A stretch of 64,000 nt of DNA, taken from NCBI GenBank assembly GCA_965203905.1, contig CBDBDQ010000005.1:192001-256000 (forward strand), in the 5' to 3' direction. The notes under the pieces are model-generated. The model saw nothing but the letters and a program-made list of their open reading frames with translations, ran no database searches and was not told where the DNA came from. This DNA comes from Spirochaetia bacterium (GTDB lineage Bacteria > Spirochaetota > Spirochaetia > SZUA-6 > Bin103). The stretch's first letter is position 1, and every line of letters begins with the position of its first letter. Positions 1 through 64,000 of the stretch are shown here, piece by piece. Both the position numbers and the translations under genes were made by a program.

Positions 1-289
1 GACCCACCTAATCGCCGGCCCGGCGTCGGAGTGGTACCCGATCCGTCACGGGACGGGCGCTTGATACAGGAATGCCGAGCGAAGTGGAACTCTCGCCAGA
101 CCACGGAATGCCACGCGCATACGCCGTGAACTGCGACCATCTCAGACCGTCCAGCGCGGCAAGCTCGGCCGTCTGGTCACGAGCGTCCAGGGACCGTGAT
201 GGCCCAGGTAGCGCGGGCCATTCAGTTGCACTTGCACTGCGGTGACCGTCCGGCAATCCGCGCGTGGCCGGCGGGGGCGGCGGTTCAGC

Positions 290-320
290 TTGACCGCGAG
301 AAAGCGGGCGTGCTACACCT
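290..320 (+). promoter_or_regulatory. Possible sigma-70 promoter for the HNH gene
   Basis: TTGACC (290-295), 18-nt spacer, TGC-TACACC extended -10-like element, followed by GAGGTGG SD and GTG at 343. Confidence 0.3.
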
Positions 321-342
321 CGTGCCGAGGTGGCGTACACAA

Positions 343-987
343 GTGTCAGCCCTAGAATCGAGCGTCCTCGTCCTCAACAGCGGCTACACGGCAGTCCGTA
401 TCACCAACGCCCGGCGCGCCTTCATTCTGCTGATCCGGGAGGCGGCCGAGGTGGTGACCACGGATGCAGGCCAATTCCAGACCTACGATCTGGCAGCCTG
501 GATTCTGTGGTCGGAGCTGGTCCGCACCGGTTACAGCGTCGACGCGCAGGCGGAGGAACATGATCCGCCCGACTGGGTCCATACGCCACGCCTGGTAATC
601 GCGGTACCGCGGGTCATTCGGCTGCTTCGCTACAGCGGACGGCCGCAGCGGGAGGTGCGCCTTACCCGCCGTAACATCCACGCCCGCGACCTCGGTCGCT
701 GCCACTACTGCGGCCAGCGGTTCCCGAGCCGCGAGCTCACCGTCGACCACGTGATCCCGCGCTCCCTTGGCGGGCGCGACACCTGGGAGAACCTGGTGAC
801 CGCGTGCGTACCGTGCAACTCGCGCAAGGGCAGCCGCACCCCCCAGGCCGCCAACATGCGCCTGCATCGCACGCCGACCAAGCCGCGCACCAACCCGACC
901 ATCGTGCAGCGCCTGAAGAGCCCCAAGTACCGCGTATGGCGGCTGTTCGTGGACGAGTCCTCCACCCACCTCGGCGTCGGCGCCTAG
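343..987 (+). CDS. HNH endonuclease (McrA/HNH_5 family)
   Basis: N-terminal VLVLNxxY motif, RD..CHYCG...TVDHVIPRSLGG..WENLVTAC..CN..KG zinc-HNH motif; GTG start at 343 after GAGG (ORF track starts at 196). Confidence 0.9.
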   Translation: MSALESSVLVLNSGYTAVRITNARRAFILLIREAAEVVTTDAGQFQTYDLAAWILWSELVRTGYSVDAQAEEHDPPDWVHTPRLVIAVPRVIRLLRYSGRPQREVRLTRRNIHARDLGRCHYCGQRFPSRELTVDHVIPRSLGGRDTWENLVTACVPCNSRKGSRTPQAANMRLHRTPTKPRTNPTIVQRLKSPKYRVWRLFVDESSTHLGVGA

Positions 988-1063
988 CTTAGCCGCCGGG
1001 CCAGCTTGGCCGCGTGCCGAGCGCGGCGGTCGCGCGATGGCTGGTGAGATCAGCCCCGATCAG

Positions 1064-2053
1064 TCACCGGTCGGTGCTGGAGGCACCGCTGTCACGCTGG
1101 CTCAGTTCGTGCCTGATGGTCCGTTCCAGAGCCTCGCGCAAACCTATCGGGGGCCGGAATCCGGTTCCGTGCATGCGGTCAGTCGAGAATGTCGTGGTAC
1201 TGCAGAACTTACGGATGCGGACCGCGCTGATCGGCAACCGTCTCCCGGTGACAGCGGCCAGCACATCGCATGCAACACCGCCCAGGTACCCTATGGGATA
1301 CGGAATTCGGGCTCTGATGGCTGGGGGCCGGCCTAGCGTCGTCAAGACGATCTGGACCAGTTCTCCCATCGAGAGGTCGGGACCATCGGCATAGTTGAAC
1401 AGATGGGTGCCCGCCCCCAGGCTGAGCACGTGCACCAGGAACGCGCTTACATTTCCGACGTAGGCCATCGACTTCCGGTTACGGCCGCTGCCTACCATCA
1501 CGAATCGCCGGGACATGATCTGGCGCAGGAGCTGGTAGACGTTGCCCCGATTGCCCTCCCCGAATATCACCGTGGGACGGACGATCACTAGCGACCGCCG
1601 CTCGGGTGCCTCAGCCTGCCATGCACGATAGATCTGCTCGGCTTCCAGCTTCGAACGCCCGTACGCATTCAACGGCTCGGGGGACGTCCCCTCGGAACTA
1701 TTGGGCTCTGCCAAGCCATAGACTGCCGCCGAGCTTGTGAAGATCAACCGATCGATACCCAGCTCTCGACACGCGCGGCAGACGTTAGCGGCCCCCGCCA
1801 CATTTACTTGATGGTAGAGCGAGACCGGCTTGACATCATCGCGGTGCACTGCCGCCAGGTTATAGACGATCTCAGTCCCATCTAGGGCTGCTGTCAGGCC
1901 CTGGCAGTCACGTACGTCCCCCAGGCGTTGCATCCCATCGCCCCTAGCAGCCACGACGTCCACCGTCCTCACATCGTGCCCGCCGTCCCTCACCAATCCG
2001 GCGAGTCGCCTCCCTATGAACCCCCGGCCCCCAAGGATCCCTATGGTCGCCAT
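1064..2053 (-). CDS. gnu: NAD-dependent epimerase, GlcNAc-PP-undecaprenol 4-epimerase (Gnu)-like
   Basis: GGRGFIG Rossmann motif, YGRSK catalytic motif; AAVHRDDVKPVSLY, RPTVIFGEGNRGNVY, KSMAYVGN and KFCSTTTF blocks closely resemble E. coli O157 Gnu as recalled. Confidence 0.75.
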   Translation of the reverse strand: MATIGILGGRGFIGRRLAGLVRDGGHDVRTVDVVAARGDGMQRLGDVRDCQGLTAALDGTEIVYNLAAVHRDDVKPVSLYHQVNVAGAANVCRACRELGIDRLIFTSSAAVYGLAEPNSSEGTSPEPLNAYGRSKLEAEQIYRAWQAEAPERRSLVIVRPTVIFGEGNRGNVYQLLRQIMSRRFVMVGSGRNRKSMAYVGNVSAFLVHVLSLGAGTHLFNYADGPDLSMGELVQIVLTTLGRPPAIRARIPYPIGYLGGVACDVLAAVTGRRLPISAVRIRKFCSTTTFSTDRMHGTGFRPPIGLREALERTIRHELSQRDSGASSTDR

Positions 2054-2110
2054 ACGACCCTCCGCCGCTGCTTCATCCTACCCCGGATCCATGGTATATT
2101 TCCCAGCCGA

Positions 2111-2878
2111 ATGCCGACGCCGCTCCTCACGGTGATCATGCCCACCTACAACGCGCAGCGCTTCATTGCCGAATCCATAGAATCGGTCATCGCACAGACT
2201 ATCGATGATTGGGAGTTGCTGGTCGTCGACGACGCCTCCACTGATGCCACCAAACAGATCATTGCAGAGTACCAGGAGCAGGACGGGCGAATTCGACTAC
2301 TGCGCCGACCTAGTAACCAAGGACCAGCGTACGCTCGCAACTTCGCACTCGATCAGGCCCGCGGCCAGTGGATTGCATTCATCGACAGCGATGATATCTG
2401 GCACCCACAAAAAACCGAGAAGCAACTTTCGGCGATGCATCGCCATGGAGCCGACATCTCATACACTGGATATAGACGACGCCGCGATGGGGACCGGGAA
2501 GGGGTCGTGGTCCAGGTTCCCAAACATGTCGAATACCGTACCATGTTGCGGCGTAATCTCATCGCATGTTCCACCGCAATCGTGAGGAGAAGGACCTGCG
2601 GCAGCCTCAGGATGCCGCTCATAAGACGACGCCAGGATCACGGCTATTGGCTCGCATTACTGAGAGACGGAACACGAACCGCTGTCGGTGTCACAGAACC
2701 GCTGGTCTGGTACCGGCTGCATGCCGATTCCCTTTCGGCAAACAAATTGACCGCCGCTAGGTACTCCTGGAAGTTGCTACGGGAAGTCGAAAGGTTCAGT
2801 ACCGGAAAATCCCTTTGGCTATTCAGCGGTTATGCTCTCGAAGCCTTGAAGCTGCGCACACTCTCGAAGCGACCATGA
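2111..2878 (+). CDS. Glycosyltransferase family 2 (TuaG-like)
   Basis: VIMPTYNA, VVDDAST, IAFIDSDDIW and RRQDHGYWL motifs; ATG at 2111. Confidence 0.88.
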   Translation: MPTPLLTVIMPTYNAQRFIAESIESVIAQTIDDWELLVVDDASTDATKQIIAEYQEQDGRIRLLRRPSNQGPAYARNFALDQARGQWIAFIDSDDIWHPQKTEKQLSAMHRHGADISYTGYRRRRDGDREGVVVQVPKHVEYRTMLRRNLIACSTAIVRRRTCGSLRMPLIRRRQDHGYWLALLRDGTRTAVGVTEPLVWYRLHADSLSANKLTAARYSWKLLREVERFSTGKSLWLFSGYALEALKLRTLSKRP

Positions 2879-2906
2879 TCCGCACTAGACGTTTTCCCGG
2901 GCCGTC

Positions 2907-4007
2907 TCATGGTCCCACTATTCTTGTTAAATCAGCCGCCATTCGGTCATACCAATAGTGGCTTCGGAAGAACTCCCCGCGAGCTCTAGCGCCCCCACAG
3001 AGCCTGTTGTAGAGCTCCGGATTGTGCATTAGACGTACTATCGCGTCTCTCAAAGACGCAGACGATCGAGGCTCGACCAGGAGCCCGCTTTTCTCATCCT
3101 CGACCACCTCAGGGATCCCAGCCCAGCGCGTCGCGATGACCGGTCGACCACACTGCATTGCTTCCAATATGACACCCGGGTAGCCTTCTGACTCCCAATA
3201 GGTCGGCAGCAGCAACACGTCGTGCTGCCGGATTATCTCCGGTACCTCGCTGGGACTCACCGCACCACAGTAGGTGGCTATCGGGTGGTCCACCAGCAAA
3301 CTCATGTCAACGCCGGGAAGCACCGGCCCATAGAAGCTGAGCACACAGGAACCAGGAAGTTTGCGACAGGCCTCAAGGGTCTCCCGGAAGCCCTTCTCCG
3401 GACGGATCTGGGACATGAACAGCAACCGGAAAATCGTGGTCCGGATCCTGACGGGGCCCGCCGCTACATTCCTGGTGTTCGCATGCCATCGGAAGTTAGG
3501 ACGGGTACGAAAGTAAAACAGTTGACGTCTAGTCTGTACATAGATGACATCCGAACGCATGTACGTATGATCCGCCCACCAACGAAGAATAGAGCGACAC
3601 CGTTGGTAGCGTATAGCTAGGTCACCACCAAACACGCGTAACGCCAAAGGACGTCCGGCAAGTGTGCAGAGCAGCCACATGAACGCGCCCAGAGTCCAGG
3701 TGGTGCCGGCCGAGACGTTCAAAAATACAACTTGAACATGCTTTACCTGCGAAGCAGTTTGGCGGAAGATGCGAAACATCGTCATGATGTTGTTGCGTAA
3801 GGCCAGCCACCGTGTAAGATTGATTCGTGGACGACTTGTGTCGACCAGAGATATCTCGAAATCTCGGTCCCGCAAGCTTCGCACCATCTCCGAGAAGTTG
3901 ACGGCAGCACCGCCCACCGGGTTCGATCGAGTGGGCTCGGTAGGAGGCAGCGGCCCAACCAGAAGCACCCTTATGTCTTTGCTCAATCGCATTGCTATCC
4001 AGCGCAC
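2907..4007 (-). CDS. Glycosyltransferase family 4 (GT-B)
   Basis: PEKG, EGYPGVILEAMQCGRPVIAT and GIPEVV motifs. Confidence 0.88.
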   Translation of the reverse strand: MRWIAMRLSKDIRVLLVGPLPPTEPTRSNPVGGAAVNFSEMVRSLRDRDFEISLVDTSRPRINLTRWLALRNNIMTMFRIFRQTASQVKHVQVVFLNVSAGTTWTLGAFMWLLCTLAGRPLALRVFGGDLAIRYQRCRSILRWWADHTYMRSDVIYVQTRRQLFYFRTRPNFRWHANTRNVAAGPVRIRTTIFRLLFMSQIRPEKGFRETLEACRKLPGSCVLSFYGPVLPGVDMSLLVDHPIATYCGAVSPSEVPEIIRQHDVLLLPTYWESEGYPGVILEAMQCGRPVIATRWAGIPEVVEDEKSGLLVEPRSSASLRDAIVRLMHNPELYNRLCGGARARGEFFRSHYWYDRMAADLTRIVGP

Positions 4008-4826
4008 CTACCAAACGCGAGTCAAACGCTTAATCCAGTAGTTCCAAGTTGCCGGGTAGCAGAGCGATATTGCGGCACATCCAAGGTACGACATCCCACC
4101 GTGTCTTCGCTCCCGCAACGAGTACAACCGACGCTGAGGCGCACTCAATTTGCCTTCATGACGATCAAGAATGGCACGAACTCGGGTCACGACTTCCACC
4201 GTTGTACCGATGCGGTCACCGCCGTGACCGAGGTCCATGGTGTACAAGCACTGGGCAACCCGCAAGGCTGTACCCCACCGCCCTATCATCCGAATCCATA
4301 GATCGAAATCCTGTCCTGCCGCCAAGGTTTCATCGAAAGCACCGACCTCGCGAACCTTGTCGGTCTCAGTAAGAATCTGGTTGCCGACGCAGTTGCCCCA
4401 TAGAATATCGGGCAGATGAACGAGTATCTGGCCACGGAAACGTGGTGATGTGGATCCGTTTCTCAACTGCATCATATTGGATGCGACAAAGGAATACGTT
4501 GGTTGATAGGCGCTCAAGAGGGTCACGACGCGGTCTCGGTGAAAGTAATCATCGTCGTCCAGACCGGTATAGAAGGTGCCCCGGGCCAGGTCGATCCCGG
4601 TGTTGCGGCTGCCACAGGCTCCCTTGGTGCGACGGTTCGAATACCAACGCACACGTTCGTCTTGGATGGTTTCGCAGACCTCAAGACCCTCACCGCGGCT
4701 GCTGTCGTCGATCACGATGACTTCAATGTGTTGGTACGACTGGGAGAGCGCCGATGCTATCGCTCGACGCAGTAGGAGAGGACGTGCGCAGGTCGGAATT
4801 ACTATCGAAATCAGAGGATCAGACAT
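4008..4826 (-). CDS. Glycosyltransferase family 2
   Basis: ISIVIPT, VIDDSS, GLDDDDYF and QDFDLW motifs. Confidence 0.88.
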   Translation of the reverse strand: MSDPLISIVIPTCARPLLLRRAIASALSQSYQHIEVIVIDDSSRGEGLEVCETIQDERVRWYSNRRTKGACGSRNTGIDLARGTFYTGLDDDDYFHRDRVVTLLSAYQPTYSFVASNMMQLRNGSTSPRFRGQILVHLPDILWGNCVGNQILTETDKVREVGAFDETLAAGQDFDLWIRMIGRWGTALRVAQCLYTMDLGHGGDRIGTTVEVVTRVRAILDRHEGKLSAPQRRLYSLRERRHGGMSYLGCAAISLCYPATWNYWIKRLTRVW

Positions 4827-4864
4827 CTCACTCTGTCGGTGGTTCTGATCGGGATACCGGTCTA

Positions 4865-6142
4865 CTAAGGAGTGCTATGGACATTCGTGTAGGGCCGTGA
4901 GGTCAGGCGAACTCGACTACGAGACGTTGACGCGCCGATGGGTGTAGACTGAGTTGCCAGCGCTATCAAGAGCAGGACAAAGACACCGCGTGCGTCGAAC
5001 AGGTCCCCGGATATACTGCTCGAGATTAGGAGCAAGATCAGTGCTGCGGCAATTGCCGGGTCGCCGAGACCACGGCCATTGCGCCAACGTCTGATGAACA
5101 CCAATAACGGAAGACAGAAAAGCAATAGTCCTATGATACCACCTTCGGCAAACGCTTCGACGAATACATTGTGAGGGTAAAGGCCAAACGTATCAAGTTG
5201 TGCGAAACCGGCCAAGCCGATTCCGCCGACAGGGCTCCCTAGTCCTGCTACGATTCCATCAATTAACAGGATGCCACGATTGGAAGTGTAACCCTCAATT
5301 AGCAGAAGGCGGATAAATCGAGTGGCAAACACCGCTATGGCGCGGCTTCCCAGGTCGGTGAGTACGAGCGCCCCTCCGGCGATCACCGAGAGCAATAACG
5401 TGACCCGTAGGCGACGGTCTAATCCGCGAATTGCGGCATACGCGAGAGCACCAAGAACCAGTGCTATCAGCGCTCCTCGAGAACCGGAGAGGAGCACGAG
5501 GAAGGAACCAACCGGTACCACTATCAAGCCGACGAATCTAGCCCAACGATGGTTGGACTGGAACGCAATACGAAGGGCTGCCAGGGTCAAGAGCCCCATG
5601 TTGCGCCCGAACACATTAGGACCACCGCCCAATACACTCAACCTTCCCAGTGACGGGTTGGTAAACACGGATGCCACTCCCGCAACTGCGAGAACCAAGC
5701 CGAGCCCAAAGATAGCATACCAGAAACCACTGACTGTACTTCCGATTCCGCATAGCCGTAGCGCACCAACGGTAAGCACACAGGACCACGCAACAAACAT
5801 CAGGTCGTAGGCCTTGGCTCCAGCCAGAGACAGATCAGGTGCCCACAACGTCGTGGCCACCATGTATACGACGAACACAACGATCACGGCCGACCACGTG
5901 CGCACGCCGCCGGCGAACGACCGTACCGCCCCCGGACCTCGTCCCGCGGCGACGCCCAACAGCCACACCGACAGCGCCGCAAGCACGAGCAACCTGAGCT
6001 GTAAGTACCAGACAACCTCCTCGGATCCGATGAACTGACCCAGGTATGAACGCCCAACCAATTGAAACGTCCCAATCAGAAAGCCTGCCGCGACAGCTCC
6101 CAGTCGCCGGTCATGGTGGTGATTCCTAAGGTAGTTACTCAT
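4865..6142 (-). CDS. O-antigen polymerase/ligase family membrane protein (Wzy_C)
   Basis: Many TM segments, LSGSRGA, GGIGLAGF and YPHNVFVE..AEGG motifs. Confidence 0.8.
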   Translation of the reverse strand: MSNYLRNHHHDRRLGAVAAGFLIGTFQLVGRSYLGQFIGSEEVVWYLQLRLLVLAALSVWLLGVAAGRGPGAVRSFAGGVRTWSAVIVVFVVYMVATTLWAPDLSLAGAKAYDLMFVAWSCVLTVGALRLCGIGSTVSGFWYAIFGLGLVLAVAGVASVFTNPSLGRLSVLGGGPNVFGRNMGLLTLAALRIAFQSNHRWARFVGLIVVPVGSFLVLLSGSRGALIALVLGALAYAAIRGLDRRLRVTLLLSVIAGGALVLTDLGSRAIAVFATRFIRLLLIEGYTSNRGILLIDGIVAGLGSPVGGIGLAGFAQLDTFGLYPHNVFVEAFAEGGIIGLLLFCLPLLVFIRRWRNGRGLGDPAIAAALILLLISSSISGDLFDARGVFVLLLIALATQSTPIGASTSRSRVRLTSRPYTNVHSTP

Positions 6143-6162
6143 GGACCCGTTGGCGCCGTCGC

Positions 6163-7119
6163 TTAGATTCCTCGGTCGAGCTCACCGGCCAGCATTTCAC
6201 CTATCCTTAGCTCTGCCGAGCGTGGTCGCATTCGACGTCTGGCGCCGTCCGGGCAGCTGGTCAACTCACCTACCTTGACCGTGCTGTCGTCCGTGTACAT
6301 GTCGACTCTAATGTAGGACAGTGAGTGTGACAGCGAGCGTGCCAGCTTGAGCATCACGTCAAGACGCTTCGGCCTCGCGTCAGCAATGCGCCCTTGTGGA
6401 TACGCCCACTCGAGATCCAGCCTCTTCCAAGACGCGTCGTACCAATTCCTTGTATGGCACGTATAGCGTCCAGAGTCAACCTGAATGAGCCTCGGTACAC
6501 CGCCAAAACAGTGGACCTTGAAGTCCCGCGGCACAGGCCTACCGCCGTCGTCAAAAAAATCTTCCACCAGGATCTTCGGCTCAAGATAGCGATAATTAGA
6601 CTCCCGTGACACCCGATAGTAATTCATCCTCAGCCAGCGCTTGAGCACGGCGCGGTCGAACCCCTGACTCTTCTCTCTGACCAGAATAACCTGTCCACTC
6701 ATATGGGAAGGCTTGATTACACATGGAAACGCACCTAACCTAAGACGGTCGATTTCTTCTTCTGTACGTATAATTGCCAGCGTCTTCATCGTGTACTGCC
6801 AACCGACCATGCCTCCAATGTACGACTTTACGAACTCTTTGTCGGTAACAAACTGACGCAACGGTGAAAGCAGGGTTCCATCATTTCTGAGCCGAAAAAG
6901 ACAGTCATTGAACAACCTCGGGTTTCGATACCTGGGAACACGTCGCTGCCCAGAAATATAGCGCAGCGTGGAGTACAGTTTGTCTATTGGTGTTCCAGCT
7001 GGAAGGTGTGCCCGCAACGTCCTCGCAATCGCCAACAGCCCGGTGTGAATTGGCCCATGAGCACGCACCGATCTCTCCTTCAAGGGCAAAGTCCACTGCT
7101 CGATCCACCAGTCTCCCAA
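6163..7119 (-). CDS. TupA-like ATP-grasp amidoligase
   Basis: DKEFVKSYI, VIKPSHMSG, PKILVE, DFKVHCFGG, YIRVDMY and GELT motifs; start uncertain. Confidence 0.82.
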   Translation of the reverse strand: MGDWWIEQWTLPLKERSVRAHGPIHTGLLAIARTLRAHLPAGTPIDKLYSTLRYISGQRRVPRYRNPRLFNDCLFRLRNDGTLLSPLRQFVTDKEFVKSYIGGMVGWQYTMKTLAIIRTEEEIDRLRLGAFPCVIKPSHMSGQVILVREKSQGFDRAVLKRWLRMNYYRVSRESNYRYLEPKILVEDFFDDGGRPVPRDFKVHCFGGVPRLIQVDSGRYTCHTRNWYDASWKRLDLEWAYPQGRIADARPKRLDVMLKLARSLSHSLSYIRVDMYTDDSTVKVGELTSCPDGARRRMRPRSAELRIGEMLAGELDRGI

Positions 7120-7120
7120 T

Positions 7121-8632
7121 TCAATGTTGATGTCTCCTCTCGCGGACCGTCGCGATTGCTATGGCGCGCTTTAGATCCTCCATGAAGCGCCGTCCTCCTG
7201 GCAACATTGCGTGACTACCAATAAACACTCCGACATACAGCACGATGTTCAGCGCGATCCACCAGATTCCACTTCCTGAGGGGACCGCCAGTACCACTCC
7301 CGCGGCAATCAGCGCCGCTACGAAGGGTCGCCAAATTGATCCGAGGACGGCACCTCCACGCATCGACAAAGACGGCCCTACGTACCATATCTCGCCGACG
7401 AGGCTCACTGCGGTCGCTATTCCGTAACCGGCAGCGACGCCCACTGGGCCCCAAGTCCAGCCAACCGCCACGCCGCCAACGCTTGCTACACAGCGCATCA
7501 GTCGGACCACCATCAGTCTCCTGGAGTGCCCCCGTGGCACCAACAGCCATCCGACAAGCTTACCGACGATCCACGTCGCCCCCGAGAGTGTCAGCCAGCG
7601 CACCAGCGGTATCGCTGCGTCCCACTGCTTGCCCAATAGCACACTGACCACCAGCGGAGCTTCCACCGCCAATAAGGCGAGCGCCCCACAGCCTGCAAAT
7701 GCGGTTACCGTTAGCGTCTGAGCAAATAGTCTGTCGAACGCGGCAACGTCCCGTTGGAGACGACTAAGAGATGCTGGGACCACACGCTCCAATGGCTCCA
7801 CAAGATATGACAGTGGAGTCATCACGCTCACCGATGCGCGATTGTACAATCCGAGTTCCGACGCCCCGGCGACGACCCCCAACAGGGTTGGTGCCGCGTT
7901 CCTTGAAAAGTAGAACAGGATCGTCGAAGGTACAAGATTGTTTCCGAATCGTAGAACAGAAGATACATTCGTGGCTTTTTTTGGACGACAAGGTGTCCAT
8001 CCAGATAGTATCCAGTTCCACACGGTACGTGCCGTCTGCATCACCACATGCATTGCGACTAGAGCCCAGAATCCGCCACCTGATAGAGCCACAGTGACAC
8101 CCACGGAAATGCCGATCACATTGGATCCTATGCGTACCAACTGCAACGTCCGATACCGCAGCTGTCGCCTCATCAAGGCTTCATGCTGAGCTCCCACACC
8201 AATCGTAACAACCGTGACCGACATTGCTATCGTCGCGCCGATTACCCGGGTTTCGTCAAACAGCAGAGCCAGGAGCGGGGAGCATAGCGCGGTGACTCCA
8301 GCCAGCGCAAGGCCCAGCAAGCTGTTTATCCAGAACAACTTCGACAGTTGATCATCGCTCAAGTTCAAGCGCTGGGTGGATGCAGCGGTCAACCCCCAAT
8401 CACCGATTAGGGAAACTAGATTCAGCAAGATACTGCACATCGCGACGATTCCGAAGTCTTCGGGAGTTAGGAGCCGGGCAAGCACGGCGACTGCTCCAAA
8501 ACGGAGACACGCCTGAGACAACATCGCGACGATGCCAGCTCCCGTTCCTCGTATGCTGGCATCTCTTACTTGGTAGTATCGAGACTGCTCGTCGGAGTAA
8601 CTGTTGATATCTTGCTGATTCTGGCCAGACAT
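7121..8632 (-). CDS. wzx: Wzx-type polysaccharide flippase
   Basis: LARLLTPEDFG motif, about 12-14 TM segments, LGLYNRA. Confidence 0.85.
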   Translation of the reverse strand: MSGQNQQDINSYSDEQSRYYQVRDASIRGTGAGIVAMLSQACLRFGAVAVLARLLTPEDFGIVAMCSILLNLVSLIGDWGLTAASTQRLNLSDDQLSKLFWINSLLGLALAGVTALCSPLLALLFDETRVIGATIAMSVTVVTIGVGAQHEALMRRQLRYRTLQLVRIGSNVIGISVGVTVALSGGGFWALVAMHVVMQTARTVWNWILSGWTPCRPKKATNVSSVLRFGNNLVPSTILFYFSRNAAPTLLGVVAGASELGLYNRASVSVMTPLSYLVEPLERVVPASLSRLQRDVAAFDRLFAQTLTVTAFAGCGALALLAVEAPLVVSVLLGKQWDAAIPLVRWLTLSGATWIVGKLVGWLLVPRGHSRRLMVVRLMRCVASVGGVAVGWTWGPVGVAAGYGIATAVSLVGEIWYVGPSLSMRGGAVLGSIWRPFVAALIAAGVVLAVPSGSGIWWIALNIVLYVGVFIGSHAMLPGGRRFMEDLKRAIAIATVRERRHQH

Positions 8633-8885
8633 CGACAGCGGGCAGTATCTCCCACGTCGCTATCACGGCGCAAGCGAGTACACATTCAAGTGTACGGGGC
8701 TGAACCCGTAGCCATCCGATACACCGGCTGGCGCCGCTCAGGGGGCCTCGGGCTTGCGTTGACAACATATGATGCGGTGCAGAGATCGGTTGGAGTCTTG
8801 CCTGTGGCCGTCAGCCAGGGCGCCTCAACGTGGAGTGGATCAGGTATTGCGAGCGTAGATCTCGCTACTCGAAAGGGCAGCGAAG

Positions 8886-10154
8886 GTGGTCTTGACGAGC
8901 ACGCTCCCTATCGGATCAAATCACGTTGTGATCGATGCCCAGGACGCTGGTGGCAGCTGGAGTACGCTGGATGCTGGAGCCCTGAACCACGATAGACCGT
9001 CGCCGCGAGACCACCTCACCACTGTCATTCGCAGTACCACGCATGCACGCGCCGGGCTGGTCGGCAACCCGTCCGACCTGTTTGGCGGCAAGGTGATCTC
9101 GCTGCTGTTCGATGCGTTCGCGGCCCACGTCTCGCTGTACGAGTCGGAGCGGCTGACGGTGCTGCCCAATACGCGGGACGCTACCAGCTTCGACGACATG
9201 GCGGAGCTGGTCCGCTATCGGCGCCAGCACGGCTACTACGGGGGGCTGCGCCTGATCGAGGCGATCCTGGTGCGGTTCGACCACTGCTGCCGCGAACGCG
9301 GCATCGCCCTGCCGCGGCGCAACTGCACCATCGAGTACCACTCGGATATTCCGTTCGGTGTGGGGCTGGGTGGCTCGTCGGCGATCATAGCCGCGGTGTT
9401 CAACGCGCTGATGCAGTTCTACGAGCTCACCGAGGCGGACATTCCCAAGGCCGAGCAGCCCAATGTCATTCTGGAGGCGGAGACGGTGGAGCTGGGAATC
9501 AGCGCCGGGCCGCAGGACCGCGTGGTAGCGGTCTACGGGGGCGTAGTGGCGATGGACTTCTCCCCCGGCGCCTATGCCCGCAATGGCGGTCGCCATGGCG
9601 ATTACCGGCGGCTGGCTCCGGATCTCCTCCCGCCGCTGTTCGTGGCCTACCACGAGGGGTTGTCCAAGTCCTCGGGCTCCATCCACAACGTCGTGCGCTA
9701 CCGTGCCGAGGTCGAGCATGACCGGGCGATCACGGAGGCCATGGCCGCCAAGGCCGCCCTGGTCGACGAAGCGCTCGCGGCACTGCATCAGGGGCATGGC
9801 GAGCGCATCGGCGCGATCATGGATCGTGACTTCGACCTGCGCCAGTCGGTGTACGGCCTGCCCCCCGATCAGATACGCATGATCGCCATTGCGCGCGAAC
9901 AGGGAGCACACGCCAAGTTCACCGGATCCGGTGGGGCCGCCGTCGGCACCTATGTGGACGCTGCGCATCTGCGGCTGCTCAAGGGGGCCTACGAGGACGA
10001 AGGGTTCACGGTGGTGCCGGTCCGGGTGGCCGCGGCGCACAGGCCGTGCCGGTCCGCGGCCGGCGCCCGAGCCGTCCTTGATGAAGCCGTAGTGGGCAAA
10101 CCCGGAGCACCGGCTTCTCCCACGGTGCGCGTCGGATCTGCGGCGCGGCCTTGA
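8886..10154 (+). CDS. GHMP kinase, glucuronokinase-like
   Basis: ARAGLVGNPSD, GYYGGLRL, IPFGVGLGGSSA, GISAGPQDRV..VYGG and AKFTGSGGA blocks match the Arabidopsis glucuronokinase pattern; true start uncertain (similarity begins near 9025). Confidence 0.8.
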   Translation: MVLTSTLPIGSNHVVIDAQDAGGSWSTLDAGALNHDRPSPRDHLTTVIRSTTHARAGLVGNPSDLFGGKVISLLFDAFAAHVSLYESERLTVLPNTRDATSFDDMAELVRYRRQHGYYGGLRLIEAILVRFDHCCRERGIALPRRNCTIEYHSDIPFGVGLGGSSAIIAAVFNALMQFYELTEADIPKAEQPNVILEAETVELGISAGPQDRVVAVYGGVVAMDFSPGAYARNGGRHGDYRRLAPDLLPPLFVAYHEGLSKSSGSIHNVVRYRAEVEHDRAITEAMAAKAALVDEALAALHQGHGERIGAIMDRDFDLRQSVYGLPPDQIRMIAIAREQGAHAKFTGSGGAAVGTYVDAAHLRLLKGAYEDEGFTVVPVRVAAAHRPCRSAAGARAVLDEAVVGKPGAPASPTVRVGSAARP

Positions 10155-10903
10155 ATGCCGTCCTCCTCGCCGCGGGCTACGGTACGCGCCTCCGGGCGCT
10201 GTTCCCCGATACGCCGAAGGCGTTGATCGAGATCGCCGGGCGTCCCGTCCTCGCTCACCTGCTCGACAATCTCGCCCGGTCCGGCCTCGTCGATGGTGTC
10301 ACCATCGTTACCAACGACCGCTACCACCCCGCCTTGCAAGGCTACCTCGACTCGCATCCGCCGCGCCTCTCCACCTGCCTGCTCACCGATGGGACCGGTA
10401 CCGAACAGGATCGGCTCGGCGCGCTCGGCGATCTGCAGTTTGCTCTCGACCACCTCGATCGTCGCGAGGATCTCCTCGTCACGGCGACCGACAAACTGCT
10501 CACCTTCGAGCTTGCGGCCCTCCTGCGCTGGGCGCGGCAGCGTGCCGCGCCGGTCAATGTGTGCGTGCGGCTGTCGAGTCGCGCCCATCTTGCAGGCAGG
10601 CACGGCTGCGTGCTGCTCGACTCCGACGCGCGTATCGTCGACTTCGAAGAGAAACCCCGGAACCCGAAGTCGCGGCTCGCCAGCCTGGCGATCTACGTGC
10701 TGCCGGTGGCGGTGCAGCCTCTGGTGCGCGAGTACCTGCTGCAGGGCGGCGACGCGGACGCTCCCGGCTACTTCCTGGGCTGGTTGGCGCAGCGTGCCGC
10801 CGTCTACGGCTACGTCGCCCCGGGCCCCAGCTACGATGTAGGTACTCCCGCTACCTACGCGGCTGCGCAGCGCGCCTTCCGCGCACCCGATATCGAGGCC
10901 TGA
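10151..10903 (+). CDS. Sugar-1-phosphate nucleotidyltransferase
   Basis: LAAGYGTRL...PKAL, FEEKP and YDVGT motifs; TTGA overlap with the kinase stop. Confidence 0.88.
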   Translation: MNAVLLAAGYGTRLRALFPDTPKALIEIAGRPVLAHLLDNLARSGLVDGVTIVTNDRYHPALQGYLDSHPPRLSTCLLTDGTGTEQDRLGALGDLQFALDHLDRREDLLVTATDKLLTFELAALLRWARQRAAPVNVCVRLSSRAHLAGRHGCVLLDSDARIVDFEEKPRNPKSRLASLAIYVLPVAVQPLVREYLLQGGDADAPGYFLGWLAQRAAVYGYVAPGPSYDVGTPATYAAAQRAFRAPDIEA

Positions 10904-10949
10904 TCGCCGTCGGTTCCAAGACCACCGCGGTCCGGGCTATGCTGCCGCC

Positions 10950-11234
10950 ATGGCTACTGCAACCTGGAATGGGGCCGTTCTCGCCGCGTCGGATACGTTC
11001 GAGACCGTCGAGGGGAACATCTACTTCCCGCCCGATACCATCAACCGTGAGCACTTCGTCGAAAGTTCGCACCGTACGGTGTGCGGCTGGAAGGGCGAAG
11101 CCAGCTACTACGATCTGCAGGTGAACGGTGAGACCAATGCCAACGCGGCATTCTACTACCCCGATCCGCTCCCGGCCGCGATGAAGGTCAAGGGCTACGT
11201 GGCGTTCTGGAACGGCGTCGAGGTCAGCGAGTAA
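10950..11234 (+). CDS. DUF427 protein
   Basis: VEGNIYFPP, CGWKGEASYY and IKG/VKGYVAFW motifs. Confidence 0.88.
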   Translation: MATATWNGAVLAASDTFETVEGNIYFPPDTINREHFVESSHRTVCGWKGEASYYDLQVNGETNANAAFYYPDPLPAAMKVKGYVAFWNGVEVSE

Positions 11235-11252
11235 ACTGCCGCCGCCGCCAGG

Positions 11253-11660
11253 TCACGGCGCGGACGGATGATCGGTCCCGGTGCCGGGCTTGGGGAAGAA
11301 CTGGTCGATGAGAATCGCGTTCCCGTCCGGGTCGCGGCATGCGATGTGAGCCGGACCCGTGCCGTCGGGATCGGTGTCGGTCTGCAACTCGATTCCCCCC
11401 GCAATGAGGGAGTCCCTGATCTCCCGGATGTCCGTGAACTCGTCGAGCTGTGAGCCATCGCGGCGCAGACCGGGGTTGAAGGTGAGGATGTTGCCTTCGA
11501 ACATGCCCTGAAAGAGGCCGATCGTCGCGCTCCCGTTGACCATGATCAGGTAGCCGGTACCATCGCCGCCGGCGCGGGAGAAGCCGAGCTTCTCGTAAAA
11601 TGCCTTGGCGACCTGCAGATCCTTGACTGACAGACTCACCGAGAACGCACCGAGATCCAT
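11253..11660 (-). CDS. VOC/glyoxalase family protein
   Basis: LGAFSVSLSVKDL..FYEKLGF, IGLFQGMFEGNILTFNPG and DPDGNAILIDQ motifs. Confidence 0.85.
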   Translation of the reverse strand: MDLGAFSVSLSVKDLQVAKAFYEKLGFSRAGGDGTGYLIMVNGSATIGLFQGMFEGNILTFNPGLRRDGSQLDEFTDIREIRDSLIAGGIELQTDTDPDGTGPAHIACRDPDGNAILIDQFFPKPGTGTDHPSAP

Positions 11661-11839
11661 CTCACCATGAGCCTACCACACTCGGAACCCTCTGCCAGCG
11701 GCGCCGGCAATCAGCCCGGGGCCCCCGGAAACCGCACGTAGCCGACATTCGTGCTGCGTACTATGATCCACTTCTATATTGATGCACGAAGCACGCACGA
11801 TCTGGTGGCGCAGCGTTGGCCCGATCGCTGGCGGCCGAT

Positions 11840-11855
11840 TGGCGTGATTCTTGCT
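11840..11855 (+). promoter_or_regulatory. Sigma-54 (-24/-12) promoter of the nucleobase transport/purine operon
   Basis: TGGCGTGATTCTTGCT fits TGGCAC-N5-TTGCW with exact GG-N10-GC spacing, shortly before AGGAGG SD and ATG 11878. Confidence 0.65.
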
Positions 11856-11877
11856 TGGATAGGACAGGAGGTTCTCC

Positions 11878-12906
11878 ATGAAAACGTTCCATCGCGCGGC
11901 GCTGGTGCTGGCCGCCGCCGTCTGCGCATCGTTGGCTGCCGTCGCCGTGAGCGCCGATCAGCTCGCCGTCAAGTTCTCGCTCGACTGGAAGTTCGAGGGT
12001 CCGGCCGCGGCTTACCTGCTGGCCCTCGACAAGGGCTACTTCGCCGATGAGGGCCTGGACGTCACCATCGACACCGGCCAGGGTTCGCTGGAGGCGATCC
12101 CGCGCGTGGCCAGCGGCGTCTACCAGTTCGGCTTCGCCGACATCAATTCCCTTATCAAGTTCCACGACAAGAATCCGGATGTGGGCATCAAGGGCATTCT
12201 CATGGTGTACGACGCCCCGCCGTTCGCGATCGTGACGCTGGCCAAGACCGGCATCGAGACCCCGCGCGACCTGGAGGGGCGCATTCTCGGCGCGCCGGCT
12301 CCCGACGGCGCCTACGCGCAGTGGAAGGCGTTCGTCAAGGAGAACGGCATCGACGCCAGCAAGGTGACCATCGAGAACGTCGGCTTCCCGGTGCGCGAAC
12401 CGATGCTGGTCGCGGGCCAGGTCGACGCCATCACCGGCTACTCCTTCTCCTCGTTCCTCAACCTCAAGTCCAAGGGTGTGGCGCCGGACGACATCCGGGT
12501 GTTCCTGATGTCGGACTACGGCCTCGAACTGTACGGCAACACGGTCATCGTCAACCCCGAGTTCGCCGCCGAGAACCCAGCGGCGGTTGCCGGCTTCGTG
12601 CGCGCCATCATCAGGGGCTGGCAGGACACGGTGGCCGATCCGGCGGCCGCGGTGAAGCACGTGCTGGAGCGCAACCTGGTGGCGCGCGAGCCGGTCGAGC
12701 TGGAGCGCCTGGAGATGTGCATTGCCGACAACGTGAACACTTCGTATGTGATGGAGCACGGGTTCGGCAGCGTCGACCTGGCGCGGCTGGCATCGTCGAT
12801 CGAGCAGATCGGCGTGACCTACGAGTTCAGCGCGGCACCGCCGACACCCGAGGCCGTGTTCACCAACGAGTACCTGCCGGCGGCCGCGGAGCGCATGCTC
12901 CAGTAG
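11878..12906 (+). CDS. ABC transporter substrate-binding protein, NMT1/THI5 family
   Basis: Signal peptide, LDWKFEGP, GYFADEGLDV and YGLELYGN motifs. Confidence 0.88.
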   Translation: MKTFHRAALVLAAAVCASLAAVAVSADQLAVKFSLDWKFEGPAAAYLLALDKGYFADEGLDVTIDTGQGSLEAIPRVASGVYQFGFADINSLIKFHDKNPDVGIKGILMVYDAPPFAIVTLAKTGIETPRDLEGRILGAPAPDGAYAQWKAFVKENGIDASKVTIENVGFPVREPMLVAGQVDAITGYSFSSFLNLKSKGVAPDDIRVFLMSDYGLELYGNTVIVNPEFAAENPAAVAGFVRAIIRGWQDTVADPAAAVKHVLERNLVAREPVELERLEMCIADNVNTSYVMEHGFGSVDLARLASSIEQIGVTYEFSAAPPTPEAVFTNEYLPAAAERMLQ

Positions 12907-12913
12907 GACCGCA

Positions 12914-13732
12914 GTGGGCGCGGGTGGGAACGGAACCACGCAGGCGGACGCGTTCGTCCAGTTGCGCGACGTCAGCCTGACCTACGGCGGCGGTGCCACC
13001 GGTACGCTGGTCCTGCAGGGTCTCGACCTGCAGGTGGAGCGCGGTGAGTTCGCCGCCGTGGTGGGCCCGAGCGGGTGCGGCAAGTCGACGCTGATGAAGC
13101 TGATGTCGGGCCTGCTCCCGGCCCGCACCGGGGAGACGATCGTGGCCGGGCAGCCGGTCACCGGGCCTTTGAAGATCGTCGGGATGGCGTTCCAGAACCC
13201 TACCCTGCTGCTGTGGCGCTCCACGTTGGACAACGTGCTGCTGCCGTTGGAGATCGTGGAGCCGCACCGGCGCCGGCTGCGGGCGCAGCGCGCCGCGTAC
13301 GTGGCGGCCGCGGAGGAGTTGCTGGCGCTGGTGGGCCTGTCCGGCTACGGCGACCACTATCCGTGGCAGCTCTCCGGCGGCATGCAGCAACGGGCGTCGC
13401 TGTGTCGGGCGCTGATTCACGAACCCGACCTGCTGATGCTGGACGAGCCGTTCGCCGCCCTGGACGCATTCACCCGTGAGGAGCTGTGGTGCGTGCTGCG
13501 CGACCTGTGGCAGCGCAAGCAGTTCACCGTGATCCTGGTCACCCACGACCTGCGCGAGGCGGTGTTCCTGGCCGACACCGTGCACGTGATGAGCGCCCGT
13601 CCGGGACGGATCGAAGTGACCCGCGAGATCGACCTGCCGCGCCCGCGCGAGCCCGATATCTGCTACACGCCGGAGTTCGTCGCCGTGGTACAGGAGCTGC
13701 GCGACCATATCGCGCAGTTCCGGGTGATATGA
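12914..13732 (+). CDS. ABC transporter ATPase (NitT/TauT family)
   Basis: GPSGCGKST, LSGGMQQR, LMLDEPF and VTHD motifs. Confidence 0.92.
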   Translation: MGAGGNGTTQADAFVQLRDVSLTYGGGATGTLVLQGLDLQVERGEFAAVVGPSGCGKSTLMKLMSGLLPARTGETIVAGQPVTGPLKIVGMAFQNPTLLLWRSTLDNVLLPLEIVEPHRRRLRAQRAAYVAAAEELLALVGLSGYGDHYPWQLSGGMQQRASLCRALIHEPDLLMLDEPFAALDAFTREELWCVLRDLWQRKQFTVILVTHDLREAVFLADTVHVMSARPGRIEVTREIDLPRPREPDICYTPEFVAVVQELRDHIAQFRVI

Positions 13733-14553
13733 GCGACTCGATGGATGCCCGGTCCGGCGCCGCAGCTGCACCGGTGCAGGCAGGGTGGATCCGCTGGCGC
13801 GAGAAGCTGTCGCCCTGGGTGATGACCCTGGGCGGCTTCCTGATCTGGGAGGCGGTGTGCCGGGTGTTCCGGATTCCCTCCTACGTGCTGCCGACTCCCA
13901 GCGTGATCCTCGCCACGTTCGCCGAGTTTCGCCGCGCACTCGTCGTCAACTCGATCCAGACGTTGTGGACGACGCTGGCCGGATTCGGCATCGCGGTAGG
14001 GTTCGGGCTGCTGCTGGGGCTGATCATCGGCTGGTCGAAGACCATCTACAACGGCCTCTATCCGATGATGATCGGCTTCAACTGCGTGCCAAAGGTGGCC
14101 GTGGTGCCGATTCTCGTGCTCTGGTTCGGCATCGGCTCTCCACCGGCCATCCTGACCGCGTTCCTGATCTCGTTCTTCCCGATCGTGGTCAACGTGGCCA
14201 CCGGGCTGGCGACCCTGGAGCCGGAGCTGGAGGACGTACTGCGGGCGTTGGGAGCACACAAGCGCGACATCATGTTCAAGGTAGGCATTCCACGCTCCCT
14301 GCCCTACTTCTTCGGTTCCCTCAAGGTCGCGATCACGCTGGCGTTCGTGGGCTCGGTGGTGGCCGAAACGGTGGCCGCCAACGTCGGCATCGGACACATG
14401 ATGCTGATCGCACAGGCCAACTTCGAGGTGCCGCTGGTGTTCGCGGGCCTGTTTGCTCTGGCCGCGGAGGGGATCGGCATGTATGCTGCCTTCGCCTGGC
14501 TGGAGCGGCGCCTCACCGGGTGGGCCTTCCGCCGCGACGCCGCCAACGCCTGA
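13729..14553 (+). CDS. ABC transporter permease (NitT/TauT family)
   Basis: YVLPTPS, PKVAVVP and FFPIVVN motifs; ATGA overlap with the ATPase. Confidence 0.9.
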   Translation: MSDSMDARSGAAAAPVQAGWIRWREKLSPWVMTLGGFLIWEAVCRVFRIPSYVLPTPSVILATFAEFRRALVVNSIQTLWTTLAGFGIAVGFGLLLGLIIGWSKTIYNGLYPMMIGFNCVPKVAVVPILVLWFGIGSPPAILTAFLISFFPIVVNVATGLATLEPELEDVLRALGAHKRDIMFKVGIPRSLPYFFGSLKVAITLAFVGSVVAETVAANVGIGHMMLIAQANFEVPLVFAGLFALAAEGIGMYAAFAWLERRLTGWAFRRDAANA

Positions 14554-14566
14554 TTCCGGAGGATGG

Positions 14567-16144
14567 ATGAGCGAGCGACGCGACGCCGCCGGCGGGCACC
14601 TGCTGGAGGCGCGCGACATCGTGAAGCGGTTCGGCGACTTCACCGCCAACGATCGAGTGACCCTGCGCCTGCGCTCGGGCCAGATCCACGCCCTGCTGGG
14701 CGAGAACGGTGCCGGCAAGTCGACCCTGGTCAAGATCATGTACGGCGCGCTGCAACCCACGGCGGGCAGTCTGCACTGGCGTGGGCAACCCGTTTCCATC
14801 CCCAATCCGGCGGCCGCCCGGCGGCTCGGCATCGCCATGGTGTTCCAGCACTTCTCGCTGTTCGAGGCACTCACCGTGGTCGAGAACATCGCCCTTGCCA
14901 TGCGCGGCGCGTTCGACCCGGCGGCCCTGGGCCGGCGCATCGCACGGGTCTCGCGTGAGTACGGGCTGCCGCTGAAGCCCAGTGCGCTGGTAGCCGACCT
15001 CTCGGTCGGCGAGCGGCAGCGGATCGAGATCGTGCGCTGCCTGTTGCAGGAGCCGGAGCTCCTGATCATGGACGAGCCGACCGCGGTGCTCACGCCGCAG
15101 GAGGCGGACCAGCTCTTCGTCACCCTGCGCCGCCTGGCGCGCGACGGCTGCGCGGTGCTGTACATCTCGCACCGGCTGGAGGAAGTGAAGCGGCTGTGCC
15201 ACGAGGCCACGATCCTGCGCCTCGGCAAGGTGGTGGCCGAGGTCGACCCCGAGGTGGAGACCGCCGCCTCGCTGGCGCGCCTCATGGTGGGGGCGGACGT
15301 GCACGAGGTGGAGGCCGCGGGTCACACCACGGACGGCACGCCGATGCTGAGCGTCAGCAACCTGTCGCTGCCGGCCGGCGGACCGTTCGGGGTGGCGCTG
15401 CGCAATGTCGCCCTGGAGGTGCGTGCGGGTGAGGTGGTGGCAATCGCCGGGGTGGCCGGCAACGGCCAGTCCGAGCTGTTCGAGGCGCTGTCCGGGGAGC
15501 GCATCGCTCCGGCGGCCGAGTCCATCACGATCGGCGGCCACCACTGCGGCACGCGCGACGTGACCGCGCGCCGCCAGCTCGGCGCCGCCTTCGTACCCGA
15601 GGAACGACTCGGCCACAGCGCCGTGCCCGGGTTCATGCTGGCCGACAACGTGCTCCTGACCCGCCACGCCTCCGACCCCGGCATGGTGCGCGCCGGTTTC
15701 ATCGACCGTGCCAGGACGCGCAGCGCGGCGGCGCGCGTCACCGAGCGGTTCGACGTGCGGGTCAGCCAGGAGAATGCGCGGGCCGGGTCGCTGTCCGGCG
15801 GCAACCTGCAGAAGTTCGTGGTGGGACGGGAGCTGGACCGCAACCCGCAGGTGCTGGTGATCAACCAGCCGACCTGGGGAGTTGACGCCGGCGCCGCGGC
15901 CCTGATCCGCCAGGTGCTGTCCGACATGGCTCAGGCCGGTGCCGCGGTCCTGGTGATCAGCCAGGACCTCGACGAGATCTTCGAGATCGCCGACCGCATC
16001 GCGGTGATCTCGCGCGGCGAGCTGTCGGAGTCCTATCCCGCGGGTACGATCGACCGCGAACGGATCGGCCTGCTGATGGCCGGCGCCCACGAGAGCGCAG
16101 CCGGCGCGCAGGAGAGCGCCACCGGCGCTCAGGTCACGGCGTGA
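14567..16144 (+). CDS. Nucleoside/purine ABC transporter ATPase (CUT2 double-domain)
   Basis: GENGAGKST, LSVGERQR, DEPTAVL, LSGGNLQK and QPTWGVD motifs. Confidence 0.92.
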   Translation: MSERRDAAGGHLLEARDIVKRFGDFTANDRVTLRLRSGQIHALLGENGAGKSTLVKIMYGALQPTAGSLHWRGQPVSIPNPAAARRLGIAMVFQHFSLFEALTVVENIALAMRGAFDPAALGRRIARVSREYGLPLKPSALVADLSVGERQRIEIVRCLLQEPELLIMDEPTAVLTPQEADQLFVTLRRLARDGCAVLYISHRLEEVKRLCHEATILRLGKVVAEVDPEVETAASLARLMVGADVHEVEAAGHTTDGTPMLSVSNLSLPAGGPFGVALRNVALEVRAGEVVAIAGVAGNGQSELFEALSGERIAPAAESITIGGHHCGTRDVTARRQLGAAFVPEERLGHSAVPGFMLADNVLLTRHASDPGMVRAGFIDRARTRSAAARVTERFDVRVSQENARAGSLSGGNLQKFVVGRELDRNPQVLVINQPTWGVDAGAAALIRQVLSDMAQAGAAVLVISQDLDEIFEIADRIAVISRGELSESYPAGTIDRERIGLLMAGAHESAAGAQESATGAQVTA

Positions 16145-17199
16145 AGCTGCTGTTCGAGCAGCGCCCGCAGCCGAGCCGGGTGATGACGGTGGTCTCTCCC
16201 GTCCTGGCCATCGTGCTCATGGTGATCGTCGGCGCCATCCTGTTTGCGGCGCGCGGCGTCGACCCCTGGCGCGGGCTCTACGTCTACTTCATCGAGCCGG
16301 TGGCCTCCCTGTGGTCGATCGAGGAGCTGGTGGTCAAGGCCACGCCGCTGGTGCTGATCGGCGTCGGCCTGGCGGTGTGCTTCCGCGCCAACGTGTGGAA
16401 CATCGGCGCCGAGGGCCAGCTCACCCTGGGCGCCGTCGCCGGCGCCGCCATCCCGATCCTGGCCAACCAGTGGCAGTCGCCACTGGTGCTGCCGCTGATG
16501 ATGCTGCTCGGCATGGCGGGCGGGATCGCCTGGGCGGCGATCCCGGCGCTGCTGCGCAACCGCTTCGGCGCCAACGAGATTCTCACCAGCCTGATGCTGG
16601 TGTACGTGGCCCAGCTCCTGCTCGACTGGCTGGTGCGCGGGCCGTGGCGCGACCCGGAAGGCTACAACTTCCCCGAGTCGGTAGCGATGGAGGGGTTTCA
16701 GCTGCTGCCGACGCTCGGCTACAGCCGGGTGCACCTGGGCGGCGCCTTCGCGGTGCTCGCGGTGCTGGTGCTGTTCCTGTTCATGGCGCGGACGCTGAAG
16801 GGCTTCGAGATCGAGGTGAGCGGCGCGGCCCCACGCGCCAGCGGCTTCGGCGGTTTCTCGCGACCGCGCACCGTGTGGTTCTGCCTGGCGCTCTCGGGCG
16901 CCCTGGCCGGGCTCGCGGGCATCGGCGAGATTGCCGGCCCGGTGGGGCAGCTGCAGCCGGTGATCTCGCCCGGCTACGGCTTCACCGCCATCATCGTGGC
17001 GTTCCTGGGCCGACTCAACCCGCTGGGCGTGCTGTTCGCCGGGATCATCCTGGCGATCAGCTACCTCGGCGGCGAAGGGGCGCAGATCGAGCTGGGCCTG
17101 TCCGACAAGACCGCACAGGTGTTCCAGGGCACCCTGCTGTTCTTCATCCTGGCCAGCGACACCCTGATCCGCTACCGGGTGCGGGTGGTACAGAAATGA
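16141..17199 (+). CDS. Nucleoside/purine ABC transporter permease 1
   Basis: WNIGAEGQ, NEILTSLML and GYGFTAIIVAFLGRLNP motifs. Confidence 0.92.
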   Translation: MKLLFEQRPQPSRVMTVVSPVLAIVLMVIVGAILFAARGVDPWRGLYVYFIEPVASLWSIEELVVKATPLVLIGVGLAVCFRANVWNIGAEGQLTLGAVAGAAIPILANQWQSPLVLPLMMLLGMAGGIAWAAIPALLRNRFGANEILTSLMLVYVAQLLLDWLVRGPWRDPEGYNFPESVAMEGFQLLPTLGYSRVHLGGAFAVLAVLVLFLFMARTLKGFEIEVSGAAPRASGFGGFSRPRTVWFCLALSGALAGLAGIGEIAGPVGQLQPVISPGYGFTAIIVAFLGRLNPLGVLFAGIILAISYLGGEGAQIELGLSDKTAQVFQGTLLFFILASDTLIRYRVRVVQK

Positions 17200-17263
17200 T
17201 ACCTTACAGCCTCGTACACGGGCCCACAGTCGCCCGGGCCTTGCGTTCAAGGAGATCCGATCA

Positions 17264-18307
17264 ATGCTGAGGAGCTTGAGAATCTCGAACTATCGCGCCT
17301 TTCGTGAACTCAGATTGGACGAATTGAGCCGCATCAATCTTATCAGCGGCCGCAACAACTCCGGCAAGACGACAGTGCTCGAAGCTCTGCTGCTGCTGTC
17401 CGCGGGACATCCGGAAATCACCTTGCATACTTCCATCATCCGCGGGATGACGTCGGAGCGTCTACCGCCTTCCGCGATTCCGCTGATCTATTGGAGACAG
17501 ATGTTTACCTCGCTTGATTTCGGGACACCCATAGAGATCAGCGGCGAACACCAATCGTGCGGATCCTTAGGCATGACGGTCGAGATGGAGCATGAGGACA
17601 TCGTGAAGACGTCACTCACTAACTCCAACGAAGTGTTGTTAGGAGAGGACCTGCAAGATCCTAAGCTCCTGGCCACCATCCGACGCGGTGATGATCGCTG
17701 GCAACGACGCATCCAGGTAACGGACAAGGAGATTCGCATGGAGCGCCGAAAACAGCCCGTCCTGTTCTCGGCTTACATCGTTCCTGCAGGAATCGGAGAC
17801 CTGAAATCGGACGCCGAGTGTCTTGGCGCCTTGAAGAAACAGAAGCAGGGTCATCGAGTTGTAAGAGCGCTGCAGCTCGTCGATCCCTCCCTGTCCAGTC
17901 TCGAAGTCATTTCGCAAACAGGTTCGCCCATGATCTGGGCAGACACCGGCTTGTCCGAGCTGGTTCCACTGCCAACCGTGGGCGAGGGCATGGTACGCGT
18001 AGCAAGGTTGGCGATGTGCATGGTGCTCGCCCGAGGCGGAGTACTGCTCGTGGACGAGATAGAAAACGGTATCCATCACTCCATCGCCGGCGACATGTGG
18101 CGCTTCATCCTGAGCGGCGCGCGGGAGCTGGATGTTCAGGTGTTTGCGACAACGCACAGCTACGAATGCGTAGCAGCGGCACAGTCGCTCAACAGCGATG
18201 AACTGATGTTGCATCGGATCGAAGCTACGGAGAGCAGCCATCGCTGCGTCACCTACCGTCCGCAACACATAGAAGCGGCTTTACGCCACAACATGGAGGT
18301 ACGTTGA
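17264..18307 (+). CDS. ABC-type (AAA_15/AAA_21) ATPase of cassette 1
   Basis: GRNNSGKT Walker A, GEGM signature, LLVDEIENGIH Walker B, TTHS H-loop; lower-GC codon use. Confidence 0.88.
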   Translation: MLRSLRISNYRAFRELRLDELSRINLISGRNNSGKTTVLEALLLLSAGHPEITLHTSIIRGMTSERLPPSAIPLIYWRQMFTSLDFGTPIEISGEHQSCGSLGMTVEMEHEDIVKTSLTNSNEVLLGEDLQDPKLLATIRRGDDRWQRRIQVTDKEIRMERRKQPVLFSAYIVPAGIGDLKSDAECLGALKKQKQGHRVVRALQLVDPSLSSLEVISQTGSPMIWADTGLSELVPLPTVGEGMVRVARLAMCMVLARGGVLLVDEIENGIHHSIAGDMWRFILSGARELDVQVFATTHSYECVAAAQSLNSDELMLHRIEATESSHRCVTYRPQHIEAALRHNMEVR

Positions 18308-18311
18308 GGCG

Positions 18312-18986
18312 ATGAAATCGCCTGCGTCCGCTGCTCAGCTTCTCGTCGAGGGAACGGATCCCTACCACGTGTTTCGCGAGTTCTGCAAATCATGGAGTTT
18401 GTCTGACATCGAAGTATGCAACTTCGGTGGAATCACGCAACTACGACCATACCTCGATGGAATGGTAAGAGCACCGGGATTTCCAAATGTCGAGAGGATT
18501 GGGATCATTCGCGACGCTGAAGAGTCCGCAAGGTCGGCATTCCAGAGCGTCCATGATCCGTTACAGAACGCCGGTCTTGACGCTCCCGACAGTACCGATG
18601 AGGTAAGCTCCGGTTATCCGGCCGTTTCGGTGTTGATACTTCCGGATGAAAACAGCCCGGGTAATCTGGAGTCCTTAATCTGGAGGAGTATCAATTCGAG
18701 TCCGGAAGTGCCGTGCATCCAGGAGTTCCTTGGATGTCTGGAAGAGATCGAAGGAGTCACTATCACTCGGCCCGACAAAGCACGTGTCCACGCGTACTTG
18801 GCTGCGAAGCCGCGTCCGAACGCGTCTGTTGGCGTTGCTGCCCGGAAGGGATACTGGAATCCGCAGCATCCCGTATTCTCCAGACTTCGGCGCTTTCTCA
18901 CTATCCTGAATGGCTCGGCAAGTAGATCGAGTGCACCGGGCGCCAAGCCCCGCAACGACACGGACACCTCCGGAGTGGCTCGATGA
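18312..18986 (+). CDS. DUF3226-like TOPRIM-fold protein (cassette 1 partner)
   Basis: LLVEGTD, GIIRDAE, ILPD...GNLESL and DKARVHAYLA motifs. Confidence 0.75.
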   Translation: MKSPASAAQLLVEGTDPYHVFREFCKSWSLSDIEVCNFGGITQLRPYLDGMVRAPGFPNVERIGIIRDAEESARSAFQSVHDPLQNAGLDAPDSTDEVSSGYPAVSVLILPDENSPGNLESLIWRSINSSPEVPCIQEFLGCLEEIEGVTITRPDKARVHAYLAAKPRPNASVGVAARKGYWNPQHPVFSRLRRFLTILNGSASRSSAPGAKPRNDTDTSGVAR

Positions 18987-19903
18987 CCGCCCTGGAAGCG
19001 GTGGTGCTGACCATCATCACCGCCTCGACGCCGTTGCTGCTGGCGGCCATCGGCGAGCTGGTGGTGGAGCGCTCGGGGGTGCTCAACCTGGGCGTTGAGG
19101 GGATGATGATCATCGGCGCGGTGAGTGGTTTCGCCGCCGCCTACTCTTCCGGGTCGGCGGTGGTGGGCGTGGCGGCAGCGATCGCCATGGGGGCGGGGGT
19201 AGCGCTGCTGTTCGCCTACTTCACTCAAACGCTGGTGACCAACCAGGTCGCCACCGGGCTCGCACTGACCCTGTTCGGGCTGGGACTCTCTGGACTGATC
19301 GGCGAGAGTTTCACCGGCCTGCCCGGCGTAAAGCTGCAGCGCATTCACATTCTCGGGCTGACCGATATCCCCCTGCTCGGTCCGGTGCTGTTCGGCCAGG
19401 ACGCGCTGGTCTACGCCTCGGTGGCGATCACGGTGCTGGTGGCCTGGGTCCTGGCGCGCACCCGGGTCGGACTGGTGATCCGTGCCACCGGCGGCAACCA
19501 CCATTCCGCGCACGCCCTCGGCTACCGCGTGATCGCGGTGCGCTATGCCTGCATCGCCTTCGGCGGCGCCTGCGCCGGGCTGGCCGGGGGTTACCTCTCC
19601 CTGGTCTACACGCCGCAGTGGATCGAGAACATGACCGCCGGGCGCGGCTGGATCGCGCTGGCGCTGGTAGTGTTCTCCACCTGGGCGCCGCGCCGGGTCG
19701 CGATCGGCGCCTATCTGTTCGGCACGGTGTGGATCATGGGCCTGTACGCGCAGGGGGTGGGCATCGGGATCCCGCCGCAACTGCTCTCGTCGTTGCCCTA
19801 CCTGGCCACGATTGCGGCGCTGGTGCTGATCTCCGGCAATCGTCTGCTGACGCGCAAGAACACCCCGGCCTGCCTTGGCCTGCCCTTCGTACCGGACCGT
19901 TAG
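18983..19903 (+). CDS. Nucleoside/purine ABC transporter permease 2
   Basis: GELVVERSGVLNLGVEGMM, NQVATGLAL and AGRGWIALALV motifs. Confidence 0.92.
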   Translation: MTALEAVVLTIITASTPLLLAAIGELVVERSGVLNLGVEGMMIIGAVSGFAAAYSSGSAVVGVAAAIAMGAGVALLFAYFTQTLVTNQVATGLALTLFGLGLSGLIGESFTGLPGVKLQRIHILGLTDIPLLGPVLFGQDALVYASVAITVLVAWVLARTRVGLVIRATGGNHHSAHALGYRVIAVRYACIAFGGACAGLAGGYLSLVYTPQWIENMTAGRGWIALALVVFSTWAPRRVAIGAYLFGTVWIMGLYAQGVGIGIPPQLLSSLPYLATIAALVLISGNRLLTRKNTPACLGLPFVPDR

Positions 19904-20071
19904 GCGCGGGCACTGCCGGCGCAGCGCCTTGACGAAGGCGGGCGCGCGTGGTTGCATTTGGGCGGCCGTTGGACAGGCCCGCCGAGGTGCTCAGAGTTCG
20001 GCGTTATTCATTACCTCACCACATCGGGAAGCAACAACCCCGTCATGGGGGCTACCCAAAGGAGCACTCCT

Positions 20072-21136
20072 ATGAGAAGAGCATTCGCAATGATCGTCAG
20101 CCTTGCGCTGTTGTCGCTGGCTACCCTTGCCTTTGGCGACGAGTTGAAGGTCGGCTTCGTGTACGTCGGCCCGATCGGCGACCACGGCTGGACCTACCAG
20201 CACCACCAGGGGCTGCTGGCGGTGGAGGAGGAGTTCGGCGACCAGGTCGAGACGATCTACGTCGAGAACGTCGCCGAGGGACCCGACGCCGAGCGCGCCA
20301 TCACCCGCCTCGCGCGCCAGGGCGCCGGCCTGATCTTCACCACCTCGTTCGGCTTCATGGATCCGACCGTCAAGGTGGCCGCGCGCTTTCCGGACGTGAA
20401 ATTCGAGCACGCGACCGGCTACAAGCGCGCCGACAACGTTTCGACCTACTCGGCCCGTTTCTACGAGGGCCGCTACATCATCGGCCAGATCGCGGCGCAG
20501 ATGTCGGAAAGCGGCGTGGCCGGCTACATCGCGTCGTTCCCGATTCCCGAGGTGGTGCGCGGCATCAACTCGTTCCTGCTCGGCGCACAGACCATCGACC
20601 CCGACTTCAAGCTCAAGGTGATCTGGGTCAACACCTGGTTCGATCCGGGCAAGGAGGCGGACGCAGCCAAGGTGCTGATCGGCCAGGGCGCCGACATCAT
20701 CAGCCAGCACACCGACTCCACCGCGCCGCTGCAGATCGCGGAGGAAAAGGGAGTGGTCGGCTTCGGCCAGGCCTCCGACATGCACGAGTTCGCCCCCAAC
20801 GCGCAGCTCACCGCCATCATCGACGAGTGGGCCCCCTACTACGTCGCCCGCACGCGTGCGGTGCTGGATGGCACCTGGGAGTCCATCGATACGTGGGACG
20901 GCATCGCGCCGGGCATGGTCCGCATGTCTGAGTACCAGAACATGCCGGAAGAGGTGGCCGCCCTGGCGCGCGAGACCGAAGCGGCGATCGCCTCGGGCGA
21001 GTTGCACCCATTCAAGGGGCCGATCTACAACCAGGAAGGCGAAATGGTGATCGGCGCGGGCGAGGTGCTCGACGACGGCACGCTGCTGGGCATGAACTGG
21101 TACGTGCAGGGCGTCGACGACAAGCTGCCCGAATAA
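20072..21136 (+). CDS. BMP/PnrA family purine-nucleoside binding protein
   Basis: Signal peptide, VGFVYVGPIGDHGWTYQH, FEHATGYK and QHTDS motifs; AAGGAG SD before ATG 20072. Confidence 0.9.
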   Translation: MRRAFAMIVSLALLSLATLAFGDELKVGFVYVGPIGDHGWTYQHHQGLLAVEEEFGDQVETIYVENVAEGPDAERAITRLARQGAGLIFTTSFGFMDPTVKVAARFPDVKFEHATGYKRADNVSTYSARFYEGRYIIGQIAAQMSESGVAGYIASFPIPEVVRGINSFLLGAQTIDPDFKLKVIWVNTWFDPGKEADAAKVLIGQGADIISQHTDSTAPLQIAEEKGVVGFGQASDMHEFAPNAQLTAIIDEWAPYYVARTRAVLDGTWESIDTWDGIAPGMVRMSEYQNMPEEVAALARETEAAIASGELHPFKGPIYNQEGEMVIGAGEVLDDGTLLGMNWYVQGVDDKLPE

Positions 21137-21225
21137 CGCGCGCATACCTGCTACCTGCGTTTCGACCGGGCGGCGATCGTGATACGGTCGTCCATCCGGC
21201 CCTGCCTGCCGAATCCGTAACCAGC

Positions 21226-21256
21226 GACCCGCGGGGTGAGCCGCACCCCGCGGGTC
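21226..21256. terminator. Perfect 13-bp GC hairpin downstream of the BMP gene
   Basis: GACCCGCGGGGTG-agccg-CACCCCGCGGGTC; no U-tract, so terminator or mRNA-stabilising role is uncertain. Confidence 0.45.
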
Positions 21257-21339
21257 CAGCCGCTGCATGCCTGAGCTCGCGTCCGCGTCATCCGAAGTAA
21301 GTTTGTGGGCATTCTGATAGTCAAACGGGAAACCAGAGA

Positions 21340-21876
21340 ATGCAGGCCACCCCCTTGTCCATGAATGCCGTGAATGCCCTGGACGCCGCGGCGTTCACCG
21401 CGCGGTTCGGCGATGTCGCGGAACACTCGCCCTGGGTTGCCGAGGCTGCTGCCCGAGCGCGGCCGTTCGCCCATCGCGAAGCGCTGATCGGCGCCTTCGT
21501 CGGCGCGGTACGGGCCGCACCTCCCGAGACACAGCTCGCGTTGCTGCGCGCACACCCCGACCTGGCGGATCGGGCAGCGGTGGCGGCCGACGCCGCGGGG
21601 AGCGGAGTCGCGGCGGAGTCGCGGCGCGAGCAGGCCGGTGCCGGGCTCGACCGCCTCACTGCCGCGGAGTTCGCCCGCTTCGGCGAACTGAACGCCCGTT
21701 ACCGCCGGCGGTTCGGCTTCCCGTTCATCTTCGCGGTGAAGGGCGCCACCAAGGACGCGATCCTGGCGGCGTTCGCGGAGCGGATCGATCACTCGGCCGC
21801 CACCGAGCGGGCCCTGGCCCTGGCCAACGTCGAGCGCATCCTGCGCTTTCGGCTCGAAGATCGGGTCGCGCCGTGA
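21340..21876 (+). CDS. uraD: OHCU decarboxylase
   Basis: EHSPWVAE, LLRAHPDLA, SRREQAGAGL and YRRRFGFPFIFAVKG motifs. Confidence 0.92.
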   Translation: MQATPLSMNAVNALDAAAFTARFGDVAEHSPWVAEAAARARPFAHREALIGAFVGAVRAAPPETQLALLRAHPDLADRAAVAADAAGSGVAAESRREQAGAGLDRLTAAEFARFGELNARYRRRFGFPFIFAVKGATKDAILAAFAERIDHSAATERALALANVERILRFRLEDRVAP

Positions 21877-23201
21877 ACCCGGCGACCGCCGGACGGGTGG
21901 TGCGCGGCGCGGTGCTGACCTACCGCGACGACCCCGCCCGCGCTGCCCTGCGCCAGGCCGTGCAGTTCCACCGCCGCGGCGCCGTAGCGATTGACTGCAC
22001 CGGCCGCATCGCCTGGCGCGGCCCCGCTTCGCGCCTGCCGCAGCGGTTCCGCTCGCTGCCGGTGGACGACCACGGTTCGGCGCTGGTGCTGCCGGGGCTG
22101 ATCGACGCGCACATCCACTTTCCGCAGTACCGCATGCTCGGGACTCCCGGCCGTGACCTGCTCGACTGGCTGCGGCGGTTCACCTTCCCGGAGGAGAGCC
22201 GTTACGCGGCACGCGCGCACGCCAGCGCCGCGGCGGAGGTGTTCCTCGACCGCCTGGCCCGGCACGGAACCACCGCCGCCGTGGTCTTCTCCACGGTCCA
22301 TCGCGGCGCCACCGAGGCGCTGCTGGCGGCGGCCGAGCGGCGCGGCCTGGCCCTGGTCACCGGCAAGACGATGATGGATCGCAATGCGCCCCCGGCATTG
22401 CGCGACGACCCGGCCGCGGGCGTGGCCGACAGCGAAGCGCTGATCGAACGCTGGCACCGCCGCGGGCGCCTGCGCTACGCCATCAGCGTGCGCTTCGCGG
22501 TCACCTCCAGCGAGGAACAGCTTCGCGCCGCAGGAGAGTTCGCCGCACGGCATCGCGACTGCCACGTGCACAGCCATCTGTCCGAGAGCCGGGCGGAGAT
22601 CGACGTCGTGCGGCGCGACTTTCCCTGGGCGCTCGACTACACCGACGTCTACGACCGCTACGGCCTGCTCGGTCCGAGCAGCCTGTTCGCGCACGCCATT
22701 TACCTCTCGGAGCGGGAGTGTGGACGCCTGGCGGAAGCGGGCGCCACCGTCGTGCACTGCCCGACCTCCAACACCTTCCTCGGCTCCGGCCTGTTCGACG
22801 CCGCCCGCCTCCGCAACCCGGAGCGCCCGGTGGGAATCGGCCTCGGCACCGACGTGGGCGGCGGCACCAGCTACTCGATGCTGCACACCATGGGGGAGGC
22901 CTACAAGGTGGCGATGCTGCGCGGGCAGACGTTGAGCGCGCACGACCTGTTCCACCTCGCCACCCGCGGCAATGCCGTGCGGCTCGGGCTCGACGCGGAG
23001 ATCGGCACCCTCGAACCGGGGCGCTGGGCGGATCTGGTAGTGCTCGATCCAACCGCGACTCCGGTGCTGAAGGACCGCGACGCGCTATCGAACCAGCTCG
23101 AGGACACCCTGTTCGCCCTGGCGATCCTGGGCGACGACCGGGCCGTGCGCGCCACCTACGTCGCAGGACGGCAGGCATGGAGCGACGGGATGGGCCAATA
23201 G
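21873..23201 (+). CDS. guaD: Guanine deaminase
   Basis: DAHIHFPQ, LLDWLRRFTFPEE, HSHLSE, HCPTSNTFLGSG and TDVGGGTS motifs. Confidence 0.93.
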   Translation: MNPATAGRVVRGAVLTYRDDPARAALRQAVQFHRRGAVAIDCTGRIAWRGPASRLPQRFRSLPVDDHGSALVLPGLIDAHIHFPQYRMLGTPGRDLLDWLRRFTFPEESRYAARAHASAAAEVFLDRLARHGTTAAVVFSTVHRGATEALLAAAERRGLALVTGKTMMDRNAPPALRDDPAAGVADSEALIERWHRRGRLRYAISVRFAVTSSEEQLRAAGEFAARHRDCHVHSHLSESRAEIDVVRRDFPWALDYTDVYDRYGLLGPSSLFAHAIYLSERECGRLAEAGATVVHCPTSNTFLGSGLFDAARLRNPERPVGIGLGTDVGGGTSYSMLHTMGEAYKVAMLRGQTLSAHDLFHLATRGNAVRLGLDAEIGTLEPGRWADLVVLDPTATPVLKDRDALSNQLEDTLFALAILGDDRAVRATYVAGRQAWSDGMGQ

Positions 23202-23301
23202 CGACGCCGAAGGACGAACCTGAGCAGTCTGCGGAGTTGGTTCGCGCATCCTTGCTACCCGCCCGGCCCGCATGTAAAGGTCAGAACCCAGGAGAGAGCG
23301 C

Positions 23302-23619
23302 ATGTACGTGATCGTGGCCCCGATTCAGATCAAGGAAGGACACCGGGAGGCGTTCCTCGAAGCGATGCTGGGCGACGCCAAGGGCTCGGTGCGGGATGAA
23401 CCGGGCTGTCTCCGGTTCGACGTGATTCAGGATGGCGCCGACCCGAATCGGATCTGGCTCTACGAAGTGTACGTGGACGAGGCGGCGTTTCAGGCGCACA
23501 CGCGGACGCCTCACTTCATCAAGTGGCGCGATATGGTCAAGGACTGGTTCGCGGACGGCCCCAAGGGCGCCGGAGCGGGGAGTTCCAACATCTGGCCGCC
23601 TGACGACGCCTGGAAGTAG
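23302..23619 (+). CDS. ABM/LsrG-like cofactor-free monooxygenase domain protein
   Basis: EPGCLRFDV, LYEVYVDEAAFQAH and TPHF motifs. Confidence 0.85.
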   Translation: MYVIVAPIQIKEGHREAFLEAMLGDAKGSVRDEPGCLRFDVIQDGADPNRIWLYEVYVDEAAFQAHTRTPHFIKWRDMVKDWFADGPKGAGAGSSNIWPPDDAWK

Positions 23620-23651
23620 GCCGGCTCGCTCCCGGAACGGACCGCCAAGCC

Positions 23652-25454
23652 TTGGTGCAGCACAGACCGTGGCACGAGGCAGCTACCCGGCTGGTTGACG
23701 TGGCCGCCGGGCGCGCGCCGGCGCAACTCGTGATCCGCGGCGGCCGCTGGGTGAACGTACTCACGCGGGAGGTGGTGGAGGGGATCGACATCGCCGTCTG
23801 CTGCGGCCGCATCGCCTGCATCGTGGAGGACGCCGGGTACTGCACCGGGCCCGACACCCGCGTGATCGAGGCCGAGGGCCGCTTCCTGGTGCCGGGCCTC
23901 AGCGACGGCCACATGCACGTCGAGAGCAGCATGTGCACCATCACCGAGTACGTACGTGCCGTGCTGCCGCACGGCACCACGGCGATCTTCGCCGATCCGC
24001 ACGAGATCGCCAACGTGTTCGGCCTGGAGGGGGTGCGCATGATGGCCGCCGAGGCCGCCGCCATGCCGATCCACGTGTTCGTGCAGATGCCCTCCTGCGT
24101 GCCCTCGGCACCCGGCCTGGAGACTCCCGGCGCCCGCATCACGCCGCGGGAAGTGGAACAGGCGATGACCTGGCCCGGCGTCATCGGCCTGGGCGAGATG
24201 ATGAACTTCCCCGGCCTGGCCGGCAACGACCCGCGGATGCACGCCGAGGTAGCCGCCACGATGCGCGCCGGCAAGACGGTGGGCGGTCACTACGCGAGCC
24301 CCGACCTGGGCCCCGACTTTCACGCCTATCTGGCCGCCGGGCCGGCCGACGACCATGAGAACACGCGCGAGGTCGATGCCGTGGAGCGTGCGCGCCGCGG
24401 CCTGCGCCCGATGCTGCGGTTCGGTTCCGCCTGGTTCGACGTGGCCGCGCAGATCAGCGCCGTGACCGAGCGCGGCCTGGACCCGCGCCAGTTCATCCTC
24501 TGCACCGACGATGCGCATGCGGCGACCCTGGTGCAGGAGGGGCACATGGACCGCGTGCTGCGCCACGCGGTGGATCTCGGCTGCGACCCGCTGGTGGCGC
24601 TGCAGATGATGACCATCAACACCGCGCAGCACTTCGGCGTGGAGCGCGACCTGGGGTGCCTGGCGCCGGGGCGCTGCGCCGACCTGGTGTTGGCCGACGA
24701 CCTGGAGGAGTTCGCCGCCGCCACGGTGATCGTCGGCGGCGCGGTGGCCGCGGAGGCGGGCCGCCTGCTGCTCGACCTGCCCGCCTGGACCCACGAGCAG
24801 CGCTTCCGGCAGTCGGTGCGGATTCCGCGCCGTCTGGCCGCGGCAGACTTCACCGTGGCGGCCGGTCGGGCGCGGGGCACCGTGACCGCCAACGTGATAG
24901 GCGTGCTGGAGAACCAGGCGCCGACCCGCCACCTTACCGTCGAGCTGGAAGTGACCGCCGGCATCGTGCAGCCCGATCGCGTTGGCGACGTACTGCCGCT
25001 GGCCCTGGTGGAGCGCCACCATGGCAGCGGCAAGGTGGTGAACGGCTTCGTCCACGGCTTCGGATTTCAGGGTTCGTGCGCCGTCGCCTCGACGGTGGCC
25101 CACGACAGCCATCACCTGCTGGTCGCCGGCACCAGCACGGTCGACATGGCACTTGCCGCGAACACCCTGGCGGATACGGGCGGCGGGGTGGCGGTGGTAC
25201 GGGCGGGAGAGGTGATCGCGCTGATCGAGTTGCCGGTCGGCGGCCTGATGTCTGCCGAACGCGCCGAGGTGGTGGCCGCGAAGTCGGCCCGGGTGATGCA
25301 GGCGATGCGCGACTGCGGCTGCTCCCTCAACAACGGCTACATGCAGCTCAGCCTGCTCGCCCTGGTGGTGATCCCGGAACTGCGCATCTCCGATCTCGGC
25401 CTGGTCGACGTCTCCCGCTTCGCCCACATCCCCGTAGTCCAGTCGCACCCGTGA
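23652..25454 (+). CDS. ade: Adenine deaminase
   Basis: DGHMHVESS, DPHEIANV, GLGEMMNFPG, CTDD, STVAHDSH and LALVVIPELR motifs. Confidence 0.93.
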   Translation: MVQHRPWHEAATRLVDVAAGRAPAQLVIRGGRWVNVLTREVVEGIDIAVCCGRIACIVEDAGYCTGPDTRVIEAEGRFLVPGLSDGHMHVESSMCTITEYVRAVLPHGTTAIFADPHEIANVFGLEGVRMMAAEAAAMPIHVFVQMPSCVPSAPGLETPGARITPREVEQAMTWPGVIGLGEMMNFPGLAGNDPRMHAEVAATMRAGKTVGGHYASPDLGPDFHAYLAAGPADDHENTREVDAVERARRGLRPMLRFGSAWFDVAAQISAVTERGLDPRQFILCTDDAHAATLVQEGHMDRVLRHAVDLGCDPLVALQMMTINTAQHFGVERDLGCLAPGRCADLVLADDLEEFAAATVIVGGAVAAEAGRLLLDLPAWTHEQRFRQSVRIPRRLAAADFTVAAGRARGTVTANVIGVLENQAPTRHLTVELEVTAGIVQPDRVGDVLPLALVERHHGSGKVVNGFVHGFGFQGSCAVASTVAHDSHHLLVAGTSTVDMALAANTLADTGGGVAVVRAGEVIALIELPVGGLMSAERAEVVAAKSARVMQAMRDCGCSLNNGYMQLSLLALVVIPELRISDLGLVDVSRFAHIPVVQSHP

Positions 25455-26041
25455 CCGCCGCCGCGATCCTGACCATTGGGCACTCCAATCAAACGCTGGA
25501 ACGCTTCCTGGCGCTGTTGGCCCAGCACGATGTCACCGCCGTGGCGGACGTGCGCTCCGCGCCGTACAGCAGATTCTGTCCCCACTTCAACCGCCGTGCG
25601 CTCAGCTCCGCCCTTGAGGACCGCGGCATGCAGTACCTGTTCCTCGGGCGCGAGCTCGGCGGGCGCCCCGACGATTCCGCCTGCTACGACGACCGGGGCC
25701 GCGTCTGCTACGACCGCGTGCGCCGGACGGAGCGGTTCCGCGGCGGCTTACGGCGACTCCTCGCGACCGCAGCGTCGCGACGCATCGCCCTCATGTGCGC
25801 GGAGAAGGAGCCCCTGGACTGCCACCGGACGCTGCTGATCGCGCAGGCGCTCGACCGGCAGGACGTCGCCGTAGCCCACATTCTGGCCGGCGGCGAAGTC
25901 GAATCACACCCGCGGACCATGAACCGGCTGCTGGAGAAGTTCGATCTGGACCCCGACGCCGAACTGATCGCAACGCGCGAGGAGTTGATCGGCCACGCGG
26001 TTGCGCTGCAGGCGCGTCGGGTCGCCTTCAGTCGCACCTGA
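25451..26041 (+). CDS. DUF488 family protein
   Basis: TIGHSN, VADVRSAPYSR, LGRELGGRP and LMCAEKEPLDCHR motifs; GTGA overlap with ade. Confidence 0.85.
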   Translation: MTAAAILTIGHSNQTLERFLALLAQHDVTAVADVRSAPYSRFCPHFNRRALSSALEDRGMQYLFLGRELGGRPDDSACYDDRGRVCYDRVRRTERFRGGLRRLLATAASRRIALMCAEKEPLDCHRTLLIAQALDRQDVAVAHILAGGEVESHPRTMNRLLEKFDLDPDAELIATREELIGHAVALQARRVAFSRT

Positions 26042-26104
26042 AACGCCCCCGCCGGGCTGGACGCGGCACGGGGAGTACCACCAATATGGCGCCGGATCAG
26101 CGAG

Positions 26105-26957
26105 ATGGCATTTGTTCGACAGCGATACGGGAAGGCGAACGTGCGCGTGCTGCGGGTGCAGCGTGACGCGGGGCGCCACGACGTGCGCGAGGTGCGCATC
26201 AGGGTAACCCTCGACGGCGACTTCGCCCGCGCCTACACCGCGGCTGACAACGGCTCGGTGGTACCTACCGATACCATGAAGAACCTGGTCAACGTACTGG
26301 CGCTGGAGCACCTGGAGGCGGCCAACGAGCCGTTCGCGATGGCGATCGCGGAGTGCTTTCTTGACCGCTACGAGCAGGTGTCGGAAGTGCAGGTGGAGAT
26401 CGACGAGACCGTGTGGAACAGGATGTCGATCGCGGGCCGGCCGCACGAGCATAACTTCGTGCGGTCGGAGAGCGGCACGCCGTTCGCGTGCGTCACGGCC
26501 ACCCGGTCGGCGCGCGAGATCGTCGCTGGAATCCGCGACCTGGAGATCATGAAGACCACCGCGTCCGGCTTCGTCGACTACCTGCAGGACGAGTACACCA
26601 CGTTACCGCCGACCTCCGACCGCGTCCTCGCGACCCGGCTGTGCGCGACGTGGCGGTTCGCCGGCGCCGATCTCAGCGCGCCCAGCGCCTTCGGCGACGC
26701 CGCCAACGCCATCCGCTGCGCCTTGCTGCGGGTCTTTGCCACCAGCTACAGCCACTCGGTGCAGGACAGCCTGTACCGCATGGGCGAGGCCGCTTTGGCC
26801 GCCGCTCCCGCGATCGAAGAAATCACCCTGGCCATGCCCAACGTCCACTACCTGGCGATCGACCTCTCCCGCTTCGGGCGCGATGCGAAGGGGACGGTTG
26901 TTCCTGCCCACCGACGAGCCCAACGGCCAGATCGAAGCCACCCTGAGGAGGCAGTGA
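26105..26957 (+). CDS. pucL: Factor-independent urate oxidase, with an apparent +1 frameshift near 26898
   Basis: [36 protein letters not shown] and MPNVHY motifs; conserved C-terminus [15 protein letters not shown] lies in another frame ending at TGA 26955-26957. Confidence 0.85.
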
Positions 26958-27304
26958 TGGGCCAGCTCACGACCCACGTCCTCGATACCGCGCAGGGCAA
27001 GCCGGGCGCCGGCATCCGGGTGGAGCTGTACTCCGCGGCGCCGGAACGCCGCCTGGTCGCGAGCGCGCGTACCAACGCCGACGGGCGCTGCGACGCACCG
27101 CTGTTGCAGGGCGACAGGTTCCGTACCGGGCGCTGGGAGCTGGTGTTCCACGTTGGGGAGTACTTCGCGGACTCCGGCCTGGCGCTACCGGAGCCGCCGT
27201 TCCTCGATCAGGTCACGGTGGCGTTCGGGATCGCCGCGGACGCCCACTACCACGTGCCCCTGCTGGTCTCGCCCTGGAGCTACACCACCTACCGCGGCAG
27301 TTGA
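26957..27304 (+). CDS. uraH: 5-hydroxyisourate hydrolase
   Basis: [15 protein letters not shown] and [17 protein letters not shown] transthyretin-like signature; GAGGAGG SD and TGATG overlap. Confidence 0.93.
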
Positions 27305-27470
27305 CGCGCACCGAAGCCGCTGCGCGGACACGGCAGCCAAGGAGCCCTGCGTCCGCGCGTATTCTCGTTGGTGAATCCCTGGGACTTCGTCATGACCGAG
27401 CCGGTTCCCGCCCCGGAGGCGTGACTCGGGGCCGCTGACGGCGACTGTACCACCGGCGCGTTCTCGTACC

Positions 27471-29798
27471 TCACACCACGCGCTGACCCCAAGCACGATC
27501 TGGAAGGATAGGTACCGCACGCACCTGATGCAGGGGATGCAGGGCGAGGAGGAGGCGTTCGGGGGTCATGGGGGCGTCGAGGGTGAGGTCGGCGTCCGGG
27601 CGGAAGGCCTTCATGGCGTTGCGCAGGGCGAAGAAGACGCCGATGCCGTACATCAGCGGGGGCTCGCCGACCGCCTTGGCGCCGAGCGGGCCGTAGGGGT
27701 TGTCCTCCGGCTCCAGGAACTTCACCGCCATGTCGTCTGGCATGAAGTAGACGTCCGGGGCCTTGTAGGTGGACAGGGCATGGGAGAGGCAGCGGCCCTC
27801 CGCGTCCCACTGCAGATCCTCCATCGTCATCCAGCCCATGCCCTGGGCCAAGCCGCCCTCCACCTGGCCGCGGTCCACGGTCGGATTGATGGTACGGCCG
27901 AGGTCGTGGACGATCTTCACCTGGTCGACGGCGTAGGTGCCGCGCAGGCAGTCGACGGTGACCTCGAACACGGCCGTGCCGTAGACGTGGTAGGCGAACG
28001 GGTGGCCGTGCTCGCGCTCATCGTCGTAGTGGATGCCCGGGGTGGCGTAGTAGCCATGTGCGGACAGCCGTTTGCGCGCGCGGTAGGTGAGCCCCACGAG
28101 GTCGATCCAGCTCATGCCGGCGGGCTTGCCCGCGACGCACACCTGTTCATCGGCAACGGTTACCGTGCGCGGATCCGCCGCCGCCAGCTCCGCGGCCGCC
28201 ACTTCGCGCATGCCTTGGAGGATGGTGTCGACGGCGATGAGCGCCGCGTTGCCGTTCAGGTCGGTGGTGGCACTGGCGGCGCTCGGCGACATGTTGGCGA
28301 CCCGCGTGGTGTTGGTGCTTTCGACGCGCACCCGGCGTTGGTCGATGCCGAAGGTGCGCGCCACCACGGCCGCGACGTTGCTGCTGATGCCCTGGCCCAT
28401 CTCGATGCCGCCGGTGGTCACGCTCACGCTGCCGTCGGTGTAGACGTGGACCAGGGCGTTGCCCTGGTTGAGGTGGCTCTTGGTGAACGAGATCCCGAAG
28501 CAGACCGGCATCAGGGCGCACCCCTTCTTGAGCGCGAAGTTGCGCTGATTGAATCCCGCCACCCGCTGCCGGATCCGGTCCACCCCGAAGGTCGTCTGCA
28601 GCTCGTCCCAGGTCCGCTCGGCGCGGGACCGCTCCACCACCTGCCCGTAGTGGAACACGTTGCCGTCGCGCAGCAGGTTGGCGCGCTGGATCGCTGCGGC
28701 CTCGATCCGCATGGCGTCGGCGGCCTTGTTGATGGCGGCCTCGATCACGTACATGCCCTGGGGGCCGCCGAAGCCGCGAAAGGCGGTGTGGGGTTGCAGG
28801 TTGGTGCGGCACGGCGCCGCCGTCACCCGCACGTTGGGGACGAAGTAGGCGTTGGTGGCGTGAAACAGCGTGCGCGCCAGCACCGGCGGTGAGAGGTCCG
28901 CGAAGGCGCCGGAGTTCTGGTAGAAGGTGGCCTCGTAGGCGTGGATCTTGCAGTCCGCGGTCAGCCCGATCCTGAAGTCGGCGGAGTAGGGGTGGCGCTT
29001 GCCGGTCATCCCGATGTCGTCGAGCCGGTTCAGCACCAGCTCCACCGGCACCTGCAGGTGGGCGGCGGCCAGCGCGGCCAGGGCCGCCCAGTGGGTGGCC
29101 TGGTCTTCCTTGCCGCCGAAGCCGCCGCCGAGCCGCTTCACGTCGACCTCGACCTTGTGCATCGGCTTGCCGAGCACCGCCGCCACCACGTGCTGCACCG
29201 CGGCCGGCCCCTGGGTGGAAGAGAACACCTGCATGGCACCGTCCTCGCGGGGCACCGCACGCGCGCGCTGGGTCTCCAGGTAGACGTGCTCCTGGCCGCC
29301 GATCTCGCAGCGCCCCTCCACCACCACGTCGCAGTCGCTCCAGGCGCCGGCCACGTCACCGGCCGCCATGGTGCGCGGCGGATGGATCAGGTCGCCGGCG
29401 GCGAACGCTTCGCGCGGGTCGACCACCACCGGCAGCTCGTCGATCTCGACGTCGATCAGCTCGCGCGCCTGGCGCGCCTGGTGGGCGGTGTGCGCCACCA
29501 CCAGCGCGATCGGGTGGCCGACGAAGCTCACTTCGCGCTCCACCAGCAGCAGCTCGTCCTCGAAGATCGGGCCGAAGCGGTTGACGCCGGGGATGTCGGC
29601 GGCGGTGAGCACGGCCACGACCCCGGCAGCGGTACCGGCCGCATCGGTGGCCAGCCGGGTGATGATGCCGTGCGCCTTGGGCGAGCCGAACACCGCGGCA
29701 TGCAGCATCTCTGCCGGCGGCGGCACGTCGTCCACGTACTGCGACTCGCCGCGCACATGCAGGTGGGAGTCGATGTGCTTCGCGTCGTCCCGCTTCAC
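27471..29798 (-). CDS. xdhB: Xanthine dehydrogenase molybdopterin subunit
   Basis: GGQEHVYLE, RLGGGFGGKE, TAFRGFGGPQG, EMGQG and KAVGEPPL motifs; GTG start overlapping the xdhA stop. Confidence 0.93.
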   Translation of the reverse strand: MKRDDAKHIDSHLHVRGESQYVDDVPPPAEMLHAAVFGSPKAHGIITRLATDAAGTAAGVVAVLTAADIPGVNRFGPIFEDELLLVEREVSFVGHPIALVVAHTAHQARQARELIDVEIDELPVVVDPREAFAAGDLIHPPRTMAAGDVAGAWSDCDVVVEGRCEIGGQEHVYLETQRARAVPREDGAMQVFSSTQGPAAVQHVVAAVLGKPMHKVEVDVKRLGGGFGGKEDQATHWAALAALAAAHLQVPVELVLNRLDDIGMTGKRHPYSADFRIGLTADCKIHAYEATFYQNSGAFADLSPPVLARTLFHATNAYFVPNVRVTAAPCRTNLQPHTAFRGFGGPQGMYVIEAAINKAADAMRIEAAAIQRANLLRDGNVFHYGQVVERSRAERTWDELQTTFGVDRIRQRVAGFNQRNFALKKGCALMPVCFGISFTKSHLNQGNALVHVYTDGSVSVTTGGIEMGQGISSNVAAVVARTFGIDQRRVRVESTNTTRVANMSPSAASATTDLNGNAALIAVDTILQGMREVAAAELAAADPRTVTVADEQVCVAGKPAGMSWIDLVGLTYRARKRLSAHGYYATPGIHYDDEREHGHPFAYHVYGTAVFEVTVDCLRGTYAVDQVKIVHDLGRTINPTVDRGQVEGGLAQGMGWMTMEDLQWDAEGRCLSHALSTYKAPDVYFMPDDMAVKFLEPEDNPYGPLGAKAVGEPPLMYGIGVFFALRNAMKAFRPDADLTLDAPMTPERLLLALHPLHQVRAVPILPDRAWGQRVV

Positions 29799-31273
29799 GG
29801 GCGCTCTCCCGCGTAGAACGCTTCGGCGGTGAAGCGGTCGGGGAACAGCGTCACAAAGTGGGCAATCAGCAACTGCCGCGCCAGCAGGCGCTTGTACTCC
29901 GCCGACCCGCGCACGTCCGAGATCGGCGCGATCTCCCGCTGCGAGATGCGCACCGCCTCCCACGCCGTGTCCAGGTCGAGCACGCGGCCGCGCACCGCCT
30001 GAGAGGTCTCATGCAGGTAGAGCGGGATGGGGGCCACGCCGCCGAGGCTGAAGTGGGCTTCATCGATCGTATCTCCGGTACAGCGGATCGAGCAGGCGCT
30101 GTTGACCGAGGCGATGTCGAGGCAGGTGCGCTTGGAGACCTTCTCGAAGTTGACCCGCGCGCCGGTCGGATCGGCGAACGCCACCGCGGTGAGCAACTCG
30201 CCCGGCCGCAGGTCGATCTGCTTGTAGCCGCGGTAGAACTCTTTCAGAGAAACGGACCGCTGCGTGGCGCCCTGTTCCAGCACGACGCGGGCATCGAGCG
30301 CCAGCAGGAGAGCGGTGAAGTCGCCGATCGGTGAGGCGTTGACGATATTGCCGGCGAGCGTGGCGCGGTTCCGAATCTGCCAGGAGGCGATCAGGTGATT
30401 GAACGCCGCGATGCCGGGAATCGCCGCGATCACCGCCGGGTGGGTGCCGAGCTCCTCGAAGGTGGTGAGGGCACCCACCCGGAACTCGCCTGCGGTGCGG
30501 CGGACACCCTTCAGATCCGGGCGCCGTCCCAGCACGGCGACGTGGCGCTCCGGAATCGTCTCACCCTGTTGCACATACAGATCGGTGCCGCCTGCAATGA
30601 GCAGCTCCGGCGCTGGCGGTCGAGAGCCGTCGCCATCCCCCGACCCGGCAGCCGTCTCCGCCGCGGCGCTCGCGGCGCACAGGCCCCGCAACCGTTGGGG
30701 AATGCCGGTGAAGTACTCCGGCAGTGCCCCGGCGGCGGCCAGCGCCGGTACGCGGCTGCCGCTCCCGTTGGTCTGCAGCCGACTGCCGAGGTCGCGCTCC
30801 AGGGTGGCCGCGCAGTCCTTGAGCGAGCGGTACCCGGTGCAGCGGCACAGGTGCCCGCTCAGGGCGTACTTTACGTCGTCGAGGGAGAGTCCCTTGGCGT
30901 TGTCCAGCAGCAGGCCGTGCAGCGACACCACGATGCCGGGGGTGCAGAACCCGCACTGGGTGCCGCCGAACTCCACGATCGCCTCCTGCACCGGATTGAG
31001 GCCGGCCTGGTTGCAGCCCTCGATGGTGACCACGTGCTTGCCGTGCACCTCGGCCAACGGCACCAGGCAGGAGGTGACCGGTTGGTAGCGGACGGAATCC
31101 CCTTCCAGCTCGCCGATCAGGATCGCGCAGGCGCCGCAGTCCCCCTCCTTGCAGCCCTCCTTGGTGCCGGTCAGCCGCTCGCTGTTGCGCAGAAAGTCGA
31201 GCACCAGCAGGCCCGCGGGAGCGTCGGTCTTCACCTCCCCGTCGTTGAGGATGAAGCGGATGCTCGGCGGCAT
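29795..31273 (-). CDS. xdhA: Xanthine dehydrogenase 2Fe-2S/FAD subunit
   Basis: GTKEGCKEGDCGAC, QCGFCTPG, LCRCTGY, AGGTDL and NASPIGD motifs. Confidence 0.93.
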   Translation of the reverse strand: MPPSIRFILNDGEVKTDAPAGLLVLDFLRNSERLTGTKEGCKEGDCGACAILIGELEGDSVRYQPVTSCLVPLAEVHGKHVVTIEGCNQAGLNPVQEAIVEFGGTQCGFCTPGIVVSLHGLLLDNAKGLSLDDVKYALSGHLCRCTGYRSLKDCAATLERDLGSRLQTNGSGSRVPALAAAGALPEYFTGIPQRLRGLCAASAAAETAAGSGDGDGSRPPAPELLIAGGTDLYVQQGETIPERHVAVLGRRPDLKGVRRTAGEFRVGALTTFEELGTHPAVIAAIPGIAAFNHLIASWQIRNRATLAGNIVNASPIGDFTALLLALDARVVLEQGATQRSVSLKEFYRGYKQIDLRPGELLTAVAFADPTGARVNFEKVSKRTCLDIASVNSACSIRCTGDTIDEAHFSLGGVAPIPLYLHETSQAVRGRVLDLDTAWEAVRISQREIAPISDVRGSAEYKRLLARQLLIAHFVTLFPDRFTAEAFYAGERP

Positions 31274-31277
31274 CGGG

Positions 31278-32246
31278 TTAGGCGCCGCGGTTACGTTGGC
31301 GCAGGATCTGCGCGGCGACGCTGACGGCGATCTCCTCGGGAGTGTCGCTGCCGATGTCGAGGCCCACCGGTGCGTGCACTCGATCCAGCGTCTCCTGCGC
31401 CATCCCCTCCTCCCGCAACTGGGTGAAGATCCGGCCGATCTTGCGCCTGCCGCCCATCAGGCCGACAAACGGGACCGGCTGGTCCGCCACCCCGAGCAAC
31501 GCCCGCACGTCGGTCTGAAAGTCCGCGGTCATCACCACCACGGCGGTCAGTTCGGGATAGCCGATCAGCGGACCCGCCGCCGCGTAGTCCGCCACCTGGG
31601 ATACGGTTCCGACCGCCGCGGCGCGGTCGTGGGTGACCACTTCCGTGCGGGTGTCGAAGATCTGCGTCCGGTACCCGAGCCGGGCCATAACCTCGGCCAG
31701 GGCCACCGCGCAATGACCGCCGCCGATCACCGCCAGCCGGCGCCGGTTGAGCAGGTCTTCCTCATAGCGCCAGCCCTCCCCTTCCCCGGAAAGTGCGAAG
31801 GGTGGGCGGGAGAAGTCCGGCTTCCGATCCAAGAGCCGCAGGCCGTTCGCGTCGATCGTCATCCAGGCGGGCCGATCCTCCCGCAACGCGGCGCCAATCG
31901 CACTCACGCTGGCCCGGTCACGGTCGCCGGCCAGCATGCAGAAGACGTTGGTCTGACTGCCCTCGCAGACCATGCCGGACCGCTCTCCCTCGGCCGTGTC
32001 GCTGTGCACCAGGGTGTGCTTCTCCGGCTGCGCCCCACCGCTGCGCAGCAACTCCCGCGCCTGCTCCACCAGCCGATGCTCCATCATGCCGCCACCGATG
32101 GTCCCGTGCAGGCCCCCGCCCTCGGCCACCAGCAGCTTCGCGCCGGCGGTACCCGGCGAGCCGCGGGTATGCTCAGCCACACAGGCAACGAACACCCGCT
32201 CTCCCCGCTCCAGGTAATCGCCCACCCGCTCCCAGAATGCACTCAT
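31278..32246 (-). CDS. xdhC: XdhC/CoxI family Moco chaperone
   Basis: GSPG, GTIGGG, GGGHCA and APVGLDIGSDTPEEIAVS motifs. Confidence 0.88.
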   Translation of the reverse strand: MSAFWERVGDYLERGERVFVACVAEHTRGSPGTAGAKLLVAEGGGLHGTIGGGMMEHRLVEQARELLRSGGAQPEKHTLVHSDTAEGERSGMVCEGSQTNVFCMLAGDRDRASVSAIGAALREDRPAWMTIDANGLRLLDRKPDFSRPPFALSGEGEGWRYEEDLLNRRRLAVIGGGHCAVALAEVMARLGYRTQIFDTRTEVVTHDRAAAVGTVSQVADYAAAGPLIGYPELTAVVVMTADFQTDVRALLGVADQPVPFVGLMGGRRKIGRIFTQLREEGMAQETLDRVHAPVGLDIGSDTPEEIAVSVAAQILRQRNRGA

Positions 32247-32559
32247 CCGTCATCTCATGATAGCCGATCGGACTATCTGCGACACTACCTCCAACGAGTG
32301 CGGACCCGAAAGACGCGCCCCTGACGTGAGAGTCCCGCCGGTGGGCGGACCACGTCGGGCTTGTCAGAGTAACAGCACCTCCGACGCCATCGTACTTGCT
32401 CTCCTTCGCCATGCGGATGGCTGCAAGTGTGCTCGACTTCTGGCGAGCATGGTTCGATTGTGGTACTCTCCCTCCGTTGCAAAATGTGCCTGTGCCATGC
32501 CATATGCCGATTGATACCCTACACACCAAGCCCGCGTCATAAAGCGCGGGTGCACAACC

Positions 32560-33849
32560 ATGGTTAAGAGGCTCATAGTAGATCGATTCAAGTCGATTCG
32601 CACCGCCACCCTCGAGCTTGGACGAATTAACTTGCTCATCGGTGGGAATGGTGCCGGAAAGTCCAATATTCTCGAAGCGATAGGTGTCATGTCTGCCGCG
32701 GCATACCGAGGTCTTGGCGACAGCGATCTGGCAAGAAAAGGTGTACGAATCACGCCTCCTGCGTTGATGAAGTCAGCATTCAAGAACTACGAACTTCCGA
32801 AGACGCTACAACTTACCGCCGAACTAGAAGGGGCCGTAACTTACAAGATCAATCTCACGGGAAGAGACGATGACCCATTGCTTGCGTTCTTCAGCGAGAG
32901 TTGTACGTACGGAAATCGCAAGATGTTCGGTCAAGGGACCAATGGCGTTCAAGTATTGGGGAAGAGCATCTACGACGACATCTATATCAATCGGAGCATT
33001 TGGGATCAAGTACGTTTCGGTCACAAGTTTCCGGCTCGCGTCAGACAAGCATTTCATATGCTCTCCGAGTACGCAATCTACTCACCACAGACCGATTTCT
33101 TGCGTGGCAAGACAGGGAGTGTCGATACTCCACCCGTCGGCTTGCATGGTGAAGGTCTGCCACAGGCTGTTCGTGGATTGATTGCACAGATAACGAAGTT
33201 GAAGAACCCAAAATCGAATTCGAAGTACTCGTCTCAACAAGATCATTCCTGGAAGCTCAAACGTCGGGCGCTCGACTTGGCTTACCTGCCACGCTGGGCT
33301 AGCGGTGTCCGTGTTGGTAGAATCGACAGTCATTTGGTGCCTAGAGCTTTGCTCGATCAAGGAGAAGATACGGTCTACTTTCTCGACCGATTCATGCATT
33401 TGAAGAGACGTACACTATCGGTGTACGACAGTAGTGAGGGAACACTGTTCCTTCTCTTCATCGCCGTCCTACTCGCGCACGACGAGTCCCCGAATCTGTT
33501 CGCTTTGGACAATGTCGACAGTGCATTGAACCCCCGAATGACCAGATCGTTGCTTGAGACGGTGATCGAGACGACCAAAGACGCGGCCGCTCACGACTTG
33601 CATTGCGGACCCAGACAAGTCTTCCTTACCAGCCACAATCCTACGTCGCTGGACGCATTTGACTTGTTTGACGACGACCAACGCATCTTCGTAGTCGAGC
33701 GAGATGACATCGGTCAGACGGTCGTGACCCGGCTCCGACCGAGGCCGGGGATGTCGAGAGACGACTGGGAGGAAGCCAAGAACGGTCGGAATCTATCGCA
33801 GCTCTGGTTGGACGGTGAGATCCGCGGTGCTCTTGGACAGAGAGTATAG
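32560..33849 (+). CDS. ABC-type (AAA_21) ATPase of cassette 2
   Basis: GGNGAGKS, SSEGT signature, FALDNVDSALN variant Walker B, TSHN, and LSQLWLDG C-terminus; lower GC. Confidence 0.85.
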   Translation: MVKRLIVDRFKSIRTATLELGRINLLIGGNGAGKSNILEAIGVMSAAAYRGLGDSDLARKGVRITPPALMKSAFKNYELPKTLQLTAELEGAVTYKINLTGRDDDPLLAFFSESCTYGNRKMFGQGTNGVQVLGKSIYDDIYINRSIWDQVRFGHKFPARVRQAFHMLSEYAIYSPQTDFLRGKTGSVDTPPVGLHGEGLPQAVRGLIAQITKLKNPKSNSKYSSQQDHSWKLKRRALDLAYLPRWASGVRVGRIDSHLVPRALLDQGEDTVYFLDRFMHLKRRTLSVYDSSEGTLFLLFIAVLLAHDESPNLFALDNVDSALNPRMTRSLLETVIETTKDAAAHDLHCGPRQVFLTSHNPTSLDAFDLFDDDQRIFVVERDDIGQTVVTRLRPRPGMSRDDWEEAKNGRNLSQLWLDGEIRGALGQRV

Positions 33850-33852
33850 TCC

Positions 33853-34535
33853 ATGCGCATCGGCGTCGTATGTGAAGGTCCGACGGACGCTCACGCGATT
33901 GCGTGTTTCTTGCAGGCGTCACTGACCCACCGCGGAATCACGCCGGAATTCATTCCGATTCAACCCGACACAGACAACACGAGACCACTCGACGGTGGGT
34001 GGGGCGCAGTGTTTCTTTGGCTGCAGAAAAACCCACCGAGATCAAGGACCAGGACCTATTTCCATGGAGGTCTATTTGACTACGATCTGTCGATATACTC
34101 TCAGACCTGGGCTTCCAGCGCTGGACGAAAGAGCACTACGACCACTCTGTGGCAGACCACCCGGACCCACTCGAACGTGGGAACGAAATCACACAAATCA
34201 TCAAGATTGTAGGAGAATTCGCAACGCTTACAACCGCTGACTTGAGACGGCACATTCCCGCACCATCCGTAGAGTCAACAGAAACATGGTGCATCGCAGC
34301 GTTCCGACAGCTTTCTGTCGATCCAGAAACTCTTCGCGGAATTGCGCTTTGTCGGGAATTCATGACTGCTCTGCATCGATTCGAGAACCGCCCGATGGAA
34401 GACTTCGTTCACATCGACAAGAACCCTGACCGAAGACTTCCCTATTGTGTGAATCATTCAGGCGGGTTTCCTCGTCTAGAGAACCAATGCTATCACTATC
34501 GCAATTTGGTGGATGCGCTTGTCAACAGCAACTGA
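33853..34535 (+). pseudogene. TOPRIM-like ATPase partner, split by a frameshifting lesion near 34090
   Basis: MRIGVVCEGPTD N-terminus in one frame; DILSDLGFQRW...APSVESTETWC C-terminal half in another. Confidence 0.65.
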
Positions 34536-34781
34536 TTCGAGGCGCCGCGCTACGCAAAAGCAACGTTCTTGCACCGCCCACCTTCCATCGCGAGGAGCTT
34601 GTCGGCTCATCTCGCCAGAGCCTCTCAGACCATCATGCCTTGGCTTACCAAGCGTCCCATTCCGGAAGCCAGCGGGTTTCGGCGCCGCCAGCTCCTCGGT
34701 ATGGGCGGCGGTAGGTTGTAGCGCGCGGACCGGCCGGCGGCTGGCTCGTGGCACGAGGGCGACTCTGGTACCCTGTGACCG

Positions 34782-36311
34782 ATGCAACGCAACGGTGAGC
34801 GGACGGGCGGCGGTCTGCCCGACATCATCATCTTCAACCCTGACCAGTGGCGGGGGGACGTGCTTGGCCACGTGGGCAACCCGGCCGCGGTGACCCCGGC
34901 GATCGACCGCCTGGTGGCGGAAGAGGGAGTCTCGTTCTCGCGTGCGTTCTGCCAGAACCCGGTGTGCACGCCGAGCCGCTGCAGCTTCATGAGCGGCTGG
35001 TATCCGCACGTGCGCGGCCACCGCACCATGCACCACATGCTGCACTCCGAGTGGAACGAGCCCAACCTGCTGCGCATTCTCAAGCAGCACGGCTACTTCG
35101 TATGGTGGGGCGGCAAGAACGACCTGGTGCCGGGGCAGGGCGACTTCTCTCCCTACTGCGACGTGAAGTTCGAGCCGACCGACGAGGACTACCGGCGCTG
35201 GGGCTGCACCCGGCGGGAGGGCACCCACGGCGGCGATCTGCACTGGCGCGGCGACCCGAAGGGCGACAACTTCTACAGCTTCTTCAAGGGGCGGCTGGAC
35301 CGGGAAGACGATCCGTTCTACTGCGACCGCGACTGGGCGAACGTGCTCGGCGCCATCGACTTCCTGCGCGACTACCGCGGCGACCAGCCGGTTTGCGTCT
35401 ACCTGCCGCTCTCCTTTCCGCACCCGCCCTACTGCGTGGAGGAGCCGTGGTACGGCATCACCGACCGCGCCGCCTTGCCCCCGCGCATCCCGGCGCCCGC
35501 CGACGAGACCGGCAAGCCATCGCTTCTGGGCGGCATCCGCCGCGGCCAGCGGCTGCAGGGCTGGAGCGAGGAGCGCTGGACCGAGCTGCGGGCGACCTAC
35601 TACGGGATGTGCGCGCGCGTCGATCACCAGTTCGGCCTGCTCTGCGATGCCCTGCGCGAGCGCGGGCGCTACGACGCCGCCGCGATCTTCCTGTTCTCCG
35701 ACCACGGGGACTTCACCGGCGACTACGGGCTGGTGGAGAAGACCCAGAATACGTTCGAGGACTGCCTGACGCGGGTGCCGCTGGTGGTCAAGCCACCGGC
35801 AGGGGTGCCGGTGACGCCGCGCGTCTGCGATGCCCTGGTGGAGCTGGTGGACTTCTCGGCGACGGTGTACGACCTGACCGGGATCGCCCCCGGCTACGAC
35901 CACTTCGGGCGCAGCCTGCTGCCCCTGGTGGCCGATGCCAGCACCGGTGGTGGACGTGACGCCGTGTTCTGCGAAGGCGGACGGCGTCTCGGCGAGGTGC
36001 AGGCCTCCGAGTTGGAGAGCGCCAGCGCCGGCGGCTCGCTCGGCCTGTACGCACCGCGGGTTCAACTTCAGGTTCAACTCGATGCGCCGTACCACAGCAA
36101 GGCAACCATGTGCCGCACGGCGACCCACAAGTACGTCCAACGCCTGTACGAGAGCGACGAGCTTTACGACCTGGGGCTCGATCCGGGGGAGCAGCGCAAC
36201 GTGATCGACGATCCCGCGTACCGCGACCTGCTCGCGGAACTGCGGCTGCGGCTGCTGCGCTGGTACCAGGAGACCTGCGACGTGGTTCCGCGCGTCACCG
36301 ACCGCCGTTGA
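34782..36311 (+). CDS. Cys-type sulfatase (family S1)
   Basis: DQWRGD, CTPSRCSFMSG, PHPPY and SDHGDF motifs. Confidence 0.9.
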   Translation: MQRNGERTGGGLPDIIIFNPDQWRGDVLGHVGNPAAVTPAIDRLVAEEGVSFSRAFCQNPVCTPSRCSFMSGWYPHVRGHRTMHHMLHSEWNEPNLLRILKQHGYFVWWGGKNDLVPGQGDFSPYCDVKFEPTDEDYRRWGCTRREGTHGGDLHWRGDPKGDNFYSFFKGRLDREDDPFYCDRDWANVLGAIDFLRDYRGDQPVCVYLPLSFPHPPYCVEEPWYGITDRAALPPRIPAPADETGKPSLLGGIRRGQRLQGWSEERWTELRATYYGMCARVDHQFGLLCDALRERGRYDAAAIFLFSDHGDFTGDYGLVEKTQNTFEDCLTRVPLVVKPPAGVPVTPRVCDALVELVDFSATVYDLTGIAPGYDHFGRSLLPLVADASTGGGRDAVFCEGGRRLGEVQASELESASAGGSLGLYAPRVQLQVQLDAPYHSKATMCRTATHKYVQRLYESDELYDLGLDPGEQRNVIDDPAYRDLLAELRLRLLRWYQETCDVVPRVTDRR

Positions 36312-36330
36312 GACCAGCGAGCGGGGTGGA

Positions 36331-36358
36331 TCCATCGCAGCCGCTCCGCTGCGATGGA
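36331..36358. terminator. Hairpin between convergent genes
   Basis: TCCATCGCAGC-cgctcc-GCTGCGATGGA perfect 11-bp stem. Confidence 0.45.
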
Positions 36359-36412
36359 AGCCGCGCGCCTGCCGGCTGGTTCGCCGGCGTGACCGCGAGA
36401 CGACGCCTTACG

Positions 36413-37222
36413 TCATGTCGGGCTCGCGATGACCGCGGGCTGGTCTTCGGGACTGTAGAAGTAGGCGCCCGGCCGCCACTCCGCGCTCAGGTCGCCGAGC
36501 AGGCGCCGCTGCCGGGGGGTGCAGCGGTCCAGCAGATCCGGGGCGTGACCGTTGAAGTCGAAGGTGCGGAAGCACATCTGGCTGTAGCAGTAGATCAGCG
36601 ACTTGCGGGCGCGGCGGGAGTGGTTGGTCGACACGCCGTGCCACAGCGCGTGGGGGAAGATGACCGCGTCACCTGCCTCGGCGCAGAGCTGCACCGCACC
36701 GGGCGTGGAGGTGGTGACCGGGTTGTCCCCCTCGGGATAGGGACGCAGATGGCTGCCGGGAAAGAGGGTGAAGTTGCCGCTGCCGGGCCTGCGGAGGTCG
36801 GTCAGGAAGTACTGCACCTTGATCTGCAGCGGCCAGCTCGTCTCGCTCACGCGGATGCGGCGCAGCGCCTCGCCGCCGTCGGTGTGGATGTAGCCCTTGT
36901 CCTCGGGGTTGGGCGGACGCACGATCGCTTCCGCCATGCTGAGTTGAACGTAGGGGCCCATCAGCTCCACCACCGGTTCCAGGATGGACGCATGGTCGAT
37001 CAGGTCGATGAACTCCTGGCTGTCGGGCAGGATGTTGCGGCGGTCCATGCCCGGCCGCGCCTGGGCATGGGCGTTGCTCCGGATTTCCCTCCGGTACAAC
37101 CGGTCGACCTGGCGCAGCAGCCGGGTCACCATCGTTTTCGGCAGCGCACCCTTCAGCACCAGATAGCCGTCGCTTGCCCATTGGCGCCGCTCGGTGTCGG
37201 TCAGTGCGCCGTCTCGGACCAT
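36413..37222 (-). CDS. Phytanoyl-CoA dioxygenase (PhyH) family Fe(II)/2OG oxygenase
   Basis: DGYLVL, HTD...PGSH...AGDAVIF..LWHG facial triad; AGGAGG SD before ATG 37222. Confidence 0.85.
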   Translation of the reverse strand: MVRDGALTDTERRQWASDGYLVLKGALPKTMVTRLLRQVDRLYRREIRSNAHAQARPGMDRRNILPDSQEFIDLIDHASILEPVVELMGPYVQLSMAEAIVRPPNPEDKGYIHTDGGEALRRIRVSETSWPLQIKVQYFLTDLRRPGSGNFTLFPGSHLRPYPEGDNPVTTSTPGAVQLCAEAGDAVIFPHALWHGVSTNHSRRARKSLIYCYSQMCFRTFDFNGHAPDLLDRCTPRQRRLLGDLSAEWRPGAYFYSPEDQPAVIASPT

Positions 37223-37319
37223 GGTGTACCTCCTCGCGAACACCGTGACCGTACCACCGGGGACGGACGGTATCCAGACTCCCGTGCCGGATGGGTTGCG
37301 GAATCGGGTCGCAACCGGG

Positions 37320-38711
37320 ATGCTCGGTTCCGTGACCGCTTCAGAGCGACCGCACATCGTGGTGATCGCCGCCGACACGCTCCGGCCGGCCTACCTCGGC
37401 TGTTACGGCAACACCGCCGTGCACACGCCCCACCTGGACCGGCTGGCGGCGCAGTCGCTCCGCTTCACCCGCGCCCACCCGGAGGCGCTGCCGACCATTC
37501 CGACGCGGCGCACCGTGCACGGCGGGCGGCGCGTGTACCCATTCGCCGACTACCGGCCGGTGCCGTGGGACAATGTCTACCTCCCCGGCTGGCAGCCCAT
37601 GGCGGCCGAGGAGCCGACGGTCGCCGAGGCCCTCGAAGCGGCCGGCTACCACACCGGCTTCGTCGCGGACGTACCCCACTACTTCGTGCCGGGGATGAAC
37701 TTCACCCGCGGTTTCCGCCAGTGGCAGTTCGTGCGCGGGCAGGCGGAGGACCGTTTCGGGGCCGAAGCCGCGGCCGACCCGGCATTGCTGCCGCGCTACC
37801 GGGCCAAGATCGGGCGCCGCCACCTGGTCAACGTGCGCCCGCGGGCAGCGGAAGAAGAGTGGCCGACCGCGCGCACCTTCCGCTGGGCGCAGCAGTTCCT
37901 GGAGCAGAACGCCGGCGGCGAGAAGCCGCTCTACCTGTACGTCGACAGCTTTACCCCGCACGAGACCTGGGAGGCGCCGCTGCACTACTACGACCTCTAC
38001 GGCAGCCGCGCCGAGCGCGAACCGATCTGGCTCAGCGTGCCCTACGGGCCGTTGGCGGAGGTGCCCGAACTGGAAGCGCAGCTGCCGAGCGTGCGCGCCA
38101 ACTACGCGGGCCTGGTGACCATGGTCGACCGCTGGTGCGGCCTGCTGCTGGACACCATCGACCGGCTCGGCATGCGCGACCGGACGCTGATCGTGTTCTT
38201 CAGCGACCACGGCACCAACTTCGCCGACAACCCCGAGGGGATCGTGGGCAAGCCGGCCGGCTGGATGTACCCCGGCACCATGGACATTCCGCTGTTGGTG
38301 CGGCTGCCGGACGGGCGTGGCGCCGGCACCGCGTGCGACCGCCTGGCCTCGACCGCCGACATCCCCGCGACGGTGGCCACGGCAGCCGGCCTGAGCGGGC
38401 TGCCGCTCGACGGGACCAGCCTCGCCGCAGCCGCCGACGGCGCCTACCCCGGCTACGACCACCTCACCTGCCGCTACGGCAACTTCGTCTGGTACCGCGA
38501 CCTGCGCACCTGGTTCTTCAGCGGTCTCGACTTCACCGGCCCGCGACTGTTCGACCTGGAGGCCGACCCCGCGTGCCGCAACAACGTCGCCGAGCGGCTG
38601 CCCGAACGCGCGGCGTTGGCGCGCGAGAGGATCCTGGCCGATGCCGGCGGCCGGCTGATCCGGCACGACCCGCCCGCCGCCACCGACGCCATCGGCCGGC
38701 GACCCGGCTGA
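37320..38711 (+). CDS. Sulfatase-like hydrolase with Thr at the nucleophile position
   Basis: DTLR..LGCYG, TPHLDRLA, PTIPTRR, PHETW and SDHG motifs; start 37320 or 37332. Confidence 0.8.
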   Translation: MLGSVTASERPHIVVIAADTLRPAYLGCYGNTAVHTPHLDRLAAQSLRFTRAHPEALPTIPTRRTVHGGRRVYPFADYRPVPWDNVYLPGWQPMAAEEPTVAEALEAAGYHTGFVADVPHYFVPGMNFTRGFRQWQFVRGQAEDRFGAEAAADPALLPRYRAKIGRRHLVNVRPRAAEEEWPTARTFRWAQQFLEQNAGGEKPLYLYVDSFTPHETWEAPLHYYDLYGSRAEREPIWLSVPYGPLAEVPELEAQLPSVRANYAGLVTMVDRWCGLLLDTIDRLGMRDRTLIVFFSDHGTNFADNPEGIVGKPAGWMYPGTMDIPLLVRLPDGRGAGTACDRLASTADIPATVATAAGLSGLPLDGTSLAAAADGAYPGYDHLTCRYGNFVWYRDLRTWFFSGLDFTGPRLFDLEADPACRNNVAERLPERAALARERILADAGGRLIRHDPPAATDAIGRRPG

Positions 38712-38755
38712 CCTGAGAGTCACCACCCAGCAGGAAAGGCCAAGGCCAAAGGAGA

Positions 38756-38785
38756 TTGACAATGTCGCGTCGCTGTTTATAGGCT
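38756..38785 (+). promoter_or_regulatory. Sigma-70 promoter candidate for supBCD
   Basis: TTGACA-N18-TAGGCT upstream of the ACP gene. Confidence 0.5.
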
Positions 38786-38849
38786 GCGTGAAGCTGGATC
38801 ACGTGAAGTTCGCTTTGCGTGCTCTGACATTCACCACTGGAGTGTACCT

Positions 38850-39080
38850 ATGGCAACGGCGGCTGATCGCCTCAAAGAACTCGCCAACGAACATCTGGAT
38901 CTAGGCCACGAGCCGGACTTCGACGTCAAATTCAGCGATTCCGGTGTCTCCTCCGTGGACGCGGTCGCCTTCATCAGGGTCGTGAATCAGGATTTCAACA
39001 TTACGATTCCGCCGGAGAAGGTCGCGGAGATGGAGACGCTGCGAGACCTCGCCGAATACCTGGATACGAATTCCGGGTAG
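38850..39080 (+). CDS. supB: Stand-alone acyl carrier protein (SupB type)
   Basis: 76 aa, acidic, DSGVSSVD pantetheine site, TLRDL..YLD; context next to PPTase and PKS. Confidence 0.8.
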   Translation: MATAADRLKELANEHLDLGHEPDFDVKFSDSGVSSVDAVAFIRVVNQDFNITIPPEKVAEMETLRDLAEYLDTNSG

Positions 39081-39095
39081 GCGCCCGGGTCCGCG

Positions 39096-39812
39096 ATGCC
39101 GGCGTCTGGCGTCCGTTCGATGGACGACTGTTGGTGGCGCCGATATCGTGAAACCGGCGACCGTGTCGTCATTCATGTCGACCTGACGCAGCAGGCGGCC
39201 CGCTCGGCCGCTGCCCTGGCGTGGCTCGATCAGACCGAACGGGTGCGCTGGCACCGCTACCGCTATGCCCGTCCTCGCCGTGAGTTCGGCTTGTGTCGCG
39301 CGGCGTTGCGTGCCACGCTCTGCAGCCGACTCGGCTGTGACAACCATGAACTTGCGTTCGGGACGGCGCAGCACGGAAAGCCGGTCGCCCTGGTGCGGGG
39401 CAGGCCGGCCCCAATCAGCTTCAACGTCAGTCACAGTGGCAGCCATGGACTGATCGCATTGGCGCCGGAGGGACGCATCGGGGTGGATGTGGAGGAACGG
39501 CGCTCCCGGCCCGATCCCGACGGGCCAATCCGGACGGTATTTGCGCCGGCCGAACGCGCGGAGCTTGCAGCGGCACGCGGGACCCGCAAAGTCGACCTTT
39601 TCTTCGCTCTGTGGACGATGAAGGAAGCACTGATCAAGGCTCTGGGCATAGGCTTCTCGATCGATACCTCCACGTTCGAAATCCCCCCGGAAATGCGTCG
39701 AGGCTCTCCCACCAGCGTATTTCGATTCCCGCATGCCCCGATGGTGGGATGGCGACTCGAGAATGTGGGCAACGCCAGGTTCGCAGCCGCCGTCGCCCAT
39801 GAGCTGAGCTAG
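39096..39812 (+). CDS. supC: Sfp-type 4'-phosphopantetheinyl transferase
   Basis: HGKP, FNVSHSG, IGVDVE and WTMKEALIKALG motifs. Confidence 0.88.
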   Translation: MPASGVRSMDDCWWRRYRETGDRVVIHVDLTQQAARSAAALAWLDQTERVRWHRYRYARPRREFGLCRAALRATLCSRLGCDNHELAFGTAQHGKPVALVRGRPAPISFNVSHSGSHGLIALAPEGRIGVDVEERRSRPDPDGPIRTVFAPAERAELAAARGTRKVDLFFALWTMKEALIKALGIGFSIDTSTFEIPPEMRRGSPTSVFRFPHAPMVGWRLENVGNARFAAAVAHELS

Positions 39813-39820
39813 GTACCGAC

Positions 39821-40750
39821 GTGACCCCCGAGAATGACTGGAAGATACCGGAGCCGCTCTCGGCGCGTGAGGTGCGCTTGGACAGGGACACGGTCACCAT
39901 CCTGAGGCGGCATGGGAATCCGGACGGTCCACGGCTCGTGCTGTGTCACGGCAACGGTTTCGCAATCGATCTCTACTATCCGTTCTGGTCGCTGCTCGCA
40001 CCTGACTTCGACCTGGTCATGTATGACCTCAGGAATCACGGCTGGAATTCGGTCGGCGACCGCGAGTACCACAACATTCCGACTTTGATTCGAGACCATG
40101 AACTCATACTCGAAGCAATTGACCAGCACTACGGAGACAAACCGAAGATTGGCGTATACCACTCGGTTTCCGCACTGATCGCGTTGCTGGCGTCAGCCAC
40201 TACCACCCTACGGACCTGCGTCCAACGCAGCCCCCTGGCCGCTCAGGTACTACTGGATCCGACTTTGTGCCGGCCGGGTGTCAGCCAGTTGGAGTTCGAG
40301 GTAGCCGCCGTCCGCTCTGCCGAACTGATCCGACGGCGGGGGTACCGCTTTCAGTCCCGAGAAGACTTCGCGGAACTCCTCCGCTACGCTCCCGCCTTCC
40401 TGCGGGTCGTTCCGGGAGTTCGGGAACTGATGGCAAGAACTACACTGCGCCGGTCGCCTGACGGACATGATTACGAGTTGCGGTGCCCACGCGAATACGA
40501 GGCACAGATCATGCAGTACACGCGCATCTATTGCGTATTGGTGGATTTTGACGAGCTTCCGTGCCCGACCAAGGTGATCGGCTGCGATCCGACGCTGCCC
40601 TACGCCTATCTGCCAACCCTCGACCTCGGCGACATGACCAGCTTGGACTACGATTTCCTGCCGGAGACTACCCACCTGTTTCCCCTTGAGAAACCGGCAG
40701 AGTGTGCGGCGCTGATTGGGGATTTCGTCGAGTCTCAGGGCCTGACCTAG
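39821..40750 (+). CDS. supD: Alpha/beta hydrolase (SupD type)
   Basis: HGNGF, YDLRNHG, YHSVS elbow, THLFPLEKP; sup cluster context. Confidence 0.78.
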   Translation: MTPENDWKIPEPLSAREVRLDRDTVTILRRHGNPDGPRLVLCHGNGFAIDLYYPFWSLLAPDFDLVMYDLRNHGWNSVGDREYHNIPTLIRDHELILEAIDQHYGDKPKIGVYHSVSALIALLASATTTLRTCVQRSPLAAQVLLDPTLCRPGVSQLEFEVAAVRSAELIRRRGYRFQSREDFAELLRYAPAFLRVVPGVRELMARTTLRRSPDGHDYELRCPREYEAQIMQYTRIYCVLVDFDELPCPTKVIGCDPTLPYAYLPTLDLGDMTSLDYDFLPETTHLFPLEKPAECAALIGDFVESQGLT

Positions 40751-40792
40751 CCACCAGAGCTCCCCGCGATCGCTCCGCAAGTTCTAGTCGGG

Positions 40793-42565
40793 CTACGGGG
40801 ACGCTCCGTGGGCGGCCGTCGCGGCTGGCACGCGGACCGTGACAATATCCGTGTCATGATACTGCCGATGGCGCACCGCGGACGCCAGATGGCGCAGCAG
40901 ACGCAGTGACACATCCCGCTCGACCGAAGCCTCATCCGTGTGCTCGCGGAGTAGCGCGATTCGATCCTGCAGGTTATCCGCACCGGGTCCGAGCACGAAT
41001 TCGAGGACGGCGGCGCTCTCTTCCCGGTGCGCCGTCAGGAGCAGCCGGCGGTCACGTCCTGGCGCGCCTCCAGGTTCCTGCAGCAGTGTGAGCAGCGTCT
41101 CCTCAGCGGCGGCGGCGAGACGTTCGGCGAGTGCGGAATCCCACCCATTACGGGCCGCGAATGTACCGAGAAACTCCCGGATTCCCGGCACCACGGAGGG
41201 GTCGAACCGCGCCGCCTTGAAACGACTGCGGCGGGACTCCGACAGGGCCACGAACCCGGTCATGAGGATAGCCGTAAACCCTCCGGCGTTGGTCCCGTTG
41301 CGCAACAGGCCGCCGCCGAATTCCGAGATCAGTTCCGGGAACATGAAGCCATAGTGACAGCCGATCCCGATCAGAAGGGAGATGCCGATGATCAGTCCAT
41401 TGCGCGGATTGAGGCCATCCTGAACCACGATCCTCATGCCGATCAGGACGAGCAATGCCAGCAGCACGATGAGGTACCCGGCAAGTACCGGGTCCGGTAT
41501 CGCCAGAACCACGGCCAGTACCTTGGGCATGAACGCAAGGACGACGAATGCGGCGCCGGCCACGACCCCGAGGCCTCGGGCCGCGACGCCGGTAAGCTCG
41601 ATCAGCGGAACGCTGACCGAGTAGGTGCTGTTCGGAACGGTGCCCGCCAGACCGGAGACCAGCGTACCGAGGCCGTCCACGGTCACCGCCCCCTGCACCG
41701 CGCGGAAGTCCACCGCCCGGCGCCCGCGCCACGACACGCGTTGCACGGCGACGGCGCTGCTCATCGCGCGCACCGCGGCGATCACGGCGACCAGCAGGAA
41801 GGCCGGCAGCAGCGCCCAGAAACTCGACCCGAATTCGAGATCGAAACCCGGCCACCGGCCCCGTGGCAGGCCGATCCATGCGGCCCCTGCTAGGCGGCTC
41901 ACGTCGTACAGACCGAACCAGGCGCCGATCGCGGCTCCGGCACCCACCCCGACGATCGGCGCCCACAGGCGCCATGCCGGCGGTGCCTTCAGCGTCAGGC
42001 CGCCGATGAGGAGCACCGTCACCAGGGCGCTCAGCGGCGCGCCCGCTGCCGCGCTCCCGGCCGGTACGCTCGTCAGCAGGTCGCCGACGGCTGGCAGCAC
42101 CGTGACCGGAATCAGCATGAGCACGGTTCCCGAGACGGTGGGGGTCAGAATCCGCTGAAACGATGCAAGCCGCCAGGAAATCACCAGCGGGACGAACGCC
42201 GACAGGACGACCAGGGTGGCGAGCAGCGCCGGCCCGCCCTCCACCAGCGCCGTGATACTGATCGAGATGAAGGCCCCGGATGCCCCCATGACCAGCACGT
42301 GGCCCGCACCGATTCTGCCGATGCGCAACGCTTGCAGCATCGTGGTCATGCCGCACACCGCGACCGTGGCGTACACCGCCCAGGCAGCTGAGGCCTCGGA
42401 CGCATCGGCGGCCCGCATTACCACCGTCGGGATCAGTATGACCGCACCCAGGTTGAGTATCGCGAGCTGCAATCCGAGCCCGACGGTCAGCGCTGCCGGA
42501 GGCCGCTCGTCAGGCTCGTATCTGATGCCGTACGGAGCCCTGTCGAGGTGTCGCTGACGCGCCAA
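40793..42565 (-). CDS. supE: NCS2 xanthine/uracil permease-like protein with C-terminal soluble domain (SupE type)
   Basis: YEPDERPP, GLQ, TMLQA..IG, GTVPNSTYS and TGVAAR motifs; downstream of the PKS. Confidence 0.75.
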   Translation of the reverse strand: MARQRHLDRAPYGIRYEPDERPPAALTVGLGLQLAILNLGAVILIPTVVMRAADASEASAAWAVYATVAVCGMTTMLQALRIGRIGAGHVLVMGASGAFISISITALVEGGPALLATLVVLSAFVPLVISWRLASFQRILTPTVSGTVLMLIPVTVLPAVGDLLTSVPAGSAAAGAPLSALVTVLLIGGLTLKAPPAWRLWAPIVGVGAGAAIGAWFGLYDVSRLAGAAWIGLPRGRWPGFDLEFGSSFWALLPAFLLVAVIAAVRAMSSAVAVQRVSWRGRRAVDFRAVQGAVTVDGLGTLVSGLAGTVPNSTYSVSVPLIELTGVAARGLGVVAGAAFVVLAFMPKVLAVVLAIPDPVLAGYLIVLLALLVLIGMRIVVQDGLNPRNGLIIGISLLIGIGCHYGFMFPELISEFGGGLLRNGTNAGGFTAILMTGFVALSESRRSRFKAARFDPSVVPGIREFLGTFAARNGWDSALAERLAAAAEETLLTLLQEPGGAPGRDRRLLLTAHREESAAVLEFVLGPGADNLQDRIALLREHTDEASVERDVSLRLLRHLASAVRHRQYHDTDIVTVRVPAATAAHGASP

Positions 42566-42577
42566 TCCGACTGGCTC

Positions 42578-45500
42578 CTAGCGCGTGTCTATCCAGTGGC
42601 GCCGGCGCTGGAACGGATAGCTCGGCAGGGAGATCCGGCGCCGCGACTCTCCCGCAAACAACCCCGCGAAGGAAACGGAAAGTCCCGCCACGTAGGCGGC
42701 CGCGACAGCCTCGGCGAAGGTGGCGTCCCCGGCGTCCGGCGCAGCGTCGCCGGGTGACTCGGCGCTGCTCGCCCGCACCACCGGAATGCCGCAGCCATCC
42801 GCCAGCGCGTCCGGCAGCGCGCGCGGCGCCGTCTCCACGATCGCCTCGATCCCCAGATCGGCGAGCGTCCTCAGGCAGGTGGCGATCGCCGGTCGTGGCG
42901 CCGGTGATCGCCACTCGGCAACGTCAACGGTCGCCCCCGGCTCGACAATGCGGCCGGTGGAGCAATCCACCAGTGGAGGGGTCCCGCCGGTCAGCGCGAC
43001 CGATGTCGGCTCGCCCGTGCCGCGTTCGGCGGCGGCCAGGCGCAACCCCTCCTCCAGGTCCAACATTCCCGTCGCCTGCGCCGCAGCCAGCGCCCCCAAC
43101 CCGTGCCCGATCACGGCACTTGGCCGGATTCCCACACTCGACCAGAGCGCCGTCAGCGCGCACTGCAGCGCGTAGATCGCCGACCGGGTCCACGCCTCGC
43201 CGTCCAGGTGCCTCGTCGCCCCGTGCCGTTCGCACATCGCCTCCAGCAGGGAGGCGCCGCGCACCGGTCTCAGCGTGTCGTCGCAACGATCCAGCACGGC
43301 GCGCACCACCGGCTCGTTGGCATACAGCTTCGCGCCAATCTCCAGCCAGTGGCCGGCTTGCCCGGTGTAGGCAAACGCCATCTTCGTGGCTGTCCGCGGC
43401 TCAGCGAACTCCGGCGCCTCAGCCAGCGCCAGTAGTCGTTGCCGCAGCGATTCGGCATCGCGGAACACCACCGCTGCCCGGTGGGCAAAGTGGCTGCGTC
43501 CGACGCCCGCGGTCCAAGCCATGTCCGCGAGCAAGCCATCACCGGCGCCGCCTTGCAGTTCTCCACTCCGTTCGTCGAGCCAAGTCAGATAGCGCCCGAC
43601 CAGCTCGCGCAACGCGTCATCCGACTTGGCCGACAACGGCAGCAGGCGCACCGCGTGCGGTTTCAGTCCCTCCTGCTGCGCCGCCACCTGGTGTGCGGCT
43701 CCGACGGGCCACCGCCACTCCTCGGTGCCGCTTGCCGCCTGGTACGCCTCCACCACGACGTGGGCGTTGGTGCCGGATACACCGAACGCGCTCACCCCGG
43801 CGCGCCGTGTTCGGCCGCCGTTCGCGGGCCAATCGGTCGGCCGCCCGGTAACCCGTACCGGCAACCGGTCCCAGTCCAGGTTCGGGTTCGGGTCATGGAA
43901 GTGCAAGTGCCGCGGAATCACTCCGCGCTGCATCGCCAGCACGGTCTTGATGAGACCGGCCATTCCGGCGGCCGACTCCAGGTGGCCGAGGTTGGTCTTC
44001 ACCGAGCCGATCAACAGCGGTTGGTCCGCCGCCCGGCCCCGCCCGTACACCGCTGCCGCCGCCTGCACCTCGATCGTGTCGCCGAGTTCCGACCCCGCCC
44101 CGTGGGCCTCCAGGTAGTCCACTTCCGACGGCGCTACCCCGGCACACGTGAGTGCCGCTTCGATAACCCGCTCCTGCGCCGGGCCGTTCGGCACGGTCGG
44201 TCCAGCGCTCGCCCCGTTCTGGTTGACCGCCGTGCCGCGGACTACGCCCCAGATGCGGTCGCCGTCCGCCTCCGCGTCATCAAGCCGCTTCAGCACGACC
44301 ATCCCGCAGCCCTCGCTGCGCACGAATCCGGCCGCTGCGGCATCGAAGGTTTTGCAGCGGCCGTCGGGAGACAGCATCCTCAACTCGGCCATCTCTCTGG
44401 TCAGGCCGGCCGACAGCACCGCGTTCACGCCTCCCACCAGGGCCAGATCCACTTCACCCTGGCGCAAGGCGGTGACCGCCTGGTGCACCGCCACCAGCGA
44501 CGACGCGCAGTTCAGCACCACCGGCATGGTCGGCCCCTCCAGACCCAACTGGAAGGCAACGCGTCCGACCGCCATGCTCCCGGCGGTGCCCAGGTAGTTG
44601 ACGTCCGCGCTGCCGGCACGCATCAGGTCCCGGTACTCGCTGGGGGCAATGCCGGCAATCACGCCGGTGCGCGTGCCCCGCAACCGGTCCGGATCGATCC
44701 CCGCGTCGTCGAGCGCCTGCCAACTCGTCTCCAGCAGCATCCGTTGCTGCGGATCCATCGTTCGCGCCCCGATCGGCGGAATCCCGAAGAAGCGTGCGTC
44801 GAAGCGGTCGATGCCGTCGACAAACCCGCCGCGCCGGGCGAAGCTATCTTCCAGCGCGGGGTCTCCGGAAACACCACTCCAGGAACCGCCATCGCGCCGG
44901 CCCTCGGTCACGGCGTCCACACCGGCTTCGAGCTGATGCCAGAAGGCCGCCAGATCGGGAGCGCCGGGGAAACGGCAGGCCATGCCGACGATCGCGATGC
45001 CGTCACCCGTGCGTTCCCCGGAAGAGGGCGGCGACGCCGGCGGCTCGGGCTCCGACTGGGGCGCCGTCGCGGCGGCGGGCTCGCCGAGCGCGTCGACGAG
45101 GTGACCGGCCAGTGCGGCGATGTCCGGGTAGTCGAACACCACGGTATTGGGCGCCACGTACTCCCCGGCACACGCCCGACCAAGACGGTTGCGCAGTTCT
45201 ACCGCCATCAGCGAGTCCATGCCGAGCTCGAAGAACCCCACCGTTGGGGCCGGCGGCGACGGCAGCCTGAGCACCGACTGCACCTCGCGCTGCAGGAACG
45301 ACACCGCCACACCCGTGCGCTCCTCCTCTGGAGCGCTGCGCAGGCGCGAAGGCAGGTCGTCGGACGCGTCGGCGCCATCCGTTCCAGCCTCGGCGATGGC
45401 CGCAAGCTGATCCTCCAGCAGCGGCGGACGGCCGTCGAGCATCTCCCCGAACAGCGGCCAGTCGACCGCCATCACCGCGGCAGCCGTGGAGTCCGCGCGC

Positions 45501-48500
45501 AGCAGCCGGTCGAACGCCCTCAGCCCCTGCTCGACGCTGATCCAGCCGGCTCCGGATGCGGCCCGGCGCCCGGCAATCCGTTCCCGCTGCTCCTCGGCTT
45601 CGCCGAGCCCCGACCACGCCCCCCAGGCGATCGTTTGACCGGGGAGTCCGAGCGCGCGCCGGTGCGCCGCGAGCTGATCGAGGAACGCATTGGCCGCCGC
45701 GTGATTCGCCTGACCCGGATTGCCCAGTACGCCCGCGACGCTCGAGAACAGCACGAAGAGGTCCAGATCGCGTGCCGCGGTCGCGCGGTGCAGGTGCCAG
45801 GCGCCCAGCACCTTGGGCCAGAGCACCTGCTCGAACCGCTGCCAGCTCTGGTTGCCGAGCGCGGCGTCGGCCAGCACGCCGACGCTGTGGATCACGCCCG
45901 CGAGGGGCGGCAGCTCCCGGTCCATGCGCGCCAGCATCGCGTCCAGCGCCGCCGCGTCGGTCACGTCCGCCATTTCGACCTGCACCGTGGCGCCGCGATC
46001 CCGGAGCGTGGCGATGATTTCCTCCGCGGCCGCGTCCGGCGCCCGCCGGCCGTTCAGGACGATCGCGCCGGCGCCCCGTTCCACGAGCCAGCCGGCCACG
46101 GCGCAGCCGATCCCACCCAGACCGCCGGTCACCAGGTAGGTCCGGTCTCGGCGCAACTCTCCACTCGCGAGCGGCGGCGAGGTGAGAACGATCTTGCCGA
46201 TGTGGCGGGCGTCGCGCATGAATCCCATCGCCGCGCCCGCCTCGGCAAGCGGCCACAGGCTGTGTACCAGGGGGCTCAACTCGCCCGCCGCAAGCCTGGC
46301 CATCACCTGCTGCAGGGCGGCTCCCGCACGCGCGGGATCGTCCTGCTTCAGTACATCCAACTCCAGAATGGAGTAGGCGACATCCGGCCGCACCACCGCC
46401 ATTTCTTCCTTGCTCAAGATGTCGCGCCGGGACAACTCCACGAACCGTCCGCCGTGCGCCAGACAGGACAGGCTGGCCGCGATGAAGCCTTCTCCGGTCA
46501 GGCTGTTCAACACCACGTCGACACCCGTGCCACCGGTAGCTTCGAGGATCTCTTTCCCGAACGCCGTCGAGCGGCTGTCGCACACGCGGCTTGCGCCGAG
46601 CGACCGCAGGAAAGCCCGCTTCGGCGCGCTGGCAGTCGCAAAGACCTCCGCTCGGGCAGCTTGCGCCAGTTGGATCGCCGCCAGCCCCACACCCCCCGCG
46701 CCGGTGTGAACCAGAACCCGTTCGCCGGGGCGCAACTCCGCCAGATCGTAAGCCAGGGCCGCCGTCACGAACGCCGTCGGCATGGTGGCCAGCGCTGCGA
46801 CCGGTAGCGTGGCCGGCGCATGCGCCACCAGCTCTTCGCGGGTAACCGCCTGCGGTCCGAATGTCCCGAACGCGAGACCCACTACGCGGTCGCCCACGGC
46901 AACGGCGGTCACCTCGGAGCCGACCTCGACGATCCGGCCGCACAGCTCCTCGCCGAGGGGCCCCTCGCCGATGACGCGGATCCCCCGCAGCACGTCCTGG
47001 AAGTTCAGGCCGCGGGCTTCCACCTCGACGCGCACTTCCTTTGGCTCCAGGGATGGCGCCGGCCGCGGTTCGGGGTGGAGGTTCTCCAGCGCACCGCCGG
47101 GGTCGGGCGCCAGCACCCAGTCCGACCCCGCCGGCAGCACGAGACGCCCGGCCGTGGCGCCTGCCCGCGCCAGACGCGCGACCTGGCGGCGCCCGGCGCG
47201 GTACGCGATGTGATCCTCCGCGCCGGGGGACAGCAGCTCACTTGCCAGATCGGCCACCGCGATCGGGGCGTCGGGGTCGAGATCGATCATCCGCGCCTGC
47301 AGATGGGGCGCCTCGCGGGACACCACCTTGCCGAAGCCCCACAGCGTCGCGCCGGCGAGTTCGCCGCCGCGCTCCCGCTCCAGCACCTGCGCGCCACGGG
47401 TTACGAACCACACCCCGGAGGCGGTTGCCGCATCGGCGTCGGCCAGCCCCTGCACCAGCGCCAGGGCGCTCCCCGCCACGCGACGCGTGTCCTGCGCCAT
47501 CTCAGCGGCGGTCGCATGCGAGCCGTGACCATCCAGCGCCGCGAAGTGCACCACGCCGCCGAGCGGCACGCCGGCCGGCAGGTCCGCGACGAGCGAACGC
47601 CAGGACTCACGCCGCAGCACGTCGACGGCGCGCATTACAACTCCGCGTTCGTCCGCGGCGAATGCGCCGTCGGTAGGCGACTCGCCGCTCGCCACCACCA
47701 CCGCCTGGTTCTGCGCCGCGAGCTGTGCCGCAAGCTCCACCGCCACCCCGCAACGGTCCGCGACCACCAGCCATGCGCTCCGCGGCGGAGTCACTTCTGC
47801 CGGCCCCCGCGCCACGATCACGCCGCGATCGGGCAACACGTCCGCGTCCGACTCGTCCACCCCCAGAATCTCGATCTCCCCGAAGCCCGCATCGGCGAGC
47901 GCCTGCCGCCACACGGCCGGCCCGGCGAGGGCATGGTGCGGTCGATAGCGATCGGCAAACCGCCACCAGCCGTCCAACTGACCGAAGACGAGATCCATCC
48001 AGGCACGTGCGCGCTGGTTCTCGAGCGCCACGAGCTGCCCGGATGGGGCGAGCAGTTGCCGGCAGTGGTTCAGCGTCTCGTTCAGGTAGCGGGTGGCGTG
48101 CAGGACGTTGGCGGCAATCACCAGATCATAGCCGTACGCATCGAAGCCCTGGGCCAACGGATCCGTCTCAATGTCCAACACCCGGTAGGCGATCGGGGCG
48201 CCGCTGTCGGCGAATCGCGCTTCCGCTTCGGCAAAGAAGCCCGCCGAGATGTCGGTGTAGGTGTAGTCGAACCGACCGGCCGGCAGTGCCGGCAGGACGC
48301 AGGATGTCGCCGATCCGGTTCCCGCGCCGACCTCCAGCACGCGCAGCCGCCGGCCTTCCGGTAGATCGGCCACGAGTGCGGAAACCGCGTCGCCCAGCAT
48401 CCGATTGGCCGCTCGCCACACCGGCGCCTTGCGATACAAATCGGCCGCGTTCGGCTCCACCTCGCCGAACAGCAGCCCCAACGGATCCTCCCGTCCGCGC

Positions 48501-51500
48501 AGCACGTCCGGCAAGGCACCGGCGCAGCGCCGAAACAGCGCGATCTCGTGCACCGCGTGAGGGTAGCGTTCGCTCATGCCGCGTGCGAATCGTTCGGGAT
48601 CGGGCGGCACGTCCTGCGGCAACGAGTCCTCGATTCCGGTCACCACGACGAAACCGTCGTCCTGCTCCGCCAGCACCCCGGCACGGGCCAGCAGTTCCAG
48701 CATGCGGCGGAACAGGCGGGCGTGTTCGGCTTCGACCCGCAGCTTCTGGCGGAGCTCGTCGGCGTCGATTACCGCGCCCGCCGGCCGCTGCCATCCAAGC
48801 TTGTCGAGAGTCGCAAGCGCATAGCACGCGGCAACCCGCTCCTGGTCCGCGATCAGCGCGGCCCGGTCCCGAGCCGCAACCCCCTCCGCTGCGAGGAAGT
48901 CGGTGAACAGGCGCGAATCCGCCGCGACGCTTGACGGCTGCCGAAGAAACCCAGCCGGCAGCACGCTCGGGGCCAGCGCGCGGTCCCGCCACACCACTTC
49001 GTACAGCAGCTCCTGCACCCCTTCGACGGCCGCAAGCAGCGCCGACCGGGTCGCCCGCTTCACCAGATACCCACGCAGCTCACCGGCCAGCATTCCGCCC
49101 GCGTGGTAGATCAGCAGGTCCGCGGTCAGGACCTCGGGCTCCTCGCTGTGCCCTTCCGGCACCGGTGCGGGCGGGGGCTGGGACATGCGCAGATGGCAGA
49201 TCAACCGATCCGGCAGTGGCCCTCGCAACCACAGCCGCTGCCAGCCGAACGGCAGGTAGGTGGCCCGGACGGCGCCGGCAGGGCTCCACGCGGCCGCCAT
49301 TACCTGAAAGCAGCCATCGAGCAGCAGCGGATGGACTGTCAGCCCGTTGCGGCCCAGCTCCTCCGGGAACTCCACCTCGGCCACCGCCTCGCCGGCCCCG
49401 GACCAGACCCGCCGCAGCGTGCGGAACGACGCACCGAGCTCGATCCCGACACCCGCCTTGGCACGGTAGAAGGCCGGTACGTCCACCGGCTCCATGCCCG
49501 CCTTGAGCGTTTCCAGGTTCACGTGAGAGGGCGCGGCCGGCGTGCGGGCGGCGGTCCCGGAAGCAACCTGCGCTTCCGCGTGAAGGGTCCAGCCCTCGTC
49601 GTCCGGCCCCCGGCTGAGGATCTGCACGCGGCGGGGTGCTTCCTCGGTTGCGTCGAGGAGCACCTGGACCCTGCGCGCCGCCGCGGCGCCGGCCCCGTCC
49701 GCCGCGTCCCCTTCCGGGAGCAGCAGCGGGCTGTGCAGTTGCATCTCCTCGACGACGGCCGCTCCGCCGCCCTCGGCAGCGGCGGCCGCCGCTGCCATGG
49801 CGCCGTAGAGCGCGCCCGGCGCCAGCAGCCGGCCGAACACCCGGTGATCGGCCAGCCACGCCGGATCGTCCGGCAGCAACTCGGTGTCGAATGCCACCTC
49901 ACCGCGCGCCGACTCGTGCCGCTCGCCCAGCAGCGGGTGGCCGGCGCCCGCCCGGCGCCGGCGCGGCGCCGGGACCCAGTGGCGCGCGCGCTGAAACGGA
50001 TACCCCGGCAGCGAGATGCGCCTGCGCTCCTCGCCCGCGAACAGCCCCTCGAACCGGATCGGGAGCCCAGCCTCGTAGGCGCCGGCGACCGCCGCCGCGA
50101 ACGCGCCTTCCACCTCTGCGGGCGGCGTGTCGCGCGCGGGGCGCCGCAGGCTGGCCAGCACCGCCGGCGCTGCATCCGGCGCAGCCGCCGGCCACGCCAG
50201 GACCGCCATCGGCCCCAGTACCGCATGCGGGCCGAGCTCCACGAGCGCCTCCACGCCGAGCTCGGCCAGGGTCTCCACCGCCTGGCGAAACTGCACCTTC
50301 TCGCGCGCGTGGCGGCGCCAGTAGGCGGCGTCCGGCACCGTGCCCGGCGCCAGCAGGCGGCCGCTCAGGTTGCTCACCAGGGGAACCGCCGGGGCCGCGA
50401 ACGTGACCCGCTCCAGCGCAGCCTCCAGGTCATCCAGGGCCGGCTCCACCAGCGCGCTGTGGTAGGCGGGGCTGTGGCGCAGCAATCTTACTCGCACCTG
50501 CTCCGTCTCGAACCGCTCCAGGATCGCCGCGACGTCCGCCGCCGGACCGCTGAGCACCTGGTTCGAGCCGTTGTCCACGGCCACGCACAGCCCCATTCCG
50601 GTGGCGGCTGCGTTGTGTTCCTCCACCGCCGCCGCGACCCGCCGGGCCGGCGCGAACACCACCGCCATCGCTCCCGCCTCGGGCAGCTCCCCGATCAGGG
50701 CGCCGCGCGCCGCCGCGAAGCGCAGCCCGTCCTCCAGGCTGAACACGCCCGCAGTCTGCGCCGCCGCAATCTCGCCCAGGCTGTGCCCGACCACCACGTC
50801 CGGGCGAATCCCCAGGCTCGCCCACAGCGCGGCCAGCGCGCACTCCAGCGCGTAGATCGCGGGCTGCTTCCAGGCCGGCTCATCCAGACTGCCGGCAGCA
50901 CCCGGGCGCCCGAACATGACGTCCAGCAGGGAGGCGCCACGCTCGGCACGCAGCAGCGCATCGCAGCGGTCCAGCACGGCGCGCACCACCGGCTCGCTCG
51001 CGTAGAGCGTCTGTCCCATACCGGCCCACTGGCTGGCCTGCCCGGTAAAGGCGAAGGCTACCTTCGGCGCCGCCTTCGCCGCCGAACGCGGCGCCGCGCC
51101 GGCGTCCGGCTCGGCCACCGCGAGCAATCCCTCGCGCAGCGACTCCGCGTCGCGGAACACCACGCCGGCGCGGTAGCTGAAGTGGCCGCGGCCGACCCCG
51201 GCCGTCCAGGCCAGATCCGACAGCGGCGGGTCGGCTGCGGCACCGCCCCCGTCCAGTTCCGCGCCGTGCTCGTCGAGCCAGCCCAGGTATCCGCGTGCCA
51301 GGTCGTGCAGCGCCGCCTCCGACTTGGCCGACAGCGGCAGGAACCGGCACGCACGGGCGGCGAGCCCGTCACGGGGCGCCGGCACCTCGGCGACCGGCGC
51401 GGGCAGCGACACGGCAATCCGTTTGGCGGGGCCGGCGGCCCAGTGCGCTTGCTCGACGCCGGGGCGGGCGCCGTTCCCCTCCAACACCAGGTGCGCGTTG

Positions 51501-52828
51501 GTGCCCGACCATCCAAAGCCGCTTACGCCGGCCAGCGGTGGATGCTCGGCGTGCGTCGGCCAATCCGTCGCCTCCGCGGTGACCTGCAACGGCAGCCGCT
51601 CCCAGTCCATCTGCGGACTCGGCTTGCGGAAGTGCAGGTGAGGGGGAATGATCCCCTGTTGCATCGCCAGCACCACCTTCATCACGCCGGCGACGCCGGC
51701 CGCCGACTCCAGGTGGCCGATGTTGGTCTTCACCGAGCCGATCAGCAGCGGCCGGTCGGCCGGACGCCCGCGGCCGTAGGCCGCTCCGGTGGCGTTGGCC
51801 TCGACCGGGTCGCCCACCTCGGTGCCGGTGCCGTGCGCCTCCACGTAGTCCACGTCCGCCGGCGCGATACCGGCGCGCTCCAGCGCCGCTTCGATCACTC
51901 GCTGCTGCGCCGGGCCGCTGGGCACGGTCAGGCCCGGGCTCGCCCCGTCCTGGTTCAGCGCCGAGGCGCGGATTACCGCCCAGATGCGGTCGCCGTCCGC
52001 CTCCGCCTCGGCCAGCCGCTTCAGCACCAGGATGCCGCAGCCCTCACCGCGGACGTAGCCGTTGGCCGCGGCGTCGAACGTCTTGCAGCGCCCGTCCGGC
52101 GCCAGCATGCCGGCGTTGGCGCGCAACTCCAGCAACCGCCCGGACAGAATGACGTGCACGCCGCCGGCCAGCGCCAGGTCGGCCTCGCCGCGCAGCAGGC
52201 CCGACGTCGCCTGATGCAGCGCCACCAGCGACGAGGAGCAGGCGGTATCGACCGCCATGGCCGGTCCCTCCAGACCCAGAGCGAAGGCCACCCGGCCAAT
52301 GGCGGTGTTGTAGGAAGAGCCGCTGACCATGTACAGGCTGGCCGCCGGTTCGGCGGGGTCTGCGCCGTCCAGGATCAGGCCGCGGTAGTCGTTGTTGCTG
52401 ATTCCCGCGTACACGCCGGTGCGGCTGCCGGCCAGCCGTTCCGGATCGATCCCGGCGTCCTCCAGCGCGCGCCAGCTCGTCTCCAGCATCAGGCGTTGTT
52501 GCGGGTCGAGCAGTTGCGCCTCGACCGGCGAAATGCGAAAGAACGCGGCGTCGAACAGGTCAACCTCGTCGAGGTAGGCGCCGAACCGGCATGCCGGACG
52601 CCGCTCCGCGGTGTCCGGGAAAAGCTGGCCGACCCGCCCGACCCCGGAACCCGGTTCGCCCTCGGTGATCAGGTCCGCGCCGGCGGCGAGCCGGCGCCAG
52701 AACTCGGCCGGGCTGTCGGCGCCCGGAAAGCGACACGCCATGCCCACGATCGCGATGCGTTGGTCGCCGCGAACTATCTGTCTCCCCTCAGGTTCAGCGC
52801 GCGTTTTTTTGGAACGAAAGGTCGTCAT
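42578..52828 (-). CDS. supA: Type I PKS KS-AT-DH-cMT-ER-KR-ACP-KS-AT0 (sponge ubiquitous PKS SupA)
   Basis: DTACSSS/HGTGT/NIGH, GHSLG, HRVFGRLLAP, LEVGAGTG, HTGAGGVG, TGGLGGIG, GMDSL, second KS NCASS, second AT GHGLG. Confidence 0.9.
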   Translation of the reverse strand: MTTFRSKKTRAEPEGRQIVRGDQRIAIVGMACRFPGADSPAEFWRRLAAGADLITEGEPGSGVGRVGQLFPDTAERRPACRFGAYLDEVDLFDAAFFRISPVEAQLLDPQQRLMLETSWRALEDAGIDPERLAGSRTGVYAGISNNDYRGLILDGADPAEPAASLYMVSGSSYNTAIGRVAFALGLEGPAMAVDTACSSSLVALHQATSGLLRGEADLALAGGVHVILSGRLLELRANAGMLAPDGRCKTFDAAANGYVRGEGCGILVLKRLAEAEADGDRIWAVIRASALNQDGASPGLTVPSGPAQQRVIEAALERAGIAPADVDYVEAHGTGTEVGDPVEANATGAAYGRGRPADRPLLIGSVKTNIGHLESAAGVAGVMKVVLAMQQGIIPPHLHFRKPSPQMDWERLPLQVTAEATDWPTHAEHPPLAGVSGFGWSGTNAHLVLEGNGARPGVEQAHWAAGPAKRIAVSLPAPVAEVPAPRDGLAARACRFLPLSAKSEAALHDLARGYLGWLDEHGAELDGGGAAADPPLSDLAWTAGVGRGHFSYRAGVVFRDAESLREGLLAVAEPDAGAAPRSAAKAAPKVAFAFTGQASQWAGMGQTLYASEPVVRAVLDRCDALLRAERGASLLDVMFGRPGAAGSLDEPAWKQPAIYALECALAALWASLGIRPDVVVGHSLGEIAAAQTAGVFSLEDGLRFAAARGALIGELPEAGAMAVVFAPARRVAAAVEEHNAAATGMGLCVAVDNGSNQVLSGPAADVAAILERFETEQVRVRLLRHSPAYHSALVEPALDDLEAALERVTFAAPAVPLVSNLSGRLLAPGTVPDAAYWRRHAREKVQFRQAVETLAELGVEALVELGPHAVLGPMAVLAWPAAAPDAAPAVLASLRRPARDTPPAEVEGAFAAAVAGAYEAGLPIRFEGLFAGEERRRISLPGYPFQRARHWVPAPRRRRAGAGHPLLGERHESARGEVAFDTELLPDDPAWLADHRVFGRLLAPGALYGAMAAAAAAAEGGGAAVVEEMQLHSPLLLPEGDAADGAGAAAARRVQVLLDATEEAPRRVQILSRGPDDEGWTLHAEAQVASGTAARTPAAPSHVNLETLKAGMEPVDVPAFYRAKAGVGIELGASFRTLRRVWSGAGEAVAEVEFPEELGRNGLTVHPLLLDGCFQVMAAAWSPAGAVRATYLPFGWQRLWLRGPLPDRLICHLRMSQPPPAPVPEGHSEEPEVLTADLLIYHAGGMLAGELRGYLVKRATRSALLAAVEGVQELLYEVVWRDRALAPSVLPAGFLRQPSSVAADSRLFTDFLAAEGVAARDRAALIADQERVAACYALATLDKLGWQRPAGAVIDADELRQKLRVEAEHARLFRRMLELLARAGVLAEQDDGFVVVTGIEDSLPQDVPPDPERFARGMSERYPHAVHEIALFRRCAGALPDVLRGREDPLGLLFGEVEPNAADLYRKAPVWRAANRMLGDAVSALVADLPEGRRLRVLEVGAGTGSATSCVLPALPAGRFDYTYTDISAGFFAEAEARFADSGAPIAYRVLDIETDPLAQGFDAYGYDLVIAANVLHATRYLNETLNHCRQLLAPSGQLVALENQRARAWMDLVFGQLDGWWRFADRYRPHHALAGPAVWRQALADAGFGEIEILGVDESDADVLPDRGVIVARGPAEVTPPRSAWLVVADRCGVAVELAAQLAAQNQAVVVASGESPTDGAFAADERGVVMRAVDVLRRESWRSLVADLPAGVPLGGVVHFAALDGHGSHATAAEMAQDTRRVAGSALALVQGLADADAATASGVWFVTRGAQVLERERGGELAGATLWGFGKVVSREAPHLQARMIDLDPDAPIAVADLASELLSPGAEDHIAYRAGRRQVARLARAGATAGRLVLPAGSDWVLAPDPGGALENLHPEPRPAPSLEPKEVRVEVEARGLNFQDVLRGIRVIGEGPLGEELCGRIVEVGSEVTAVAVGDRVVGLAFGTFGPQAVTREELVAHAPATLPVAALATMPTAFVTAALAYDLAELRPGERVLVHTGAGGVGLAAIQLAQAARAEVFATASAPKRAFLRSLGASRVCDSRSTAFGKEILEATGGTGVDVVLNSLTGEGFIAASLSCLAHGGRFVELSRRDILSKEEMAVVRPDVAYSILELDVLKQDDPARAGAALQQVMARLAAGELSPLVHSLWPLAEAGAAMGFMRDARHIGKIVLTSPPLASGELRRDRTYLVTGGLGGIGCAVAGWLVERGAGAIVLNGRRAPDAAAEEIIATLRDRGATVQVEMADVTDAAALDAMLARMDRELPPLAGVIHSVGVLADAALGNQSWQRFEQVLWPKVLGAWHLHRATAARDLDLFVLFSSVAGVLGNPGQANHAAANAFLDQLAAHRRALGLPGQTIAWGAWSGLGEAEEQRERIAGRRAASGAGWISVEQGLRAFDRLLRADSTAAAVMAVDWPLFGEMLDGRPPLLEDQLAAIAEAGTDGADASDDLPSRLRSAPEEERTGVAVSFLQREVQSVLRLPSPPAPTVGFFELGMDSLMAVELRNRLGRACAGEYVAPNTVVFDYPDIAALAGHLVDALGEPAAATAPQSEPEPPASPPSSGERTGDGIAIVGMACRFPGAPDLAAFWHQLEAGVDAVTEGRRDGGSWSGVSGDPALEDSFARRGGFVDGIDRFDARFFGIPPIGARTMDPQQRMLLETSWQALDDAGIDPDRLRGTRTGVIAGIAPSEYRDLMRAGSADVNYLGTAGSMAVGRVAFQLGLEGPTMPVVLNCASSLVAVHQAVTALRQGEVDLALVGGVNAVLSAGLTREMAELRMLSPDGRCKTFDAAAAGFVRSEGCGMVVLKRLDDAEADGDRIWGVVRGTAVNQNGASAGPTVPNGPAQERVIEAALTCAGVAPSEVDYLEAHGAGSELGDTIEVQAAAAVYGRGRAADQPLLIGSVKTNLGHLESAAGMAGLIKTVLAMQRGVIPRHLHFHDPNPNLDWDRLPVRVTGRPTDWPANGGRTRRAGVSAFGVSGTNAHVVVEAYQAASGTEEWRWPVGAAHQVAAQQEGLKPHAVRLLPLSAKSDDALRELVGRYLTWLDERSGELQGGAGDGLLADMAWTAGVGRSHFAHRAAVVFRDAESLRQRLLALAEAPEFAEPRTATKMAFAYTGQAGHWLEIGAKLYANEPVVRAVLDRCDDTLRPVRGASLLEAMCERHGATRHLDGEAWTRSAIYALQCALTALWSSVGIRPSAVIGHGLGALAAAQATGMLDLEEGLRLAAAERGTGEPTSVALTGGTPPLVDCSTGRIVEPGATVDVAEWRSPAPRPAIATCLRTLADLGIEAIVETAPRALPDALADGCGIPVVRASSAESPGDAAPDAGDATFAEAVAAAYVAGLSVSFAGLFAGESRRRISLPSYPFQRRRHWIDTR

Positions 52829-53071
52829 TGCTGCTCCATGAATTGGTCCTGTAACCCCGATAAATAACCGAATTCACCTTGTACACGTGGACGGCATAGT
52901 CCGCCCGATTGCCCCTGTCGTCAAGCACATCCAGCGCTGCTCACAGCACTCAACCGACTCGGCGCCGCGCCATTCGCAGGCGTTACTCGGCACCTGTTTC
53001 ACGGCCACCGTCATGCCACTCGCAGTGCACCCAGCGCTGGAGTTCACCACCGTACGGTAGTCCGCTGCCGA

Positions 53072-54487
53072 TCAGCGCGCGGTAGCCGCCTGCAGCCACT
53101 CTTCGGCGATGCGGCGATGGCACGCCAGCAGCTCGCCGGTCGCGGCCGCGGTGAGCCTTCCGTCGCTCACCAGGGAGCGGCCCGCGACGACGGTGTGTCG
53201 CGGGACCACCGGGCCGCAGCGCAGCAGCGCCTCGACCGGGTCGGACAAGGCTCCCGCGAACGCGATGCCCGCGACATCCGCGGCGCCGGCCAGCGGCCAG
53301 ACCACCAGGTCGCCCGCGCGCCCCGGCGCCAGGCAGCCGATGTCGTCCCGGCCCAGGCACGCGGCGCCGCCCAGGGTCGCCAGCTCCAGCGCCTCGCGCG
53401 CCTGCATCGCCCGTGCCCCGCCGCGCAGCCGGGCCAGCAGCAGCGCGCCGCGGGTCTCCAGCCAGAGGGACGCGCAGTCGGCCGATGCCGAGCCGTCGCA
53501 GCCGATGCCCACCGGCACGCCCGCGTCGCGCAACTCGCGCACGGGGGCCAGGCCGGCACCCAGGATCTGGTTCGAGCTCGGGCAATGCGCCACCCCCGTG
53601 CCCCAGCGTCCCAGCCGCTCGATCTCCGCCTGATTCGGATGCACACAGTGCGCGACCCAGGCCCGGTCCGACCCCCAGCCGACCCGCTCGAAGTGCTCGA
53701 CCGGACGGCAGCCGAAGGCCTCCCGGCAGTAGGCGTTCTCGCCCAGGTCCTCGGCCAGGTGGGTGTGTAGCCGCACGTCCAGGCGCTCGGCCAGCTCAGC
53801 GGTGCGGGCCATCAGCTCCGGGGTGACCGAGAACGGCGAGCAGGGAGCCAGGGCGATGCGCACCATGGCGCCCGGCGCCGGGTCGTGGTGCATTGCAACC
53901 AGCCGTTCGCTGTCGGCCAGGATCTCGTCGTCCTCCTGCACCACCTCATCCGGCGGCAGGCCACCGTCCTTGACCGACAGGCTCATCGACCCGCGGGTAG
54001 GGTGGAAGCGGAAGCCGAGCTCGCGCGCCGCCGCGATCTCGGCGCTGATCAGGTCGCCGGCGCCACGCGGATGGAGGTACAGGTGATCGGTGCTGGTGGT
54101 GCAACCGCCCAGCGCCAGCTCGCACAGCCCGATCCAGGCCGACACGTAGGCAGCCTCCTCGTCCAGGCGGCTCCACACCGGATACAGGGTGCGCAGCCAC
54201 TCGAACAGGTCCCCTTGCAGCGCCGGCGCGAAGGCCCGGGTCAGGTTCTGGTACAGGTGGTGGTGGGTGTTGATGAGGCCCGGCGTCACCAGACAGCCGG
54301 AGGCGTCGATCACCCGCTCGGCCGCCGGTTCCCGCCCCGGTTGCCCCAGCGCACTGATCATGCCGTCGTCGATTGCGACCCAGCCGCCTGGAATCTCCCG
54401 CCGCTCGGCATCCATCGTTACGAGCAGTTGGGCACCGCGCACGCACAACTCTACGGGTGCTGTGCGCTTCCTCTCATCCACGGGCAT
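53072..54487 (-). CDS. 8-oxoguanine deaminase / AtzB-like amidohydrolase
   Basis: NTHHHLYQ, LFEWLRTLYP, RGSMSL, LAPCSPFSVT, HTHLAE, HCPSSN and DGSAS motifs. Confidence 0.85.
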   Translation of the reverse strand: MPVDERKRTAPVELCVRGAQLLVTMDAERREIPGGWVAIDDGMISALGQPGREPAAERVIDASGCLVTPGLINTHHHLYQNLTRAFAPALQGDLFEWLRTLYPVWSRLDEEAAYVSAWIGLCELALGGCTTSTDHLYLHPRGAGDLISAEIAAARELGFRFHPTRGSMSLSVKDGGLPPDEVVQEDDEILADSERLVAMHHDPAPGAMVRIALAPCSPFSVTPELMARTAELAERLDVRLHTHLAEDLGENAYCREAFGCRPVEHFERVGWGSDRAWVAHCVHPNQAEIERLGRWGTGVAHCPSSNQILGAGLAPVRELRDAGVPVGIGCDGSASADCASLWLETRGALLLARLRGGARAMQAREALELATLGGAACLGRDDIGCLAPGRAGDLVVWPLAGAADVAGIAFAGALSDPVEALLRCGPVVPRHTVVAGRSLVSDGRLTAAATGELLACHRRIAEEWLQAATAR

Positions 54488-54506
54488 CGATACGGTTCAC
54501 GTACCC

Positions 54507-54959
54507 TCAATTGCTGCTCGGCGAAGCAAGTCGCGCGCATGCTGACCTCGTTAACAGCCGAGCATTGGCCGCGCGCGAGTATACCCTACCCCGAGGTTGG
54601 ATGATGCGCCGGTCCTTGAAGTCGTCGATCAGGGCGCCATCTCCGGTGTAGAGAAGCCGTACTCCCGTCGCCCTTGCCAACGCGAGCACGTGCGGGTCGT
54701 CAGAACGAATGTGAGGCGCAAGAGCACCTGCGTCTCGTTCGAAATGCTGGGGCGACACGTACACGGCCTTGCCTGCCCTCGAATAGTCCAAGAGCCTGGC
54801 TCTGGTCCTACCGACAACTTCGTCGGCGAACTTGCCTCCGGTCGAATAGACGATGCGTCCACCCTGCTCATCGAGCCATCTTCGCACCGGCGCGGCATCC
54901 GCGTGCACTGGATCGGCAAGGAACAGTCGCAACCGGTTTGCGTCTATGATCATGCACAT
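54507..54959 (-). CDS. PIN-domain protein (cassette 3 partner)
   Basis: IIDAN first strand, SDDPHVLALA and LLYTGD..L..DFK acidic PIN residues. Confidence 0.7.
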   Translation of the reverse strand: MCMIIDANRLRLFLADPVHADAAPVRRWLDEQGGRIVYSTGGKFADEVVGRTRARLLDYSRAGKAVYVSPQHFERDAGALAPHIRSDDPHVLALARATGVRLLYTGDGALIDDFKDRRIIQPRGRVYSRAANARLLTRSACARLASPSSN

Positions 54960-54975
54960 GGAACTCGGTTCAAGC

Positions 54976-56274
54976 TCACTCGAATCCCAGTAACTGATCC
55001 GTTTCCTTCAAGAAAAAGTCTCGATATCCAGCGGGCGTGTGGTGCAGGTTACCGTCGCCATCTAGGCTGATGTTGTGAATCACAACCGAAGTTCTGTTCG
55101 GCTCAAAGTACAGAATCGAAACATCGTCCGGCCTCAACACTCCCTTCCTCATTAGGATCCGTATCCGATCGACTATGTAGTCGCTATGGGTTTCGATCAG
55201 AAACCGGTTTTTGTTCTTTCTCCATGACTCGGCAAATAGCCCGGCAAGACTAGCCTGTGCACGTGGGTGCAGGTGCACCTCCGGCTGCTGCAGGAGAAAC
55301 GTGCGCCGGCTTGCTCTTCGGACGTCCACCAGGATCGGCAAGCTCTGACTAACACCGTAACCAACATCCATGATATTTGCGTAGGACCCAGATCGTACCT
55401 TCACCTGCAACTGAAACGGATCGCTCATTTGCCTGCCATGGCTGCGCACCTTGATGTCGGAAAACAGTCCCGAATCCTGGCCAAACTCCAGCAAGTCATC
55501 GTGCAGCGAACTCCAGTCATCCTTTTCGGTCCGATCCAGCCGCATCATCAACATCGGGATGTGCTCGCCATCCGGCGCGGCGGCCTCACGCACTGGGTCA
55601 TAGGTACGCTTGGGCTTCGACCGAAGCGGTGCAATCGGCACGACCTGTGAAATATCTGGAAGCCATAGTCGCCATCCTACCGGGCTCTCGCGCCCGCGAA
55701 GCAGCCCTGAGAGAGACTCGACGACAGCTCGAACATCCTCCGACTCGAGCAAGTGTCCGTTTGGCCGCAGCAAGTGATCCAAGAGGTAAACCCAGTTGTC
55801 AATGGCATAGTCTATCGATGCTTTTCTTTCGGGAATCTCTAGAATCGTACCTCCGGAACTGCTGCGCCGAATGCTGAGAAACACGTGCTCCTTGAACTGG
55901 ATGTGAATCGACGTTACTACCGGCTGCGATCCTGCTTCAGAAAACGTCACGAGAAGAGGATAGGATCTCAGCCCGGAACTGGGCCTAGGCATGATAGAAA
56001 ATCCGAGTTTGAACTGTTCGATCCGTCCAGTTCGGCCGCGCCCGGACCGCACTATCTCACGGAACGATCCCATCGCAAACGGCTCTTGATTGAAGTCCAC
56101 CGGGTCGCCGGACACAGCGGAGCGCGAAATCAACCGATGGAGAACGCGGTAGCACCCAAGGAACGTAGTTTTGCCTGTGCTATTCTCTCCAACGAGCAAC
56201 GTGATTGGGCCCAGTTTCGCCCTCTGCTCGCCCTGAAAGCATCGCACATCATGCAGTACGAATTCCTTGATCAT
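54976..56274 (-). CDS. ABC-type ATPase with DUF3696-like C-terminus (cassette 3)
   Basis: GENSTGKT, DVGYGVSQSLP, LLQQPEVHLHP, IETHSDY and P.GYRDFF motifs; lower GC. Confidence 0.85.
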   Translation of the reverse strand: MIKEFVLHDVRCFQGEQRAKLGPITLLVGENSTGKTTFLGCYRVLHRLISRSAVSGDPVDFNQEPFAMGSFREIVRSGRGRTGRIEQFKLGFSIMPRPSSGLRSYPLLVTFSEAGSQPVVTSIHIQFKEHVFLSIRRSSSGGTILEIPERKASIDYAIDNWVYLLDHLLRPNGHLLESEDVRAVVESLSGLLRGRESPVGWRLWLPDISQVVPIAPLRSKPKRTYDPVREAAAPDGEHIPMLMMRLDRTEKDDWSSLHDDLLEFGQDSGLFSDIKVRSHGRQMSDPFQLQVKVRSGSYANIMDVGYGVSQSLPILVDVRRASRRTFLLQQPEVHLHPRAQASLAGLFAESWRKNKNRFLIETHSDYIVDRIRILMRKGVLRPDDVSILYFEPNRTSVVIHNISLDGDGNLHHTPAGYRDFFLKETDQLLGFE

Positions 56275-56348
56275 GAGCCACTCTTCGAACTTACAAGAGT
56301 CTCATATTGGTGTGATTTCGGTCACAGCCCGCGCACAGTACTGTGCCG

Positions 56349-58025
56349 TCAGTGGGTGGTGGCGCCGTAGCTGGCGGAGGAGACCAGGCGCGCGTACTTG
56401 GCCAGCGCGCCGCGGGTGTAGGGGATGGGACGCTCCGGGAGGGCGGCGATCCGCTGCCGGATCTCCTCGTCGGACAGCTCCAGCTGGATCGACTTGTGCT
56501 CCAGGTCGAGGGCGATGATGTCGCCCTCCCGAACTGCCGCGATCGGGCCGCGGGCCTGCGCCTCGGGGGCGATGTGGCCGACCACGATGCCGTGGCTGCC
56601 ACCGGAGAAGCGGCCGTCGGTGATCAGCGCCACGTCCGCGATCAGGCCGGCGCCGGCGATTGCCGAGGTGAGCGCCAGCATCTCGCGCATGCCGGGACCG
56701 CCGCGCGGGCCCTCGTAGCGGATCACCAGCACGTCGCCCTTGTTCACCTGGCCCTTGAGAATCGCCTGCAGCGCGCCCTCCTCGGCGTCGAACACCCGCG
56801 CCGGGCCGCGGTGGCGGCGCACCGTCACCCCGGACGACTTCAGCACCGCGCCCTCCGGCGCCAGGTTGCCCTTGATCACCAGGATGCCGCCGCTTTCCTT
56901 GTGCGGCTTGTCCACCGGGTACACCACGTCCTGCCCGTCGAGGTGCACTGCGACGTCGGCCAGGTTGTCGGCGATGGTGCGCCCGGTGACGGTGATGCAA
57001 TCGCCGTGCAGCAGGCCGGCGTCGAGCAGCATGCGCATCACCATCGGCACCCCGCCCACCTGGTCCAGGTCCTTCATCACGTAGCGCCCGGCGGGCTTGA
57101 GGTCGGCCAGGGTCGGGGTGGTCTCGGCGATCGGGTTGAAGTCGTCGATGGTCAGGTCCACCTCCGCCTCGTGGGCGATGGCCAGCAGGTGCAGCACGGC
57201 ATTGGTGGAGCCGCCGAGCGCCATCACGATGCGGATCGCGTTCAGGAACGCCTCGCGGGTCATGATGTCGCGCGGCTTCAGGCCGCGGCGCAGACACTCG
57301 ATCACCGCCGTGCCGGCGGCGCGCAGGTCCTGTTCCTTGCGCGGATCCACCGCCGGGATCGAGGAGTTCCCCGGCAGCGCCATGCCCATGGCTTCCACCG
57401 CGGAGGCCATGGTGTTGGCGGTGTACATGCCGCCGCACGCCCCCTGGCACGGGATCGCGGCGCGCTCGATGCCGGCGCGTTCTTCCTCGTCGATCCGGCC
57501 GGCGCTGAAGGCACCCACCGCCTCGAAGGCAGAGATGATGTCCACGTCGCGGCCCCGGAACACGCCCGGCAGGATGGTGCCGCCGTACACGAACACGCTG
57601 GGGAGGTTCATGCGCGCCATCGGCATCACGGTGCCGGGGATGGTCTTGTCGCAGCCGCCGATGCCGATGATGGCGTCGAACTGGTGGCCGATGGTGACCA
57701 GCTCGATGGTGTCGGCGATGGCGTCGCGGCTCACCAGCGAGGCCTTCATGCCCTCGTGGCCCATCGCCTCGCCGTCGGTCACCACGAAGGTGTTGTAGCG
57801 CAGCGGGAAGCCGCCCGCCCGGCGCACGCCGTCCTTGGCCTGCTCGGCGAGGTCGTCCAGGTGCATGTTGCACGGCGTCACCTCGGAGCCGGCGCTGGCG
57901 ATGCCCACCAGGGCGCGCTCGAAGTCGGCGTCGTCCATGCCAACGGCGCGCAGCATGGAGCGGTTGGGCATGCGCTCGATGCCGGCGGTCATGTTGCGGC
58001 TGCGACTGTTCAGTGGTGTGCTCAC
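56349..58025 (-). CDS. ilvD: Dihydroxy-acid dehydratase
   Basis: [44 protein letters not shown] and TDGRFSG motifs; GTG start after AGGAG. Confidence 0.95.
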
Positions 58026-58678
58026 GTGGTGCTCCTGGAGTCTTTGCATTGACGGGACGTGACCCATCGCACCGGTCCGCTCCGGCGGCGCCCGCGAACG
58101 CCGCCGACGTGCGGTTGCGCGGCTGAAGGACCGCCGCCGCGCCCGGCGCACGCAACGGTAGTAACACCGCGAACCGCTGTCAACGCGCGCGACCTCAGCG
58201 CACGAGTGCGCGCCTGACACGGATCATGTCGTCGACGGCACCGCAGCGCAGAGCCAAGTCCCCTGATTCTCGACCTACATGCCAAATCCTTTGCACAAAC
58301 TCGCAAACTATTGTAACGCATCGATTTACGTTCCCAAGAGTGGTATAGACGTAAGATGGCACTCCATCGATCCAGTCGCGAAATGGCGAATTTCTTGTGG
58401 GTTTTCGACTGATACGCCAGTTCGTGAATTTGACGGATTGGTCCTTGTCTCATTGCCCTACGATGCTGACTATTCTCGTCAATTAATTGTAGAGACACGA
58501 TTTAATAGCGCCGGCTCTACATTGTGCGTAGGAGACCGGACCATCGCGAAATGGCGAACCTCGGAACGTTCCGCCGATTCGCGGCCTGGCGAGAGAGAAT
58601 TCGGTGCTCAGGCGAGCATTCGGGAAGTCGTGCGGGTCGTGCGTCGGGCCGTGGATCGGTTATTCTTGCCTCAGCCTC

Positions 58679-59592
<914 letters not shown>

Positions 59593-59596
<4 letters not shown>

Positions 59597-60819
59597 GCAA
59601 GCTCTGGCTGGTGGCGCGCAAGGAGCTGACGATGACCGCCGGCACCAAGTCCTATGTGATCACAACGGTGGCCGCGCCCTTCCTCATGGCCGCCTTCATC
59701 GCCGTGCTGGTACTGCTGGGAGAGAACGTGTCCGACAACCGCACGGCGGTGGAGGGCCGCTCCCTGGCGTTCGTCGCGGCCGGGCCACTGCTGCCGGCGA
59801 TCAGGGAGGAACTCGCGGCGCCCGGAGTCGCCGTCGAGGAGGCTTCCGCTGAAGCGGGTCTGGCCGACCGCGTGCGCGCCGGCGAGTTGGACGGATTCGT
59901 CGTGTTTCCCGACCAGCGCCTGGGGCCGGAAGGGCCGCGCTTCGTCACCGACGACATCGCCAACCTTGCGCTGCGCGAGGCGGTCTCCGCGGCGATCGGG
60001 CGCACGGTCGTGCGGCAGCGACTGGCCAACGAGGGGCTCAACGCCGAGCGCATCGGCACGCTGACGCAGCGCCCGCGACTGCAGGTCCGCGCCCTGGCCG
60101 ACGAAGGAGAAGTCGAGCAGGACTGGACCGGAGTGGTCTTCACCGTGATCGCCTTCGTGGTCCTGCTCTACATGACGATCCTGCTCTACGGCCAGGCACT
60201 CGGGCGCGCGATCCTGACCGAGAAGACCGGTAAGACCGTCGAGATCATGCTGTCCTCGCTGCCGCCAACCGCGTTGCTGGCCGGCAAGCTGCTCGGCAAG
60301 GGATTGGCGGGATTGATCCAGGTGTGCGTCTGGGTCCTGATCGGTATCGTGGTGATCGAACTTCTCGGCCCGCGGCTGCACCTTCCGGTGCCACCGCTGG
60401 TACGGGTGGAAACCCTGGCCGCCCTGGTCGGCTTCTTCGTGCTCGGCTTCCTGCTGTACTCCACCGCGTTCGCGATGGCCGGTGCCATAGCCGCCGACGA
60501 GCAGAACTTTTCGCAGCTCCTGTGGCCGGTGATCGTGATCCTGATGCTGCCGATGATACTCATGTCGGGGTTGCTGACCGCCGCCGACGGCCCGCTGGCG
60601 GTGGCGCTGTCGCTGTTCCCGGCGACCGCGCCAGTGGTGATGTTCATGCGCGTGATCCTTGGCGAACCCGGCCCCCTGCAGGTGGTGGTGTCGGTAGCGG
60701 GCATGGTCCTGGTCACCGTCATCGCGGTGTGGGCCGCGGCCAAGGTGTTCCGCCTCGGCATCCTGCTCACCGGCAGCAAGGGCTCCCTCGGCGAGATCGT
60801 CCGCCTCCTGCGCGCCTGA
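59593..60819 (+). CDS. ABC-2 exporter permease (NatB/YhaP-like)
   Basis: TEKTGKTVEIMLSS, LAGKLLG and P..APVVM..R motifs; ATGA overlap. Confidence 0.88.
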
Positions 60820-60845
60820 TCCCCGGAAGCGCAACTCGACGTTGC

Positions 60846-61457
60846 TTAGCCGGCGAAAGCGTTCAGGTAGGGGAGCCGGGCCGCGGTGGCGTCGATCCGG
60901 TCGCGGTTGGCGAGCAGCAGGGTGGTCGAGTCCCAGGTGCCGCGCACCAGGGCGTGGCGAGCCCCGTCCGGCATGTGAGCTGCGAACTGGAGCGCCCCAC
61001 CGGCCACCGTCCCCGCTTCGAGGTCTACGCTCACCTCGGTTTCCGGATGCTGTTCGACCAGCGCCTGCAGCCGTTCGACGTCGGCATCGGCGGCTCGTAC
61101 CGCGGGAATCCCCAGCACCGTGCAGTTGCCGGCGAAGATCTCCGCGAACGACACACCCACCAGGGCGCGGATGCCGAACCGCTGCAGCGCCTGCGGCGCG
61201 TGCTCGCGCGAGGAACCGCAGCCGAAGTTGCGCCCCACCAGCAGGATCGAGCCGCCCTCGTAGCGGGGGTCGTCGAATGGGTGAGTACGCCCGGCCTTGC
61301 GCTCGGCGGCGCGCTCGTCGATGAACGCGGCCTCTCCCAGGCCGTCGAAGGTCACGTTTTTCAGGTAGCGGGCGGGGATGATCCGATCGGTATCGATATC
61401 GTTGCCCGGCATCGGTATAGCGCGGCCGGTGGTCAGCGCACGCACGGCATCGCTCAT
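60846..61457 (-). CDS. leuD: 3-isopropylmalate dehydratase small subunit
   Basis: DIDTDRIIPARYL, NFGCGSSREHAP and SFAEIF.GN motifs. Confidence 0.96.
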   Translation of the reverse strand: MSDAVRALTTGRAIPMPGNDIDTDRIIPARYLKNVTFDGLGEAAFIDERAAERKAGRTHPFDDPRYEGGSILLVGRNFGCGSSREHAPQALQRFGIRALVGVSFAEIFAGNCTVLGIPAVRAADADVERLQALVEQHPETEVSVDLEAGTVAGGALQFAAHMPDGARHALVRGTWDSTTLLLANRDRIDATAARLPYLNAFAG

Positions 61458-61584
61458 GGCCGACTATCGACGGCCGAGCGCGGGCCGCCCTCCGATCGGA
61501 AGAATCGATATGGCAAGTACATCAGGGCCGTACCATATCCCAACACCGGCGACGACACCAGAGCCCCCAAGCCTCTCAAGCATC

Positions 61585-62031
61585 TCACGACTCACTCCCA
61601 ACACCGCCGATAACCGCGACCACGGGACCTAAGGCTCCCAGAAGGAAACGAAGGAAGTCTTCCAGGATACCATTAGTGCGATTGTCGGGCATCAGCCAGA
61701 CGCCTGCACGTGGCAGTAGCGTACTCCCGGGCGCTTCAAGAATAGTACCATCGACGAATGGTTCTTCCGGTACGTTCTCGTAACCTGCGCTCACAAAGAT
61801 GTCATGCACCGAACGCCACCGGGCATCGATTCGCTCGTCGGCATCCACCACAACGCCCACGACATCGCCCTCTTGGCTTGCTTTGAGCTGAACCGGGAAT
61901 GCTGCGAGAAGACTCTCCACGTCGCCGTGCGGACGTACGTCGTCCAGTTTCGGCACACCGCGATTGCCACATATATGCATCATTACGTGGGCATCGTTGT
62001 TGCCTTCGACGAGCAGTATCCTTCGGCTCAA
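61585..62031 (-). pseudogene. DUF3226-like TOPRIM protein, C-terminally truncated (cassette 4 partner)
   Basis: LLVEGNND, GVVVDAD and WLMPDN..GILEDFL motifs, then unrelated sequence; lacks the KA..H..LA region seen in the cassette 1 paralogue. Confidence 0.7.
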
Positions 62032-63131
62032 ATTCCGCGCACCTCGATTCTCTCTCGGGCAGCTACGGCGACTTCTTTTTCCGCAAATACCGTAGGCACG
62101 ATCTCGTCTCCTAGGCGTGTCAGGCGTAACAGGACACCAACTTCGGGACTTTCCTCGGCCGCCTGCTGGAACGCCTCGATCGTGTCCCAGCTATGCGTGG
62201 TTGCAAACACCTGCGTGTCGAGTCTCTGGGCCAAACAGAATATGATGCGCCATGCGTTGAGCTGAGCGGTATGGTGCAGCCCATTCTCGAATTCATCGAC
62301 CAACATCAGCCGGCCGCGGGCGTTCACGAGTGCAAGAATCATCGCGAACAAGCGATTCATCCCGTCGCCCAACAGTCGCATCGGAACGGGACGCGCCAAG
62401 TCGTCGGTTCGGACAAAGGCGGTACGCCGCATACGAGCCCCCTCTCCGCCCACCATCGTAACCTTGGATACGTGGGGATCGATGATCCGGAGCGCGTCCA
62501 CGACCTCCTGCTCGTTGTCGGAGAGTGCGATTCCATCCCACAGCGTCCCCAGCTCTGCAGTGCTGTCGCCGCTGTTCGCACCGATGAAGAAGCAGCCGAT
62601 CCCAGGGCGCCGTGAGCCAGACACATGAAGGGAAAAGCCTGAGTCGAGGTTTTCGATCTCATGGATACGGGTACCGGCGGGAGTCGTGATCACAATGGAA
62701 GCTGCACCCTCGGGTTCATCCGGACCGTGTTCCTCGAACCGAAGATTCCCTCTCTCGTCCCGCTTACGCGAGAACCAACTGACGTGAATTGACACTTCTT
62801 TGGGGTCAATGCCGCCGTCAGTGGAAATGACTAGTGGATCAGGACGTTCGGTTATTTCTGGGAATCCGTGGAACAGACCGGAGAACTGGTAGAGCGGACG
62901 GTCGGATTGTGCTGCTTCCGGTCCGGTACTATACTCCTCACGATTGCCAAGTATTCTTTGCAACTCATCGAGCGCTGCACCCGTAGCGAGAATACGGATC
63001 CCTTCGAGAAATGACGACTTTCCGGTGTTGTTCTTGCCGGTGATCAGATTCACGCGCCCGAGCCCTTGCACGTGCAACTTACGGAACGTGCGGAATCGCG
63101 CGAGAGTTACATTCTCGATCTTGATGTCCAT
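62028..63131 (-). CDS. ABC-type (AAA_15/AAA_21) ATPase of cassette 4
   Basis: GKNNTGKS, LGDGM, LVDEFENGLH, TTHS and IEVR C-terminus; GGAGGAGG SD. Confidence 0.88.
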   Translation of the reverse strand: MDIKIENVTLARFRTFRKLHVQGLGRVNLITGKNNTGKSSFLEGIRILATGAALDELQRILGNREEYSTGPEAAQSDRPLYQFSGLFHGFPEITERPDPLVISTDGGIDPKEVSIHVSWFSRKRDERGNLRFEEHGPDEPEGAASIVITTPAGTRIHEIENLDSGFSLHVSGSRRPGIGCFFIGANSGDSTAELGTLWDGIALSDNEQEVVDALRIIDPHVSKVTMVGGEGARMRRTAFVRTDDLARPVPMRLLGDGMNRLFAMILALVNARGRLMLVDEFENGLHHTAQLNAWRIIFCLAQRLDTQVFATTHSWDTIEAFQQAAEESPEVGVLLRLTRLGDEIVPTVFAEKEVAVAARERIEVRGI

Positions 63132-63215
63132 CGCAAGTGTCCTCCTCCACAGCGCCGGTCACGGCGTTTGGTGGACCCACCGTATCCCAACCAGCGGAAG
63201 TACACCGGAGTTCGG

Positions 63216-64000
63216 TCAGTTCAGCAGTTCGCGGACATCGGTGACGGCGCCATTTACGGCGGCGGCGGCGACCATGGCCGGACTCATCAGCAGGGTGCGG
63301 CCGGTGGGGGAACCCTGGCGGCCGATGAAGTTGCGGTTGGAGGAGGATGCGCTCACCTGCTCTCCCACCAGCTTGTCGGCGTTCATGGCCAGGCACATGG
63401 AGCAGCCGGCGCCGCGCCACTCGAACCCGGCCTCGGTGAAGACCTCCGGCAGCCCCTCGGCCGCCGCCTGCTGCGCGATCTGCCGGGAGCCGGGCACCAC
63501 CAGCGCCTTGACGCGCCGGTCGACCTTCTGGCCGCGCACCACACGTGCCGCCTCGCGCAGGTCGGTGAGGCGGCTGTTGGTGCAGGAGCCGATGAACGCC
63601 ACGTCGATCCTGGTGCCGGCGATGGGGTCGTTCTCGGTCAGGCCCATGTGCCGGTAGGCCGCGGCGGCCGTGTCCTTCTCATCGGCGGCCACGGCGGACA
63701 GCCGCGGCAGCCGGTCCGACACGCCCAGCGACTGGCCCGGGTTGATGCCCCAGGTGACCACCGGCTCGATCTCCTCCGCGCGCAGCACCACCTCGTCGTC
63801 GAACCGGGCATCGTCGGCCGAAGCGATCGAGCGCCAGTATTCGTCGGCGCGCTCCAGCGCCGCGCCGCTCGGGGCGTAGGGCCGGCCGCGCACGTAGTCG
63901 GCGGTGGTGCGGTCGGGGTTGACGTAGCCGACCCGCGCGCCGCCCTCGATGCTCATGTTGCAGATCGACATGCGCTCGTCCATCGACAGCGCCTCGACGG
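63216..64000 (-). CDS. leuC: 3-isopropylmalate dehydratase large subunit (5' end outside the window)
   Basis: [25 protein letters not shown] and [12 protein letters not shown] motifs. Confidence 0.96.

Follow-up and report, generated by a model that had tools for sequence, protein, structure and literature searches.

A candidate two-gene glucuronate salvage module beside a Wzx/Wzy polysaccharide locus in a Spirochaetia bacterium

Gene organization

The window analyzed here is a 64,000-nucleotide stretch of contig CBDBDQ010000005.1 from a Spirochaetia bacterium (assembly GCA_965203905.1). Two open reading frames described beforehand on its forward strand, encoding the kinase P0001 and the nucleotidyltransferase P0002, were confirmed in the ORF map (Table 1). 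They share a 4-nt overlap with the sequence TTGA, in which the kinase stop codon TGA occupies positions 10152-10154 and the transferase start codon TTG begins at 10151. This junction agrees with the description of the two genes as overlapping, and the transferase is translationally coupled to the kinase.

A divergent intergenic region separates the pair from genes on the opposite strand. Neither a consensus sigma-70 promoter nor a terminator was found between 8633 and 8885, and a scan of positions 8400-11800 returned nothing relevant. Beyond this region lies the Wzx/Wzy polysaccharide locus that had been reported beside the pair, comprising a flippase, a Wzy_C protein, three glycosyltransferases, a TupA-like ATP-grasp protein and an SDR. 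The flippase scores 184.7 bits against the NCBIfam MOP flippase model (below the 273-bit cut-off), and the forward-strand GT2 scores 255 bits against the TuaG model (below the 400-bit cut-off).

Table 1. Features of the kinase-nucleotidyltransferase pair and the adjacent polysaccharide locus (window coordinates)
Feature	Position	Strand	Evidence
SDR-family NAD-dependent epimerase/dehydratase	1064..2053	-	Pfam Epimerase, E-value: 3.9e-31
GT2 glycosyltransferase, TuaG-like (teichuronic-acid type)	1928..2878	+	Pfam Glycos_transf_2, E-value: 1.3e-43
GT4 glycosyltransferase	2907..4007	-	Pfam Glyco_trans_1_4 / Glycos_transf_1
GT2 glycosyltransferase	4008..4826	-	Pfam Glycos_transf_2, E-value: 6.6e-23
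Wzy/O-antigen-ligase family membrane protein	4865..6142	-	Pfam Wzy_C, E-value: 6e-10
TupA-like ATP-grasp, candidate uronate-carboxylate amidoligase	6163..7119	-	Pfam PF14305, E-value: 2.7e-35
Wzx-type MOP flippase	7121..8632	-	Pfam Polysacc_synt_3, E-value: 1.9e-65
Divergent intergenic region, flippase (-) / kinase (+)	8633..8885		ORF map
Glucuronokinase-family GHMP kinase P0001, 422 aa, GTG start	8886..10154	+	Pfam PF00288
Sugar-1-phosphate nucleotidyltransferase P0002, 250 aa, TTG start	10151..10903	+	Pfam PF00483

Kinase

P0001 has the conserved domain PF00288 (GHMP_kinases_N; E-value: 1.6e-12, 47.9 bits against a 22.3-bit cut-off). PF08544 is reported for its close relatives and not for P0001 itself. 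All five blocks quoted in the preliminary description are present in the translation: GNPSD (aa 60-64), GYYGGLRL (116-123), AGPQDRV (207-213), LLPPL (246-250) and KFTGSGGA (344-351). The phosphate-binding motif (PxGxGLxSSA) reads IPFGVGLGGSSA, and the C-terminal GSGGA motif lies within KFTGSGGA. Because the conserved core begins at about aa 44 (aa 44-385, approximately positions 9015-10040) and relatives are approximately 340 aa long, translation may in fact begin at a point downstream of 8886; in-frame ATG, GTG or TTG codons that could serve as the start occur at 8886, 8892 and 8928 only.

Judged by its sequence, P0001 is a member of the glucuronokinase (GlcAK) family of GHMP kinases and not an HddA. 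It is 43% identical to the kinase domain of carp GKUP (P0193; 330 aa, E-value: 2e-81) and 39% identical to Ziziphus glucuronokinase 1 (P0212; 348 aa, E-value: 1e-70), these references being orthologues named by their sources rather than the assayed zebrafish and Arabidopsis proteins themselves. With eight HddA-like kinases from the phylum it shares 20-23% identity. In a tree of 83 rows (105 rows passed through an 80% redundancy filter, with the split kinase of locus L085 dropped), a branch of length 2.95 with SH-aLRT support of 100 splits all 75 GlcAK-like rows from the eight HddA-like rows. P0239 sits on a very long branch of this tree.

Sixty-four alignment columns are at least 90% conserved both in 10 eukaryotic fusion or GlcAK rows and in 79 other bacterial members. 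P0001 is identical at 58 of these, and the HddA-like rows share 20. The family-specific residues kept in P0001 include GNPSD, GYxGGxRL, QDRV, H267, R273 and R319; R122, R212, R273 and R319 are all missing from the HddA-like rows. The identities, the split and the conserved columns together uphold the proposed grouping of the kinase with plant and fish glucuronokinases. The opposite outcome named in the preliminary description, a grouping with HddA, is not what the tree gives, because a long and fully supported branch parts P0001 from HddA.

Within the family, P0001 belongs to a separate, fully supported clade of six rows (branch length 0.61) that departs from the consensus at six of the 64 columns. 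Two of the departures, L209P and Q215A, sit in the AGxQDRVxQVY loop, and Q215A matches the HddA-like rows. In a reduced 38-row LG+G4 tree this clade is nested among bacterial rows (support 97), and a clade uniting P0001 with the eukaryotic kinases is disfavoured (p-AU 0.023; 38 rows, the group having been defined once a tree was already in view).

The family is large and mostly bacterial, with 356 clusters at an E-value of 1e-30 or below and 582 metagenome stretches. Among the 120 homologues listed, JGI gives 22 the name "glucuronokinase" and the other 98 are nameless. Bacterial homologues were already noted in 2010 (PMC2823444). The label "eukaryote-style" given to the route beforehand is therefore misleading, as kinases of this family occur widely among bacteria and are annotated automatically by JGI. 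A literature search returned no biochemical study or assay of any bacterial enzyme of the GlcAK branch. The eukaryotic fusions were recovered only by an exhaustive search of representatives. One apparent kinase fusion, P0037 (580 aa), was rejected, as the first 230 aa are spurious arginine-rich sequence produced by over-extension of a high-GC ORF. ESM Atlas names for the kinase (generic GHMP, heptose-kinase and mevalonate-kinase bacterial clusters) were uninformative.

Nucleotidyltransferase

P0002 has the conserved domain PF00483 (NTP_transferase; E-value: 1.1e-20, 74.7 bits). Its Pfam matches are PF00483, PF12804 and PF01128 only; the UDPGP-family domain of plant UDP-sugar pyrophosphorylase (approximately 470-600 aa) is absent. 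GxGTR, EKP and YDVGT motifs are present: the N-terminal GxGTR(x)nPK signature reads LLAAGYGTRLRALFPDTPKAL, and EKP lies within FEEKP. The GxGTR(x)nPK and EKP motifs presumably pair with the catalytic residues. NCBIfam matches are all sub-threshold (AglF, 73 bits against 400).

P0002 is 28% identical to residues 3-244 of carp GKUP (251 aa, E-value: 2e-20). The N-terminal domains of fish and ichthyosporean GKUP match the P0002 type best (45-79 bits), and GalU-type neighbours are absent among the matches listed for them. In the reverse search from P0002, a ManC-like N-terminal domain (P0125, 78 bits) scores above the fusion N-terminal domains (54-69 bits; fish 54). A nucleotidyltransferase tree, which is a quick one with SH-aLRT support only, without RmlA or GlmU rows and with P0239 left out, has a branch (support 98) joining the P0002 type with 20 fusion N-terminal domains apart from GalU-, ManC- and MurU-like proteins. 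P0002 does not appear to be GalU-type; of the bacterial types, its own is probably the nearest to the "uridyl pyrophosphorylase" domain at the N-terminus of the fish and protist GKUP fusions. It is itself unfused, being encoded by an ORF separate from that of the kinase, and a GHMP domain was absent from all 55 proteins recovered in a search for longer proteins with a P0002-type domain.

Comparison with known systems

The Arabidopsis glucuronokinase GlcAK (At3g01640, EC 2.7.1.43) acts with UDP-sugar pyrophosphorylase, or USP (PMC2823444). P0001 belongs to the same GHMP sub-family and would carry out the same first step, GlcA to GlcA-1-P; GNPSD is also found in the Lilium peptide quoted in that paper (PMC2823444). 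The partners differ, however, as the plant kinase works with USP and P0001 is accompanied by a short PF00483 protein. Plant USP belongs to the large UDPGP family. Plants also have Ugd, whereas the spirochaete genome does not, and in plants the pathway is fed by myo-inositol oxygenase (MIOX), which was not detected in the spirochaete genome, a result of little weight as the control was silent everywhere.

In zebrafish, glucuronokinase is fused to a putative UDP-GlcA pyrophosphorylase (DrGKUP; PMC3938481). Both parts have counterparts in the window, and the fish pyrophosphorylase domain, DrUP, is a short nucleotidyltransferase of bacterial type (PMC3938481), as is P0002. DrGKUP is a single protein in which the nucleotidyltransferase precedes the kinase, whereas the window has two genes in the reverse order. 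The fish domain's own pyrophosphorylase activity is reported to be extremely low in vitro (PMC3938481). Bacterial homologues of DrUP are given as stand-alone proteins where that paper deals with them, and their pairing with a kinase goes unmentioned there (PMC3938481).

The kinase and P0002-type pair is conserved in loci L006, L007 and L026-L029. More generally, a nucleotidyltransferase adjoins the kinase in 48 of 80 metagenome loci; 17 lack one although either side offers space for it, and the other 15 allow no decision. These counts come from a profile built on trimmed seeds; an initial iterative profile, contaminated with over-extended ORFs and giving wrong adjacency counts, was discarded. 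Of the 84 locus rows retained, 42 have a GalU-type gene beside the kinase, which lies downstream in 35 and upstream in 7. Such pairs resemble the one in the window in the family of their kinase and in having a nucleotidyltransferase gene next to it, often with an overlap, but their nucleotidyltransferases lie across the branch with support of 98 from P0002. In searches of all 85 loci with phmmer and exemplar proteins, four had a Ugd gene that lies upstream of the kinase at a distance of 18-80 nt, and 11 had an SDR near the pair (in 10 it follows the GalU-type gene on the downstream side of the kinase, and in one it is upstream). Some pairs form ugd-kinase-galU-SDR operons, in which GalU may simply feed Ugd; the window pair has a different nucleotidyltransferase type. 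HddA/HddC (D-glycero-D-manno-heptose 7-phosphate kinase and heptose 1-phosphate guanylyltransferase) and Bacteroides Fkp (fucokinase / GDP-fucose pyrophosphorylase) likewise join a GHMP kinase to a nucleotidyltransferase and feed surface glycans, but HddA and Fkp belong to other GHMP sub-families than P0001.

Ugd and glucuronate supply

On the matter of ugd, raised in the preliminary description, no Ugd-family gene was found in the genome, which is 98.7% complete and rated 7.9% contaminated. PF00984 had no matches in it (controls were positive in 11 of 14 genomes), and the best TIGR03026 match was 26 bits against a 189.8-bit cut-off. All five other genomes tested encode a PF00984 protein, including that of the close relative carrying L006. 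As close relatives carry both this gene pair and a Ugd-family gene, the pair cannot be regarded as a general substitute for ugd.

The genome encodes a uronate isomerase (UxaC, 649 bits) beside KDPG aldolase, and free hexuronate is therefore expected in the cytoplasm. The suggestion that the glucuronate derives from host glycans is unsupported, with no GH67, GH115 or GH88 genes found in the genome. A search of the genome for myo-inositol-1-phosphate synthase was also negative, and none of its enzymes could be identified with confidence as a consumer of UDP-GlcA. The best SDR match considered for this role (C5:3824781-3826235) has only sub-threshold matches to the GalE, dTDP-glucose-dehydratase and similar models.

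Proposed model and alternatives

The pair probably constitutes a two-gene glucuronate salvage module that supplies UDP-GlcA for the Wzx/Wzy polysaccharide. The model proposed for its action runs as follows. Free D-glucuronate would be phosphorylated at C1 by P0001 using ATP, as orthology suggests. The coupled transferase would then convert GlcA-1-P and an NTP, most likely UTP, to UDP-GlcA, as its kinship to the fish GKUP domain suggests. Given the absence of a Ugd-family gene, the module would be the only recognizable route if UDP-GlcA is made at all. The likely customer would be the divergently transcribed Wzx/Wzy locus and, because this locus encodes a TupA-like ATP-grasp protein, the polymer may contain a uronic acid with an amidated carboxylate; the C-terminal domain of Campylobacter jejuni Cj1438, which adopts the TupA-like ATP-grasp fold, amidates the C6 carboxylate of GlcA (PMC11800379). 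The earlier claim that glucuronate is activated for the neighbouring polysaccharide is thus partly sustained, in that the ATP-grasp protein fits it, while the substrate and the nucleotide are ones that we infer only. A fuller version of the model is possible but rather doubtful: salvage would be the sole source of UDP-glucuronate, an amidated uronic-acid polysaccharide would depend on scavenged glucuronate, and the transferase would represent, in prokaryotes and as a protein of its own, the "putative" pyrophosphorylase domain that GKUP enzymes of animals, fungi and protists carry.

The two proteins could also act as a sugar-1-kinase and a nucleotidyltransferase on another sugar (a uronic acid such as galacturonate, an amino sugar or a neutral one), the clade having shifted its specificity within the glucuronokinase family. 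The separate six-row branch, the two substitutions in the conserved AGxQDRVxQ loop, an identity of only about 40% to plant and fish glucuronokinases and a nucleotidyltransferase unlike the GalU type beside most bacterial members would all suit such a shift. However, the plant and fish enzymes, both described as GlcA-specific (PMC2823444, PMC3938481), are themselves only 47% identical to each other, the 58 columns kept by P0001 include R122, R212, R273 and R319, and the kinase family is associated with ugd elsewhere. The TupA-like ATP-grasp protein fits a uronic acid, for which galacturonate would serve equally well. Overall, a different sugar is considered unlikely, if by no means negligible. 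A heptose substrate is a far poorer prospect. Among solved structures, the best sequence matches to P0001 in the PDB are HddA-like only (3k85, E-value: 8e-13), with no GlcAK structure recovered, and HddA and HddC are both among the weak NCBIfam matches; their scores, however, are 41.4 bits against a 600-bit cut-off for the kinase and 45 bits against 300 for HddC (Fkp: 18 bits against 721). With the low identity to HddA-like kinases, the few shared columns and, above all, the kinase tree, which effectively refutes it, an HddA/HddC-like pair making NDP-heptose for the polysaccharide is highly improbable.

Another alternative accepts that NDP-glucuronate is made and takes the adjacency to the Wzx/Wzy genes as coincidental, with the product going to other glycoconjugates or the pair serving plain glucuronate recycling. 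The pair and the flippase gene are on opposite strands, and GC content dips to 0.56-0.57 across the polysaccharide locus, forming a low-GC island (nearby 0.62-0.72), while that of the pair is 0.62-0.66. The pair of L006 has mobile-element genes and an ABC transporter for neighbours instead of a polysaccharide locus, and the kinase flanks are varied across other bacteria (133 of 235 neighbour ORFs scanned with Pfam). Against this, the same flippase is encoded directly upstream of the pair on the opposite strand in L007, L026 holds a close homologue of the window SDR 2 kb upstream of the kinase (E-value: 2e-139), and the ATP-grasp gene lies within the locus. A chance association is accordingly judged quite improbable, and delivery of UDP-GlcA to the neighbouring polysaccharide is the preferred reading.

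Significance

Many capsules, exopolysaccharides and glycoconjugates are built with UDP-glucuronate as the sugar donor. To our knowledge, textbooks give a single bacterial route to it, via Ugd. As no Ugd-family gene is present in the spirochaete genome, the prediction there is a sharp one that can be tested. Cascades for UDP-GlcA synthesis rely on the Arabidopsis kinase; if the model is correct, the pair would provide enzymes of bacterial origin for making UDP-GlcA in one pot. Glucuronokinase or GlcAK is reportedly mentioned in a hyaluronic-acid cascade paper and in a 2025 review of regeneration cycles. The unfused transferase could also clarify the activity of the N-terminal domain of fish GKUP, which was barely detectable to its discoverers. 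Should the fuller version of the model hold, it would be a tractable enzyme from bacteria for establishing the role of the GKUP pyrophosphorylase domain. For bacteria, the module would represent a second entry point to UDP-GlcA, one that makes the synthesis of polysaccharide dependent on how much free glucuronate is supplied.

The kinase and its family

The window kinase (P0001) has a conserved core at approximately residues 44-385. Its relatives are mostly about 340 aa in length, and its N- and C-terminal extensions are common to close relatives only. No curated NCBIfam model claims this protein (mevalonate kinase, 52 bits against a 163-bit cut-off; HddA, 41 bits against a cut-off of 600), and the solved structures nearest to it in sequence are HddA-like (E-value: 8e-13). 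A word-index search gave 520 matches; among the 120 listed, 22 carry the JGI name "glucuronokinase" and the others are nameless. When representatives at 50% identity were searched exhaustively, 2291 matched at E-values of 1e-3 or lower (356 at 1e-30 or lower), and 43 of the 150 matches listed are at least 480 aa, mostly 600-680 aa with the kinase inside the C-terminal half. By exact look-up, P0193 is the carp "glucuronokinase with putative uridyl pyrophosphorylase" (GKUP, a fusion with an N-terminal pyrophosphorylase domain) and P0212 is Ziziphus glucuronokinase 1; two Mucoromycota fungi and two ichthyosporeans provide further fusions. Over 330 aa, the window kinase and the carp kinase domain are 43% identical (E-value: 2e-81); over 348 aa, identity between the window kinase and the plant enzyme is 39% (E-value: 1e-70).

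The preliminary description recognized a glucuronokinase (GlcAK) from five sequence blocks, all of which are present in the translation, and named grouping with HddA as evidence against it. In one alignment, the plant and fish enzymes are 47% identical, while the window kinase shows 20-23% identity to eight HddA-like kinases drawn from genomes of its own phylum. In a quick maximum-likelihood tree of 83 rows, a branch of length 2.95 (SH-aLRT 100) parts 75 GlcAK-like rows from 8 HddA-like ones, and the window kinase falls in a six-row clade (support 100) with L006 and L026-L029, close relatives with the same gene pair. Conservation is at least 90% at 64 columns in each of two groups (10 eukaryotic fusion/GlcAK rows; 79 other bacterial rows); the window kinase is identical at 58 of these columns and the HddA-like rows at 20. 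Because the tree, identities and conserved columns all part it from HddA, the kinase does not group with these enzymes. It is scarce in the phylum (4/301 sampled genomes, including this one).

The gene pair and the transferase type

The kinase stop codon overlaps the TTG start of the transferase gene (encoding P0002) in the sequence TTGA, and this junction is identical in L006 and L007. The conserved non-ATG start and overlap suggest that translation of the second gene is coupled, possibly at a low level. The L027 transferase likewise starts with TTGA, and L026 has CTGA at this position. An inositol-monophosphatase-family gene is convergent to the pair in L007 and L026; the homologue in the window's genome is not near the pair.

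Locations of the gene pair and of other features discussed
Feature	Location	Strand	Basis or remark
GHMP kinase, 422 aa	window 8886-10154	+	ORF and Pfam
NTP_transferase, 250 aa	window 10151-10903	+	ORF and Pfam PF00483
Transferase TTG start inside TTGA overlap	window 10151; L006 7245; L007 3418		
Transferase start, TTGA	L027 1555		
Inositol-monophosphatase-family gene	L007 4345-5238	-	convergent to pair
Inositol-monophosphatase-family gene	L026 ~5807-6700	-	convergent to pair
Inositol-monophosphatase homologue	C5:43467-44393		
HNH endonuclease gene	window 196-987		
Low-GC stretches	window 2001-8000; 32001-34000; 54001-56000		GC 0.56-0.59; surrounding region 0.62-0.75
Permease genes, Bmp-family ABC transporter operon	window 16141-17199; 18983-19903		
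AbiL-like/PDC-M38 candidate defence cassette	window 17264-18986	+	two genes
IS110- and IS66-family transposase genes	L106 4510-8036 (C5:668509-672035)		

NCBIfam models gave only sub-threshold matches to P0002, the highest being haloarchaeal AglF (73 bits against a 400-bit cut-off), and its nearest PDB relatives are GDP-mannose pyrophosphorylases (57 bits). The full length of this protein aligns to the carp fusion at residues 3-244 (28% identity, E-value: 2e-20). In a quick tree of 52 rows, a branch with support of 98 parts the GalU-, ManC- and MurU-like rows from the window's nucleotidyltransferase (NT) type, which falls with 20 eukaryote-type fusion N-domains. The fish and ichthyosporean N-domains have the window's NT type as their best match (45-79 bits), and GalU-type neighbours are absent among the matches listed for them. 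When P0002 is the query, the fusion N-domains (54-69 bits) are outscored by a ManC-like domain (78 bits). As judged from sequence, P0002 is best read as kin to the GKUP domain, though the case is not a clean one. A 38-row kinase test disfavours a clade of the window and eukaryotic kinases (p-AU 0.023, for a group named once a tree had been inspected); descent of eukaryotic GKUP from such an operon is therefore not claimed.

Kinase loci in other bacteria

Pieslinger et al., who cloned the Arabidopsis glucuronokinase, remarked that "a few bacteria" have homologues (PMC2823444). In their description of zebrafish GKUP, Gangl et al. reported very low pyrophosphorylase activity and an N-domain like short bacterial nucleotidyltransferases, and listed the prokaryotic NT homologues as stand-alone; the parts of that paper covered here make no mention of a bacterial NT paired with the kinase (PMC3938481). 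Full-text searches of an open-access library found no paper on a characterised bacterial glucuronokinase.

Adjacent NTs were located with a trimmed-seed profile at 85 kinase loci (80 metagenome stretches and five from genomes). Among the metagenome loci, an NT lies directly downstream of the kinase in 39/80 and directly upstream in 9/80; it is missing in 17/80 where both sides show at least 900 nt and in 8/80 where one side only is visible, and 7/80 are too short to tell. These NTs are mostly of clear GalU type (35 downstream and 7 upstream among 84 locus rows kept). NTs of the window's type accompany kinases of its own clade only (L006, L007, L026, L027, L029 and, partly, L028). At 4/85 loci, the kinase is preceded on the same strand, at a distance of 18-80 nt, by a Ugd gene, and a GalE/TviC-like SDR is near the pair at 11/85 (in 10 on the downstream side of the kinase, past the GalU-type gene; in one upstream). 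The kinase in other bacteria is thus tied to UDP-GlcA metabolism, the Ugd and SDR neighbours linking the family to glucuronate. The GalU neighbour may simply feed Ugd.

At L031, L033, L054 and L090, the kinase lies within what looks like a ugd - kinase - galU - SDR operon, which would encode de novo and salvage UDP-glucuronate routes side by side. A GalU-type NT is upstream of the kinase at nine metagenome loci (L055, L057, L066, L067, L079, L083, L084, L098 and L101). The metagenome protein P0196 (626 aa) has a GalU-type transferase fused to the N-terminus of the kinase, a second fusion whose transferase type differs from that of eukaryotic GKUP.

Uronate metabolism in the genome

The genome (7.99 Mb in five contigs, 98.7% complete, 7.9% contaminated) has the window on contig C5 (7.79 Mb). 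The proposed check for ugd turned up no gene of the UDP-glucose/GDP-mannose dehydrogenase family: there are 0 matches to PF00984 (controls positive in 11/14 genomes), PF03721 has nothing but a 31.6-bit partial Rossmann match and TIGR03026 scores at most 26 bits against a 189.8-bit cut-off. As a PF00984 protein is present in 5/5 other genomes tested, including the L006-bearing relative, the lack of ugd belongs to this genome and not to the module. Away from the pair, the genome has a separate gene of GalU type.

A uronate isomerase gene (649 bits) adjoins that of a KDPG aldolase, and free hexuronates are therefore likely metabolised. IS110- and IS66-family transposase genes sit between a GH32/ABC-permease cluster and this UxaC-KDPG aldolase pair. 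Myo-inositol-1-phosphate synthase was not found in this genome; neither was MIOX, a result of little weight as the control was also silent. The suggested host-glycan origin of the glucuronate is unsupported, with no GH67, GH115 or GH88 gene found in the genome.

The neighbouring polysaccharide locus

Upstream of the kinase, on the opposite strand, is an island of low GC (0.56-0.57; nearby DNA 0.62-0.72) with genes for a Wzx-type flippase, a Wzy_C protein, a TupA-like ATP-grasp protein, an SDR epimerase/dehydratase and three glycosyltransferases (a GT2, a GT4 and a TuaG-like GT2). In C. jejuni Cj1438, the C-terminal domain has the TupA-like ATP-grasp fold and amidates the GlcA C6 carboxylate (PMC11800379). 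The flippase is retained directly upstream of the pair in L007 and a close homologue of the SDR in L026; L006 does not retain the polysaccharide context. The first of the window's three low-GC stretches falls at this Wzx/Wzy locus, and its low GC suggests horizontal acquisition. The HNH endonuclease gene forms its left boundary.

Elsewhere in the window, a candidate defence cassette encoding an AAA ATPase (PADLOC AbiLi 192 bits, PDC-M38A 185 bits) and a DUF3226 protein (PDC-M38B 44 bits) is set between two permease genes.

Homology, synteny and the missing ugd lend good support to the core of the interpretation first put forward, a probable salvage of glucuronate; the substrate, nucleotide and destination of the pair (UDP-GlcA for the polysaccharide) we infer. 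The pair is better described as a bacterial version of a salvage route already known than as a "eukaryote-style" oddity. Three features are particular to the window: its transferase, probably of GKUP type and not of GalU type, has a separate gene that is translationally coupled to the kinase; its genome lacks a Ugd-family enzyme; and the locus next to the pair has a gene resembling a uronate amidoligase.
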